Shown here piece after piece: positions 1-46,650 of a DNA stretch of 46,650 nt. This stretch comes from a virus (taxonomy: Duplodnaviria; Caudoviricetes), in IMG/VR virus record IMGVR_UViG_3300046710_000270, positions 1-46,650 of that record. One strand, 5' to 3'. Made by a program: the position numbers and the translations under genes. The number at the start of each line of letters is the position of its first letter. Position 1 is the stretch's first letter. The notes under the pieces are model-generated. The model worked only from the letters and a program-made list of their open reading frames with translations. It did no database searches and was not told where the DNA came from.

Positions 1-117
1 AATGACCCTTTTAGTGAGGGGCGAAAGGTGTTCGTTATGAAAATCATAGGTCATCATTCCTTCTTCCATTTTGCTTATGTCTAGCAGGGAGTTTACCAGG
101 CCGATGAGCCGGTATGT

Positions 118-160
118 TGTAGGCGCGTGTTAAAACTTTTTGTTGAAAATTGTTAAAACT
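118..160 (+). repeat. Phage end (methylase side) with putative transposase-binding repeats
   Basis: TGTAGGCGCG start; TGTTAAAACT at 128 and 151; TGTTGAAAAT at 141. Confidence 0.65.
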
Positions 161-238
161 CCCTTTTTGAAAAGTGCCTCTGTGGTCAAAGTAGGTTTGA
201 CAACTTAGTAGAAAACCTCTCCAAAACTACCATTAAAC

Positions 239-1015
239 TCATTCTTTCGGGACGTAATTTGTGATCAGGAGTTCCTTGACCGCTTTTCTTCGTTGAGCGC
301 CGCAAACGGTGTAGCTTGTTGCGACCTGGGTGATATGAAAAACACTGAAGAGTGAACGAATCTGAGGGACATCATTGATCGACATAATAAACTTGCCCGT
401 GAGACGGGAGAGAATGCTGGCCAGGCGTGAGAAGTCGTCACGGGAGAAGATATCCTTGCCGTAGCAATCCTCGCAGCCGTGGTAGGGCGGATCGATGTAG
501 AAGAACGTGTGCTCTTTGTCGAAGCGCGCGAGGATCTGCTCGTAGGGAAGGTTCTCGATATAGACCCTGGAGAGCCTCAGATGGACTGCGGACAGCTCTT
601 CCTCGATGCGCAGCAGGTTGAAGCTGGGGCGCTTGGTCGTGGAGATCCCGAATGATGGCGCGCGCAGGCGGGCGCCGTAGCCGCCTCTCAGCAGATAGTA
701 AAACCTGACCGCCCGCTGGATGTCCGTGAGGGTCCCGGGGCGCTCCAGCTTGAAGCGCTCGAACTCGTCGCGCGCGACCAGCAGCCAGCGCAGATAGCGG
801 ATGAACTCATCGAGGTGATGTTTGATGACCCGGTATAGGGTCACCAGGTCCGTGTTGATGTCATTGATGATCTCGACCTCCGACTCCTCCTTCCTGAAGA
901 GCAGCCAGGCCGCGCCCGCGAATACTTCACAATAACAGGTGTGGGCCGGGATCAAGGGCAGGATCTTGCTGACCAATAACGATTTGCCGCCGTAGTACGC
1001 GAGAAAGCTTTTCAT
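239..1015 (-). CDS. D12-class N6-adenine DNA methyltransferase (Dam-like)
   Basis: YYGGKS, EVFAG, NDIN and DPPY motifs; ATG at 1015 preceded by GGGAGG; terminal position as in B3-like phages. Confidence 0.93.
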   Translation of the reverse strand: MKSFLAYYGGKSLLVSKILPLIPAHTCYCEVFAGAAWLLFRKEESEVEIINDINTDLVTLYRVIKHHLDEFIRYLRWLLVARDEFERFKLERPGTLTDIQRAVRFYYLLRGGYGARLRAPSFGISTTKRPSFNLLRIEEELSAVHLRLSRVYIENLPYEQILARFDKEHTFFYIDPPYHGCEDCYGKDIFSRDDFSRLASILSRLTGKFIMSINDVPQIRSLFSVFHITQVATSYTVCGAQRRKAVKELLITNYVPKE

Positions 1016-1213
1016 GGTGCCTCCCTTTTGCGGGTACCCGTCCCGGACGATAACCATCATGACCGGATGGTAACGGGTTACTCCGTCCTGTGCTGGTAAC
1101 ACAGGGTTGGGGAGACATCTACTCCCTCGACTGCTGTCCGGCCAACGAGCGCCGGCGACTTCTTACAAGCCCTTACGAGACCCGGTTTGCGACCGGGGTA
1201 ACGATCCTGCTCC

Positions 1214-1513
1214 CTATCTTTTCGGGTGGAGTATCTCATCGATGACGTCAGGTCCCGAGGCCGGGATCCAGTCCACCCAAACCGTATCGCTGTAATCATA
1301 GATAAGAGGTTTGTTCTGCGGGTTGATGGTTGCTTTGCCTGAATAGGGAACTGCTGTTACGGTGCCGCCTTTGACCACAGAGGCACTTTCACGGTTTATC
1401 CAGGGTTTATTCTCCGGGTTGATCGACTTGAGCGCTGCTTCTTCAGCAGGAGTCAACGCGTAACAGGTGCCGCCCAGAAGCACGAACGCAATGATTATAA
1501 CTAACGTTTTCAT
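1214..1513 (-). CDS. Small protein with signal peptide
   Basis: MKTLVIIIAFVLLGGTCYA N-terminus; internal INPENKP/INPQNKP repeat; GGAGG RBS. Confidence 0.65.
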   Translation of the reverse strand: MKTLVIIIAFVLLGGTCYALTPAEEAALKSINPENKPWINRESASVVKGGTVTAVPYSGKATINPQNKPLIYDYSDTVWVDWIPASGPDVIDEILHPKR

Positions 1514-1528
1514 ATACCCTCCCTTTCT

Positions 1529-2287
1529 CTAAATTTCCCACCAACTGAAATAGGCGCCGCCGGTCGATGTGGTGTGATACCAGACGGTTTGAGGCGCGTA
1601 GACTTCGACATCGAAGGGCGCTATGGCGCTCGACGCCTTGATGCCAAAGCCCTCGTTGTTGGAGCAGATATAGGTCCATCCCGGAGAGGCGGCACCGAGC
1701 GTACCTCCGGTCTTTTTGGCTGTGTAGGGGATGATCTCTGATAGATCGATAGATGTCGGGGTAGCATCTGTCCCCCCCGAGATCTTCTGCACCTCGGCGA
1801 CATCTACATGGCGGTCGCGTTGCCGTATGGTGATGAAATCACTGCCAGCGTCATTGTAAATGGCCGAACCGCCGTTGATGAGGCCCTTATAGGTATATCC
1901 CGACGGAAGCACGGGCGTGGTCTTGCTCAGGGATAGTATCAGGGCTCGCGTGCCGTCAGGCTTGGCAATCGCCCATATATAATACCAAGTACTCGGGGCT
2001 TCGCTCCCTGTATCGAGTCCGCCCGCGCCGGAGCCCGTAATGTCAGCCGTCCGATTGAACGCGCTCAGGTTCATGCGGGAGCCGTCCGGGCCTTCGACGA
2101 TGACGAAGTCGGCGATCGCGTATACCCGCGTCGTCTCGTACCCGAAGGAGTTCTGGATATAGAGATTCAGGGCGGCGCCTGCCGGCATTATCGCGTCGGC
2201 GGCACCTATGAGCACGGCGAAATTTCCGTCGATCATCGCCTTATACGTGGATGAGTCCTGTGTCGTGTAATCGGTCTGGCCGAACAT
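1529..2287 (-). CDS. Putative tail fibre / receptor-binding protein
   Basis: Follows the tail-tip gene; GGLDTGSEAPSTWYYIWAI...LPSGY segment typical of fibre N-proximal domains. Confidence 0.7.
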   Translation of the reverse strand: MFGQTDYTTQDSSTYKAMIDGNFAVLIGAADAIMPAGAALNLYIQNSFGYETTRVYAIADFVIVEGPDGSRMNLSAFNRTADITGSGAGGLDTGSEAPSTWYYIWAIAKPDGTRALILSLSKTTPVLPSGYTYKGLINGGSAIYNDAGSDFITIRQRDRHVDVAEVQKISGGTDATPTSIDLSEIIPYTAKKTGGTLGAASPGWTYICSNNEGFGIKASSAIAPFDVEVYAPQTVWYHTTSTGGAYFSWWEI

Positions 2288-2288
2288 T

Positions 2289-5200
2289 CTACACCCCCTT
2301 TGCTTCCCAGTTTATGGCGCCGGCGGCGGTTGCCCCGGCTGAGTCGAAGAGCTCCGCCCGGAAGGCTGTTTGCGTCTGTGAGACGATCGTGAAGGTCCGT
2401 AAGGTTGCGCCCACGGGCGTGATCTGCAGGGCCGGGTAATTGTTGAACGGGTTGGCATAGGTGATGTCCTCGCCCCCCGAGGCGACCGCGACGTTGATGC
2501 CGACCTCCATCCTGCTTTGGGCGCCGACCGTGCTGGCGAGATCGTCCAGGGAGGCTACGCCGAGGGACGTGTCGACCGTAATCTTGAATTTGACCGCATC
2601 GGCGCTGACCTCGCCTACACTCCAGTCCGACCAGGCGGAGGTCCAGGAACCGCCGATATCAAATTTCATCTGGCTCAGCGGATTGGCAACACCGGTCGCG
2701 CCCGGGAGGAGGCTGGAGGTGATGTCCACGTAGGGGCGGCAGCGCACGATCCACGTCCAGGCGAGCGGGTCCGTCTCGTAGGTGGCAATGGCGACCGGGT
2801 TGGGCACGGCGAGATCGAACGTGTCCCAATCGTCATCGGCGGCTACACCCTGGGAACAGGGCACGAGCTTACGGGAGACTTCGTGACGGACGAAGCCCGT
2901 CAGCGTTCCGGGCCAGAGGAGCGCTTTTTCGCTGGCGACGGAGGCGAGGGTCACGTCCACGGTGGATAGGGTGAGGTCGCACGTCGCGGGTGTGGCAGAA
3001 TAATTGCCGAAGGAGTCGCGGGCGCAGAGAAAGAAGGTCCACGTGCCCGTGCCCACCTTGGCGCTGACCAGGTGCGTGCCCTTGGCGGAGACCGTAAGGG
3101 GCGTGGCATCTGCCCAGGAGGATCCGACCGGGCCGAACCTGATCTCGTAGGAGAAGCTGTTCGTGCCGGCGATCTCCGGCCAGGAGAAGGCGACAAAATA
3201 GGCATTCTGCGCGGCGCTGAGCCAGGCCACGTCGGCCGGGTGGGTCTGTTTACCGGTGACGGTGATCGTATCGGATGGCGCGTCTCCGGGAGCGCTCTTT
3301 TGCCCCGCGACGTTGACGGTGGCCACGGCGATCGTGTAATCTCCCGGCGCGTCCGCCCGGATCCGGGCCGAGCTTCCCGGCCCCTTGGCGTAGGCCGCGA
3401 GCTGCCAGGGCGTGGCGGCGGCGCCGGAGGCGGCCACCTTGAGCCAGACTTCGGCGCCGGCGTAATAGAAGGAGTTGGGCAGGTACCAGTAGACGTCGAG
3501 ATAATCGTAGATCGAGCCGTCCTGGTTGGTGATATAGATCTCCTGGAGGGTAAGACCCGTGACCGGAGGGAGCAGGTCGGCGGTCGGGATCGTGTTGTCC
3601 GGGATGACGGGGGTGAGCGTATCCACGTTGTAGATGCTCGCGTTGTAATCGATCGCGCGGATCGTCGTTTCCTGGTCGGGGACGGTCGACTTGTCGGCGA
3701 TCCTCGCCTGGCGCAGGTAGACGCTCGCCTTGCCGAAGCCCCAGACGTCGAGCGGATCCGGCACGGCCGAGAACGTCGCCGGGGCTATGGAGAGGATCGT
3801 ATGCGCGCCCGCGGAGGAGGTGACGGTTTTGCGCTCGATGATGCCGGTGTCGGAGTGGCGCACGGCAATCTTGTAGGTGTCCCCGGACTCATCGATCGTG
3901 ACGGGCGTGTCGAGCGTGACCGTGCTGGCCGTGGCTGCCACGAGTTTCCCCGCCGTGCCGAAGAGCCCCGAGTCGTCCTGGATATCGATCACGTCGCCGA
4001 TGGCGGCGACGACGGCCTCGGCGTCCACCTGAAATTCATACTGCCTGAGCAGATACTCGTTGCAGGCGAGTTGATAGCTGACGATGCGCCAGCCCTCAGA
4101 ATACTTGGTTACGCCCGCGAGGTCGACGGTGGCCGTATTCGTTTTCGAGGCCAGGCGCGGGTTGAAGTCGGAGATGGTCTGCTGCGCGTAGTCATTGGCC
4201 GCGTCTTTGAAATTGACGCCTTCCACCTTCGATGCCCTGTCGGCCAGCGGCAGCCATGTTTTTTTAAAGCTCCCCGGTTTCATGTCCGCCCGCGTGAACA
4301 TCTGCTCCGCGGCTCCCGTGATGGCCTTGTCCGTGACAACCTTGAACTTCACGCCGTTCCAGACGAGGAAGGAACGCGCCAGCGAGAGCACATGGTTCGC
4401 CGCATCAAAGGGGTTGGTCTCCCGGTCGAAACCGCCGTTGTAGGTGATGCGCGCCTCGGTGCCGCCCGCGCCGTCGGGGCAGGCCTCGTTGCAGTAGGCG
4501 GCGCACTCCGCGAAGCTGCTCAGGTCGAGCTGGGACGGGTCCTTACAGTCATACCGCAGCACGTTGTAGCTGTTATCATAAACGGGCTGGGTGAGGATGT
4601 CGAAGGCGACCCAGGCGGGGTTGGTCGTGTAGGCGACCGACCAGGTCTCTGCCTCGCTGTCGTAGACCCTGCAGAGCAGTCCTTCCAGGATGAACGAGGC
4701 GCGCACGCTGCCGCTGATCTGGCTCGTGGCGATGGCGCGGATCCCGACGAGGGCGTGTCGGGGATAGGTGAAATCGTCGAAGTAGACCTCGCGCACCGAG
4801 GTGAGATAGACATCCTGCCCGTACTGCCAGACGCCCTCGTCGACGAGGTCGGCCACCTGCTTGGTGATCCTGACATAGTGCGTGCCCCTGGAGGTGACCG
4901 TGCAATAGACCGTATGCCTGATGGCGGAGGTGCGGCAGTTGGCGAAGCTCGCGATGGCCACGAGCTGATATTCGGCGTCGCCGGCCTTATAGACCTCGAC
5001 CTCGTAACACATGCCCAGGGGGAAGTAGCCGTCGTCGTTGGCGCCCCAAAGGCCGGTCGGGAAGGTGATGTCAATCTCCAAGGCGTCGTAATCGTCGTCG
5101 GGGGTCTCGTATATATATTGGCCGGTGCCATTGCGCACCTCGACGGACATGGAGTATTCGACGGCGGTATTGTTGAAATTGGAGATTGCGGCCTGGCGCA

Positions 5201-6503
5201 TGGCGCCCAGGCGGTATTCGATGGAGACGCCGAGGAGCGCCGTGGCATCCTGATCGTTGATCATCGGGGCGGTTATCGACTGGACGGGGCCCGTACCCAG
5301 GTCGATCAGGACGTTCAGGATCTGCTTGTCGCCTTCGGCATCGCCATAGGCCTGTGTGTTGGCGGCGATGATATTGCCGTAGACCTTGATTCTGCCGTAC
5401 CAGCGGGGAACGGGCAGCCCCTGCTGCTGGACGGTCTGCGGGCTGAATCCGTAGACCGAAGGGGCGACGGCCTCGCCCGGGGTTGTGATCTTCGGCGCCA
5501 GCAGATAGCTGGCGAGCGTCCCGAGAGCAACGGTGTAGGGGATGAGGAACTGTGCGCCGGGGATGATCATCTCGGCGAAGACCGCCAGCATCGTGAGGAT
5601 CCCCGCGGTGCTCTGGTCTTCGACCAGGGGAACGAGCAGAACCTGGGCGCCGGGGGCGAGGTGCGTCCCGTCCCAGGCCTCCCCGGGGATCCGGCGGCCG
5701 TTGATGGAGGCGGCGAACCGGACGCCGTCCGGTGCGTAGACAACCCGATAGTCCGCGAGCGTGGTGCCGGGTATATACTCGACCTCGAAGCGCGAGCGCT
5801 GCGAGCGGTCGAGAGGATCGTGGACGAGGATAATTGTTACGAGTTCCGGGTTACGGCCCGCCACGGCGGGCTGTTCCGCGTTGCAACTCGTAACTCGTAA
5901 CTCGTAACTCGTAACCTCTTTCGGCGCCGTGTCCCAATATCCCGCGATCTTGCGGCTCCACACCGGATGGTCGAGACGCTCGATGCAGGAGCGCAGCGGG
6001 CGGCCGTGGCTGTCGCGCCGCACGTGGATGAAACGCTTGCGGTCCTCCAGCACCACGCCCATGTGCGAGGCGAAGGGCGGCACGCTGGTGAAGGAGACGA
6101 GACAGAAAGGCTCGGGGCGACTCAACCGCGCGAAGCCGTGCGCCCGGAAGTCGGCGTCGATCCGCTCCGGATCGATCTCGTCGTATGCATACTCCGGGAG
6201 ATCCTTGCCGGCCCTGCGGAACATCTCCATGGCCAGGCCGTAGCAATCAAAGCCGGTTTTATCGCGCCCGCCCTTCTTCCAGGGGATACCGATCAGGTCG
6301 GAGTAGACAGGAAGGAAAGGGGTCAAGGGTTCCAGGGTTCCAGGGTTCCAGGGTTCCAGGGTTCCAGGGTTCCAGGGTTCCAGGGTTCCAGGGTTCCAGG
6401 GTTCCAGGGTTCCAGGGTTCCGGGGTTCCGGGGTCCCGGGGTTCGAGTATTTACCCTTGAGACCTTGACCCCTTGACCCCTTGGACCCTGTCAAACTCAT
6501 CAT
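2289..6503 (-). CDS. Tail-tip fusion: NlpC/P60 (gpK-like) + gpI-like + host-specificity J-like
   Basis: GFDCYGL...HMGV NlpC motif; PVPRWYG and NPAW TipJ motifs; ATG at 6503 overlaps the upstream TGA (ATGA). Confidence 0.85.
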   Translation of the reverse strand: MMSLTGSKGSRGQGLKGKYSNPGTPEPRNPGTLEPWNPGTLEPWNPGTLEPWNPGTLEPLTPFLPVYSDLIGIPWKKGGRDKTGFDCYGLAMEMFRRAGKDLPEYAYDEIDPERIDADFRAHGFARLSRPEPFCLVSFTSVPPFASHMGVVLEDRKRFIHVRRDSHGRPLRSCIERLDHPVWSRKIAGYWDTAPKEVTSYELRVTSCNAEQPAVAGRNPELVTIILVHDPLDRSQRSRFEVEYIPGTTLADYRVVYAPDGVRFAASINGRRIPGEAWDGTHLAPGAQVLLVPLVEDQSTAGILTMLAVFAEMIIPGAQFLIPYTVALGTLASYLLAPKITTPGEAVAPSVYGFSPQTVQQQGLPVPRWYGRIKVYGNIIAANTQAYGDAEGDKQILNVLIDLGTGPVQSITAPMINDQDATALLGVSIEYRLGAMRQAAISNFNNTAVEYSMSVEVRNGTGQYIYETPDDDYDALEIDITFPTGLWGANDDGYFPLGMCYEVEVYKAGDAEYQLVAIASFANCRTSAIRHTVYCTVTSRGTHYVRITKQVADLVDEGVWQYGQDVYLTSVREVYFDDFTYPRHALVGIRAIATSQISGSVRASFILEGLLCRVYDSEAETWSVAYTTNPAWVAFDILTQPVYDNSYNVLRYDCKDPSQLDLSSFAECAAYCNEACPDGAGGTEARITYNGGFDRETNPFDAANHVLSLARSFLVWNGVKFKVVTDKAITGAAEQMFTRADMKPGSFKKTWLPLADRASKVEGVNFKDAANDYAQQTISDFNPRLASKTNTATVDLAGVTKYSEGWRIVSYQLACNEYLLRQYEFQVDAEAVVAAIGDVIDIQDDSGLFGTAGKLVAATASTVTLDTPVTIDESGDTYKIAVRHSDTGIIERKTVTSSAGAHTILSIAPATFSAVPDPLDVWGFGKASVYLRQARIADKSTVPDQETTIRAIDYNASIYNVDTLTPVIPDNTIPTADLLPPVTGLTLQEIYITNQDGSIYDYLDVYWYLPNSFYYAGAEVWLKVAASGAAATPWQLAAYAKGPGSSARIRADAPGDYTIAVATVNVAGQKSAPGDAPSDTITVTGKQTHPADVAWLSAAQNAYFVAFSWPEIAGTNSFSYEIRFGPVGSSWADATPLTVSAKGTHLVSAKVGTGTWTFFLCARDSFGNYSATPATCDLTLSTVDVTLASVASEKALLWPGTLTGFVRHEVSRKLVPCSQGVAADDDWDTFDLAVPNPVAIATYETDPLAWTWIVRCRPYVDITSSLLPGATGVANPLSQMKFDIGGSWTSAWSDWSVGEVSADAVKFKITVDTSLGVASLDDLASTVGAQSRMEVGINVAVASGGEDITYANPFNNYPALQITPVGATLRTFTIVSQTQTAFRAELFDSAGATAAGAINWEAKGV
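5840..5915. repeat. TAACTCG heptamer element, in frame at the NlpC/gpI junction
   Basis: GCAACTCG(TAACTCG)3TAAC plus a GAGTTCCGGGTTAC arm; translated as EVTSYELRVTS...RNPELVT. Confidence 0.8.
6319..6490. repeat. (AGGGTTCC)12 plus 3 variant units, spacer, (CCCCTTGA)n element, in frame at the 5' end of the tail-tip gene
   Basis: Counted directly: 12 perfect units at 6326-6421; encodes LEPWNPGT repeats. Confidence 0.95.
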
Positions 6504-7138
6504 ACCAGCCTGAAGTTCGGATTGAGCATACCGACCTGGCCGCCGAAATTGACGCTGTTGCCGTGGGCACGGCAATCCTCAAGTGTGCCCTTACACGTGG
6601 CCAGGGCGCCGGAGTAATTGCACTCCATGTTGGCCACGGCGTACCAGGGGAGCCAGGCGCAGTAACTCGCGGCATAGACGTGCAGGGGAAAGCGCTGGCT
6701 GGTGATGTACGGAGCGCCCAGGGTGAAATAGACCCACTGCTCGTCGCACGACGTGGCGATGATCTCGTAGGTGACCGCGAGGTCAGCGTAGTCGGACGCC
6801 GGGGTAAGGTGGGCATAGTTGACAATCGTCCAGGTCACCGCTGACGCCACGGCGCCCCCGAGACTCTCGAGATAGGATTCCAGATAGCGCAGCGTGTTCG
6901 AAACCTTGATCGTCCGCGTCGGGATCTCCCCCTTGGAGATCTCCTTGTGCACGTCCGGATCGAAGGGAAACCCGGTATAGAGTTGGCCGCCGTAGGTCAC
7001 GTCCTCGGTATTGCGCACAAAATAGAGGAGGGTCGGCGTCGGTGTGGTGTTGAGCGTGATATCGAGGAAATGCAGCCACGGATTCTTGGAATTGACCGCA
7101 TAAACTTCCGGGATGACGGCGGAGGGGAGGGACTTCAT
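6500..7138 (-). CDS. Minor tail protein L-like
   Basis: YTGFPF; C-terminal Cys cluster C..C.YSG...C.GT..DC....N..NFGG; synteny. Confidence 0.8.
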   Translation of the reverse strand: MKSLPSAVIPEVYAVNSKNPWLHFLDITLNTTPTPTLLYFVRNTEDVTYGGQLYTGFPFDPDVHKEISKGEIPTRTIKVSNTLRYLESYLESLGGAVASAVTWTIVNYAHLTPASDYADLAVTYEIIATSCDEQWVYFTLGAPYITSQRFPLHVYAASYCAWLPWYAVANMECNYSGALATCKGTLEDCRAHGNSVNFGGQVGMLNPNFRLV

Positions 7139-7260
7139 GAGAAAACCCCGGGGTTCCAGGGTTCCAGGGTTCCAGGGTTCGAGGGTTCGAGGGTTCGAGG
7201 GTTCGAGTATTTACCCTTGAGATCTTGACCCCTTGACCCCTTGACCCCTGTCTTTTTCAT
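7135..7260 (-). CDS. 41-aa repeat-derived bridging mini-ORF
   Basis: ATGA overlaps with both neighbours; spans the repeat element at 7150-7250. Confidence 0.45.
   Translation of the reverse strand: MKKTGVKGSRGQDLKGKYSNPRTLEPSNPGTLEPWNPGVFS
7150..7250. repeat. GGGTTC(C/G)A / CCCCTTGA element
   Basis: Shares 45 bp (1 mismatch), including the central spacer, with the element at 6439-6483. Confidence 0.95.
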
Positions 7261-7799
7261 ACTTCCTGCAGCACTACATCCGCCTGGGCGAGGCCCGGCC
7301 GGGTGTGTGATTTTTTGATCGGGCCGGCGAAGGTGACGATGCGGGAATTCTCGGCCCAGACCAGCGTGGAGGGGGACGCCTCGGCGACGGTGGCAGCCTC
7401 GGTCGTCGGCCAGATAGGCTCGGTGGTATCGTCGCTCGTGCCTCCTGTGACGGCCCGGTAGGAGTGGCCGTTCATGCCCGTCGGCCGGCAGATCTCCCCG
7501 GCAAGGTAAGGGTGGTCGGCGCACCAGGCAAGGGAGGGCTCCTTCGCCTCGTCGGGATCGGCCCACCAGAAGGCGTCGGCGCCGCGCACGGAATCGTAGA
7601 AGGCGAGCAAAAGGCCGAGGTCGGCCAGGGTCATGTGGGGGTAGGAGAGATGAAATGTCTTCCTGTTCCGGGTATAGCGCGGCCGCGTGTGCTGGTACCC
7701 GGCCGCCTTGTCGGAGCGGACGACCTGCGCGTCGTCGTCATCGATAGCCACGGGATAGGCCGGGTTGGCCGAGAGTGCGGGATAGGTCGAGCCGGGCAT
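7257..7799 (-). CDS. Distal tail (gpM/Dit-like) protein with inserted domain
   Basis: Follows the tape measure gene; G.QHTRPRYTR and F.W.DP motifs. Confidence 0.7.
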   Translation of the reverse strand: MPGSTYPALSANPAYPVAIDDDDAQVVRSDKAAGYQHTRPRYTRNRKTFHLSYPHMTLADLGLLLAFYDSVRGADAFWWADPDEAKEPSLAWCADHPYLAGEICRPTGMNGHSYRAVTGGTSDDTTEPIWPTTEAATVAEASPSTLVWAENSRIVTFAGPIKKSHTRPGLAQADVVLQEV

Positions 7800-7800
7800 C

Positions 7801-10227
7801 TTATCTCCTGCGCGGGTTCATGCCGCGCGCCTGCCAGTAGGGACCGCCGTTGATATCGTCCTCGATCATGACGCCCACCACCCATTTTTTCATGGAGTCG
7901 TCCCAGCGGGGCTGGGCGTCCGGGGTGACTTTCGAGCCGCTATTGTTCTGGACGAGCACAGTCACGTTCGGGGTTACGCTCGGGGCCCCGCCCTTGGGAA
8001 TGACGGTCTCGCCGCGCTGCAGGATGGCCGCGTATTCGTCCGATGCCAGGCCCGAATGCAGGCGCGGGGCGTTGGCGAATGTGGACGGCGGCACCCAGCG
8101 CAGCGGCACCTGCGTCGCGCCGACCACGCCGCCCGAATGGTATATCCCCGGCACGTAGTTCGCGTTCGCGGGTACCCCGCCCGAGATGCCTTCCACCGAT
8201 TGCGTACCGCCGGAAAAAAATCTGGTGACCAGGGAAGCGAGCGAGCCTACAAGCCCGCCGCCCGAAGGCGCGCCGCCCGGTCCTGTGGCCCCGAGGAGCT
8301 GGCGCATCACCTGGTTGGAGAGATAGTCGGCGAAGATCCTCCGGAAGGAGTTGGCGAGATCGGCCAACGAAAAATTCATCGGGTCGAAAAAAAAGTCGGA
8401 GAAGGCCTGCTGCATCGTGCCGGCCGACTTCTTCGCCAGGTCCTCGCCCTGCTTGAACGCCCCGCCGATTTCATACCCGAAGTTTACGGCACCGCGCGTG
8501 ATGCCTTCCTGGAGGGTCCCCGTGAATTCTTTGGCTTGCACAGCCAGGTCGGTCAATTTGTTGCGCGTCTCTTCGATCTGTTTGGCTTGCGTGAGCCAGG
8601 CCGTGTTGTCTGACGTCTCGCTGAGGGTCGAGAGATAGGCCTCCTGTTTGGTGAGGAGATCGCCGTAGAGCGTGATCAATTGCTGCGTGGCAGCGGGCCG
8701 CGTGATCTCGTAGCTTTTCGCCGCCCGCTCAACGCCGGCGATGGATGCTTCGATGGCCGCCTGGCCCGCGCGTTGCGAAAGCTCCGCCCGGATCCGCGCC
8801 TGGTTCTGATCCCGCTTCGCGTCGATCTTCGCGGCCTCTGCCTCATAGTCGGCGGCCGATTTGGAGGCCAATTCCTTGAGCTTCCTGGCGCTCTCCTCCT
8901 CTGCGAACAGGCGCTTGCCCAACTCGTCCGCGAGGTATCCGGTGATCTCTTTCTCGTATTCCTCGCGGTCCATGGCGAGCGCCTGGTTGTTCTGCCGCGT
9001 CTCCTCGGCCCAGGTCTCCTCCTCTTTCCTGCGCTCGGCCCGGTTCTTGAGGTATTCGGCCATGTCCGTGTAATTCACGGCGGTGGCCTTCCACAGATCG
9101 ACCTGCTTTTTGTCGATCCCCCCCTCGGAGAACTTTTTAGACTGCTGGTTGATCTCGTTGAGCTTTTTCTGCACGTCATCGAGCGCCGGGTTGAGATTGT
9201 TGATCGATACCTTCCACGCGTCGAACTGCTTGGCGAGCGCTTCGATATTGTCTTTTGCCTTCGCCGCATCTGTCGCGGCTTTTATGGCTTCCATCTTGGC
9301 CTTGGCACTGGCCTCAGCGGCCTTGATGGCGCCTTCCTTGCTGGCGGCCATGGTGTCAGGGCCGTATGCCCAGTCCTGGACATCGGGCATGCGCGCCATC
9401 CTGATCTTTTCCAGGTCCTCGGGCGTCGTCCCCATCATGTTCGCGGCGACCACGGTCTTCGCGTAATTGGCCAGCTTGCCGAAGGCGTCCGCCACCTCGC
9501 CTGTGATGGTCACGGCGAGTTTCGCCAGGTTCTCCGTCAGGTCCTGCACGTCGGCTTTGTTGCGCTGCAGGCGCTCGGATGCGTCGTCCACGACGGGTCC
9601 CAGTTTGGCGAGTTTCACCTGTAGGTTTTCGTAGGCGAGTCCGAGGAGATCCACGTTCTCGACGCCGGCGGCGATCGCCCTGTTGACAATGCCCATCTGC
9701 TCGGTCGTCATCAGGCCGAACTGCTTCAGTGCCCGGGGCATCTGATTGGCGACGGAATCGGTGATCCGGTCCACGGCCTCGGCGACGCTTATCCCCTGGG
9801 TCCGTGCGGTGACGCGCGCCATCTCGCTGATCTGGACCATGTTGCCCGCGGTGAGGCCCTGGGTCATGCCCTTGATAGCCTTTTGCATCAGGTCGGACTC
9901 GTCTACCGTGCCGGCCACGGCCCTGCTCATGGACCCTATCAATTCCCTTCCGCTTCCCGCGGCGGTGCTCGTGAGTTCCTTAAAGCTGGCTTCTACCTGC
10001 TGGACCTTTGCGCCCAGCTCGATGAGGTTGCGGATGACGTAGGTCGATGCGAAGGCCCCCGCGAGCGCAATCCAGTTTGCCTGCAGCGTGGTGAAAACGC
10101 CGCTGAGCTTCCCCCAGGCGGAGGAAGTTGTCGCCGCCGCCGCCTCGCCTTTCCTTCCTATTTGGTCAAGGGCCTCGGCAGCGCTCCTGCTGTCGCCGGT
10201 CAAAACGATTTTTACTTCATTCTGCAT
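7801..10227 (-). CDS. Tail tape measure protein
   Basis: 808 aa, helical and A/K/E-rich; C-terminal YHSGGVVG...PRLHSG...AILQRGETVIP. Confidence 0.9.
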   Translation of the reverse strand: MQNEVKIVLTGDSRSAAEALDQIGRKGEAAAATTSSAWGKLSGVFTTLQANWIALAGAFASTYVIRNLIELGAKVQQVEASFKELTSTAAGSGRELIGSMSRAVAGTVDESDLMQKAIKGMTQGLTAGNMVQISEMARVTARTQGISVAEAVDRITDSVANQMPRALKQFGLMTTEQMGIVNRAIAAGVENVDLLGLAYENLQVKLAKLGPVVDDASERLQRNKADVQDLTENLAKLAVTITGEVADAFGKLANYAKTVVAANMMGTTPEDLEKIRMARMPDVQDWAYGPDTMAASKEGAIKAAEASAKAKMEAIKAATDAAKAKDNIEALAKQFDAWKVSINNLNPALDDVQKKLNEINQQSKKFSEGGIDKKQVDLWKATAVNYTDMAEYLKNRAERRKEEETWAEETRQNNQALAMDREEYEKEITGYLADELGKRLFAEEESARKLKELASKSAADYEAEAAKIDAKRDQNQARIRAELSQRAGQAAIEASIAGVERAAKSYEITRPAATQQLITLYGDLLTKQEAYLSTLSETSDNTAWLTQAKQIEETRNKLTDLAVQAKEFTGTLQEGITRGAVNFGYEIGGAFKQGEDLAKKSAGTMQQAFSDFFFDPMNFSLADLANSFRRIFADYLSNQVMRQLLGATGPGGAPSGGGLVGSLASLVTRFFSGGTQSVEGISGGVPANANYVPGIYHSGGVVGATQVPLRWVPPSTFANAPRLHSGLASDEYAAILQRGETVIPKGGAPSVTPNVTVLVQNNSGSKVTPDAQPRWDDSMKKWVVGVMIEDDINGGPYWQARGMNPRRR

Positions 10228-10658
10228 TCAATTGGTCTCCTGACCGTTTCCCCTTCCCCTTCAGGGGGAAGGCAGGAATGGGGGTGGGTTGTCGTATCAT
10301 GCATACCATCCCCACCCTTCCCTCCCCTTGAAGCGCACTGCCCGCACGTCCACTCGAAAAACTCTCCATGCTCCCACCTGCACTTTTTCTTTTGCGCTTC
10401 GCTGCATCCTTCTTCTTCGGCCGGCCCGACTCCCAGGAACGCGAGGACCGTTTCCCGGAACGTGATCTGCCTGAGGCCTGCTCTCAGGTAGGGCTCGCAC
10501 TCGTCGGGGGTGAATCCCCAGAGGATCCCGTCTCGTTTTGTGATGTCCCCTCCGGAGAGGATGACACACCATTCTTCGATCCAAGCGACCCCATCACCGC
10601 CGCCACCATCTTTTCTATGCTTTCCCGCTGAAACTGCAGCGGGTTGCAGACGAAAAAA
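10212..10658 (-). CDS. Tail assembly chaperone T-like extension reached by -1 frameshift
   Basis: Open -1 frame relative to 10484-10948, ending by overlapping the tape measure start. Confidence 0.65.
   Translation of the reverse strand, partial: FFRLQPAAVSAGKHRKDGGGGDGVAWIEEWCVILSGGDITKRDGILWGFTPDECEPYLRAGLRQITFRETVLAFLGVGPAEEEGCSEAQKKKCRWEHGEFFEWTCGQCASRGGKGGDGMHDTTTHPHSCLPPEGEGETVRRPIECRMK
10246..10333. repeat. CCCCTT(C/G)A-GGGG hairpin element (related copies near 33133-33239, 33978-34029, 35217-35254, 40948-40985)
   Basis: Recurrent palindromic CCCCTTCAGGGG / CCCTCTCCC...GGGAGAGGG modules. Confidence 0.75.
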
Positions 10659-10948
10659 TCCTCTATCACCTGGCATGACGTTTCGATGTCGATCCCGAAG
10701 GCGATCTCATCCGCCAGGACGTCCAGGTCCTTATTTTGAGGCGTTTTACCTTCTTCGGTCAGCACGATCGCAAAGGCACGCGGGAGGCTCGGGCCGAGCA
10801 CGGTCACGATGGTCAGGGGCTGCGGATCCACGGGAATCTTCATCTCCGGCAGGTACCTGGTGAGCTGGTTGATCTGCCCAAGGACAAGCTTACGCTGGAT
10901 GAATACCTTTGAACCAATGTTGTATTTAAATTCCTTCTTTTCTTCCAT
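10484..10948 (-). CDS. Tail assembly chaperone (gpG-like)
   Basis: Between tail tube and tape measure genes; contains a slippery site. Confidence 0.75.
   Translation of the reverse strand: MEEKKEFKYNIGSKVFIQRKLVLGQINQLTRYLPEMKIPVDPQPLTIVTVLGPSLPRAFAIVLTEEGKTPQNKDLDVLADEIAFGIDIETSCQVIEDFFVCNPLQFQRESIEKMVAAVMGSLGSKNGVSSSPEGTSQNETGSSGDSPPTSASPT
10624..10658 (-). promoter_or_regulatory. Programmed -1 frameshift signal
   Basis: T TTT TTC heptamer (10652-10658), 8-nt spacer, then CCCGCTG-CAGTTT-CAGCGGG hairpin. Confidence 0.75.
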
Positions 10949-10962
10949 TGAACCTCCAGGGA

Positions 10963-11054
10963 ATTATTGATTACTGATTATTGATTACTAACTGCCGGCA
11001 CCCCTCGACCCCTTGAACCCTTGAACCCCTGACCCCTTGAACCCTTGAACCCTG
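10963..11054. repeat. Intergenic ATTGATT heptamer repeat plus CCCTTGAA repeat
   Basis: Seen directly; 10977-10996 is identical to 26591-26610. Confidence 0.85.
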
Positions 11055-11060
11055 TCCTTC

Positions 11061-12548
11061 CTACGCCGCAGCGGTGGCTATCTTGTTCGCTATCTCGCAG
11101 ATCACCGAGCCGTAGGTGAGGTCCTGCAGGACCTGCAGGTCTCCTGCTTCCGCGAGGACTTTGCCGTTGACACTGAAGGTGTCTTTGAGCACGCTGCAGC
11201 GCGGGAAAATCAATTTCACGTAGTAGTTCTTGCCGTCCTCAAACTCCGCGCCCGTGGCGACCATGGAAATCCCGAAGTTCTCATTGTCGAGCATGCGCTG
11301 CTGGAGGATGAACTCCCTGGCCTCGCGGTTCAGCTTGATGGTCTGCTGCCTGCCCAGGCGGAGCATGTAGCTCGCATACGTACCCGTGCCGCCGACCCGG
11401 TATTCGATGGCGACCTGGTTGGAAAGCGTGTGCTCGATGGAGTCGATCTCCGGTCCGAGGGTGCGGCCGCCGACGAACGCCGTGCCGTTCCATGTCCCGC
11501 CGACGATGACGACCAGGTCGGTTACCCTCAGGGGCGGCTCGACTACACGCGCGGGGAACGTCATCCAGCCGGTCTCCGCCGGCACGTAGAGGATCTCGAA
11601 ATCGACCAGGGTCTCTACGGCGATCGTGGCGGTGCCTGCGGCTTCGTCGACGATAGCCTCCTCCGTCGTAATATCATGCGCCGAGACGGTGGCCGCCGTA
11701 AACGGACCCGGGTTGCTCACGGTATCCGTGATGGTGATGGCGTCGCCCTGGACGATGCCCGCGGCCACGAAGTCCTGGAGGGCCGAGGTGATATGTTTGC
11801 CCGTCTCGACAAAAGTTATGTCCGTGCCCGTAACCACGCGTGTGTGAGGGGTGATGGTGATCACCGAAGGCGCTGCGCCCGTTACCACCGTGTAGGTGAC
11901 CTCCTCCCATTCGCCGGTGCCCGCCCGGACCCTGACCTGGTGGACGTTGTCAAGGCGGGCCTGAGCGTCCGACCCTTGCACGGTGGTGGTTCCCGCGAGG
12001 GGGAGCGACGCCGCGTTGTAGGCAGCGCTGACGGTCTCTTTCGTCATATTGGTCGCGTATTTACCCGTGCCCTTGACCCCGACCACGCATTTCGCCCATG
12101 AATCCTTCGCGAACGTCGAGCTGATCGTGTCCACGAAGAGGCTTGAGAAGAGGCGTTTCATGATGGTCTGGCCGTACCGCTGTGCCGCGGTGAAGGAGGG
12201 CAGGAACTGATCGAGCGCGGGTGTGATCGGGTGCTTGTACCCGGTGCCCCAGGGCACGACCGTGCCGGGCAGGCCGAGCCCGTAAGCATAGGCGAGCAGA
12301 AAGTCCTGCGCCTTTGCTTTGTTGAAGTTGAGCGTGGCCATGGAGAGGGCCCCGAGGTCGTAGACGTCGGTGGGTTCTTCCGTGCCCGTCTGCTCGTCCG
12401 CGTTGTTCTCGCGACGGGGATCGAGGCCGATGATATCGGCCTTTGCGACGGAGAGCTTGTGGGAGAGCGTCTGCGCGGTATTGAGCGCCGTCTCTTTGGA
12501 TAGGAGCGACACCGCGATCTCATTATAATCAGCCAGGTAGTTTCTCAT
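11061..12548 (-). CDS. Major tail tube protein with inserted beta-rich domain(s)
   Basis: Position before chaperone and tape measure genes; central T/V-rich segment; no sheath gene present. Confidence 0.7.
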   Translation of the reverse strand: MRNYLADYNEIAVSLLSKETALNTAQTLSHKLSVAKADIIGLDPRRENNADEQTGTEEPTDVYDLGALSMATLNFNKAKAQDFLLAYAYGLGLPGTVVPWGTGYKHPITPALDQFLPSFTAAQRYGQTIMKRLFSSLFVDTISSTFAKDSWAKCVVGVKGTGKYATNMTKETVSAAYNAASLPLAGTTTVQGSDAQARLDNVHQVRVRAGTGEWEEVTYTVVTGAAPSVITITPHTRVVTGTDITFVETGKHITSALQDFVAAGIVQGDAITITDTVSNPGPFTAATVSAHDITTEEAIVDEAAGTATIAVETLVDFEILYVPAETGWMTFPARVVEPPLRVTDLVVIVGGTWNGTAFVGGRTLGPEIDSIEHTLSNQVAIEYRVGGTGTYASYMLRLGRQQTIKLNREAREFILQQRMLDNENFGISMVATGAEFEDGKNYYVKLIFPRCSVLKDTFSVNGKVLAEAGDLQVLQDLTYGSVICEIANKIATAAA

Positions 12549-12568
12549 GTGGACCTCCTTCGTCGGTT

Positions 12569-12643
12569 GGGTGATAGGTCATGGGTGATAGGCGATAGGT
12601 GATAGGTTCGAACCCATGACCTCTAACCTGAAACCTATGACCA
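12569..12643. repeat. GATAGGT / CATGACC heptamer element (related copies near 31399-31427 and 31967-32028)
   Basis: Seen directly. Confidence 0.8.
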
Positions 12644-12647
12644 TTTT

Positions 12648-13094
12648 TTATAACTCGTCTTTATCCTCATACACCGTCAAACTCAGCTCGCAGTAATGAC
12701 AGAGCACCGCGCCGAACATGCGCGCGTCGATCAGCTCGGCCTGGATGAAATCGTGGCCGAGCGCGGCGCCGGAGAGCGGCTGGCCATCCCTGAACTTAGC
12801 CGCAATCGCTTCGATCAGGGCGTTAAACGTCTTCTCAGTTGCCGCCGCGTCATTGATCCCCATGTAGCCCCGGATCACATAGATATGCGACCGGACAGGC
12901 ATATTGTCTTCTTTCACGGCCCGCCTGCCGATCTCCCAGCCCCGGATCTGCGGCGTACCACTGATGGTTGTTTTGAACAGGTTGATGAACGTGGCCCAGT
13001 CAGCGGCCCACCGTTCATAGTCGTAGACCTTGCCGATGTCGGTCACGGCGGCCAGAAGGTTATAGATCGCGGTTCTTATGCCTGACTCAGTCAC
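12648..13094 (-). CDS. Putative tail terminator/completion protein
   Basis: Synteny between neck and tube genes; GTG start with GGAGG. Confidence 0.6.
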   Translation of the reverse strand: MTESGIRTAIYNLLAAVTDIGKVYDYERWAADWATFINLFKTTISGTPQIRGWEIGRRAVKEDNMPVRSHIYVIRGYMGINDAAATEKTFNALIEAIAAKFRDGQPLSGAALGHDFIQAELIDARMFGAVLCHYCELSLTVYEDKDEL

Positions 13095-13221
13095 GGTCGA
13101 CCTCCGGTGAAAAAGAGGGTTCCAGGGTTCTAGGGTTCCAGGGTTCCAGGGTAACTGCTTGACCCCTTGACCCCTTGGCCCCTATGCTTTCCCTGACCCC
13201 TTGGACCCTATCCTTATCCAT
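13087..13221 (-). CDS. 44-aa repeat-derived bridging mini-ORF
   Basis: MDKDRVQG...LEPWNPRTLEP...EVDRD; 8-nt overlaps with both neighbours. Confidence 0.4.
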   Translation of the reverse strand: MDKDRVQGVRESIGAKGSRGQAVTLEPWNPRTLEPSFSPEVDRD

Positions 13222-13717
13222 TTAACTTCCTCGCCAGGTCGAATCCCGCGCGCTCGCCCATCGCCTGGATCGCAGGCCAGCCACGGTTAAGCGCGCCCTC
13301 GAACATCTCGGCGCCGGGGAATCCCCTGCGGCCGATCTTACGCCTCACGACGAATTCGATCCGCTGCGCCTCTTTCTCGCTCAAACCCAGTTTCACTTCC
13401 AGCCAGCGCACGAGCGTACCCGAGGGAGGCATGGCCTTGCCTCCGGTGCGCCCCTTCTCAATCACGTTGCCATATTGTGGCCTTCCATGTCCCACCACGC
13501 CTTTCACGAGCGGCGTGCCCTTGCCGGTCACCTCGCCCGATATCGTGGAGAGCAGACCGCCCTGAGCGCCGTAAACACCCGTCGGCGTGCCGCGCTTCAC
13601 CTCGCGTTCAAGGTACGTGACCGCCTCCTGCATGAACCCGGTCAAAGCCGCGTTGATAATCTCCGGGGCCTTCCCTTCGAAAACCGCGCCTTTGGCTGTG
13701 ACGGTTACGGAATACAT
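13214..13717 (-). CDS. Neck / tail completion protein (HK97 gp10-like)
   Basis: TP.G...G.L.STI, YG.VIE.G and RKIGRRG.P...MF motifs. Confidence 0.7.
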   Translation of the reverse strand: MYSVTVTAKGAVFEGKAPEIINAALTGFMQEAVTYLEREVKRGTPTGVYGAQGGLLSTISGEVTGKGTPLVKGVVGHGRPQYGNVIEKGRTGGKAMPPSGTLVRWLEVKLGLSEKEAQRIEFVVRRKIGRRGFPGAEMFEGALNRGWPAIQAMGERAGFDLARKLNG

Positions 13718-13830
13718 AAACCACCAAGAGGTTCCAGGGTTCCAGGGTTCGAGTCTAACCCTTGACCCCTTGGACCCTTGGACCCTTGGACCCTTGGACC
13801 CCTGGCACCTTGAACCCTGTCTTCTATCAT
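13705..13830 (-). CDS. 41-aa repeat-derived bridging mini-ORF
   Basis: ATGA overlap upstream, 13-nt overlap downstream; spans the repeat at 13728-13819. Confidence 0.4.
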   Translation of the reverse strand: MIEDRVQGARGPRVQGSKGPRGQGLDSNPGTLEPLGGLCIP

Positions 13831-14504
13831 CTTTTCCGTCTCGCCCACCTGGGGTGGGTGAGCCTGTCGCCTCCGCCCGGGTAGTTTTCGCTCATGTCCG
13901 TGACTGCCGATGCGGCCATGACCGTGTCATCCTCTTTTATGCCCATCTGGTCCTTATAGTACTGCGCGTAACGCTTGGCCCGTGCCGCAAATTCGCTCGG
14001 TTTGCTGCGATAGTTGACCGCGTCCGCGTTGATGGTCGAGTCGCCCGTCTGCGCGTAGGCGTTGGCAAGCTGCTCCAGCGCGTGCGCGGCTGCAAGATTT
14101 TCGAGAGCTGCAACATCGATGTCCGGGACATCATCCCCGGTCCGGATCGCGGTGATGGTGACGCGGATCGCATACGAGGCCGTGAAATCGGAGACGAGCT
14201 GAATCATGGCCGCGCGATCGAGTACGAGATATTCTTCCGGATCCATAAGGGTCGGGGGCCTGTCGCCGATCGGATACTCGACGCTCACGACGGACGAAAA
14301 CTCCGGACTCCAGGAAGAAGGCAGATTGAACTGCCCCAGGCCGTCTCCCGCGATGTCCTCGATCACCCTGAACGGCTTATCCTTCGTATAGCGCAGCAGC
14401 GCAGCCGTGATCGCGCGGTCGTAATCGGTAGGATTGACGAGCTTCCCCGCGTCATCGGCCACGATCGCGATCACGTTCGCGCGGATGTCGGTGAGACTAC
14501 TCAT
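13827..14504 (-). CDS. Putative head-tail adaptor
   Basis: Synteny; helical N- and C-termini typical of adaptors. Confidence 0.6.
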   Translation of the reverse strand: MSSLTDIRANVIAIVADDAGKLVNPTDYDRAITAALLRYTKDKPFRVIEDIAGDGLGQFNLPSSWSPEFSSVVSVEYPIGDRPPTLMDPEEYLVLDRAAMIQLVSDFTASYAIRVTITAIRTGDDVPDIDVAALENLAAAHALEQLANAYAQTGDSTINADAVNYRSKPSEFAARAKRYAQYYKDQMGIKEDDTVMAASAVTDMSENYPGGGDRLTHPRWARRKR

Positions 14505-14615
14505 ATGCTCGCTCCGCTCGCCGTTGATGCGTTGATGCCTGCGCCTGCGGCGCCGTAATTAGTTGATGCGTTGCCAGGGAGATCGCTATTTTCAAGAGAG
14601 CCTTCACGCCTTCCG

Positions 14616-16190
14616 TCATCTCATCCACATGATGCAACTTGTCCCGTTCGGGCAGGGGACTGTGGGGGGGGAGCCGCCGACGTATTTGTATGCGCCGATG
14701 TCCCAGGCTCCAGAACGGGCGTTTCCAAGGATGTCAGTGGTGAATACACTTCCGAGAGCACTTAAATCAATTCCATTATTCTTTGCCACTGTGTCTGTTG
14801 TGCTTAAACTGAGATTGCTTGAAAATGATCTTTCCGTATAACTAGTAAACGTAGAGGATGTAACGGTACCTGATGCAACTGAATAAACAGGATCGTTATT
14901 CGCATTTGAACACACAAAAGCAGATGATCCCGACGCTCCAGCACCTATTACATTATGATCGATAGTCAGATCACCACAGGCAGCATCTCGGTAGTCCCGT
15001 ATATAACCGGCGGAACCGCCAGAAGTGTGGCTGTTGAAGATTATATTATTCTGAAATCTAACATCTGACAGGGTAGTCACACTAGCAGGAATTACAAGGC
15101 GGAAAACCTGAGACTCCAGAGAATCAACGAAGGTGTTTCCGACAATATATATCCTTCCGGCAACAGTATCCCCATCTGCTATAATCCCACCTTCTATCGT
15201 GGCATTAGAATCGGGAGAAATAAAGACGTTATTAACCAACCAAAAGTCCTCTACTGAGCCATCAGGAACACTACGATTGGTACTCCAACAAGCATACCCA
15301 CAACCACGAAATATATTATTCCATATTCTTGTTTGCGGCCCATTGGTCTGAATTGTGTCAGGATGCTGGCAGTCAGGATAGTGGTCTACTTGAAGCGCAT
15401 AGGTAAATATGTTGTTATAAATGTCTAGTCCGTAAGAACCTTCAATAGAATCTGACCCCCCGCTGGCATACCCCTGCCAATTATTCTCAAGTTCGTTATG
15501 ATGTATTCTAGTATTGCTAAGAACACCCAAATCTGTTCCACCAACTGCATTGATTGCGTGGTTTCCCAACACTCTGTATATCTTACAATAGGATATTTCG
15601 GTGTCACGTCCTGACCGAACTTGAAGGCCTTGACCTATTTCATGTATTTCAAGGTATCTAATTCTTGTCCCGGTGTGCATAGAACCATTGCTGAAAAACA
15701 CCACACCACCAAGGCTATCGCAGTCCTTTACGCCGTTGGTGATCTCCCAGTTTCTTGTCCCGTTTTTCTCTCCGTCAATGGTGATATAGCTCAAATTTCC
15801 TGCTTGGATAGCGCCCCATTGACCATTCAAATCAAAGATGACTTTTCCTCCATGACTTGCGTAGCCGGTACTGGTATCCTTTGCCCCGGTTGCTATCGTG
15901 ATCCTATGGGTATCATCAGTTCCCTGAGCCCCCACGTTAAGCATAGCGGTGGGATAAGATAGAGTCCCTGCCGTATATGTTCTAGAAACAACATCCCCAC
16001 TTAAATATAGTGTATCACTTGCATTTACTTTTCCACTTCCCCACTGAACGTCGGCAAGTGCAGCCCACCCCTTCGCCCATGTGGTACCATCACAGGAGCT
16101 TGCGCAGTCTGGATTGACATACCAGTTTGTGGAATAGCAGGGGGTAGTCAAAATAATAAAGGAAAGAAATAAAATAAGGTTTTTTATCAT
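14616..16190 (-). CDS. Secreted right-handed beta-helix (pectate lyase-like) protein
   Basis: Signal peptide MIKNLILFLSFIILTTPCYS; N-rich I.NN repeats; HPDTIQ; C-terminal DILGNAR...WDIGAY; AT-richer than its surroundings. Confidence 0.75.
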   Translation of the reverse strand: MIKNLILFLSFIILTTPCYSTNWYVNPDCASSCDGTTWAKGWAALADVQWGSGKVNASDTLYLSGDVVSRTYTAGTLSYPTAMLNVGAQGTDDTHRITIATGAKDTSTGYASHGGKVIFDLNGQWGAIQAGNLSYITIDGEKNGTRNWEITNGVKDCDSLGGVVFFSNGSMHTGTRIRYLEIHEIGQGLQVRSGRDTEISYCKIYRVLGNHAINAVGGTDLGVLSNTRIHHNELENNWQGYASGGSDSIEGSYGLDIYNNIFTYALQVDHYPDCQHPDTIQTNGPQTRIWNNIFRGCGYACWSTNRSVPDGSVEDFWLVNNVFISPDSNATIEGGIIADGDTVAGRIYIVGNTFVDSLESQVFRLVIPASVTTLSDVRFQNNIIFNSHTSGGSAGYIRDYRDAACGDLTIDHNVIGAGASGSSAFVCSNANNDPVYSVASGTVTSSTFTSYTERSFSSNLSLSTTDTVAKNNGIDLSALGSVFTTDILGNARSGAWDIGAYKYVGGSPPTVPCPNGTSCIMWMR

Positions 16191-16759
16191 TCTATCCACA
16201 TCCTTAACCCATAGGCTACAGTACCATTTCCCGGCCCTGTCATTGGGTCAGGCAATGTTGGATAGGTAACAGAAGCCCAATGGTGGACACCGGCATCGCT
16301 TTTAAAGGACCAATAGTATGCGCCATCACAGACATTTCCAATAGTCAAAGTATCCGAGGATGAAACAGCGGTTGAGGTGACATCAACATCCAACCAAACT
16401 AACGTGTCTAAGGGACCATAGGTTTGCTCAACAAGTTTATCCCAATGAGAATCGCCACTAGACCACTTATAGAGAGCAATCTTGCAACCAGTTTCTATAT
16501 AGTGGTTCCCCAAAATAGATAATTTAGTGACATTCCCAGTGGTAAGGGTTGATACGTTCGACGAAATCATATAAGCAGTCCCATTTGATGAATCGTTGCT
16601 TGGATAGTCGTCTGCATTAGCTGTACCTGCATAGTACCAAGCCCCTGCCGCCGCCACGGTCCCACCGCAAATGCCGGTCATACTCCCCTGGATCACCTGA
16701 GCATGGACAGGCACAATGAAGAGTAGACAAAGCAACGTCGCCAGGACGAGTCTTTTCAT
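16187..16759 (-). CDS. Secreted hypothetical protein
   Basis: Signal peptide MKRLVLATLLCLLFIVPVHA; AT-rich body. Confidence 0.7.
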   Translation of the reverse strand: MKRLVLATLLCLLFIVPVHAQVIQGSMTGICGGTVAAAGAWYYAGTANADDYPSNDSSNGTAYMISSNVSTLTTGNVTKLSILGNHYIETGCKIALYKWSSGDSHWDKLVEQTYGPLDTLVWLDVDVTSTAVSSSDTLTIGNVCDGAYYWSFKSDAGVHHWASVTYPTLPDPMTGPGNGTVAYGLRMWIE

Positions 16760-17016
16760 GTTTTTGCCTCGATCGCTTTGTGTGCGTCATCCACCGACAG
16801 GCCCAGGCGTGAAAGGTGCGGTATCATCTGAGTCACGACGGGGATTTCTACCGGCGGTTTCTTCTCAGCCTCGGCAACCTGTGCACTTAAATCGGCTGCT
16901 GCCTTGGTTGCGTCGCCTATCCATCCGCGCAGCTTTTCTTTTGTGTCCTCCGGGAACAGCTTCTGGCAGGTCTCCAGGTCTTCTTTAGTGTTGATCCATT
17001 TTGGAAAACCTCGCAT
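16756..17016 (-). CDS. Hypothetical protein downstream of the DGR
   Basis: GGAGGAG RBS; ATGA coupling to the next gene. Confidence 0.7.
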   Translation of the reverse strand: MRGFPKWINTKEDLETCQKLFPEDTKEKLRGWIGDATKAAADLSAQVAEAEKKPPVEIPVVTQMIPHLSRLGLSVDDAHKAIEAKT

Positions 17017-17026
17017 TTCTTCCTCC

Positions 17027-17323
17027 CTAAGACAGCGTGTAGTACCTGTCTATCCTTTTGATCGTCGCGAGAAACGGGATCTCCGATCCGTATTTCTCGA
17101 CCTGTTCGATGAGGATTGACGAGCCGCTGAAGAGCACGTACCTTTGCGCGTCCAGCGCGAATTGTAAGGTGAGGCAGCGGCCGGAGCCTTCGTCCGTGAA
17201 CTTACTCCCTCGTACCTTGAAGCCGGTGACAAGGATCTCCTTATTGATGACGCTGTCGATCTTCATCTTTGCCCCGTCCAGGGGCGTGATTTCGGTAGCA
17301 AACTCGCTGAACCGCTTAGGCAT
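17027..17323 (-). CDS. RT-coupled 98-aa protein, candidate DGR accessory factor
   Basis: MPKRFSEF... start overlaps the RT stop by 8 nt. Confidence 0.7.
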   Translation of the reverse strand: MPKRFSEFATEITPLDGAKMKIDSVINKEILVTGFKVRGSKFTDEGSGRCLTLQFALDAQRYVLFSGSSILIEQVEKYGSEIPFLATIKRIDRYYTLS

Positions 17324-18323
17324 GAAACGCCTCCGCAAGGTCGGGCAGGCGCAGCTTCTCTGCGAGGTGGCGCGTCTGGGCCCACTGCATCCACCCGGAG
17401 ATCGAGGCGATCGAGGAGCGGAACTGGTCAAGGGTGATCTTGCCCGCGTTGAGAAGCTCGGGCAGGAGGCGCACGCGCCGCATGATCCTATGGGCGGTGG
17501 ATTTCCGCAGCAGGACATGGGATGGGAAGTGGCGGTACCCGAGGAAATCCACGCCCTGGGAAACGGGGAAGACCTCGCACGTGCTCATGGTCAGCTGGAG
17601 CCTCTCGGCGAGAAAATGGGCAATAGCGTCTTTCATCGCGGAGAGAAGCCCCTTGTCATTGTGAAAGAGGAGAAAGTCGTCGCAGTAGCGCAGGTAATCC
17701 CTGATTTTCCAGACGTGCTTGAGGTACTGGTCAATCTCATTGAGGTAAAGATTGCCAAGCCACTGGCTGGTATAGTTGCCGATCGGGATGTTCGCAGAAC
17801 CTCCAGGGCTGTAAATGATGTCCCGGAAGAGCGCGAGCGTGCGGCTGCATTTGATCTTCCGCTCAACGAGTGCGTAGGCGATGGCATGTTTCATCGACGG
17901 GTAGAACTTCGCGATGTCGCACTGGAGGCAGTAACGGTTCCTGCGGACGAACTCCATGGTGCGTCTGCTTCCTGCGTGGATGCCCTTACCCTTCCTGCAG
18001 GCGTAGGAATCATGGATGAAGAGCCCCTCCCATATCGGTTCGATCACGTTCATGAGGGCATGGTGGACGATCCGGTCAGGCGCGAAGGGGAGGATGTAGA
18101 CGAGACGCTTCTTCGGCTCATAGATCGTCTTGGTCCGATAAGAAGACGTCCGGAAACACCCGTCCACGAGGCTTTGGCGAATCCGTTCCAGCCCATGGGC
18201 AGCATCGAGGTCGAAGGTTTTCACCACTCTCTGCCAGGTCTTGCCACGCCGGGCGTCCCTGTAAGCGAGGACCAGATTCTCTGCGCTCGCAATCTTCTCA
18301 AACAGGTTGCCATGCCGTTTCAT
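17316..18323 (-). CDS. DGR reverse transcriptase
   Basis: DRIVHHA, SYACRKGKG, DIAKFYPS, PIGNYTSQ (GxxxSQ), RYCDD and DFLGY motifs; adjacent TR/VR pair. Confidence 0.97.
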   Translation of the reverse strand: MKRHGNLFEKIASAENLVLAYRDARRGKTWQRVVKTFDLDAAHGLERIRQSLVDGCFRTSSYRTKTIYEPKKRLVYILPFAPDRIVHHALMNVIEPIWEGLFIHDSYACRKGKGIHAGSRRTMEFVRRNRYCLQCDIAKFYPSMKHAIAYALVERKIKCSRTLALFRDIIYSPGGSANIPIGNYTSQWLGNLYLNEIDQYLKHVWKIRDYLRYCDDFLLFHNDKGLLSAMKDAIAHFLAERLQLTMSTCEVFPVSQGVDFLGYRHFPSHVLLRKSTAHRIMRRVRLLPELLNAGKITLDQFRSSIASISGWMQWAQTRHLAEKLRLPDLAEAFHA

Positions 18324-18446
18324 GTTATTTGGACCGGGAGGCGTTTGCCTGCGGCTACTAGTCGCCCGGTCCCTCCGTTGTGTGTTTTGCCGGGATAATC
18401 CCGACAGGGCCCATAGATCCAGCCAGGAGTTTTACTCACACCTGTA

Positions 18447-18560
18447 TCCGCTGCGAACCGGCTGCCGATATTCGAATTCGTATTCCAGCGATAGTTATTC
18501 GCATTCCGAGCCTGCGAACCGCAATTCGCGCTGTTATTCCAATTCGCGCCCGCCAGCAAC
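18447..18560 (-). ncRNA. DGR template repeat (TR)
   Basis: 114-bp copy of the target 3' end, rich in AAY codons; 20 of 21 mismatches to VR fall at TR adenines. Confidence 0.95.
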
Positions 18561-18632
18561 CGTCGATCTGTGAGCCGTGAGCCTGTTAAAAAACTTCGCG
18601 TGCTACGTTCCATTAGTTTCCCGTTTTCCGTG

Positions 18633-20537
18633 CTATGCTGCCTCCGCCGCGAACCGGCCGCCGTAATTCGAAGCCGTACCCCAGCGATAGCTATTCGCAC
18701 CCCGAGCCCGCGAACCGCAAGCCGCGCCGCCACCCCAACCCGCGCCCGCCAGCAACTTCGCGTCGCCGTAAACACCCTGGGAGTATAGCTGGCCTTTGCT
18801 TCCGCCGATCGTTTTCATGGAAAAAGCCTGAGACAGGAGCGCCAGGTCGAGTGTCCCGTTGGCAGTGGTAGGGCTCGTGAACTCCAGCCTGTCGTCAGCT
18901 CCATCGTCATAGTTTACCGCCACGCCGGCCGTTGCTGCCGCCGCGCTGTACGTTATCTGTAGAAAATAAGCCGGGTTGCTCGATGGTACATAGGCGTTTT
19001 TTAACCTGCCGAGAACTGCCAGCAATCTTGCGGGCTGAGTCGCGTCCTCGTCAAAGTAAACCTGGAGGCCGCCGCCGGTTGCCGCGTCTGCGTCATGCTT
19101 AATGAGTATTTTGTAGTCCGTCCCGAACGCAACCCACTTATCAACCGCGGCTGCCGGCATATTGCAGCAAAGATAAGCCTCACCTGTTGCCAGATATTTG
19201 ACGTAGATCGGGTTGCCGCCCGGACTGGCCGCATGGGTAATCGTCGCCGTCTTTACCGCCGTCGCGATGGTCCCGTCATAGCTCACTTGAAAACCATTCT
19301 CGTCGAGCCACTGATACATAACGCCAGCGCAATCCTCGCAGCCACCATTGGATATCATGCGTCGGCCTAACGTTCCGGATACCTCAGTTCCGCCATTGGC
19401 AACACCCAATTTTAGGGCTGCTGCACAATCGTTTGGTGTCCCGGCGGTAATCACAACCGATGCAGATAGCCCGCAACTCCCGGGAGACGTAATAACATAC
19501 GTTGAACCGTAGGTAACCGTGAGTCCTCCAGCCCAAGCGAATGCTGCCCGTATCGCAACCTGAAGGGCCGCTGCAATCAACGCGCCCGTATTCTTTCCGG
19601 ATGGATTAAACGAGACAGCCACTGGAGTCAGACCGTTCAGCGCAACCGTTAATGATTGTGGATTGGTAGCCGCCGAAATATCTGTCGAAGGAGATCCGGC
19701 ACTCGTTGATGTCCCTGACGTGCCACTACTGTCCCGATGCCCTCCGGCGGTGACCGGATCGGAAGAGCCTGCAATATTCGTCTGCTCGTTCGAGCCTGCG
19801 GCAGCCGCCTGGAACTCAGCGTCTTTAAGGAGCCGCTTTTTCACCGCTGCACCATCATCAACAAAATCATTCCAGGTGCGGGTGTCGGAGATAGTTGCGC
19901 CGTTAACGGAGGCGGTTGACGTGCCGGTACCGGAGGCGGGATAGATGTCCACCCACTTGCCAATAGCGGCCAAGTAGACCATGCCCTCGGGCGATGCGGA
20001 TCGTGGCCGGAATTTGAGGTCCCAGATGGAAGCAGGCAATATATCGCCCGCGACAAAGCCCGTGAGGTCGTGGCCGGAGATGGTGCCGATATCGGCACAA
20101 AGACAGTGGAAGCCGCCGAGTTTACGGGTTGTGGTCCCCGAGTAAGCCGCGCAATTTGCGGGAGGCGTACCGGAAGGCGCCGTGCTGTTGGCCGATAGGA
20201 TAAAGATGGGGTTGATTCCGGTAATCGGCTGGCAGGCGTAAAGGTAGAAGTCCTTACCAGCGCGGTTTGCCGCGACCGTATAGTCTGTGGTTGTGTTGTC
20301 CCAGTTTGCGGCAACGGAGAGGTCGATGCGACCCTGGGCCGAGATCGCGTACCCGCCATCGTTGATATTGACGGAGAGGCGATCAGGCGAAAGGAGCAGA
20401 TAGCGGTTTGCCGCTGTCGAGTAGGGGGTAGCGAGTTTCCAGAACTGATTCAGGGCGATGGCGCTCGACGTGCCGGAGCGCTCGTAATGGCCGGGAAGTA
20501 TGGCGAGGTTTGCAAGAAGCTGGTCTACTATGTTCAT
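18633..20537 (-). CDS. DGR target, Mtd-like fibre with C-type lectin-fold C-terminus
   Basis: GGFH, SIWDLKFRP, P.GM and W.DIY motifs resembling BPP-1 Mtd; G...QW and G.R motifs of the CLec/FGE fold; VR at C-terminus. Confidence 0.88.
   Translation of the reverse strand: MNIVDQLLANLAILPGHYERSGTSSAIALNQFWKLATPYSTAANRYLLLSPDRLSVNINDGGYAISAQGRIDLSVAANWDNTTTDYTVAANRAGKDFYLYACQPITGINPIFILSANSTAPSGTPPANCAAYSGTTTRKLGGFHCLCADIGTISGHDLTGFVAGDILPASIWDLKFRPRSASPEGMVYLAAIGKWVDIYPASGTGTSTASVNGATISDTRTWNDFVDDGAAVKKRLLKDAEFQAAAAGSNEQTNIAGSSDPVTAGGHRDSSGTSGTSTSAGSPSTDISAATNPQSLTVALNGLTPVAVSFNPSGKNTGALIAAALQVAIRAAFAWAGGLTVTYGSTYVITSPGSCGLSASVVITAGTPNDCAAALKLGVANGGTEVSGTLGRRMISNGGCEDCAGVMYQWLDENGFQVSYDGTIATAVKTATITHAASPGGNPIYVKYLATGEAYLCCNMPAAAVDKWVAFGTDYKILIKHDADAATGGGLQVYFDEDATQPARLLAVLGRLKNAYVPSSNPAYFLQITYSAAAATAGVAVNYDDGADDRLEFTSPTTANGTLDLALLSQAFSMKTIGGSKGQLYSQGVYGDAKLLAGAGWGGGAACGSRARGANSYRWGTASNYGGRFAAEAA
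18643..18756 (-). repeat. DGR variable repeat (VR)
   Basis: Ungapped 114-bp alignment to TR at the 3' end of the target CDS. Confidence 0.95.
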
Positions 20538-20547
20538 AGTCTCCCCC

Positions 20548-21600
20548 TTATCTCATATTCAAAACACGCCAGCCGTTGGCGCTGTTGTAGTAGACCAGGC
20601 TGACATGCGCGTTTGCTACGTTGAGCACGAGGTCTGCGGCGCTGCTATTGATCTTTTCGCTGTTGCGACCCAGGGTCAGGTTGTAGGTCGAGAATGATCC
20701 TGCTCCATCCACAACCGTCACCTGCTGCCCGATAGTAGGGGTTGCCGGAAGGGTTATGGTGAAAGCCCCGCCGGACGTGTCTGCGATGATCTGGTCATCT
20801 GAGACAGCCGTGTACGTGGTGGTTTTTGCTATCCAGGAGGTCCAACCTAACTGGCCTGCATGGGCAGAAAACGTGAGGACTTTGAGGCGATCGCCCGGTT
20901 TGGGTTCAGTTGTCGGCACGCTCAGGCCGAATGTATTTGCTGGCTCGGCAGCGGGGTTATTCAGGTAAAAGCCGCGACCATTGGTGCCGTAGCCGCGCCA
21001 TAGGACCTTATCAGGGGTTGTGGATGTCTGCTGCGGCGTCGTAATTGACTTTACCGTATAGTCAATAGCTTCGCCCTCTGTCCCCCCGCAGACAGCCGGA
21101 TCACCACTCGCGTCGGTACAGACGGGCTTTGAAGCTGTCACGGTAAAGCCCTTCAGATTAATATCGGTCGTCCACCCGGGCCACTGGTGATTAGTCGGGG
21201 TACCGGAAGAGGTGACGGTGCCGCTTGCCGTCACCAGAGGCGTCGTGGTGCCTGTAACGGTAAGGCCAGAGAGGCTGCAAGGTACGATCACACCAGCATT
21301 ATCGGAGCAGACGAGTTGCGCGGCGTTGTTGGCCAGGGAGTCGGTACGGGGGGTGCCGGTACATTGTGCTGCGCCGCCACTATTACGCTGAACGATGCAG
21401 GAATTGCCGGTGGGGACGCCCGAGCCGGATCCGGGCGAGTAGGGCAGTTCCTGAGCGCGTACGAAAGAGGGAAGAGGGAAGATCGTCGCGCAGAGCGCGA
21501 CTAGGAAGAGGGAAGAAACAGCCAACCTGATACGCAGTTGCTCCCATCTTCCCAGTGAGCGGAGCGAACGGTCCTCCATCTTCCATCTAATTTTTTTCAT
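20548..21600 (-). CDS. Signal-peptide, S/T/G-rich fibre-like protein
   Basis: Hydrophobic N-terminus ending VRA-Q; C-terminal ADTSGGAFTITLP...GW domain typical of phage fibres. Confidence 0.65.
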   Translation of the reverse strand: MKKIRWKMEDRSLRSLGRWEQLRIRLAVSSLFLVALCATIFPLPSFVRAQELPYSPGSGSGVPTGNSCIVQRNSGGAAQCTGTPRTDSLANNAAQLVCSDNAGVIVPCSLSGLTVTGTTTPLVTASGTVTSSGTPTNHQWPGWTTDINLKGFTVTASKPVCTDASGDPAVCGGTEGEAIDYTVKSITTPQQTSTTPDKVLWRGYGTNGRGFYLNNPAAEPANTFGLSVPTTEPKPGDRLKVLTFSAHAGQLGWTSWIAKTTTYTAVSDDQIIADTSGGAFTITLPATPTIGQQVTVVDGAGSFSTYNLTLGRNSEKINSSAADLVLNVANAHVSLVYYNSANGWRVLNMR

Positions 21601-21601
21601 A

Positions 21602-22006
21602 TCATTCTCCGTAGAAGTAGGTCGCTTCGATTTTCGCCGTCTCGCCGTTCGTGTAGGCGATGCAGAGGAGATTAGCGACATTCTGCTGACCCGGGACGAC
21701 CCACCACATGCCGGCCGTTAATTCATGGCCTACACCGTTCGCGCCCTGGGTGGGCGTGGAGCCGTCCATGCAGCAGCGCACCGACTTCGACTCGACGGAG
21801 ATCAGCGCCTTCGTGGCCTTATGGCCCGACCAGAATCCCGACGACTTTGTGATCTTCGAGGCGGTCGGTCCTGTGGCCGTATCGCCGACGGTGAGCGTCT
21901 CCCGGTCGGCGGCGGATCCGGCGGCGAGAGCGAGCGAGACGCAGATCAGGCCGAAAACAAGCAGCGTGATGGTCAGGCCGATCAAATATGCTTTGAGTCT
22001 GGACAT
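21602..22006 (-). CDS. Secreted beta-rich hypothetical protein
   Basis: Signal peptide ending ALA; VRCCMDGSTPT...GHEL. Confidence 0.7.
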   Translation of the reverse strand: MSRLKAYLIGLTITLLVFGLICVSLALAAGSAADRETLTVGDTATGPTASKITKSSGFWSGHKATKALISVESKSVRCCMDGSTPTQGANGVGHELTAGMWWVVPGQQNVANLLCIAYTNGETAKIEATYFYGE

Positions 22007-23505
22007 TGGAAACCTCCGTTAACGAAAGGGTTCGAGGGTTCGAGGGTTCGAGGGTTTCGACTTGACCCCTTGACCCCTTGGCCCCTATTTAGAATCAGCC
22101 CCGCCCACACGATGGTAACGGCCGCGATGGGCACTATCTGCCACGAGAAAAAGACGAGCGCCGTGAGGCAGGAAGCGAGAAAGCCGTAAAAAGGAAGGGT
22201 TCGAGGGTTCCAGGGTTCGAGTCTGACCCTTGGCCCCTTGAACCCTTTCCTCAGTATATCCCCTACCGCCCACAGCAGCAGCAACACACCGGGGATCCCC
22301 GCCGCAAAGAGCATCTCTATGAATTCGTTGTGCGCTTCGAGGTAGACCTCTTTTGCAGCGCCGTTCTCGAAATACTTTTGATCGCCCTTACTCCAGCGCA
22401 TGGCCACGGCGATCAGCGCTTTCTGGCCTTCGACCTCGCGCCATAATTGCGCGCGCAATTCCGGCGCGACCAGGTGAGGCGAGACGAGGAGCGGGATCAC
22501 CGTAGAGTACTGCCCGAATCCCCAGCCGAGCCACGGCTTGTTAAGCGCGGCGCGGACGCTCTTTTCCCACGCGACGCCCCGTGTATCCATTTGATACCGC
22601 CATTCATGAGCGCCCCTGCCGACAACGGCCCAATAACCGAGCAGAGCGAGGACGAGCAGGGCGAGAAGGCCGATGGACGTCCGCTTCGCTCGGACGAGGG
22701 ACGATCGCTCCCTTCGCGGGATGGGAAGGAATGAAGATCTCCGCGATTTTGCCCTTTTCGCTAGGACGAAAAGGCCGCCGATCGCACACGCTGCGACTGC
22801 ACCGACCAGGTTGCGGGTCATGAGGATCCCCGCCACAGGAACGAAGGAGAGCCAGCGCCAGCGGCCCCGCCAGAAGGCGGGCAGGCAGCATGCGAGCAGT
22901 GTCGATGTTTCCTCGACGTTGGTCTGTAGACCTATCAGGCTTTTACCGGTAGGGACCAGGGTACGGGGATAGACCGGCAGACCGGCCAGCTGCAGCATCT
23001 GCCAGGCGACGTTCGCCAGGGCGATCACGCAAAGAACGTTCAAAAAAGGGTTCGAGGGTTCGAGGGCACAGGAAAGGGTTCCAGGGTTCCAGGGTTCTAG
23101 GGTTCGAGGGTTTTTCTCGACCCCTTGAACCCTTGGCCTCTGTTCGCTGATGTAGATCAGCGCCATGCCGTAACAGATCGCCGCGAGCGTGAAAAGGATG
23201 GACGTTGACGGGTGCACGCAGCAGACGACTGCGCCCCAGATCCAGAGGAGCCCGACCGGGAGCGACTGGCGCGCAAGTACGACGCCGATCCCTGCCATCA
23301 TCACGTAGGCGAGGATCATGTAGCGCCCCAACCGTAACGACGGCGACGTCGCCCAAAAGCAGGTGACGAGGAGCAGGCCGAAGCAAATCAAGATGGAAGA
23401 TGGAAGATGGAAGATGGAAGTAACTGCCCGGCGCATGTAGCGCGAGGTCTTCCTAGCGAACGCAGTGAGCGATCTCCCTAGCGAGTGCAACGAGCGGTCT
23501 CCCAT
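21982..23505 (-). CDS. O-antigen ligase / O-oligosaccharyltransferase-like (Wzy_C) membrane protein
   Basis: Many TM segments; R...W...PWLGWGFGQY and AHNEFIEML...GIPG motifs; several in-frame repeat insertions. Confidence 0.82.
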   Translation of the reverse strand: MGDRSLHSLGRSLTAFARKTSRYMRRAVTSIFHLPSSILICFGLLLVTCFWATSPSLRLGRYMILAYVMMAGIGVVLARQSLPVGLLWIWGAVVCCVHPSTSILFTLAAICYGMALIYISEQRPRVQGVEKNPRTLEPWNPGTLSCALEPSNPFLNVLCVIALANVAWQMLQLAGLPVYPRTLVPTGKSLIGLQTNVEETSTLLACCLPAFWRGRWRWLSFVPVAGILMTRNLVGAVAACAIGGLFVLAKRAKSRRSSFLPIPRRERSSLVRAKRTSIGLLALLVLALLGYWAVVGRGAHEWRYQMDTRGVAWEKSVRAALNKPWLGWGFGQYSTVIPLLVSPHLVAPELRAQLWREVEGQKALIAVAMRWSKGDQKYFENGAAKEVYLEAHNEFIEMLFAAGIPGVLLLLWAVGDILRKGFKGPRVRLEPWNPRTLPFYGFLASCLTALVFFSWQIVPIAAVTIVWAGLILNRGQGVKGSSRNPRTLEPSNPFVNGGFQCPDSKHI

Positions 23506-23518
23506 CTTCCCCGTCCCT

Positions 23519-24019
23519 TTACTGTCTCTTCACTCCCAGCCGAACCGTGGTATCTGTCATCGACGGCGTGGATCCGCCGAGGGTGAGTATGACGCTCACG
23601 TTCGCCTCGTCCACTATGTTCGGCGTTGCCGCGAGTACACCGTCCATAATCGTCGCGGCCTGCGTGGTTGCAATTGAGATAGGCGTCGAGAGCAATGAGG
23701 TCGATCCCTGCTTCACGTCGACCGTGTACGTCGGGGTTCCCGCCGTCGCGATCGAGCGCGCGTAGGCGCTGATGGAGAGCACACGGTAGGGCCAGGGCGA
23801 TTTCCAGACGATCGGCGTCGCTGTGGCCGTGATTGCGCCCGGGATGTAGAGTATGATCTGCTCATATCCGGTCGACGCCGGCGAGGGATTCGCCGTGGCA
23901 GCAAGGGCAACAGGGGCCAGGGTTCCAGGGTTCCAGGGTGCCAGGGTGAATAGCACCGCCAGCATCAAGGCAACGAGTATAATAGATTTTGGTTTGCATC
24001 CGCGTTTTATCAGTTTCAT
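23519..24019 (-). CDS. Signal-peptide, T/A-rich protein (possible decoration protein)
   Basis: Directly after the capsid gene; signal peptide contains a TLAPWNPGTLAP repeat insertion. Confidence 0.7.
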   Translation of the reverse strand: MKLIKRGCKPKSIILVALMLAVLFTLAPWNPGTLAPVALAATANPSPASTGYEQIILYIPGAITATATPIVWKSPWPYRVLSISAYARSIATAGTPTYTVDVKQGSTSLLSTPISIATTQAATIMDGVLAATPNIVDEANVSVILTLGGSTPSMTDTTVRLGVKRQ

Positions 24020-24034
24020 ACCATCCTCCTTTTC

Positions 24035-24062
24035 TGGATTCCGGCTTTCGCCGGAATGACGG
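24035..24062. repeat. REP-like palindrome TGGATTCCGGC-TTTC-GCCGGAATGAC
   Basis: Second copy at 27991-28018 differs by one base. Confidence 0.8.
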
Positions 24063-24123
24063 CTTGGTTATGGTCCGGGGCCTCGGATCCTTGAACCCTC
24101 GGCCCCTTGAACCCTATCTTTTC

Positions 24124-26565
24124 CTACGTTCCGCCGCTCACCACGCTCTTATCGAAGCCGCGATAGTCCGCGATCTCGAACTCGTACTCGTGGCGGCTCT
24201 TGTACTGGATCTTGTCGGCTACGAACATCTGTCCGACCAGCGGGTTGTCCGCGACGAAGAACTCGGGCTCCCGCCTGCCGTTGATGTAGGCGACTTCCAG
24301 CAATTCCACCTCGGTCGCGTCCGCGATCAGCCCCCAGTCGTTCGTGTCGACGAAGAGCGGGTTGCAGATGATCCGCTCGTGGGCCGAACCGAACTTGCCC
24401 GCGTGCGGGTTGGGGGTCGCTGCGCCCGGCCAGGCGGAGTTGAGGCCCTGGGCGGTTTCGAGCGCGTCTCTGGGGCACCAGAGGTAACGCGGGACCAGGG
24501 CAAGGCTTTCGCCCGAGTCCTGCTCCTCCTGCGCGTACATGGCTTTGAACCGGTTGGTCAGCGTGGCGATGCCGGTCGAGTCGAGCGTCAGGGCAACCGT
24601 GCCGAGGTTGCCGTGCTCGGTATCCGCGAAGAGCGCGACGCTGTCGCCCTTGTACGTGGCGTTGTTGATGATCTTGTTCCACGCCCTTTTCGCATGCGTG
24701 CGCCGGTGGGCCCGGCCCATCTTGGAGACGAGCTGGGTGATCGTCTTGAGGTCGTCGTTCAGGATGACTTTGCGCGTCACGGTGAGTATCCAGCCTTTCT
24801 GGTTGATCGAGTAAGTGGCCTCGACGTCCGTCGGCATGGTGATCTCCACATAGTCCGCCGTCTCCGGATCCACGTCGGGCACGTCGCCGAAATAGCCGAC
24901 GTTGATGATCTCCAACGTCTTGAAGTTCTCGGCGTTCCGGTAATAGCTGATGATCGCCTCCTCGAAGTAGTTGACGGCCCGGTACTCCTTGAGGAGCCTT
25001 TTGAACATCGAGACCCCGAGCACGTAGGAGAAGCTGTTGGACCTGTACGCCGCGGGCAGGCGCATCATCTGCATGAAGGCCTCACCGAGCCGCAGGCCGT
25101 CCCGGGACGGCACACCCCTGAGCTCGTCGTCGCCAGTGAGCTGTGTATAGGCGCTGCGCAAGCCCTGAAACGCGGGCACGTCCTTGAATTTCTCGTCCGT
25201 GTCGGCGCCGAGCATCTTGTCGATCGCGGCCTGGAGCTTTTCGGGCTCGCTCGTGCCGATCGAGATCCGCAAGCCGCCGACGCCGTTAGGGGCGCCGCTG
25301 CCCGTCAGCTTATCCGCGATCTCTTTGTATTCCTTGATCGCGGCGCGCAGGGTCTCCGGCTCGAAAACCTTGCCGGAAAACTCATTCTCGACGCGCTTGC
25401 GGAGGAGGTCGGGTAGATTCGACTCCCTGAGCTCCTCGACCAGGACAGTCGCGCACGAGAGCAATTTTTGCGCGTCGTCGAAGGTTTTCTCCGCCTTGGC
25501 GACCAGGGTCTTAGCCTCGCTGGTCGAGATCTCGGTCAAGGACGCGGTGAGCTTGGCGAGGTATTCCTTGACGTCATCCTTCTGGGTCTTGCCGCCCGCT
25601 GCCACGAGCACCAGCTCCTGCACCGCTTCCTCAGTGACGCTTTCGCCCTGGGCTTCAAGGGCTTCGATCTTCTCTTTCAAATCCGGCCGCTGGCTTTTCA
25701 GGGCGGCCAATAACTGCTTCCACATAACGCCCTCCTTTTGGCCCGCCTTTCCGGCCGCGGCCACTCTCAGCAGTTTTCCCCCTGCTATGGGGTCATAAAC
25801 CACGTCGACTGAATCGACGCGGACGATCCTCTGCACTTGCTTCGGCGATTTTCCACCTTCGGCCACCTGGGCGACCACGTCGTGCGAGAGCCCGATCAGG
25901 TCCCGCTTGCCCCTCGTGAACGCATCGACCGCCATGTCGCGCAGCCAGGACGCCGATTTGAGGATATTAAGCGTGCCCTCCAGCGCGGTCGCGGTCGGCC
26001 GGACATCAGACAGCCAGCCCACCAGATCGCGCACGCTCTTGCCGTAAGGGTTCGCGGGATTATCGTGCTGCCCCTGGGTGAGCGCGAAAACACGGGCGCC
26101 CTCGTAGACGGGAGCGGCCGCCGCGAGAACCGGCATGGAATAGTTTGCGATGCCCTGCCTGTCCACACCCGACTCCACGATCTGGACGTGCCATTTGTAG
26201 CCGTAATCGGGCGACGCGGGCACCTGTGCCGCGCTGAGCCGCGAGAACGAAGAGACGCGCAACTCTTCCCCGGCTGTCATGGTATGTTCGCCCACCTTGT
26301 GACGCTCCTCCATCATGCGCAACCGCTTCTCGATCAACATCTGGTCAGCCTCATCGTATTCGGCCCTGTTCTCGGGCCGGTCCCAGTAGCTGGCCGCGCT
26401 CGCGGTGTGCGCCGCGTCGGGGCAGGGATAGGCGTAGTTGACCGGGTCGAGCCACTCGTCGTCCGGGACGGACGCAAACTCGGCGGGTTTCGTCACGTGG
26501 CCGTTATCGCGCACCGCGATGCCGTACTTCTGAGATCGGGCAGCCTGAGCTTCTTTCTCGTTCAT
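24124..26565 (-). CDS. Protease/scaffold-major capsid fusion protein
   Basis: 813 aa; N-terminal extra domain, protease-like GLSHD...VDSVDVVYDPIAGG, acidic helical scaffold, Mu gpT-like C-terminus (DYRGFDKS). Confidence 0.85.
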   Translation of the reverse strand: MNEKEAQAARSQKYGIAVRDNGHVTKPAEFASVPDDEWLDPVNYAYPCPDAAHTASAASYWDRPENRAEYDEADQMLIEKRLRMMEERHKVGEHTMTAGEELRVSSFSRLSAAQVPASPDYGYKWHVQIVESGVDRQGIANYSMPVLAAAAPVYEGARVFALTQGQHDNPANPYGKSVRDLVGWLSDVRPTATALEGTLNILKSASWLRDMAVDAFTRGKRDLIGLSHDVVAQVAEGGKSPKQVQRIVRVDSVDVVYDPIAGGKLLRVAAAGKAGQKEGVMWKQLLAALKSQRPDLKEKIEALEAQGESVTEEAVQELVLVAAGGKTQKDDVKEYLAKLTASLTEISTSEAKTLVAKAEKTFDDAQKLLSCATVLVEELRESNLPDLLRKRVENEFSGKVFEPETLRAAIKEYKEIADKLTGSGAPNGVGGLRISIGTSEPEKLQAAIDKMLGADTDEKFKDVPAFQGLRSAYTQLTGDDELRGVPSRDGLRLGEAFMQMMRLPAAYRSNSFSYVLGVSMFKRLLKEYRAVNYFEEAIISYYRNAENFKTLEIINVGYFGDVPDVDPETADYVEITMPTDVEATYSINQKGWILTVTRKVILNDDLKTITQLVSKMGRAHRRTHAKRAWNKIINNATYKGDSVALFADTEHGNLGTVALTLDSTGIATLTNRFKAMYAQEEQDSGESLALVPRYLWCPRDALETAQGLNSAWPGAATPNPHAGKFGSAHERIICNPLFVDTNDWGLIADATEVELLEVAYINGRREPEFFVADNPLVGQMFVADKIQYKSRHEYEFEIADYRGFDKSVVSGGT

Positions 26566-26576
26566 AGAGCCTCCGG

Positions 26577-26656
26577 ATTACTGATTATTGATTATTGATT
26601 ACTAACTGCCATCACCAAAGCCCCTGCCCTTAATAATCAATAATTAATAATCAATA
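26577..26656. repeat. ATTGATT/AATCAAT inverted heptamer element (related copies near 33747-33764, 35490-35552, 36092-36121)
   Basis: Seen directly. Confidence 0.8.
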
Positions 26657-26662
26657 CTTTCT

Positions 26663-26911
26663 TTACCCGGCGTCCTTTGCCGGGGCCGGGGCCTTGCCGC
26701 TCTCCGATACCTTATGCTTCATGCCGTTTCGCAGGACGATGACGACCGTGTCGCCATACTCCCCGAAGGACATCACATCCGCCGGTTTCGCCTGCCGCTC
26801 GTAGGGCGTCGATTTGACCGTCTCCCTCCCGGTGTTCTGGTCCTTGACTTTCTTCTGCGTCGCGCCCGTCATCATCAAGCCGTCCAGCCACTTCTTATCA
26901 AGCTCTGCCAT
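26663..26911 (-). CDS. Hypothetical protein
   Basis: MAELDKKW start after GGAGG; upstream extension is repeat-derived. Confidence 0.65.
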   Translation of the reverse strand: MAELDKKWLDGLMMTGATQKKVKDQNTGRETVKSTPYERQAKPADVMSFGEYGDTVVIVLRNGMKHKVSESGKAPAPAKDAG

Positions 26912-26976
26912 ACTCACCCTCCTCGTTTTTCGCTTCCCTCTTCCGAGCGAAGCGGTCTTCCCTCTTCCATCGGTCT

Positions 26977-27000
26977 TTTCACGCCCACCGGGCGTGAAAG
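26977..27000 (-). promoter_or_regulatory. Candidate bacterial SECIS element
   Basis: UUUCACGCCC-GGU-GGGCGUGAAA stem-loop starting 11-12 nt after the in-frame UGA at 27012-27014. Confidence 0.7.
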
Positions 27001-27779
27001 GGTATGCTGTCTCATCCGCAATTGATCGTCTCCTCGATGGGCGCTCCCGGGTCGCGCGGGTATAGCATGTCGATCCCGCCGATTCTGAACGGCTGATCCA
27101 CCGGGACATGCTGGCCGTTCGCCGCAACGTGGGCGGGACGCGCCACTTTCGGGTGGCCCGCATGGAGCCATTGTTTCTCCAGCCCGTCCACGGACTCCGC
27201 CGCCTGATCCATGCGGAGCTGCGTGGCCTCGGAAAAGACCCTGCCCATCTCCGTCTTCGTGATCACCTCAGCCCTCGCCGCGATCGATTTGAAAATGCTC
27301 GAATCGTCGAGATTTTCTCCGATGGCTTTTGCCACGTCGGCCGGCGTCTTGCCCCCGAGCACCCCGAGCGTCAACTCTCCTTTGACCCGGTCCCACGCGG
27401 CGGCGCTGAGGCCGCCGATCCTGTGGAACGCATAATCCTTCAGGGTGTCGAGCACGGAGGTGGAGAGCAACATGCCCCCGACGTTTAGTTGCCCTACGGT
27501 TTCATCCACAAGCGATTTGCCCTGAACCCACGAGGCGTCGAGATTGCCGCCGATCTGCCTCTGCGCCGCTACGCGGTAATCATCGATCTGCGCCTGGATG
27601 GCGTCGAGGTACTGTCTGAGGTGGTAGGTATCCCACGAGCTGATGGCCGCCTTGCCCAGCTCCGCGCGCACTTGCTGCTGCAATTCCTCAAGCAATGACA
27701 GCATCGAGCCGGTCGCTGTCCGGATCCCGGCGTCCTTCTCGCGGATGATGCGTTTGATCGTGGCGTTTAGGGAAGGCAT
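26979..27779 (-). CDS. Mu gpF-like minor head protein, predicted UGA read-through (INCG-U-DSIPFHARWA)
   Basis: RAEVITKTE, KQWLH, RPAH...NGQ...PF and YPRDP...ETINC motifs; ORF track stops at 27012, extension to 26979 restores CxC. Confidence 0.8.
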
Positions 27780-28033
27780 GGAACCTCCGGAGAGGAAAGG
27801 GTTCGAGGGTTCGAGGGTTCGACGGTTCGAGGGTCAACCCCTTCAACATTGTTTTTGCGAATTTGGCCCTGTGGCGCGCGTTTGCCGAAAAGTGGGGTAC
27901 TACTACCTTTGAAGCGCACAAGGGGTGTTATAACTATGTCAATGCTCAACGTCATCGAATCTAGGGGATGCCTGGAGTGACCAACCCCCTTGGATTCCGG
28001 CGTTCGCCGGAATGACGGTACTGGCCGGTTCAC
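27767..28033 (-). CDS. 88-aa bridging ORF containing REP and GGGTTCGA elements
   Basis: ATGA overlap with the portal stop and 13-nt overlap with the gpF start. Confidence 0.4.
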   Translation of the reverse strand: MNRPVPSFRRTPESKGVGHSRHPLDSMTLSIDIVITPLVRFKGSSTPLFGKRAPQGQIRKNNVEGVDPRTVEPSNPRTLSSPEVPCLP

Positions 28034-29595
28034 TTCGCCCCTCCGTTTATGAGATCGCGACGGCTGATGCGTTTGCCTCCAACGGTGGCGAAATCACTCG
28101 TCGCAAAGTCTCCTGACCGTTGCTTCCCGCTTCCATCTTCCATCTTCCTAGCGGCGTCAGCCGCGGTCTTCCCTCTGTCTTTATAGTCTTCATATCCCTT
28201 CTTCGCCGCCTGTTCCTCCAGGTTGGCCCTGACCTCGTCCAGGTCGATATCGACGCCGGTGAAACTGACGATGGAGGCCCAGAGTTTGCGAGCGGTCTCT
28301 TTGTCGACCCATCCCTGCATCTCCGCCCCGGCGATCGCGGTCGCCATCTGGGCCGCCGCCGTCGAGAATTTCGCGATGTCCTTTGATGCCATCTCAGGCG
28401 TGGTGACCGAATACTGCTTGGCCTCGTCGTCCGTCACCCGGAGGTACCGCGCGTTGCGCGCCTGGCGCACCTGGTAGCCCAGCATATCCTCCAGGATGTA
28501 TTTGACCTGCAACTGTTTGCGCCCGAGCATCTTGAGCGCGGGCAGATCCATCTCGGATGCCGTGGCGCGGTTCACGTCGCCGCCACCGCCGAACCAGTGC
28601 TCGGGGTAGCCCCAGCGGCCCATGATGTGGTTCCGGAAAAGACGGGCGCCCGTGGATGCGTCAAGGGCCTCCAGCTTCGGGGCGCTCGGGGTGAGCGTCA
28701 CTTTCTCGTTGTGGCCGAAAACGGAGCCCGGTTTTTTGCTGAACTGCGCGATCTGCTCTTTGATCTCCTTATCGCCTCCGCCCGTCACGAGGAGGTCCCA
28801 GATGAACGCGTTCTGGAGGGGCCACTTGTCAGCATAGTCGAAAAGGAACTGCTCGTAGGCGTCGAGCCAGTCCGCCGTGGGGAGCAATGACGAACGGCCG
28901 CGCGGGGAATTGGTGACGTTGTTGATGGCGTAGAAAAAGCAGTCGCCGTCGGTGAATTGATTGCGCAGGGTCTTCGCCCCTGCGGAGAGGACGAAGTCGG
29001 CTTCCTCCGGGAGAATAGTGCGATACGCCTTCGCGGGGGTGTCCACGAGGTATCCGCCGATCGATCCGGTCCAGGGCCTCACGAGCACGCCGATGGGGAT
29101 CTTCACGTTCTCGGGATCGGTGATCACATCCGATATCGCCGCCGGATCGACGTACCCTAAGCGTACGCGCCCGGTCTGCGCTGCCGTGAACGCCGGGAAG
29201 CAGAGCTCGCCGAAGATGTGCAATTCATCGATGTGCTTCGGGAAGTAGAGCGGCATGCGATTCACGGGGTCATTCCAGAAGCCGTCGAGCACTGCCTTCA
29301 CGTCCTCGTTCTTCGCTTCGTAGGGCAGCCCCTCCGCGACAATAAATGATGTCGTGATGTCGATCAGCCAGCCGGCGAGCGGGTTCGTCTGCCACAACCA
29401 GTAGGCGATCTCGATCATCCGGTCCTGTTCGATGGGCAGGAGGTTGCGGTCGGCCTGGGTGGTCAGCTTGCGCCACAGCGCGTCCTCACTCGCGATATTG
29501 GGCGACGAGAGCGAGGCAGCGGCGAGGCGCTCGGTTACTTTCGCGTCGATGAGAGGGCCGAAGAAAGCGCCCACGAGGCGTTCTTTAAGTTTCAT
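28030..29595 (-). CDS. Portal protein
   Basis: Follows terL; NPLA, FGEL, RGRS.L and G.PEHWFG...NRATA motifs. Confidence 0.85.
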   Translation of the reverse strand: MKLKERLVGAFFGPLIDAKVTERLAAASLSSPNIASEDALWRKLTTQADRNLLPIEQDRMIEIAYWLWQTNPLAGWLIDITTSFIVAEGLPYEAKNEDVKAVLDGFWNDPVNRMPLYFPKHIDELHIFGELCFPAFTAAQTGRVRLGYVDPAAISDVITDPENVKIPIGVLVRPWTGSIGGYLVDTPAKAYRTILPEEADFVLSAGAKTLRNQFTDGDCFFYAINNVTNSPRGRSSLLPTADWLDAYEQFLFDYADKWPLQNAFIWDLLVTGGGDKEIKEQIAQFSKKPGSVFGHNEKVTLTPSAPKLEALDASTGARLFRNHIMGRWGYPEHWFGGGGDVNRATASEMDLPALKMLGRKQLQVKYILEDMLGYQVRQARNARYLRVTDDEAKQYSVTTPEMASKDIAKFSTAAAQMATAIAGAEMQGWVDKETARKLWASIVSFTGVDIDLDEVRANLEEQAAKKGYEDYKDRGKTAADAARKMEDGSGKQRSGDFATSDFATVGGKRISRRDLINGGAK

Positions 29596-29693
29596 AGCGC
29601 GCCTCCGTTCCGGGTTACGGGTTCCGGGTTACGGGTTCCGGACTTTAACGCGCAACTCGCAACTCGTAACTCGTAACGTCTTTTGGCTCTCAT
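29592..29693 (-). CDS. 33-aa repeat-derived bridging mini-ORF
   Basis: MRAKRRYELRVASC...GGAL; ATGA overlaps at both ends. Confidence 0.45.
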   Translation of the reverse strand: MRAKRRYELRVASCALKSGTRNPEPVTRNGGAL

Positions 29694-31384
29694 GCTGCTT
29701 GCCTCCTGCCGAACATCCGGCCCATCAGGTTGCGCAGACTGCCCTGCCGGTCCGCATGGTAGTCTCCCTCTCCGGCTTCAGAACTGACGGTGCACGCCCT
29801 GATGAGCCCCTTCTCGATCAGCCTCTTGAGCATCTCTGTGGCGTCGGGACCGTCGTCGTGGCCGCCCTTGCCCTTCGGACGATAATAGATGAAGTGCTTG
29901 ATCAGCTCGGACATGCCATAGCGGCGGAAGCGGATCCATCCATTCTTGATCCAGGGCTGGAGCGTGACGATGCGCAAATCCTTGTCGACGTTCGGCTTGT
30001 CTCCAGTGATGTTGAGGGTGAGCCCGCGCTTGTGCGCCTCCTTCTCGACACTGTCCTTGAAGAATTCCTGGAACTGAATCTCCTCGATCTGGAACTCCGT
30101 GAAGGGACCGCGCTCGTGGTACGTGAGGATATCGTCCGTGATCTTGTCCGGGTGGCGCTTCTCGATGTCGCCGATGGTGAGGTAGATCACTCCGTCCTTC
30201 ATCTTGCCGCCGACGATCGCGGAAGGGTCGCCATGCTTCGACTTCTTGCCCATCGAGGGATCGCACGCGCCTGCATGCGGGATACCGGCCAGATCCACGT
30301 CCTCATCATCCCAGTATTGGATCCACTCCTCGAGGAAGACCGCGTCCTCCGGGTTGATCGGCTCGTTCTGTTTCTCGGAGTAGAAATAGGCGGGCCCCTC
30401 CGAGACATACATCTTCATCAGGTAGTAGTAGGGCTCGCGCTCCGGCCAGAGCACCTCCGTGCCTGCGAGCATTGCCGCCTTGTGCGACGCAAAGAATGCG
30501 TCCGCCTGACTTTCCGCTTCTTCCTTGCCGATGGTGATGTCCGAGAAGATCGCCTCCCATCTTTCCCAGAGCTTCGATTGCGACCAGGTCAAAATCGCTT
30601 TGAATTTCTTACCTTTCCAGCCCGGTTTTTTGAGGAGGCCGGCGAGGAGTGAATCATAGTGCAGGATTGTACCGTCCACGATGTAGACCGTGTCCGGTTG
30701 GCCGATCTTCATGAGCGCCTTGAAAAACCACTTTTCGAATTTCTTGCGCTGATCGGGGGATTCGACAGCCTCATCACTTTCGAGATCATCTCCGATAACA
30801 AGGTCGGGCCGTTTGGACCCGTGGCGCATGCCCCTGAGCTTCTGGCCGGCACCGGCGCCGCGAACCTTGCATCCGTTTCTCGTGATGATCGTATCCGCGC
30901 GCCAGACGGGGCCCTCGCCGCACGCTTCCGGGAAGTCCTGCTTCAGCCGCTCGTTCGTTTCCAATTCCGCTTTGATAAAGGAGAGGAAGTCCTGGGCCTG
31001 CAGGGCCGTTTCCGACACGGGAAGAATGAATGTGCGATACTTATAGACCAGGCACCAGATGGGCAGAATAAGTGTGGTCCAGGTCGATTTAGCGTTACCG
31101 CGCGGAGCCGCGTCTGCTTCGCGATCTCCATCGCCCGTCTCGATTGCGCGGAAGATCATGGCCGGGTACCGCTCGCAGAAATATTTGTGGAGTGCGGACG
31201 ATGCCGTCGTCAGGTAGTGCGGAAAATAGGTGGTCCCGAAGAATTCGAGATCTCCGGCGCCGCGCTTGATCCGAACGTCGCGTGCCTTCTTATCATCCTT
31301 GAAAGGCTTCGCCTTCGATTGGATAAGCGAACGCAGAGCCTCAAGCTCGCGGTCGAATCGCTTCTCCTGCGGGGTCCTCGGCAT
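29690..31384 (-). CDS. terL: Terminase large subunit
   Basis: APRGNAKST Walker A; RPDLVIGDDLE Walker B; DPS and HDDGPDA nuclease motifs. Confidence 0.95.
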   Translation of the reverse strand: MPRTPQEKRFDRELEALRSLIQSKAKPFKDDKKARDVRIKRGAGDLEFFGTTYFPHYLTTASSALHKYFCERYPAMIFRAIETGDGDREADAAPRGNAKSTWTTLILPIWCLVYKYRTFILPVSETALQAQDFLSFIKAELETNERLKQDFPEACGEGPVWRADTIITRNGCKVRGAGAGQKLRGMRHGSKRPDLVIGDDLESDEAVESPDQRKKFEKWFFKALMKIGQPDTVYIVDGTILHYDSLLAGLLKKPGWKGKKFKAILTWSQSKLWERWEAIFSDITIGKEEAESQADAFFASHKAAMLAGTEVLWPEREPYYYLMKMYVSEGPAYFYSEKQNEPINPEDAVFLEEWIQYWDDEDVDLAGIPHAGACDPSMGKKSKHGDPSAIVGGKMKDGVIYLTIGDIEKRHPDKITDDILTYHERGPFTEFQIEEIQFQEFFKDSVEKEAHKRGLTLNITGDKPNVDKDLRIVTLQPWIKNGWIRFRRYGMSELIKHFIYYRPKGKGGHDDGPDATEMLKRLIEKGLIRACTVSSEAGEGDYHADRQGSLRNLMGRMFGRRQAA

Positions 31385-31432
31385 TATGCCTTTCTCTCCA
31401 TGACCCATGACCCATGACCCATGACCCGGTCT

Positions 31433-31951
31433 TTACGCTGCATATTTCTCCCTCGCCCAGGCGGTGAAATCGTCGAGGTCACGCTCGATGCACGCGAGAC
31501 CCTCTTCGTCGTTCTTGCCGAGCCAGTCCACGAGGTCGCGCATGAAGTCGAGATAGGCAGTCGCCTTGTAGCCCTGCGCCTTCATCTCGATATCGCCGAT
31601 GGTCTTGACCAGGTTCGTATAAGCGAAGAGCGCCTGGTTGTCGGGGTGGTTGCCTGCGGGCAGGCTGTCGAGATAATCGTCATACGATTGCAGCCGCTTG
31701 CGCAGGCTGACGAGAGCCTTTTCCCGACTGCTTATTTTCGCGTCGCCAGCCTTTTGCTCTTCGGCTTCGGCGCGGGCCGCGCGATCGCACCAGGTGAATT
31801 TGTCACGCCAGTCGCAGAGTGTGGGCTTGGTGATGAGATAGCCTTTCTTTCGCAATTCGCGGACCGTGGCTTCTATGTTCTGGCCGCACTGCCGCCAGGT
31901 GGCATAGGAGACCTCATGCGCTTCGGCGGTATAGGATTTACGCGGAGACAT
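31433..31951 (-). CDS. Putative terminase small subunit
   Basis: N-terminal HTH; immediately upstream of terL. Confidence 0.7.
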   Translation of the reverse strand: MSPRKSYTAEAHEVSYATWRQCGQNIEATVRELRKKGYLITKPTLCDWRDKFTWCDRAARAEAEEQKAGDAKISSREKALVSLRKRLQSYDDYLDSLPAGNHPDNQALFAYTNLVKTIGDIEMKAQGYKATAYLDFMRDLVDWLGKNDEEGLACIERDLDDFTAWAREKYAA

Positions 31952-32054
31952 GCCGCCTCCGGTCGCGGGTGATAGGTGATAGGTGATAGGTTATAGGGAG
32001 AAGACCCATGACCCATGACCCATGACCCGTTCTTGTCCCATTTGGAATTTGTCC

Positions 32055-32357
32055 TTAAAGAGCTTCATCTATTCCCTTCTCCCGGATGTGACCGTCGATG
32101 AGGTCCCACCCCGCGGCGGTGAGCCTGCAGAACGAGATGTCGAAGCCATATCTCTTCCGGCTTTCGCAGTGCAGAAAGCCTTTTTCTTCCAGGTATCGCA
32201 GATGGGCGGAGAGATCCTCTTCCATGAGCGGGTACCCGAGATTGTCAAGCGAAAAGCGCAGTACCTTGAAGTCCAATGACCCCGGGTATTGAGTTTTGAG
32301 CAATTCCAGCATCGCTATTCTGATGCGCCTGTTTATCTCCGGCGCGACTCTGCTCAT
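32055..32357 (-). CDS. Winged-helix protein of the Mu-like late region
   Basis: HLRYLEEKG...LTAAGWD...G; synteny. Confidence 0.7.
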   Translation of the reverse strand: MSRVAPEINRRIRIAMLELLKTQYPGSLDFKVLRFSLDNLGYPLMEEDLSAHLRYLEEKGFLHCESRKRYGFDISFCRLTAAGWDLIDGHIREKGIDEAL

Positions 32358-32364
32358 GTGCCCC

Positions 32365-32703
32365 TCACCCGATGTGCTTGCAGTACATACATTCCTCGTG
32401 CTCCCGGCACACCTTCAGGTAGAGCTCCTGATGCTGCGCTATGTATTTGAGCAATACGAGGATCTCCTTATGTTCCAAGTTGTCCTTGGTTACATAGGCC
32501 TGGACCGCATCACGCATTCCCTCCATGGAGTCAGCCTGTTTGGCCGTTGCGATTGCAAGCGCCTCCTGCGTCCCTATGAACTGCGCGAGAAATCGCCCCG
32601 CGAGTTTGTACAGGCAGAGGACGATAACCACGGCGAGCACCGCGCCTGGACCCCAGAAGACAAGTGATCTGAAAAGCGTGCCCCAGCTCGTCAGCTCGTT
32701 CAT
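32365..32703 (-). CDS. Membrane protein of the lysis cassette (holin-like)
   Basis: One TM segment followed by a coiled coil. Confidence 0.55.
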   Translation of the reverse strand: MNELTSWGTLFRSLVFWGPGAVLAVVIVLCLYKLAGRFLAQFIGTQEALAIATAKQADSMEGMRDAVQAYVTKDNLEHKEILVLLKYIAQHQELYLKVCREHEECMYCKHIG

Positions 32704-32706
32704 GGG

Positions 32707-33099
32707 CTAGCCCATCACCCCGGCTTTCTGCGCGGCGGTCTGCTCACTGTCATCGATCACGCCCGGCTGGACGGTGTTGGCGATCGCGACGGCCGTGTCG
32801 ATGAACTGACTGATGTTGGGCGCGATCTGCTTTTCCCAGGTCTCCTTCTGTCCGCCCGTCGAGCAATCGCTCACGGTGGTCGCAATCACCTGCGCGGCAT
32901 TCATGACGAACTCTTTCTTGAGGGCGCCCTGTCCCGCCTCCGTAAACAGCTCATCGGCGGTTGCCATGAGGCTCGGGAGCTTGCCGATGATCTTGATCGC
33001 CAGTATCGGCAGGCCGGCTCCGGGCACAAAGGTAGCCGCGATGGGCAGCAGCAGCTGAACAACCGAGGAAAACTTTCTAAACACGTCCGAGAATGTCAA
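32707..33099 (-). CDS. Holin-like / hypothetical membrane protein
   Basis: Hydrophobic N-terminus; G.GALKKEFV; adjacent to the endolysin. Confidence 0.5.
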   Translation of the reverse strand: MTFSDVFRKFSSVVQLLLPIAATFVPGAGLPILAIKIIGKLPSLMATADELFTEAGQGALKKEFVMNAAQVIATTVSDCSTGGQKETWEKQIAPNISQFIDTAVAIANTVQPGVIDDSEQTAAQKAGVMG

Positions 33100-33257
33100 G
33101 CGTCACCTCCGTATTTATTGGTCTTTTCACCCTATCTCCTTCCCCTTCAAGGGGAAGGCAGGGATGGGGATGGTATTTGTTGATCCCTTCACTGTTACTA
33201 CCATCCCCACCTTTGTCCTCCCCTTGAAGGGGAGGAGATGTTGTGAGCAAACCAGTT

Positions 33258-33725
33258 TCATCCTTCCTTATAAAAATCGTGGCGGCCGATGGTCACCACG
33301 AAAACTTTGTCTTCCCTCCATGCCGGGGTGCAGAGCGCGGGGTTGCAGTACGATGTTGCGTGATCGACGGGATTCGGCTCTTTGCCTGTGAGGATCTTAT
33401 CTGCGATCTCCAAACAGAGAAAGAGCATATGATCGTTGTGCAGCGCGTTGGTCCAGTCTTTGGCGATCTTGAGGAGCTCGCGGTAACCGGCCGCTGCGCT
33501 GACGGAGAGATAACAGGAGAATTGCACGGGGTGGTAGCAAACGCCCTTGACACCCTTGCCCCACCAGGTCGGGTGATCGATGCGGTTTTTGATGGCATAG
33601 CCGACGCCCGCGAGGGCAGGCCTGCCAAATTTGAGGAACTCGCCCCGCGCCTCGCCATAGATGGTCAGGGCCATGGCCTGCAGGTCGTTCAGCGCGTCAA
33701 AGATCGGTCGATCGTCCGCTCGCAT
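33258..33725 (-). CDS. Endolysin, SleB/Hydrolase_2 family
   Basis: TIYGEARGE, NR, QFSC, ATSY and IGRHDFY motifs. Confidence 0.88.
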   Translation of the reverse strand: MRADDRPIFDALNDLQAMALTIYGEARGEFLKFGRPALAGVGYAIKNRIDHPTWWGKGVKGVCYHPVQFSCYLSVSAAAGYRELLKIAKDWTNALHNDHMLFLCLEIADKILTGKEPNPVDHATSYCNPALCTPAWREDKVFVVTIGRHDFYKEG

Positions 33726-33936
33726 CGTGCCTCCGGCACGGGAGAAATTATTGATTACTGATTACTCGCCCTTCGGGCGCATGGGACGAGGGGCAGCCTC
33801 CGGACCGCCCCGCCAGTGTCCCATGTACCGCTATCCGCCGTTCCGTGTTGTATTTCATAATCAATCAACCAGTCAATTCCATCATTGGTAGTTTATCTTG
33901 GGGGGCGCTGCGTGTCTTGTAAAGTGGTTTAGAATT

Positions 33937-34347
33937 TTACTTGGAGGCTGCTGATTTTCTGACGGCTTCTGCCCGGCCACCCTCACCCCTGCCCTCTCCC
34001 CTTGAGGGAGAGGGAGAAAGGGTGAGAGGATCAGTCAATTCGAAAAGTGCGGCCTGATTATCTACCGTGCGGGCGTCCACGATCTCGCGGATCCAGACTT
34101 CCGAGAGACTGTACTTCTTGGCAAGATCGCGATGATTCGCGCCCGTGAATTCGCGGCGGATCTGCTGGTCACGCTTCTTGCGCAGCAGCGTGTCGATTTG
34201 CGGGAAATAGAAGGACAGCCCGCCGAGCGTCTGCGAGAGCTTGACAGCAGCCTCGACGCCGATCACCTCAGCCACCTGCCGGTAACTCTCCGGCAGATCG
34301 TTGATGGTGAGTTGAGCCGCGACAGCGGCGATCCAGCCGTCGCTCAC
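33937..34347 (-). CDS. mor: Mor/C family transcription activator
   Basis: GGLSFYFP and RDQQIRREFTG.N..DLAKKYSLSEVWIREI; C-terminal tail is repeat-derived. Confidence 0.9.
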   Translation of the reverse strand: MSDGWIAAVAAQLTINDLPESYRQVAEVIGVEAAVKLSQTLGGLSFYFPQIDTLLRKKRDQQIRREFTGANHRDLAKKYSLSEVWIREIVDARTVDNQAALFELTDPLTLSPSPSRGEGRGEGGRAEAVRKSAASK

Positions 34348-34403
34348 GGTAAAACCTCGTTGCGGGTTACGGGTTGCGAGTTGCGAGTTTCCGGATTGCT
34401 CAT

Positions 34404-34610
34404 TTAGCCTCCGTCCAAGTCTATCTCTTCAAATTCCAAACGCTCATCCACTCGGCCATGATTATACACGACAAGGCGCACGCCATCATTGAAGCCTTCT
34501 TGCACTCCCAGTTCGTCCGGCAATTCCGAAAGGAGTTGTTTTAATTCGCCCACAGTATGAGCGGTCGGATGGTCCTCTCCTCTGTAAAACTTTTCATCTA
34601 TTTTGGCCAT
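34404..34610 (-). CDS. Hypothetical protein
   Basis: TVGELKQLLSELPDEL small phage protein; tight packing. Confidence 0.65.
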   Translation of the reverse strand: MAKIDEKFYRGEDHPTAHTVGELKQLLSELPDELGVQEGFNDGVRLVVYNHGRVDERLEFEEIDLDGG

Positions 34611-34612
34611 AT

Positions 34613-35209
34613 CTATTCCTCCCTGGAACCCTCGAACCCTGGGGCCCTTGGACCCTTATCTTCGTAGTTCCACGTACACTTGCATTTATTCTGGCTGCGG
34701 AGCAAGCCCTTGAGCCCTTCGATCACGGCGCTTGCTTCGATGCTCAGTTTGATCTTGTCAAGGCCGAAATATTTCTTGAGCCAGCGCTCGAAGCCGTCAT
34801 GCTTGTGCCAGCGGATATCCTCCCGGAGGTGCTCGATCTTGACGAGCTGCTGCGGGCTGACGAGATAGATCGTGTTGTCGGGAATGGCGTCACGCTTGGG
34901 ACGGGGAGCGCAAAGGGTACAGGAAAGGGTTCGAGGTTCACTTGACCCCTTGGCCCCTTGACCCCTTGGCCCCTGTTGTATCCGGAATCCCAGCCTCTTA
35001 AAATAATTTATCAGCTCACTTGCCTGGTCGTATGAAAGCTGCTTTGACGAGCGGACCTTGAATTGATCATAGAGCATAAAGCGGTAGGTCACATCGTCGA
35101 GGCGCAGATCCGACATCGCGATGTGGATCAATTTGATCTGTTTGCCGTCGATCCCCGTTGACGGTTGACGGTTTCCGGTTGACGGTTGCGCGTTCATTGG
35201 TACCTTCAC
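34613..35209 (-). CDS. gemA: GemA (DUF1018) family protein
   Basis: IKLIHI...LDD.TYR..L...SSKQLS; ASAVIEGLK; three repeat-derived insertions. Confidence 0.85.
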   Translation of the reverse strand: MKVPMNAQPSTGNRQPSTGIDGKQIKLIHIAMSDLRLDDVTYRFMLYDQFKVRSSKQLSYDQASELINYFKRLGFRIQQGPRGQGAKGSSEPRTLSCTLCAPRPKRDAIPDNTIYLVSPQQLVKIEHLREDIRWHKHDGFERWLKKYFGLDKIKLSIEASAVIEGLKGLLRSQNKCKCTWNYEDKGPRAPGFEGSREE

Positions 35210-35261
35210 CGCTTCACCTGCCCCTTCAGGGGGAAGGCAGGGAAGGGGGTGGTGTTCATTC

Positions 35262-35480
35262 TCACGGCTTCGCCTCCCTTCTCGCGATCTCCTGCTGCAC
35301 GACTTTTATAGCCGTGACGTGCCCGCCCATGCGCTTGTAGACGCCCAGGAGATTCTTTAAATCTTTTACGGTGAGCTGATCCTGCGCTGCCGTCAGCCTG
35401 CACGGAAGAAACGTCACAGGATCGTTCAGCATAGCCACCAGGATCTTCTCCTTCTCGCGCAGCGTCTCGATATCTGTCAT
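35262..35480 (-). CDS. Hypothetical protein
   Basis: GGAGG RBS; operon context. Confidence 0.55.
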   Translation of the reverse strand: MTDIETLREKEKILVAMLNDPVTFLPCRLTAAQDQLTVKDLKNLLGVYKRMGGHVTAIKVVQQEIARREAKP

Positions 35481-35549
35481 GAAGCCTCCGATTATTGATT
35501 ACTCGCGCCTCCGGCGCGGATTATTGGTTGAATAATTATTAATTAATAA

Positions 35550-36323
35550 TCAGTCAATCGTCCCTTCCAGGGCTTCGAGCATGCGGCGGATCCGCGCGAT
35601 GTCGCTAATGCGCGCATTCGTGATAGTGACCACCACGGAAACGGCAACTGGTTGGTTAACCGGCTCCTCGAAGATTACTCGAGTAGATTCCCGTGCGCTC
35701 GCGGAGCATTGCTGCTGGCTCTCCGGAGCGGGCTGTTTTCGCTCGAGACGGTTTGTGTTGTTAGCCCCGTCCTCTGCCCCTGCTTCCATCTTCCTAGCCG
35801 CAGGCGGTCTTCCCTCTTCCATCTGGCCCTTCGCCTTCCACACATAGGGCCTTCTTTCCCCGGTCTTCTCGACCAGGCCCTTTTTGAGCAGGGAGTGGAG
35901 CGCGGAAAGAACTCTACTTTTCGTCGCGTCGAACTGCGCGCATATCTCGGATGCACAGCCGCCGTCCGGCTCCTGGCGCAGGTACTCCAGGATGCGCGCC
36001 TTGGTGCTATGATCCCGGTGAGCCGGCTGGAGTCGGGAAATTGCAGTGTTTTTCTTCATTTTGGTCGTCTCCTGCGGCGGCGGAGCCGCCGAATTATTGG
36101 TTGATTGATCATTAATTAATAACGGAGAGTTTGTCTTCATTTCGGCTGTCTCCTTTTCTTCCATCTTCCCAGTGAGCGGTCTTCCCTTTTCCGAGCCGCA
36201 GGCGGTCGGTCTGTACCTATACGCACATTCCGTGCAGACATAAATCGTCCCGCACGAAGTATCCTCATACCATTGCACCTTATGGCAGCGCGGGCATGGC
36301 GTGGATAGCGGATCAAACGGCAT
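35550..36323 (-). CDS. Zn-finger plus winged-helix hypothetical protein
   Basis: CPRC/CTEC; ILEYL...L..L.KKGLVEK; linkers made of repeat elements. Confidence 0.6.
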   Translation of the reverse strand: MPFDPLSTPCPRCHKVQWYEDTSCGTIYVCTECAYRYRPTACGSEKGRPLTGKMEEKETAEMKTNSPLLINDQSTNNSAAPPPQETTKMKKNTAISRLQPAHRDHSTKARILEYLRQEPDGGCASEICAQFDATKSRVLSALHSLLKKGLVEKTGERRPYVWKAKGQMEEGRPPAARKMEAGAEDGANNTNRLERKQPAPESQQQCSASARESTRVIFEEPVNQPVAVSVVVTITNARISDIARIRRMLEALEGTID

Positions 36324-36504
36324 GGGATTGAACCTCCGTCCACTGTATCTTGACCGGCAGACAGGGCACTAAACAAATGTACAGTGCATGGATAAGGATG
36401 CACCCGTCGCCTGTCGTAAACCACTCCGGCTTGGCCACATGTACGCCGACCCAGACATTGCGCAAATCAGCAAATACCGATATTTCGTAATTCCTCAATT
36501 TCAC
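36313..36504 (-). CDS. Hypothetical protein
   Basis: GAGGAG RBS; coupled to the next ORF. Confidence 0.5.
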   Translation of the reverse strand: MKLRNYEISVFADLRNVWVGVHVAKPEWFTTGDGCILIHALYICLVPCLPVKIQWTEVQSHAV

Positions 36505-36515
36505 GTATTCTCTCC

Positions 36516-36914
36516 TCAGCCCTCGCGCCTCGTTCCTCGATCCTGCTCTTCATCGAACTCAAACCTTCCCTGCTGAAATTCTTCCTCCAGGCTGAGGCGG
36601 TCCAGTTTTGCGGCGCGCACCAGGATCATGATCCCGCGATGGCGCAGGCCCTTTACGGCGGTCGTTCTTTCTTCTCTGTTCGCGGGCAGGTAAAAGCCCG
36701 TGGGTTGGTCTACGGCCGTGGCGATGCTGATGTTATGGTGCATGATCAGATGACGTACTACCTGGCGGATCCTGCGTTCAGGCTCGCCGACCATGTGCGC
36801 TAGCCAGGCCGCACCGACCGCGTGATCGCGCCCGTGCCCGAGCAACCCCCAGATCGTCTGCTCCTCAACGGTCATGCGCGGGCCATCGAAATCAAGTGCA
36901 AGTTGATCGCCCAT
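36516..36914 (-). CDS. HTH-containing hypothetical protein
   Basis: ERRIRQVVRHL...GFY pattern. Confidence 0.65.
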   Translation of the reverse strand: MGDQLALDFDGPRMTVEEQTIWGLLGHGRDHAVGAAWLAHMVGEPERRIRQVVRHLIMHHNISIATAVDQPTGFYLPANREERTTAVKGLRHRGIMILVRAAKLDRLSLEEEFQQGRFEFDEEQDRGTRREG

Positions 36915-36951
36915 GTCTCTCCGTGCTATGTGTCACGAGGTCTGTTGCCCG

Positions 36952-37605
36952 TTAGTCCTCATCTGCGCCCAGGTCGTCGAACAGCACTGGAATTTCAGCC
37001 TTAAAGCCCTTAAGCATATCGAGGGCGAGGTCTCTCATCTGCGGATGGGCGGCCTTGTTGCAGCGCAACGTGAAGAAGTGTCGCCACTCTCTGGCATTAG
37101 CCGTCATCACTATTTCGGTTTTAAGAGAGTTGGGCAGCACAGATCGAGCCTGCTGAGGATGCCATCCTTTTTCCAAAAGGTTTTTGTAGCTCTTTTCGCA
37201 GTCGAGCATGGACCAAAACCAAACAAACTCGGTCTGGCTGAGCTGGCCCCAACTATCGTAGGCATACTCTCCCGGAGGGATCTCCGTCCAGGCGGGTAAA
37301 ATAAAGGTCACTCCGCCCTTATAATTGCAGTATCGTGTGGACTCCTGGGAATAGGACGCGAGCCGATGCCTCACGATCTCATGTGTTACGCCCCGGTCTG
37401 TGATGATCCGGACAGTGACGCTCGGATGCTCGATCACTGAATGGTGTCCGGAGGACAATATCCTTTTGACGAAGGTCTTTGCAGAATCCGGAGTCATTTT
37501 GTTTTCCGACTTATAACATGTGCGGCCGGCCCGCTCGATGAGCGAGAGAACACTATCCCCATCTGGTATCGTCAAAAACTGCCATGACTGTTTCAGCAAT
37601 ATCAT
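36952..37605 (-). CDS. thyX: FAD-dependent thymidylate synthase
   Basis: GH.SVIEH; RHRLASYSQESTRY signature; ARSVLP; WRHFFTLR...AHPQMR. Confidence 0.96.
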   Translation of the reverse strand: MILLKQSWQFLTIPDGDSVLSLIERAGRTCYKSENKMTPDSAKTFVKRILSSGHHSVIEHPSVTVRIITDRGVTHEIVRHRLASYSQESTRYCNYKGGVTFILPAWTEIPPGEYAYDSWGQLSQTEFVWFWSMLDCEKSYKNLLEKGWHPQQARSVLPNSLKTEIVMTANAREWRHFFTLRCNKAAHPQMRDLALDMLKGFKAEIPVLFDDLGADED

Positions 37606-37618
37606 TTAAGCCTCCTAA

Positions 37619-37879
37619 TTATGTCCTCACTGTCTTGCTCACCACGTCACCGCCGCTGTGATGACCGCTGCTGCGGTCCAGTAGATTGCCCGGCGCGCAT
37701 CGCCACAGCAGGCGTAAACGACTGCCGCGCCGACGCTCAGAACCACCATCGTACAGGGAAAAAGCCTGGTCATTTCGTGAACTCCGTCCGGTCAGGCGTG
37801 CTGCCGACCTTGAGCACGAGAGCGTGAAAAGGACTGTACAAATGTATAGTGTTATTATTATCAGTATTCTCCAGGTCAT
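37619..37879 (-). CDS. Hypothetical membrane protein
   Basis: N-terminal hydrophobic stretch; ATGA coupling. Confidence 0.4.
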   Translation of the reverse strand: MTWRILIIITLYICTVLFTLSCSRSAARLTGRSSRNDQAFSLYDGGSERRRGSRLRLLWRCAPGNLLDRSSGHHSGGDVVSKTVRT

Positions 37880-38535
37880 AGAAAGTCCCCCAGGTGGGCC
37901 GCGTCTCCGGCGAGGATGGCGACGAACCAGAACTTATCGACCTTGCGCAGGTCGATGATGCCGATGTTATTAATGATGAAGGCCTTGATGTCCTTCTCCT
38001 TGATGAGCCATTCGTCGCCGCCCTGCTGCGACGTGCGGTCGGTGCCGCGCCGTGAGGCCTTGAGCAGGCCCTGGCGGATCCACTGATCCGCAACCGTGGA
38101 GGGATCGACGCCGAAGCATTCAGCCACGACCCGGGCAGAACCCTTGACGCACTGTTTTTTAAATCTCATGCGCACCAGCTTTACGTGGATCCCGTTGAAC
38201 GAGCGGATAAATCCGCTCGCCTTGAGCTTTTCCTGGATGGTCTTGGCCGTATAGTGTGCGTTCAGCTCAAGGATATGCAGTTCCCGGGATGACCAGGGCA
38301 GCTCTTTGATGCGCGGCTGATAAGCCCCAAGCTCGCGGGCGCGGTGCGAGACCCTCCAGCGGGGCAGGCCGAGCGCGCGGGCGAGATTCCGGATCGCCGG
38401 GGCACGCCAGTCGCGCGGCTTGATCTCCCGGTACACGCGCAGGATAGCCGCGTCCATGGCGGGCGTGAAAGTCGAACGGGGGCGCGCCTGCGACGCTGTC
38501 GAGCCGTCGAGTTGTTGAGCGGTTGATCCGTTCAT
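37876..38535 (-). CDS. HTH-containing DNA-binding protein
   Basis: Several HTH-like segments; coupled on both sides. Confidence 0.65.
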   Translation of the reverse strand: MNGSTAQQLDGSTASQARPRSTFTPAMDAAILRVYREIKPRDWRAPAIRNLARALGLPRWRVSHRARELGAYQPRIKELPWSSRELHILELNAHYTAKTIQEKLKASGFIRSFNGIHVKLVRMRFKKQCVKGSARVVAECFGVDPSTVADQWIRQGLLKASRRGTDRTSQQGGDEWLIKEKDIKAFIINNIGIIDLRKVDKFWFVAILAGDAAHLGDFL

Positions 38536-38777
38536 GCGTTTTCTGCCTTGGCTTCGAACCTATCACACGTGTGGTCCGACTGCAGCACGTGCCCGGCGCC
38601 GAGGATCTGGCACCGGTACGCCTGGCCGAGAGACCTGCCGTCGGGATCGTGGATATCCACCCATACGCGGTTTTTGCACCAAAGACACGACCCGGCATTC
38701 GCCTTCCGGTAGTTCCACGCCCGCCTCACGCTGTCGTTCGTCATACGATGCAACTGATTGCCATTCGTGCCTGCCAT
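38532..38777 (-). CDS. Cys-rich hypothetical protein
   Basis: CLWC...C...CD; ATG after GGAGG. Confidence 0.6.
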   Translation of the reverse strand: MAGTNGNQLHRMTNDSVRRAWNYRKANAGSCLWCKNRVWVDIHDPDGRSLGQAYRCQILGAGHVLQSDHTCDRFEAKAENA

Positions 38778-38793
38778 GAGCCACCTCCGGTGA

Positions 38794-38901
38794 AAATTCC
38801 AAATCCCAAGCACCAAATCCTAAACAATATCAAAATATTCAATTTCCGAAATTTGAGAACTGGATATTGTTTGGGATTTCGATATTAGGATTTCGGATTT
38901 G
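38794..38901. repeat. AAATCC/GGATTT long imperfect inverted repeat element
   Basis: AAATCCTAAACAATATC ... GATATTGTTTGGGATTT arms. Confidence 0.8.
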
Positions 38902-38908
38902 CTCTTCA

Positions 38909-39445
38909 TTATGCTGCTTCCTCCGCCTCTTCCGCTTTTTCCTTCTTCTCGGCGAGGTACTTTTTGACCAGCTTATCGACGACCGAATCGACCGGCTTGA
39001 TGAATGGCACGTCGCCCGTGTCTTCCGCCGTGACGCCGATGCTCTTCAGCTCCGCAACCGTGAGCGCGTCCAGCGCCTTTACGCGGGGCTTCTCGGTTGT
39101 TTTGATGAGCAGATCCACCTGCTCCGGGAAGTGTTTCTTGATGAGGCGGATGACGAGCTCGTCATCTTCCCAGTCAAGCTTCCCGCTGCCCTTCCTGAGC
39201 CCGACCTTGATCCCGCTGATGATGATCGATCTCGGGCTCTTGAATAGTTCTCTGCTGCCCTCGATCGCATTGCTCAAATTCAACTCGCGCTGCTTCGCCA
39301 GGCCCACCTGGACCTTGAGGCCCGGCAGAAATTGCCTGGTCAGGGCATTGATCTGATCGTCCAGGTTCTGCAGCGTCTCGGCCAACTTCGACCGGGCGTC
39401 GGCATAAGATTTGGTTAAAACCTCAATTTCGGCTAGGGAAGACAT
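38909..39445 (-). CDS. gam: Host-nuclease inhibitor Gam
   Basis: LF..PRS....GIKVGLRKG.GKL; LIKTTEKP...AL. Confidence 0.85.
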   Translation of the reverse strand: MSSLAEIEVLTKSYADARSKLAETLQNLDDQINALTRQFLPGLKVQVGLAKQRELNLSNAIEGSRELFKSPRSIIISGIKVGLRKGSGKLDWEDDELVIRLIKKHFPEQVDLLIKTTEKPRVKALDALTVAELKSIGVTAEDTGDVPFIKPVDSVVDKLVKKYLAEKKEKAEEAEEAA

Positions 39446-39845
39446 ACAGCCACCTCCTCTTTTCGTAGAACAAGTTTTCAGTTTCCGGTCGACGGTTGAC
39501 GGTTTTGGCCCGCGCCGGAACCGGCAGCAGCGCCCTCATGATCATCGTCCGGTTTCTCTTCCAGAAATCGCCTTTGTACCCGGACCGCGCGATCGCCGCG
39601 ATCAATCGGTAGCTTCTCAGCAATCCAGGCCCGCCTTCGGGCACGTAGCCGCGACCTTGCTGTCTCGGACGGGACTGCTCGAACCTCGTGAAGTCCCACC
39701 CCGCCGGGACGTCCGCCGGTCGGTATGCGCGCCTGGATTCCGGTCCGGGTAATCGACCACACTGCGTCTTCTTGACCGCGTCGCGGATCACGAGCGCGAT
39801 CACCATCACCGCCAAAACCATTGCCCACAATTGAACAGGTGTCAT
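39423..39845 (-). CDS. Hypothetical membrane protein
   Basis: N-terminal TM segment; ATGA coupling. Confidence 0.45.
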   Translation of the reverse strand: MTPVQLWAMVLAVMVIALVIRDAVKKTQCGRLPGPESRRAYRPADVPAGWDFTRFEQSRPRQQGRGYVPEGGPGLLRSYRLIAAIARSGYKGDFWKRNRTMIMRALLPVPARAKTVNRRPETENLFYEKRRWLYVFPSRN

Positions 39846-40066
39846 TGTGTGCCTCCTTTTGGCGCGAGCGGACAGGTGCCGCATTTGTGCGGGTGCCGGA
39901 AAGACTCGACCGTGCACACGCCGAGATTGATTTTGCCCTTGCGCGCCAGACAATAAATAAAGTCAGTCATTTGCGCCCTGCGGGCGCCGTGATTCGCTGA
40001 TGCGTTAACGGACTTGGTCGTATCAACGTGTAATCCGTCAACGTGCAACGGCCGTTGGCCCCTCAT
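39842..40066 (-). CDS. Small Cys-rich protein
   Basis: ATGA overlap with the ATPase stop; C...C...CGTC; alternative internal start MTDF. Confidence 0.45.
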   Translation of the reverse strand: MRGQRPLHVDGLHVDTTKSVNASANHGARRAQMTDFIYCLARKGKINLGVCTVESFRHPHKCGTCPLAPKGGTQ

Positions 40067-41352
40067 AACGCCCTCACTACTTCTTCCGTCACGCACGCTT
40101 CCCCCATCTCGCACGCGAGATTCATTGCCCTGGCCGCGTAGTTGTTGACCTGGCCGGGCGTGGCGAGGCTGATGGGGTCGCCGGTGCGTCCGTCCTTGTC
40201 CGATAAGCGTTTGCCGAGCATCACGATCGCGTCGTGCGTGAAGACGTTCGTGATGTCCGCGCCCGTGCGCTTGAATTTAAAAGTCAGGTACGATTCGATA
40301 TTGCCGTTGAGTCCCTTGATCTCGGCGATCTGAATGCGGCGGACCGCCTCGCGCATGTGTGGATAGGCCTCGTCATCCAGCTTCTCTTTCAGCTCGCCCT
40401 GGCCGATCAGGATGATGCCGAGGAGCTTCGTATAGCCGTCCTCCAGCTCATAAAACCTTTTGAGCAGCTTGATCACCTGGAAGGTGAGATCGTGCGCTTC
40501 TTCGATCATCATCACGTGACGCAGCCCCTGCTTGTGGCGGCTGAGCAGGAGACGGTGCACCTGGCGACTCTTGCCCTCCAGGTTCATGAGCGGCTTCTCC
40601 CCGGATATGTCGTGGATGATGGCGACGCACAGGGAAGAGGCCGTGACGCGGTTCTTGTCGAAGATCTGCGGGTAAATAATGCGTATCTTGCCTTCGCGCT
40701 GGAGAGCAAGGGCGACCTTGCGCCGGATGACGGACTTGCCTGACTGCACCTCGCCGATTACGGCCAGAAAACCCTGGTGCTTGGCTGCGTCGAGCATTGC
40801 GGCCTCGATGTAGCGGTGGTCCTCTGACATGAAGACGTCTTTGTCATCCAGGACATCATTGACAAATGGACTGCGGAATAGCTTAAAATGGCGTTTCGTC
40901 GGTTCGTTGATCATAGTCACCTCGTATGCATTGATTTTCTCTCCGTTTCTCCCTCTCCACTCGGGGGAGAGGGCAGGGGTGAGGGTCAAAGGGTCGCCCG
41001 GCTGCATGGGTCTGATTTTCCTCGTGGCGCCTGTGCGGGCATGTGCGCCCACGGGCATCGTCCTGCCGCAGTCCTTACTGAGCGGCATCCAGATCCGATC
41101 GAGCTTTATGCGCCGTTCGGCCATCCACCGGATGGCGGCCGCGTTCTTGCGGATCTTCTCCTCGACCAGGTGCTTGAACTCCGGATTATCGATGGGCGAA
41201 TACGGGTAATGGTTCAGCACCAGATTGACCGTGACTCGCTTCACACCGGTACCCTCGGCGAGCGCTCCCTGGGTGATGTCGCACTCCGCGGCGAGCTGCT
41301 TCAGGATGATCGGCTTGCGTTTCATGGCGTAGACCGCTGCGGGATGTCCCAC
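40063..41352 (-). CDS. Transposition ATPase (ExeA-type, MuB analogue) with N-terminal HTH
   Basis: GEVQSGKS, IEEAHDL and ILIGQ.EL motifs. Confidence 0.9.
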   Translation of the reverse strand: MGHPAAVYAMKRKPIILKQLAAECDITQGALAEGTGVKRVTVNLVLNHYPYSPIDNPEFKHLVEEKIRKNAAAIRWMAERRIKLDRIWMPLSKDCGRTMPVGAHARTGATRKIRPMQPGDPLTLTPALSPEWRGRNGEKINAYEVTMINEPTKRHFKLFRSPFVNDVLDDKDVFMSEDHRYIEAAMLDAAKHQGFLAVIGEVQSGKSVIRRKVALALQREGKIRIIYPQIFDKNRVTASSLCVAIIHDISGEKPLMNLEGKSRQVHRLLLSRHKQGLRHVMMIEEAHDLTFQVIKLLKRFYELEDGYTKLLGIILIGQGELKEKLDDEAYPHMREAVRRIQIAEIKGLNGNIESYLTFKFKRTGADITNVFTHDAIVMLGKRLSDKDGRTGDPISLATPGQVNNYAARAMNLACEMGEACVTEEVVRAL

Positions 41353-41370
41353 AATATCACCTCCTTCTTC

Positions 41371-43116
41371 TCAAGCGTTTCGCGGCAGGGCCGCAGTCTC
41401 TTCGCTGTGGCCGCTGCTTCCCTCTTCCCTCTTCCATCTTCCATCTTCGATTTCTCGGATCACTTCGTCCGCCCTCGTCGCGTCGATCCACTCCCCGAGC
41501 TCGGCGCGCAGGGCTTGGTTCATCTCGGGTGTGACGCGCCCGGTGCGGTGGATCAGGTCTTTCAGGAAAAGTGTAAAAGGGATCTGGCGGGCCGCTATCG
41601 AGCGGTCCACCTCGATGGGCGTGCCCTTGCGCGGCATATACTCCGCGTCGACCGTGTCCGCGTGGTGGCCGAAGACGCGCAGGCCCTCGAAGGGGACGGC
41701 ATCTTTAGGCCGCTTTCCGTTCTCGTCGGGCTCGCCGTAAGCCATGGTATCGAACTCCTTGACGGCCTTCTGTGTCAGGCTCTCCGGCTGCGCCTTGTAT
41801 TCCTGGCCGATGATGGCCGCGTTCGCGTTATAGACGCCTTCTTCGCGCGGGAGAAGCCGGACGGGCTGCGCCTCATACGTTTCGTCGTTGTAACGCACGC
41901 CTATCGCTTCCGGGGTATAGGGCTTGATGATGATTTGCACCCGCGAGCGGCCGGGCAGAACCCCGGGCACGTGCTTGAGGCTGAAATAATCGCCTTTATA
42001 ATGGATCGCATACTCGCGGTCGACCGTGCGCACCATCTCATCGTCAGTGTAAGAGAGAAGCTCGTTGAGCAACTCGCGGTCGGGCAGTTCGCGGAGCTGC
42101 TCGGCACGGATCAGCAGCCAGCAGGCCGTGCGCGTCATCTTGTGGCGTCGGTGAACCCGCTCGGCGTTATGGCGTACCATGTAGTCTTCGGCCCAGGCAT
42201 TGAGATCCGCCTCCGTGTGCGCCGGCTGGATCCGCAGGCCCGATTCGAACCAACCCTCGATAACGTCATGTATGGTCTCGACCGCGCCCTGCCGTGATGC
42301 GTTATAGGGGTTGCCCTTGGGTACGTCGACTTCGAGCCGTGAAAGGAAGCTCACGATGGCGCGAGATATGTTTGCCGAGCCCGCGTCCATCAAGAGGATG
42401 AGGGGCACGCCGCGGAACGGATAGCGCGCGTCCTCTTTCCTGCCCCAGGCGCGGCACACGAAGTCGAAGAGATTGAGCATCGTCTCGCCCGTGGTGTTGT
42501 AATAGCGCCAGTAGATGGCCCCGGAGAAATGATCCACGAGGGCGTAGCGGAGCAGGCGGGTTTTTATTTTAGCGAAGTTCGCGGGCTTGTTTTTGTAGTA
42601 GTCGCGCTCGTCCATCATGGCCAGGCGCTGACCTCGCTTGCCATCCCGCAGGTAGTATTGAATACATACGGAAGCGTCGAGGACGTGCACGTGATTGGGA
42701 TGGAGCGAGCGCATGGGGGTGTAAGGTCGGTCGGCCTTAAGGGCGGCGGCGGTGATCTGCCGCTCGCGCAAAAGCCCGTGCATGCGAGACGTCGATATCT
42801 GGCCGGGCTCGATGATGCCGCTATCGGCGGCGATTTCGAGGGCGCGGGCCACGGGCATGATCGGCCCCTTAACCTCGCGTCTCGTCTCGTGGATCAGGCC
42901 GGCGACAAACTTCATCTGCTCGACGTTGATGCCGGACTTGAGCGTACCCTTATCGGCGCGGGGCTTGCGGCCGGAGTCAAAGCCACACTCTTTGGCGAGG
43001 CGATAGAGGTGCGTGCGCGATATTCCGGTGAGGCCGGCATACGTCGAGATGATTGCCGAACGGTCGGGCGGAGCCGCGGTTGTAAGCTCGTGGGTCATCT
43101 CTTCGCGCCAGGGCAT
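41371..43116 (-). CDS. DDE transposase (B3-like)
   Basis: RKPRADKG, HPNHVHVLDAS, VDHFSG, GVP...MD.GSAN and GAVE motifs. Confidence 0.92.
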   Translation of the reverse strand: MPWREEMTHELTTAAPPDRSAIISTYAGLTGISRTHLYRLAKECGFDSGRKPRADKGTLKSGINVEQMKFVAGLIHETRREVKGPIMPVARALEIAADSGIIEPGQISTSRMHGLLRERQITAAALKADRPYTPMRSLHPNHVHVLDASVCIQYYLRDGKRGQRLAMMDERDYYKNKPANFAKIKTRLLRYALVDHFSGAIYWRYYNTTGETMLNLFDFVCRAWGRKEDARYPFRGVPLILLMDAGSANISRAIVSFLSRLEVDVPKGNPYNASRQGAVETIHDVIEGWFESGLRIQPAHTEADLNAWAEDYMVRHNAERVHRRHKMTRTACWLLIRAEQLRELPDRELLNELLSYTDDEMVRTVDREYAIHYKGDYFSLKHVPGVLPGRSRVQIIIKPYTPEAIGVRYNDETYEAQPVRLLPREEGVYNANAAIIGQEYKAQPESLTQKAVKEFDTMAYGEPDENGKRPKDAVPFEGLRVFGHHADTVDAEYMPRKGTPIEVDRSIAARQIPFTLFLKDLIHRTGRVTPEMNQALRAELGEWIDATRADEVIREIEDGRWKREEGSSGHSEETAALPRNA

Positions 43117-43117
43117 C

Positions 43118-44098
43118 TCACACCACCGAGAAAGGAAACTGGCCTATGGCGGAGAGTAGGGGAAGGGGCGCGGACCCGACGTTCTCGCCCGGCTGGTGCC
43201 AGATGACCTCCTCGGGCATAGTCACCGGGTCGCCGAACTTTTCAATGGCGCCATCCCAGGCGGCGAGCATCTGCATCTTCATATATTGAAGGGCCGAGAC
43301 GTAGGCCGCTTTCATCCGGTCGTTCGGCTGCGGGTTCGCGTCTCTCTGTAACTCGCGGACGCCATCGGGCTCCATCTGCAGCATCCAGCCATCGAAGGAT
43401 TTTTTCAGGGCCTCCATGCGGAGAATGAATTTCTCTTCGTGATCGGCCCGCTTCGGCCATCTGAGTGTGTGAATCTCTTCTTCGAGGGTTTCGATCTTCT
43501 TGTCGCGCTCGGTGAGCGCGAGGATGCCTTGCTCGACCTGTTTGTTGCGGCCGCGCAAGCGGTCCCGGACTTCCTTCACGGGCAGCGCGTCAATCTCATC
43601 CATGGTGAGGCCGCGCAGCTCGCCGGTCTCCTCGAATTCGCGGAGCTCCTCGTCAGGGATTTCGAGGAGGGCGTAGAGTTTGCCGATCCCTTTTTTGAGG
43701 TCTTGAAAAACCAAATGTGTCACGCGTGTCACATTTGCGAATTTGCGGGCAATGGCCATAAAGCGCGCGGCCGTCCTATAATCGACGCCAAGTTCATCCT
43801 CGACTAAGGGGATGAATTTGCCGTGAGGCTCCTTCGCTCTGAGGGCAAGAAATCGTTTCCCTGTCTCGATGATGCCGTGGGCCGTCTGGTTCATATAGAA
43901 GCGGATCTCGTTTACGACTCGGTCGCGGTCGTAGGGCAACCCCCCGAGCAGGGAGAGAAAGGCGTCCTCTTTTTTCTTGGCCTCCGCTTCCCCTGTCAAA
44001 CGTTTCGTTTCGTCGTCTCTGCGGCGCTCTTCCTCGAAAATGTCAGCGGTTTTGTCATCCTGCAGGGTGTGCCCGATCTCGGCTCTTCGCTTATTCAT
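43118..44098 (-). CDS. DUF3102-like protein
   Basis: G..FL.LR.KEPHG.F...RTAARFM..ARKF; typical position upstream of the transposase. Confidence 0.75.
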   Translation of the reverse strand: MNKRRAEIGHTLQDDKTADIFEEERRRDDETKRLTGEAEAKKKEDAFLSLLGGLPYDRDRVVNEIRFYMNQTAHGIIETGKRFLALRAKEPHGKFIPLVEDELGVDYRTAARFMAIARKFANVTRVTHLVFQDLKKGIGKLYALLEIPDEELREFEETGELRGLTMDEIDALPVKEVRDRLRGRNKQVEQGILALTERDKKIETLEEEIHTLRWPKRADHEEKFILRMEALKKSFDGWMLQMEPDGVRELQRDANPQPNDRMKAAYVSALQYMKMQMLAAWDGAIEKFGDPVTMPEEVIWHQPGENVGSAPLPLLSAIGQFPFSVV

Positions 44099-44423
44099 TG
44101 TTCTCCTCCAGGGATGTTATTTTCTGTTCCAATTGGTCTCGTTGCGCCATGAGGGACGCGCGCTTGCGGGCCCGCAGCAGCGCAAGGCCCATGCCGAGCT
44201 CGAACTTATTGCCTATCTCCTCGAGAAACCCCAGCTCCTCCAGGGTGGCGCAGAGACGAAAGGCCTTGTTGGGCGTGAGATCCATCCGGCGGGCGATCTC
44301 CTCGGAGCCGAGCGGCTCGCGGGAGTTGGCGATCACTTTAAGGATCTCCCCGCCCTGAAACAGGGTATCAACGCGGTACCGGTTGGTGGGGTTGGCGTGC
44401 TCGTAGCGGGGTGCGTCTTCCAT
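44091..44423 (-). CDS. IclR-like HTH protein
   Basis: EIARRMDLT.NKAFRLCATLEELGF. Confidence 0.8.
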   Translation of the reverse strand: MEDAPRYEHANPTNRYRVDTLFQGGEILKVIANSREPLGSEEIARRMDLTPNKAFRLCATLEELGFLEEIGNKFELGMGLALLRARKRASLMAQRDQLEQKITSLEENNE

Positions 44424-44433
44424 GGGCAGCTCC

Positions 44434-44880
44434 TTACAGTTTTGTCTTTATGCCTAATTCCTGTTCCAGGCGAGCGATTTCGCCGAGCAGGCGGGCCTTG
44501 TTCTGATTCATTTTTGCGAGCTTGACATACTTACTGTCCTCGGGATCCACGGCCTCACAGCCGAGAGGGGCGAGGAGCACGCGGAAGGGCTCAAGGCTGC
44601 CCGTGACCGCGCAAAAGGCCGCGAGGTCCTTGGCCTTGAAGTCATAGTCGGTATTGGATGAGATGTATTTGTCGAGCATGTCCTTCGAAAGGTTGTGGCG
44701 TGTGAGCTCGCTGATCTTCGCGGCCACCTGGTAGCGTGAGTCGCGGCAGGAGGCTAGCGCCCTGGACAGGGCGTCGCGCAGGGCCAGATCCACGTCGAGC
44801 GCGCCTTCCGCTATCTCGATGTCAAAGAGGCTGCCTTGTTTTGATAACCCGCTGTGCAACTCTTTTTTCTTATTTGACAT
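44434..44880 (-). CDS. Phage regulatory protein (CII-like)
   Basis: SRYQVAA.ISEL...SKDMLDKY; AFC.VTG. Confidence 0.6.
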   Translation of the reverse strand: MSNKKKELHSGLSKQGSLFDIEIAEGALDVDLALRDALSRALASCRDSRYQVAAKISELTRHNLSKDMLDKYISSNTDYDFKAKDLAAFCAVTGSLEPFRVLLAPLGCEAVDPEDSKYVKLAKMNQNKARLLGEIARLEQELGIKTKL

Positions 44881-44976
44881 TGCAACCCTCCTGGAGGTCT
44901 GCTACAATCAAAGTAACTTTGGTGGATGGGGTGATGGCGAGGGTGATGGTGAACGGGCGGAGCGGTTGGAGCCCCA

Positions 44977-45204
44977 TTATGCGGCCTTCTTGGACTTGAT
45001 TTTGTCTATCTCTTCCCAGATGGAGTACGGGAGGTCCAGGGCGTCACAGATGCCCCGGCGGATCGCGGCGTTCCGCACGCGACCGCCGAGTACCTCATAT
45101 AGATGTTGGCGGCTCTTGAGCCCCAGTGAGCGTGCTATTTCTGCCCCGGAGAGGTCTTTCTCAATCATCCGGGTGGCTATCCACTTTCGGGCTGGGCTTT
45201 TCAT
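44977..45204 (-). CDS. Ner/Cro-like HTH regulator
   Basis: HTH; divergent from the repressor; AAGGAGGT RBS. Confidence 0.8.
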   Translation of the reverse strand: MKSPARKWIATRMIEKDLSGAEIARSLGLKSRQHLYEVLGGRVRNAAIRRGICDALDLPYSIWEEIDKIKSKKAA

Positions 45205-45223
45205 GAAAATTACCTCCTTAGCA

Positions 45224-45252
45224 ATATTATCGGTATGATGACTGCTTGTCAA
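45224..45252 (-). promoter_or_regulatory. Putative sigma70 early promoter
   Basis: TTGACA-N17-TAATAT on the minus strand; overlaps the GCTTGTCAAGC palindrome. Confidence 0.6.
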
Positions 45253-45284
45253 GCATTATTTTCCGTATAAGAAAACTAATTTAG

Positions 45285-45749
45285 ATGTCACTCGGTAAAC
45301 GGATCAGAGAATTTAGGGAGAGTAAGGGGCTGAAAGTGGCCCATTTTGCGGCTAAAGTAGGGGTATCTGGAGGCACGCTTTCGGATATTGAGAATGAGAA
45401 CACAAGTCCGCATGCCGAAACGTTGGAAAAATTAATTCGTAATACCGATATAGACCCGGCGTGGCTGTTTGAAAAAGAGACCTGGCCAGGTCAAACAAGC
45501 GACCGTGTCACGGGGTATAAATTTGATCTTGCGGCCGTCCCGTATGAGTCACGAGAACTGGTTAATGCCGTCGTTGAAATAATGGCGTCTGAGGATGAGA
45601 CGACGAAAGCCGCCCTCAAAATGAATGTGGCGGCTTTCAAGGAAGCGGTCTATAATAAAGGAGAGGTGAAGGCTTTGCGGCGGGATCTGGAGGCGATCAA
45701 AAAGGTTCTAAACCCCAGCGATTGTCCTACCGACGTGAAGGAAGAGTAA
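45285..45749 (+). CDS. XRE-family phage repressor
   Basis: LGKRIREFRE...FAAKVGVS.GTLSDIEN...P; AWL. Confidence 0.88.
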   Translation: MSLGKRIREFRESKGLKVAHFAAKVGVSGGTLSDIENENTSPHAETLEKLIRNTDIDPAWLFEKETWPGQTSDRVTGYKFDLAAVPYESRELVNAVVEIMASEDETTKAALKMNVAAFKEAVYNKGEVKALRRDLEAIKKVLNPSDCPTDVKEE

Positions 45750-45844
45750 TATATGGAGCATTTAATATATGAACGGACTTTTCGGTCATTTTGGCCTTTT
45801 CGACTGGTTCCTGATCTAGAATAGGAGAGCGGCGAGAGATATTT

Positions 45845-46501
45845 ATGGAGTTCGCACTGCTACTATGGTTGTTGTGTGGTATTGCGGCGGCGATGATCGG
45901 CGCGAAGAAGGGGGCGGGATGTCTCGGTTTTATACTCGGCGTAATTCTCGGGCCTTTCGGAATTCTTTTTGCCCTGGTGATGAAGGGAAACCGGAGGGTC
46001 TGCCCTCACTGTAAGGAACTAATCCATCAGGAAGCAACCACCTGCCCGCACTGTCAGCGGGACCTATCCGTGACGCCGGTAGATAAGGAGGCTGTGACAC
46101 AAGATGCGGTAGTGGTAGTAGAGGAGAAAGAGCCAGTGAACCTTGGAAAGTGGGGTATCGCTATTATTATAGGGGTGATCGCGGTTTTCTTAATTAGTTG
46201 GATCGCGAGCACACTCATTAATAAGAACCTTCAGGATGGCGGCGTGCCTGTATCAGGAAAAGAAGCCCTTGCGAAAAAAGAGCGGGCCGATCAGGAGTTT
46301 TTCACCCGGCAGCAGAACTACAATAAGATAAGTCTCTCCCAACATATATATTTGCCTAAAAGCGCCTTTGAGTCTGGCTTGTTCAAGGAGGCGAAGAATC
46401 ACCTCATACTGATGCCTGTCAATAGTCGGGAATGGATGCGAGAGGGTCAACAATTGATGGACAAAATACGGGAAATCGAGCAGCGGGCACCCACCAAATA
46501 A
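45845..46501 (+). CDS. Zinc-ribbon membrane protein (lysogeny-expressed accessory)
   Basis: Three TM segments and two CPHC motifs. Confidence 0.75.
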   Translation: MEFALLLWLLCGIAAAMIGAKKGAGCLGFILGVILGPFGILFALVMKGNRRVCPHCKELIHQEATTCPHCQRDLSVTPVDKEAVTQDAVVVVEEKEPVNLGKWGIAIIIGVIAVFLISWIASTLINKNLQDGGVPVSGKEALAKKERADQEFFTRQQNYNKISLSQHIYLPKSAFESGLFKEAKNHLILMPVNSREWMREGQQLMDKIREIEQRAPTK

Positions 46502-46574
46502 TATTCATCAAAACAACTTTGATTTTCCGCTCCGGGCACAGAAAGACAAATACCTGATAAATTCACCAAACCTC

Positions 46575-46618
46575 AGTTATAACAATAATCGACCCTTACG
46601 TTTTCGCACCCCCCTACA
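46575..46618 (-). repeat. Phage end (repressor side)
   Basis: Reverse complement reads TGTAGG, with TGTTATAACT about 34 nt inside, mirroring TGTTAAAACT at 151. Confidence 0.6.
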
Positions 46619-46650
46619 TTTTCTCAGTGTGCGTCCCACCGAGAAGTCAC

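Follow-up and report, generated by a model that had tools for sequence, protein, structure and literature searches.

A predicted selenocysteine codon in the MuF minor head protein gene of a Mu-like phage

The MuF gene and its surroundings

The window analysed here, that is, the whole stretch of DNA under study, is a complete 46.6-kb virus record and belongs to a Mu-like phage, classed as transposable because it carries genes for a Mu-type transposase and a MuB-like ATPase. The genes for the terminase, the portal protein, a MuF protein, a conserved protein of 82 amino acids and a protease-capsid fusion follow one another in this order (Table 1). A tblastn search of 221 sequences found the 82-aa gene in 84 of them; it has no family in Pfam, NCBIfam or PHROG. 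An Rfam search of the window returned no match, and the relatives found among the cultured phages of INPHARED are all distant (best 37%).

Table 1. Positions of the genes and sequence elements discussed in the text
Feature	Position	Strand	Remarks
Mu-type transposase and MuB-like ATPase genes	40063..43116	-	phrog_310, phrog_296
Terminase large subunit gene	29690..31408	-	phrog_38, E 1e-106
Portal protein gene	28030..29595	-	upstream neighbour of MuF; phrog_10963, E 3e-45
MuF (Mu gpF/SPP1 gp7-like) minor head protein gene	26979..27779	-	266 codons if UGA is read through
His217 codon	27129..27131	-	invariant His/Cys/Cys set with Cys254 and position 256
Cys254 codon	27020-27018	-	invariant; first Cys of motif
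In-frame UGA, codon 256	27012..27014	-	second Cys of N-C-G-C motif; predicted selenocysteine codon
Read-through tail DSIPFHARWA, ten codons	26982..27011	-	family consensus DH[VI]P[YF]HxxW
SECIS-like hairpin	26977..26999	-	10-bp stem, GGU loop; spans tail codons 5-10 and true stop
Predicted true stop codon TGA	26979..26981	-	within 3' arm of hairpin
Conserved 82-aa gene	26663..26911	-	real next gene downstream of MuF, starts at 26911
Protease-major capsid fusion gene	24124..26565	-	PF25209, E 2e-27; phrog_4523

The MuF ORF of 255 aa runs on the minus strand from 27779 to 27012 and ends I-N-C-G-UGA. If this UGA is read through, the product has 266 aa and ends in INCG-U-DSIPFHARWA; an earlier note, made from the sequence alone, had given the minus-strand reading AAT TGC GGA TGA GAC AGC ATA CCC TTT CAC GCC CGG TGG GCG TGA (INCG-UGA-DSIPFHARWA-stop), and the sequence is exactly as it claimed. 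The protein scores below the cut-offs of PF04233 (25.7 bits, cut-off 29.6; E 2e-5) and TIGR01641 (22.7 bits, cut-off 39.65; E 1e-4), and matches the PHROG head morphogenesis family with an E-value of 8e-25. A Foldseek search of BFVD gave 149 matches at E ≤ 0.001, mostly to minor capsid or head morphogenesis proteins, the best with E 3e-10 and TM values of up to 0.78. By PHROG match, fold and place beside the portal gene, this is a MuF (gpF/gp7) protein.

Contigs of sequencing runs X5 and X6 span the UGA codon without differences, and the contig of run X1, which may be the window's own source, is likewise identical over it; run X4 holds no piece across the codon. As the contigs agree and TGA recurs at 17 other loci, a sequencing or assembly error was rejected. 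The runs in which the window occurs carry the label peat metagenome, and no RNA run is listed among them. Directly after the MuF stop, positions 26933-26981 belong to a dispersed purine-rich repeat family (D8), whose matches to many unrelated contigs in the peat runs suggest a host-type extragenic repeat.

Several other elements of the window were noted. A diversity-generating retroelement, a known system, occupies positions 17316-20537 and comprises a reverse transcriptase (17316-18323), an Mtd-like target (18633-20537) and a pair of 119-nt repeats (18442-18560 and 18638-18756; 81% identity). Tandem units of 7-8 nt make up many intergenic arrays, more than is usual in the genome of a phage, at 6294-6510, 7118-7277, 10984-11072, 13092-13193, 13728-13829, 22017-22257, 23037-23144, 27788-27833 and other sites, with units such as AGGGTTCC/AGGGTTCG, then CCCTTGA-type units. 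A gene for a 507-aa protein in the late region (21982-23505), with a weak, below cut-off match to O-antigen ligases (Wzy_C; E 2e-4), is possibly a surface-modification cargo.

Codon 256, the tail and the hairpin

From viral, metagenome and genome collections we retrieved 220 loci, which together with the window make 221 sequences. The motif was found in 218 of them, the other three being dropped for lack of a C-terminal match, for an end before the motif and for being out of register (one each), and the 218 collapse to 157 distinct sequences. Codon 256 is TGC in 105 of these, TGT in 34 and TGA in 17, window included, while TAA, TAG and TGG occur in none of the 157. The placement of the UGA at a conserved Cys of gpF, as the earlier note had it, is thus borne out (139 of 157 loci carry Cys), and its proposed check came out in favour as well, since TGC and TGT alternate with TGA and never with TAA or TAG. 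The one remaining locus, L046 (approximately 2741-3560), is an intein-like case: a long insertion lies right before the first Cys of N-C-G-C, with Cys at its start and Asn at its end, followed by C-G-C, and its Pfam intein match is weak (E 1e-3, below cut-off). If this is an intein, Cys254 would be its +1 nucleophile, given the position of the insertion.

An 18th TGA allele, close to that of L015, was found outside the 157-locus count, and a pattern scan of the viral collection in which TAA, TAG, TGA and TGG were all allowed returned five matches, all five TGA and all already known. TGA alleles were seen only at 46% or more identity to the window protein. Among the protein-database matches listed (120 of 240; the window's own protein left out), 37 of the 119 other relatives end exactly at C-G, the stop codon behind these ends not being visible in that source, and 82 go on with C; about 31% of the listed close relatives therefore end at codon 256 and are probably annotated as truncated. 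The best 150 cluster representatives have Cys at position 256 in 148 cases, an end at C-G in one and Trp in one, figures that cannot gauge the spread of truncation at codon 256 because a profile search favours full-length proteins. Among the relatives P0122-P0270, many go on past the motif with long C-terminal extensions, which can reach about 1000 aa and recall MuF fusion proteins.

A quick maximum-likelihood tree of 72 proteins was calculated with codon 256 left out and with 12 short rows omitted, a TGA allele among them. The 16 TGA alleles in this tree call for nine changes, as compared to 14.8 with shuffled labels, and well-supported branches force four of the nine. TGA alleles are clustered on the tree yet interleaved with Cys alleles.

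Close homologues mostly have a stop codon (TGA, TAA or TAG) ten codons past the Cys/TGA codon, and the tails of the TGA alleles seen are all 10-14 residues long; all 17 have Asp first, Pro at position 4 and Trp at position 9. For the 12 TGA alleles with ten-codon tails, pairwise divergence at the three codon positions is 0.24/0.11/0.39 in the tail and 0.20/0.12/0.56 over the nine codons before the UGA, and past the true stop it is equal at all codon positions (0.70/0.68/0.71). The earlier note had named conservation of the peptide after the UGA as a check on its reading, and in the aligned TGA alleles this peptide is indeed conserved and varies like coding DNA. It had also seen a GTG overlapping the second TGA as the start of a coupled mini-ORF. 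The overlap is there; the ORF of 22 codons that it would open overlaps the D8 repeat and matches, among the loci compared, the window alone, and the sequence past the stop diverges equally at all codon positions; the coupled mini-ORF was rejected as unsupported.

AlphaFold2 models calculated with Cys at position 256 (mean pLDDT 91.4 for the whole protein and 93.3 for the domain) place residues 256-261, with high confidence, in a beta strand, the last one of the MuF domain. In alignment A4 (118 sequences, namely 117 Cys alleles and the window read as Cys), W204, R214, H217, P241, C254 and position 256 are invariant, and this invariance suggests that His217, Cys254 and Cys/Sec256 likely form a metal-binding site. 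Searches of solved structures by sequence and by fold, run for the whole protein and for the C-terminal domain, turned up nothing beyond helical-bundle or Z < 4 matches, a null result that is evidence for neither a new fold nor a function.

The tail overlaps a hairpin that the earlier note had described as a perfect 10-bp stem with a GGU loop, starting about 11 nt past the UGA. Stem and loop are as described (26999-26990 paired with 26986-26977), but the stem begins after 12 nt; the GGU loop begins 23 nt past the UGA, i.e. with a spacing of 22 nt. The SECIS of E. coli fdhF begins 11 nt after its UGA and has G/GU in the apical loop. Folded alone, the hairpin reaches -16 kcal/mol (z = -4.2; none of 200 shuffles is as stable); the 55 nt from the codon give a z of -2.5, and a 101-nt stretch including upstream sequence one of only -0.5. 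No terminator was called on either strand, and the hairpin was thus rejected as an intrinsic terminator.

We compared this region in 78 loci of at least 44% identity, 17 with TGA and 61 with Cys. Over the segment from +13 to +36 the mean energy is -10.6 kcal/mol in the TGA alleles versus -4.1 in the Cys alleles (p = 2e-8, a value that ignores relatedness). All 17 TGA alleles reach -6 kcal/mol or less, as opposed to 14 of 61 Cys alleles (11 of 36 Cys alleles with short tails), both threshold and segment having been picked after inspection of the data. Shuffle-normalised values over +1 to +45 point the same way (mean z -1.83 versus -0.63; p 3e-4, relatedness again ignored), and a G followed by G/U at +23/+24 is present in 16 of 17 TGA versus 16 of 61 Cys alleles. 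Where tail codon 7 encodes Ala, it is GCC in 10/10 TGA and in 10/19 short-tail Cys alleles, and where tail codon 8 encodes Arg, it ends in G or U in 11/11 TGA and 8/14 Cys alleles; to judge by these codons, the hairpin constraint extends to synonymous sites. The expectation that the hairpin would occur only with TGA holds as an enrichment and not as exclusivity, given the 14 Cys alleles that form it. The peptide and the stop codon write part of the stem, so that some Cys alleles form the hairpin too, possibly as relics. In six Cys alleles (L003, L073, L093, L176, L196 and L062) the hairpin is still almost perfect at the place of the SECIS; these alleles are possibly recent reversions from Sec or pre-adapted states.

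In the available text of PMC13188914, the bacterial SECIS consensus consists of a loop of 3-9 nt on a stem of 4-16 bp, with G in the first two loop positions, a spacing of 16-37 nt and an MFE of -7.5 or less. With our own implementation of these criteria (not bSECISearch), 14 of the 17 TGA alleles pass, all with a spacing of 21-22 nt and the window among them (loop GGU, spacing 22), compared with 17 of 61 Cys alleles and 12 of 49 ordinary ORF ends of the window; the TGA alleles L001, L077 and L141 fail. The implementation passes ordinary ORF ends and also missed one of four host selD genes, and is thus a loose test both ways. In the stem alignment, 75.6% of cells are paired, a value reached by 2 of 500 shuffles. 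Covariation is modest, with a score reached by 23 of 500 shuffles in the best register and 110 of 500 in the other, the two registers coexisting. The well-supported branches yield only four independent pairs of alleles; on average, hairpin and TGA coincide in 3.7 of these pairs and are opposed in 0.0, which is not significant in a sign test (p = 0.125).

Hosts and proposed decoding of the UGA

Six genome bins contain a TGA allele, and in four of them selA, selB and tRNA-Sec score over the cut-off: G002 (Nitrospiraceae), G003 (Thermodesulfobacteriota), G004 (Anaerolineae) and G207 (class of G002). selD was found in three of the five TGA bins searched (G001-G005), and in G002-G004 SelD itself has an in-frame TGA. 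The earlier note had proposed to check the host for selABCD; for the relatives, four of six bins hold selA, selB and tRNA-Sec, and selA, selB, selD and tRNA-Sec were not found in G001 and G005, where the TGA alleles lie on contigs of 2.9 and 4.7 kb. One of these bins is labelled as an archaeon, and both contigs are likely mis-binned.

The prophage of G002 is syntenic with the window and sits on a 95-kb contig between ilvC and an LL-diaminopimelate aminotransferase gene. The same contig carries an fdhA split at I-UGA-H-S, seen on scanning 51 of 70 ORFs; the GGC loop of its hairpin lies 23 nt from the codon. In G207 the TGA prophage shares a 288-kb contig with the tRNA-Sec gene; the allele closely resembles the one in G002 and does not count as an independent origin. 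On the 14-kb contig of G003, head genes are linked to one or more genes of host type; the G004 contig (5.7 kb) is unanchored. At locus L226 (G003:C477), the head genes, a TGA-allele MuF among them, are directly followed by five opposite-strand ORFs of about 410 aa, one of which matches a branched-chain amino acid binding protein, and by its gene content the locus has the look of a truncated prophage.

Cys-allele bins from this broad clade have selA in 4 of 5 cases, and in 8 of the first 9 of a second set, as opposed to 2 of the remaining 24, from distant-allele bins, with selA over the cut-off. The presence of selA in most same-clade Cys-allele bins makes the Sec machinery look permissive rather than determining. 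The window's MuB-like ATPase has its best named relatives in Syntrophorhabdus/Syntrophorhabdaceae (59-60% identity), and this one gene points to a likely host class, that of Syntrophorhabdaceae-like bacteria. selA is over the cut-off in 90 of 96 genomes of this class, and the five MuF loci found in the 96 genomes are all Cys alleles that had been found before. A search for a host link through the 8-nt tandem repeat unit of the phage matched none of 19 candidate host genomes.

Taken together, these data make it probable, on sequence grounds, that the MuF UGA at the site of an invariant Cys is read as selenocysteine by host SelB, giving a predicted selenoprotein of 266 residues. The codon pattern, the conserved tail, the enrichment of the hairpin and the Sec genes in hosts of related prophages are observed; the read-through, the residue inserted, SelB binding, metal binding, presence in the virion and the host of this phage are what we infer. 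Lying 12 nt downstream and bearing a G-G/U loop, the hairpin would serve as a bacterial SECIS and be bound by host SelB, which would deliver Sec-tRNA(UCA) made by host SelA and SelD; the phage has no tRNA, and the Sec-tRNA is thus taken as host-made. Translation would go on for ten codons to the true stop, and the product would carry N-C-G-U, with Sec256, where the final beta strand of the MuF domain begins, replacing Cys as one ligand of the likely metal site formed with His217 and Cys254. By analogy with SPP1 gp7, a small number of MuF copies would be loaded at the portal and would help infection to begin. Where Sec insertion fails, a product of 255 residues would result, deprived of the predicted core strand.

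Decoding of the UGA as Sec, as put forward in the earlier note, is hence supported by the codon, the tail, the hairpin and the related hosts, the identity of the residue being a prediction. The note's further claim, that the head protein depends on selenium, would apply to the TGA allele only: most relatives use Cys, also in Sec-positive hosts, which makes selenium dependence a property of that allele and not of most relatives. One can also imagine the Sec codon as a checkpoint for selenium and the state of the host, in which the last MuF strand is completed only with SelB, tRNA-Sec and selenium, selenium supply tunes the number of infectious particles, and lineages switch this single metal ligand between Cys and Sec when they change hosts, but this idea is speculative and we consider it rather doubtful.

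Recoding of the UGA to Cys, either through a selC*-type tRNA-Cys(UCA) of the host acting with SelB* or through a near-cognate Cys-tRNA, would yield an ordinary Cys protein and would explain the strict alternation of Cys and TGA equally well. In the available text of PMC5389517, selC* tRNAs are reported from delta-proteobacteria and Nitrospirae-type anaerobes, the host groups encountered here, and suppress opal codons with Cys in E. coli. However, the UCA tRNAs of G002-G004 (one per bin examined) have the scores of a tRNA-Sec, are identified by ARAGORN as SeC and have G-C-C(-A) at their end, with a G discriminator in the place of the U73 of selC* tRNA-Cys (PMC5389517, same text), and each of these bins, which are incomplete, has one selB over the cut-off and no second copy. 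As selC* genomes also hold the full Sec apparatus, according to the same part of PMC5389517, the Cys route would be a fallback and not the main route, and we regard it as unlikely. That the UGA is a true stop or a nonsense mutation, so that a 255-aa protein is made or a dispensable gene is decaying, appears very improbable to us. SPP1 gp7 is dispensable for assembly (PMC6316719, in its available text). TGA is one change away from the Cys codons, with TAG and TAA two changes away only in some cases, which makes TGA the likely product of a nonsense mutation, and signs of decay exist: the TGA allele L020 lies within an apparent truncated prophage, and L028 (G005:C62), also a TGA allele, has a frameshift upstream near codon 215 that may be an assembly error or decay. 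Against this, TGA strikes the second Cys only, the first being invariant in all scored loci (which were located by that Cys), and no TGA allele has moved on to TAA or TAG. The tail, which should drift if it lay behind a true stop, keeps D-H-V-P-Y-H-x-x-W and its codon-position bias in proteins 46-64% identical to that of the window, and its loss would remove the predicted core strand together with the Trp present in 17/17 TGA tails.

Downstream stems stimulate read-through in other viruses. A generic leaky read-through stimulated by the hairpin, with Trp or another residue inserted, could be imagined on the same lines (read-through is treated in the available text of PMC8310308), and Trp does occur at position 256 in one of the 150 best representatives, itself devoid of the first Cys. 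TGG, however, is found at none of the 157 loci. As for a phage-wide reassignment of UGA, TGA is the stop of 21 of the 49 window ORFs (non-overlapping, at least 80 aa), including those of the portal, terminase and transposase, and a window-wide search found no tRNA gene; both reassignment and a phage suppressor tRNA were rejected for these reasons. We give generic read-through and reassignment, taken together, the lowest probability of all, and retain selenocysteine as the preferred reading.

Significance and comparison with known systems

If selenocysteine is indeed inserted, the MuF proteins with TGA would represent a selenoprotein family encoded by viruses of bacteria, in a native particle-assembly protein, and Sec, beyond its part in redox catalysis, would also serve as a likely structural metal ligand within a small domain. 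The coexistence of Cys and Sec alleles among close relatives and in Sec-positive hosts would offer a natural system in which to ask why Sec is kept when Cys works. MuF is among the most common phage proteins whose mechanism is unknown, and its Cys-x-Cys end would stand out as critical for function. For a phage gene with a Sec codon, host prediction would be narrowed to Sec-using bacteria.

NCBIfam selenoprotein models gave no match to the MuF protein. None of the 119 prokaryotic selenoprotein families in Table 1 of a 2026 review (PMC13188914) is named phage, MuF or PF04233, and the words 'phage' and 'virus' are absent from the text of that review as available. The available main texts of BSepDB (PMC13326102), deep-Sep (PMC12013277), SelCysML (PMC13745706), bioRxiv 10.1101/2022.07.06.499078, PMC2398784, PMC5029168, PMC7029224 and PMC12386605 contain no phage selenoprotein, nor did a wider search of literature listings, with supplements outside its scope, bring one up, an obscure prior mention being possible.

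The locus shares with the MuF family, represented by phage Mu gpF and Bacillus phage SPP1 gp7, its place after the portal gene, sequence and predicted-structure matches and the C-terminal H...C-x-C motif. It differs from other MuF proteins in that the second Cys is a UGA, in its short single-domain form, which lacks a toxin extension, and in its scores below the Pfam and TIGR cut-offs. For SPP1 gp7, portal binding and packaging into the virion are known (PMC5576092, PMC6316719), and the available parts of PMC5576092, PMC5512222 and PMC6316719 mention no cysteine motif, metal or selenium.

Viral selenoproteins named in the available text of PMC8310308 are the glutathione peroxidases of the poxviruses molluscum contagiosum and fowlpox. 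In both situations a virus UGA is decoded as Sec by host machinery, which for MuF is a prediction. The poxvirus cases, however, are captured host antioxidant enzymes of animal viruses that use the eukaryotic system, while here the protein is a native phage assembly protein with a predicted bacterial SECIS, and Sec has apparently been gained or kept. The selC* tRNA-Cys(UCA)/SelB* decoding described in PMC5389517, as far as its available text goes, resembles the present case in that UGA stands in the place of Cys and the anaerobes belong to the same broad host groups; it differs in that the host tRNAs here look like tRNA-Sec, with a G discriminator, that selB is single, and that the phage has no such tRNA.

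The closest parallel is offered by bacterial selenoprotein genes, in which a SECIS within the ORF is read by SelB and of which E. coli fdhF is the prototype. As in these, the UGA of MuF is aligned to the Cys of homologues, coding conservation extends to both sides of it, and the hairpin has the features of a bacterial SECIS, with a 3-nt loop whose first two positions have G, followed by G/U, a spacing of 22 nt and an energy below -7.5 kcal/mol; its geometry is close to that of the host fdhA hairpin (loop GGC at 23 nt). The CxU motif is shared with several selenoprotein families listed in the available part of PMC13188914. Unlike bacterial selenoprotein genes, this one is encoded by a phage within a morphogenesis operon, its predicted SECIS overlaps the true stop, and MuF is no known oxidoreductase. 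On the testable features of its sequence, the MuF gene has those of a bacterial selenoprotein gene. The mechanism would be a known one in a new setting, and sequence comparisons support well the prediction of selenocysteine in a head protein of temperate Mu-like phages with host-linked prophages.
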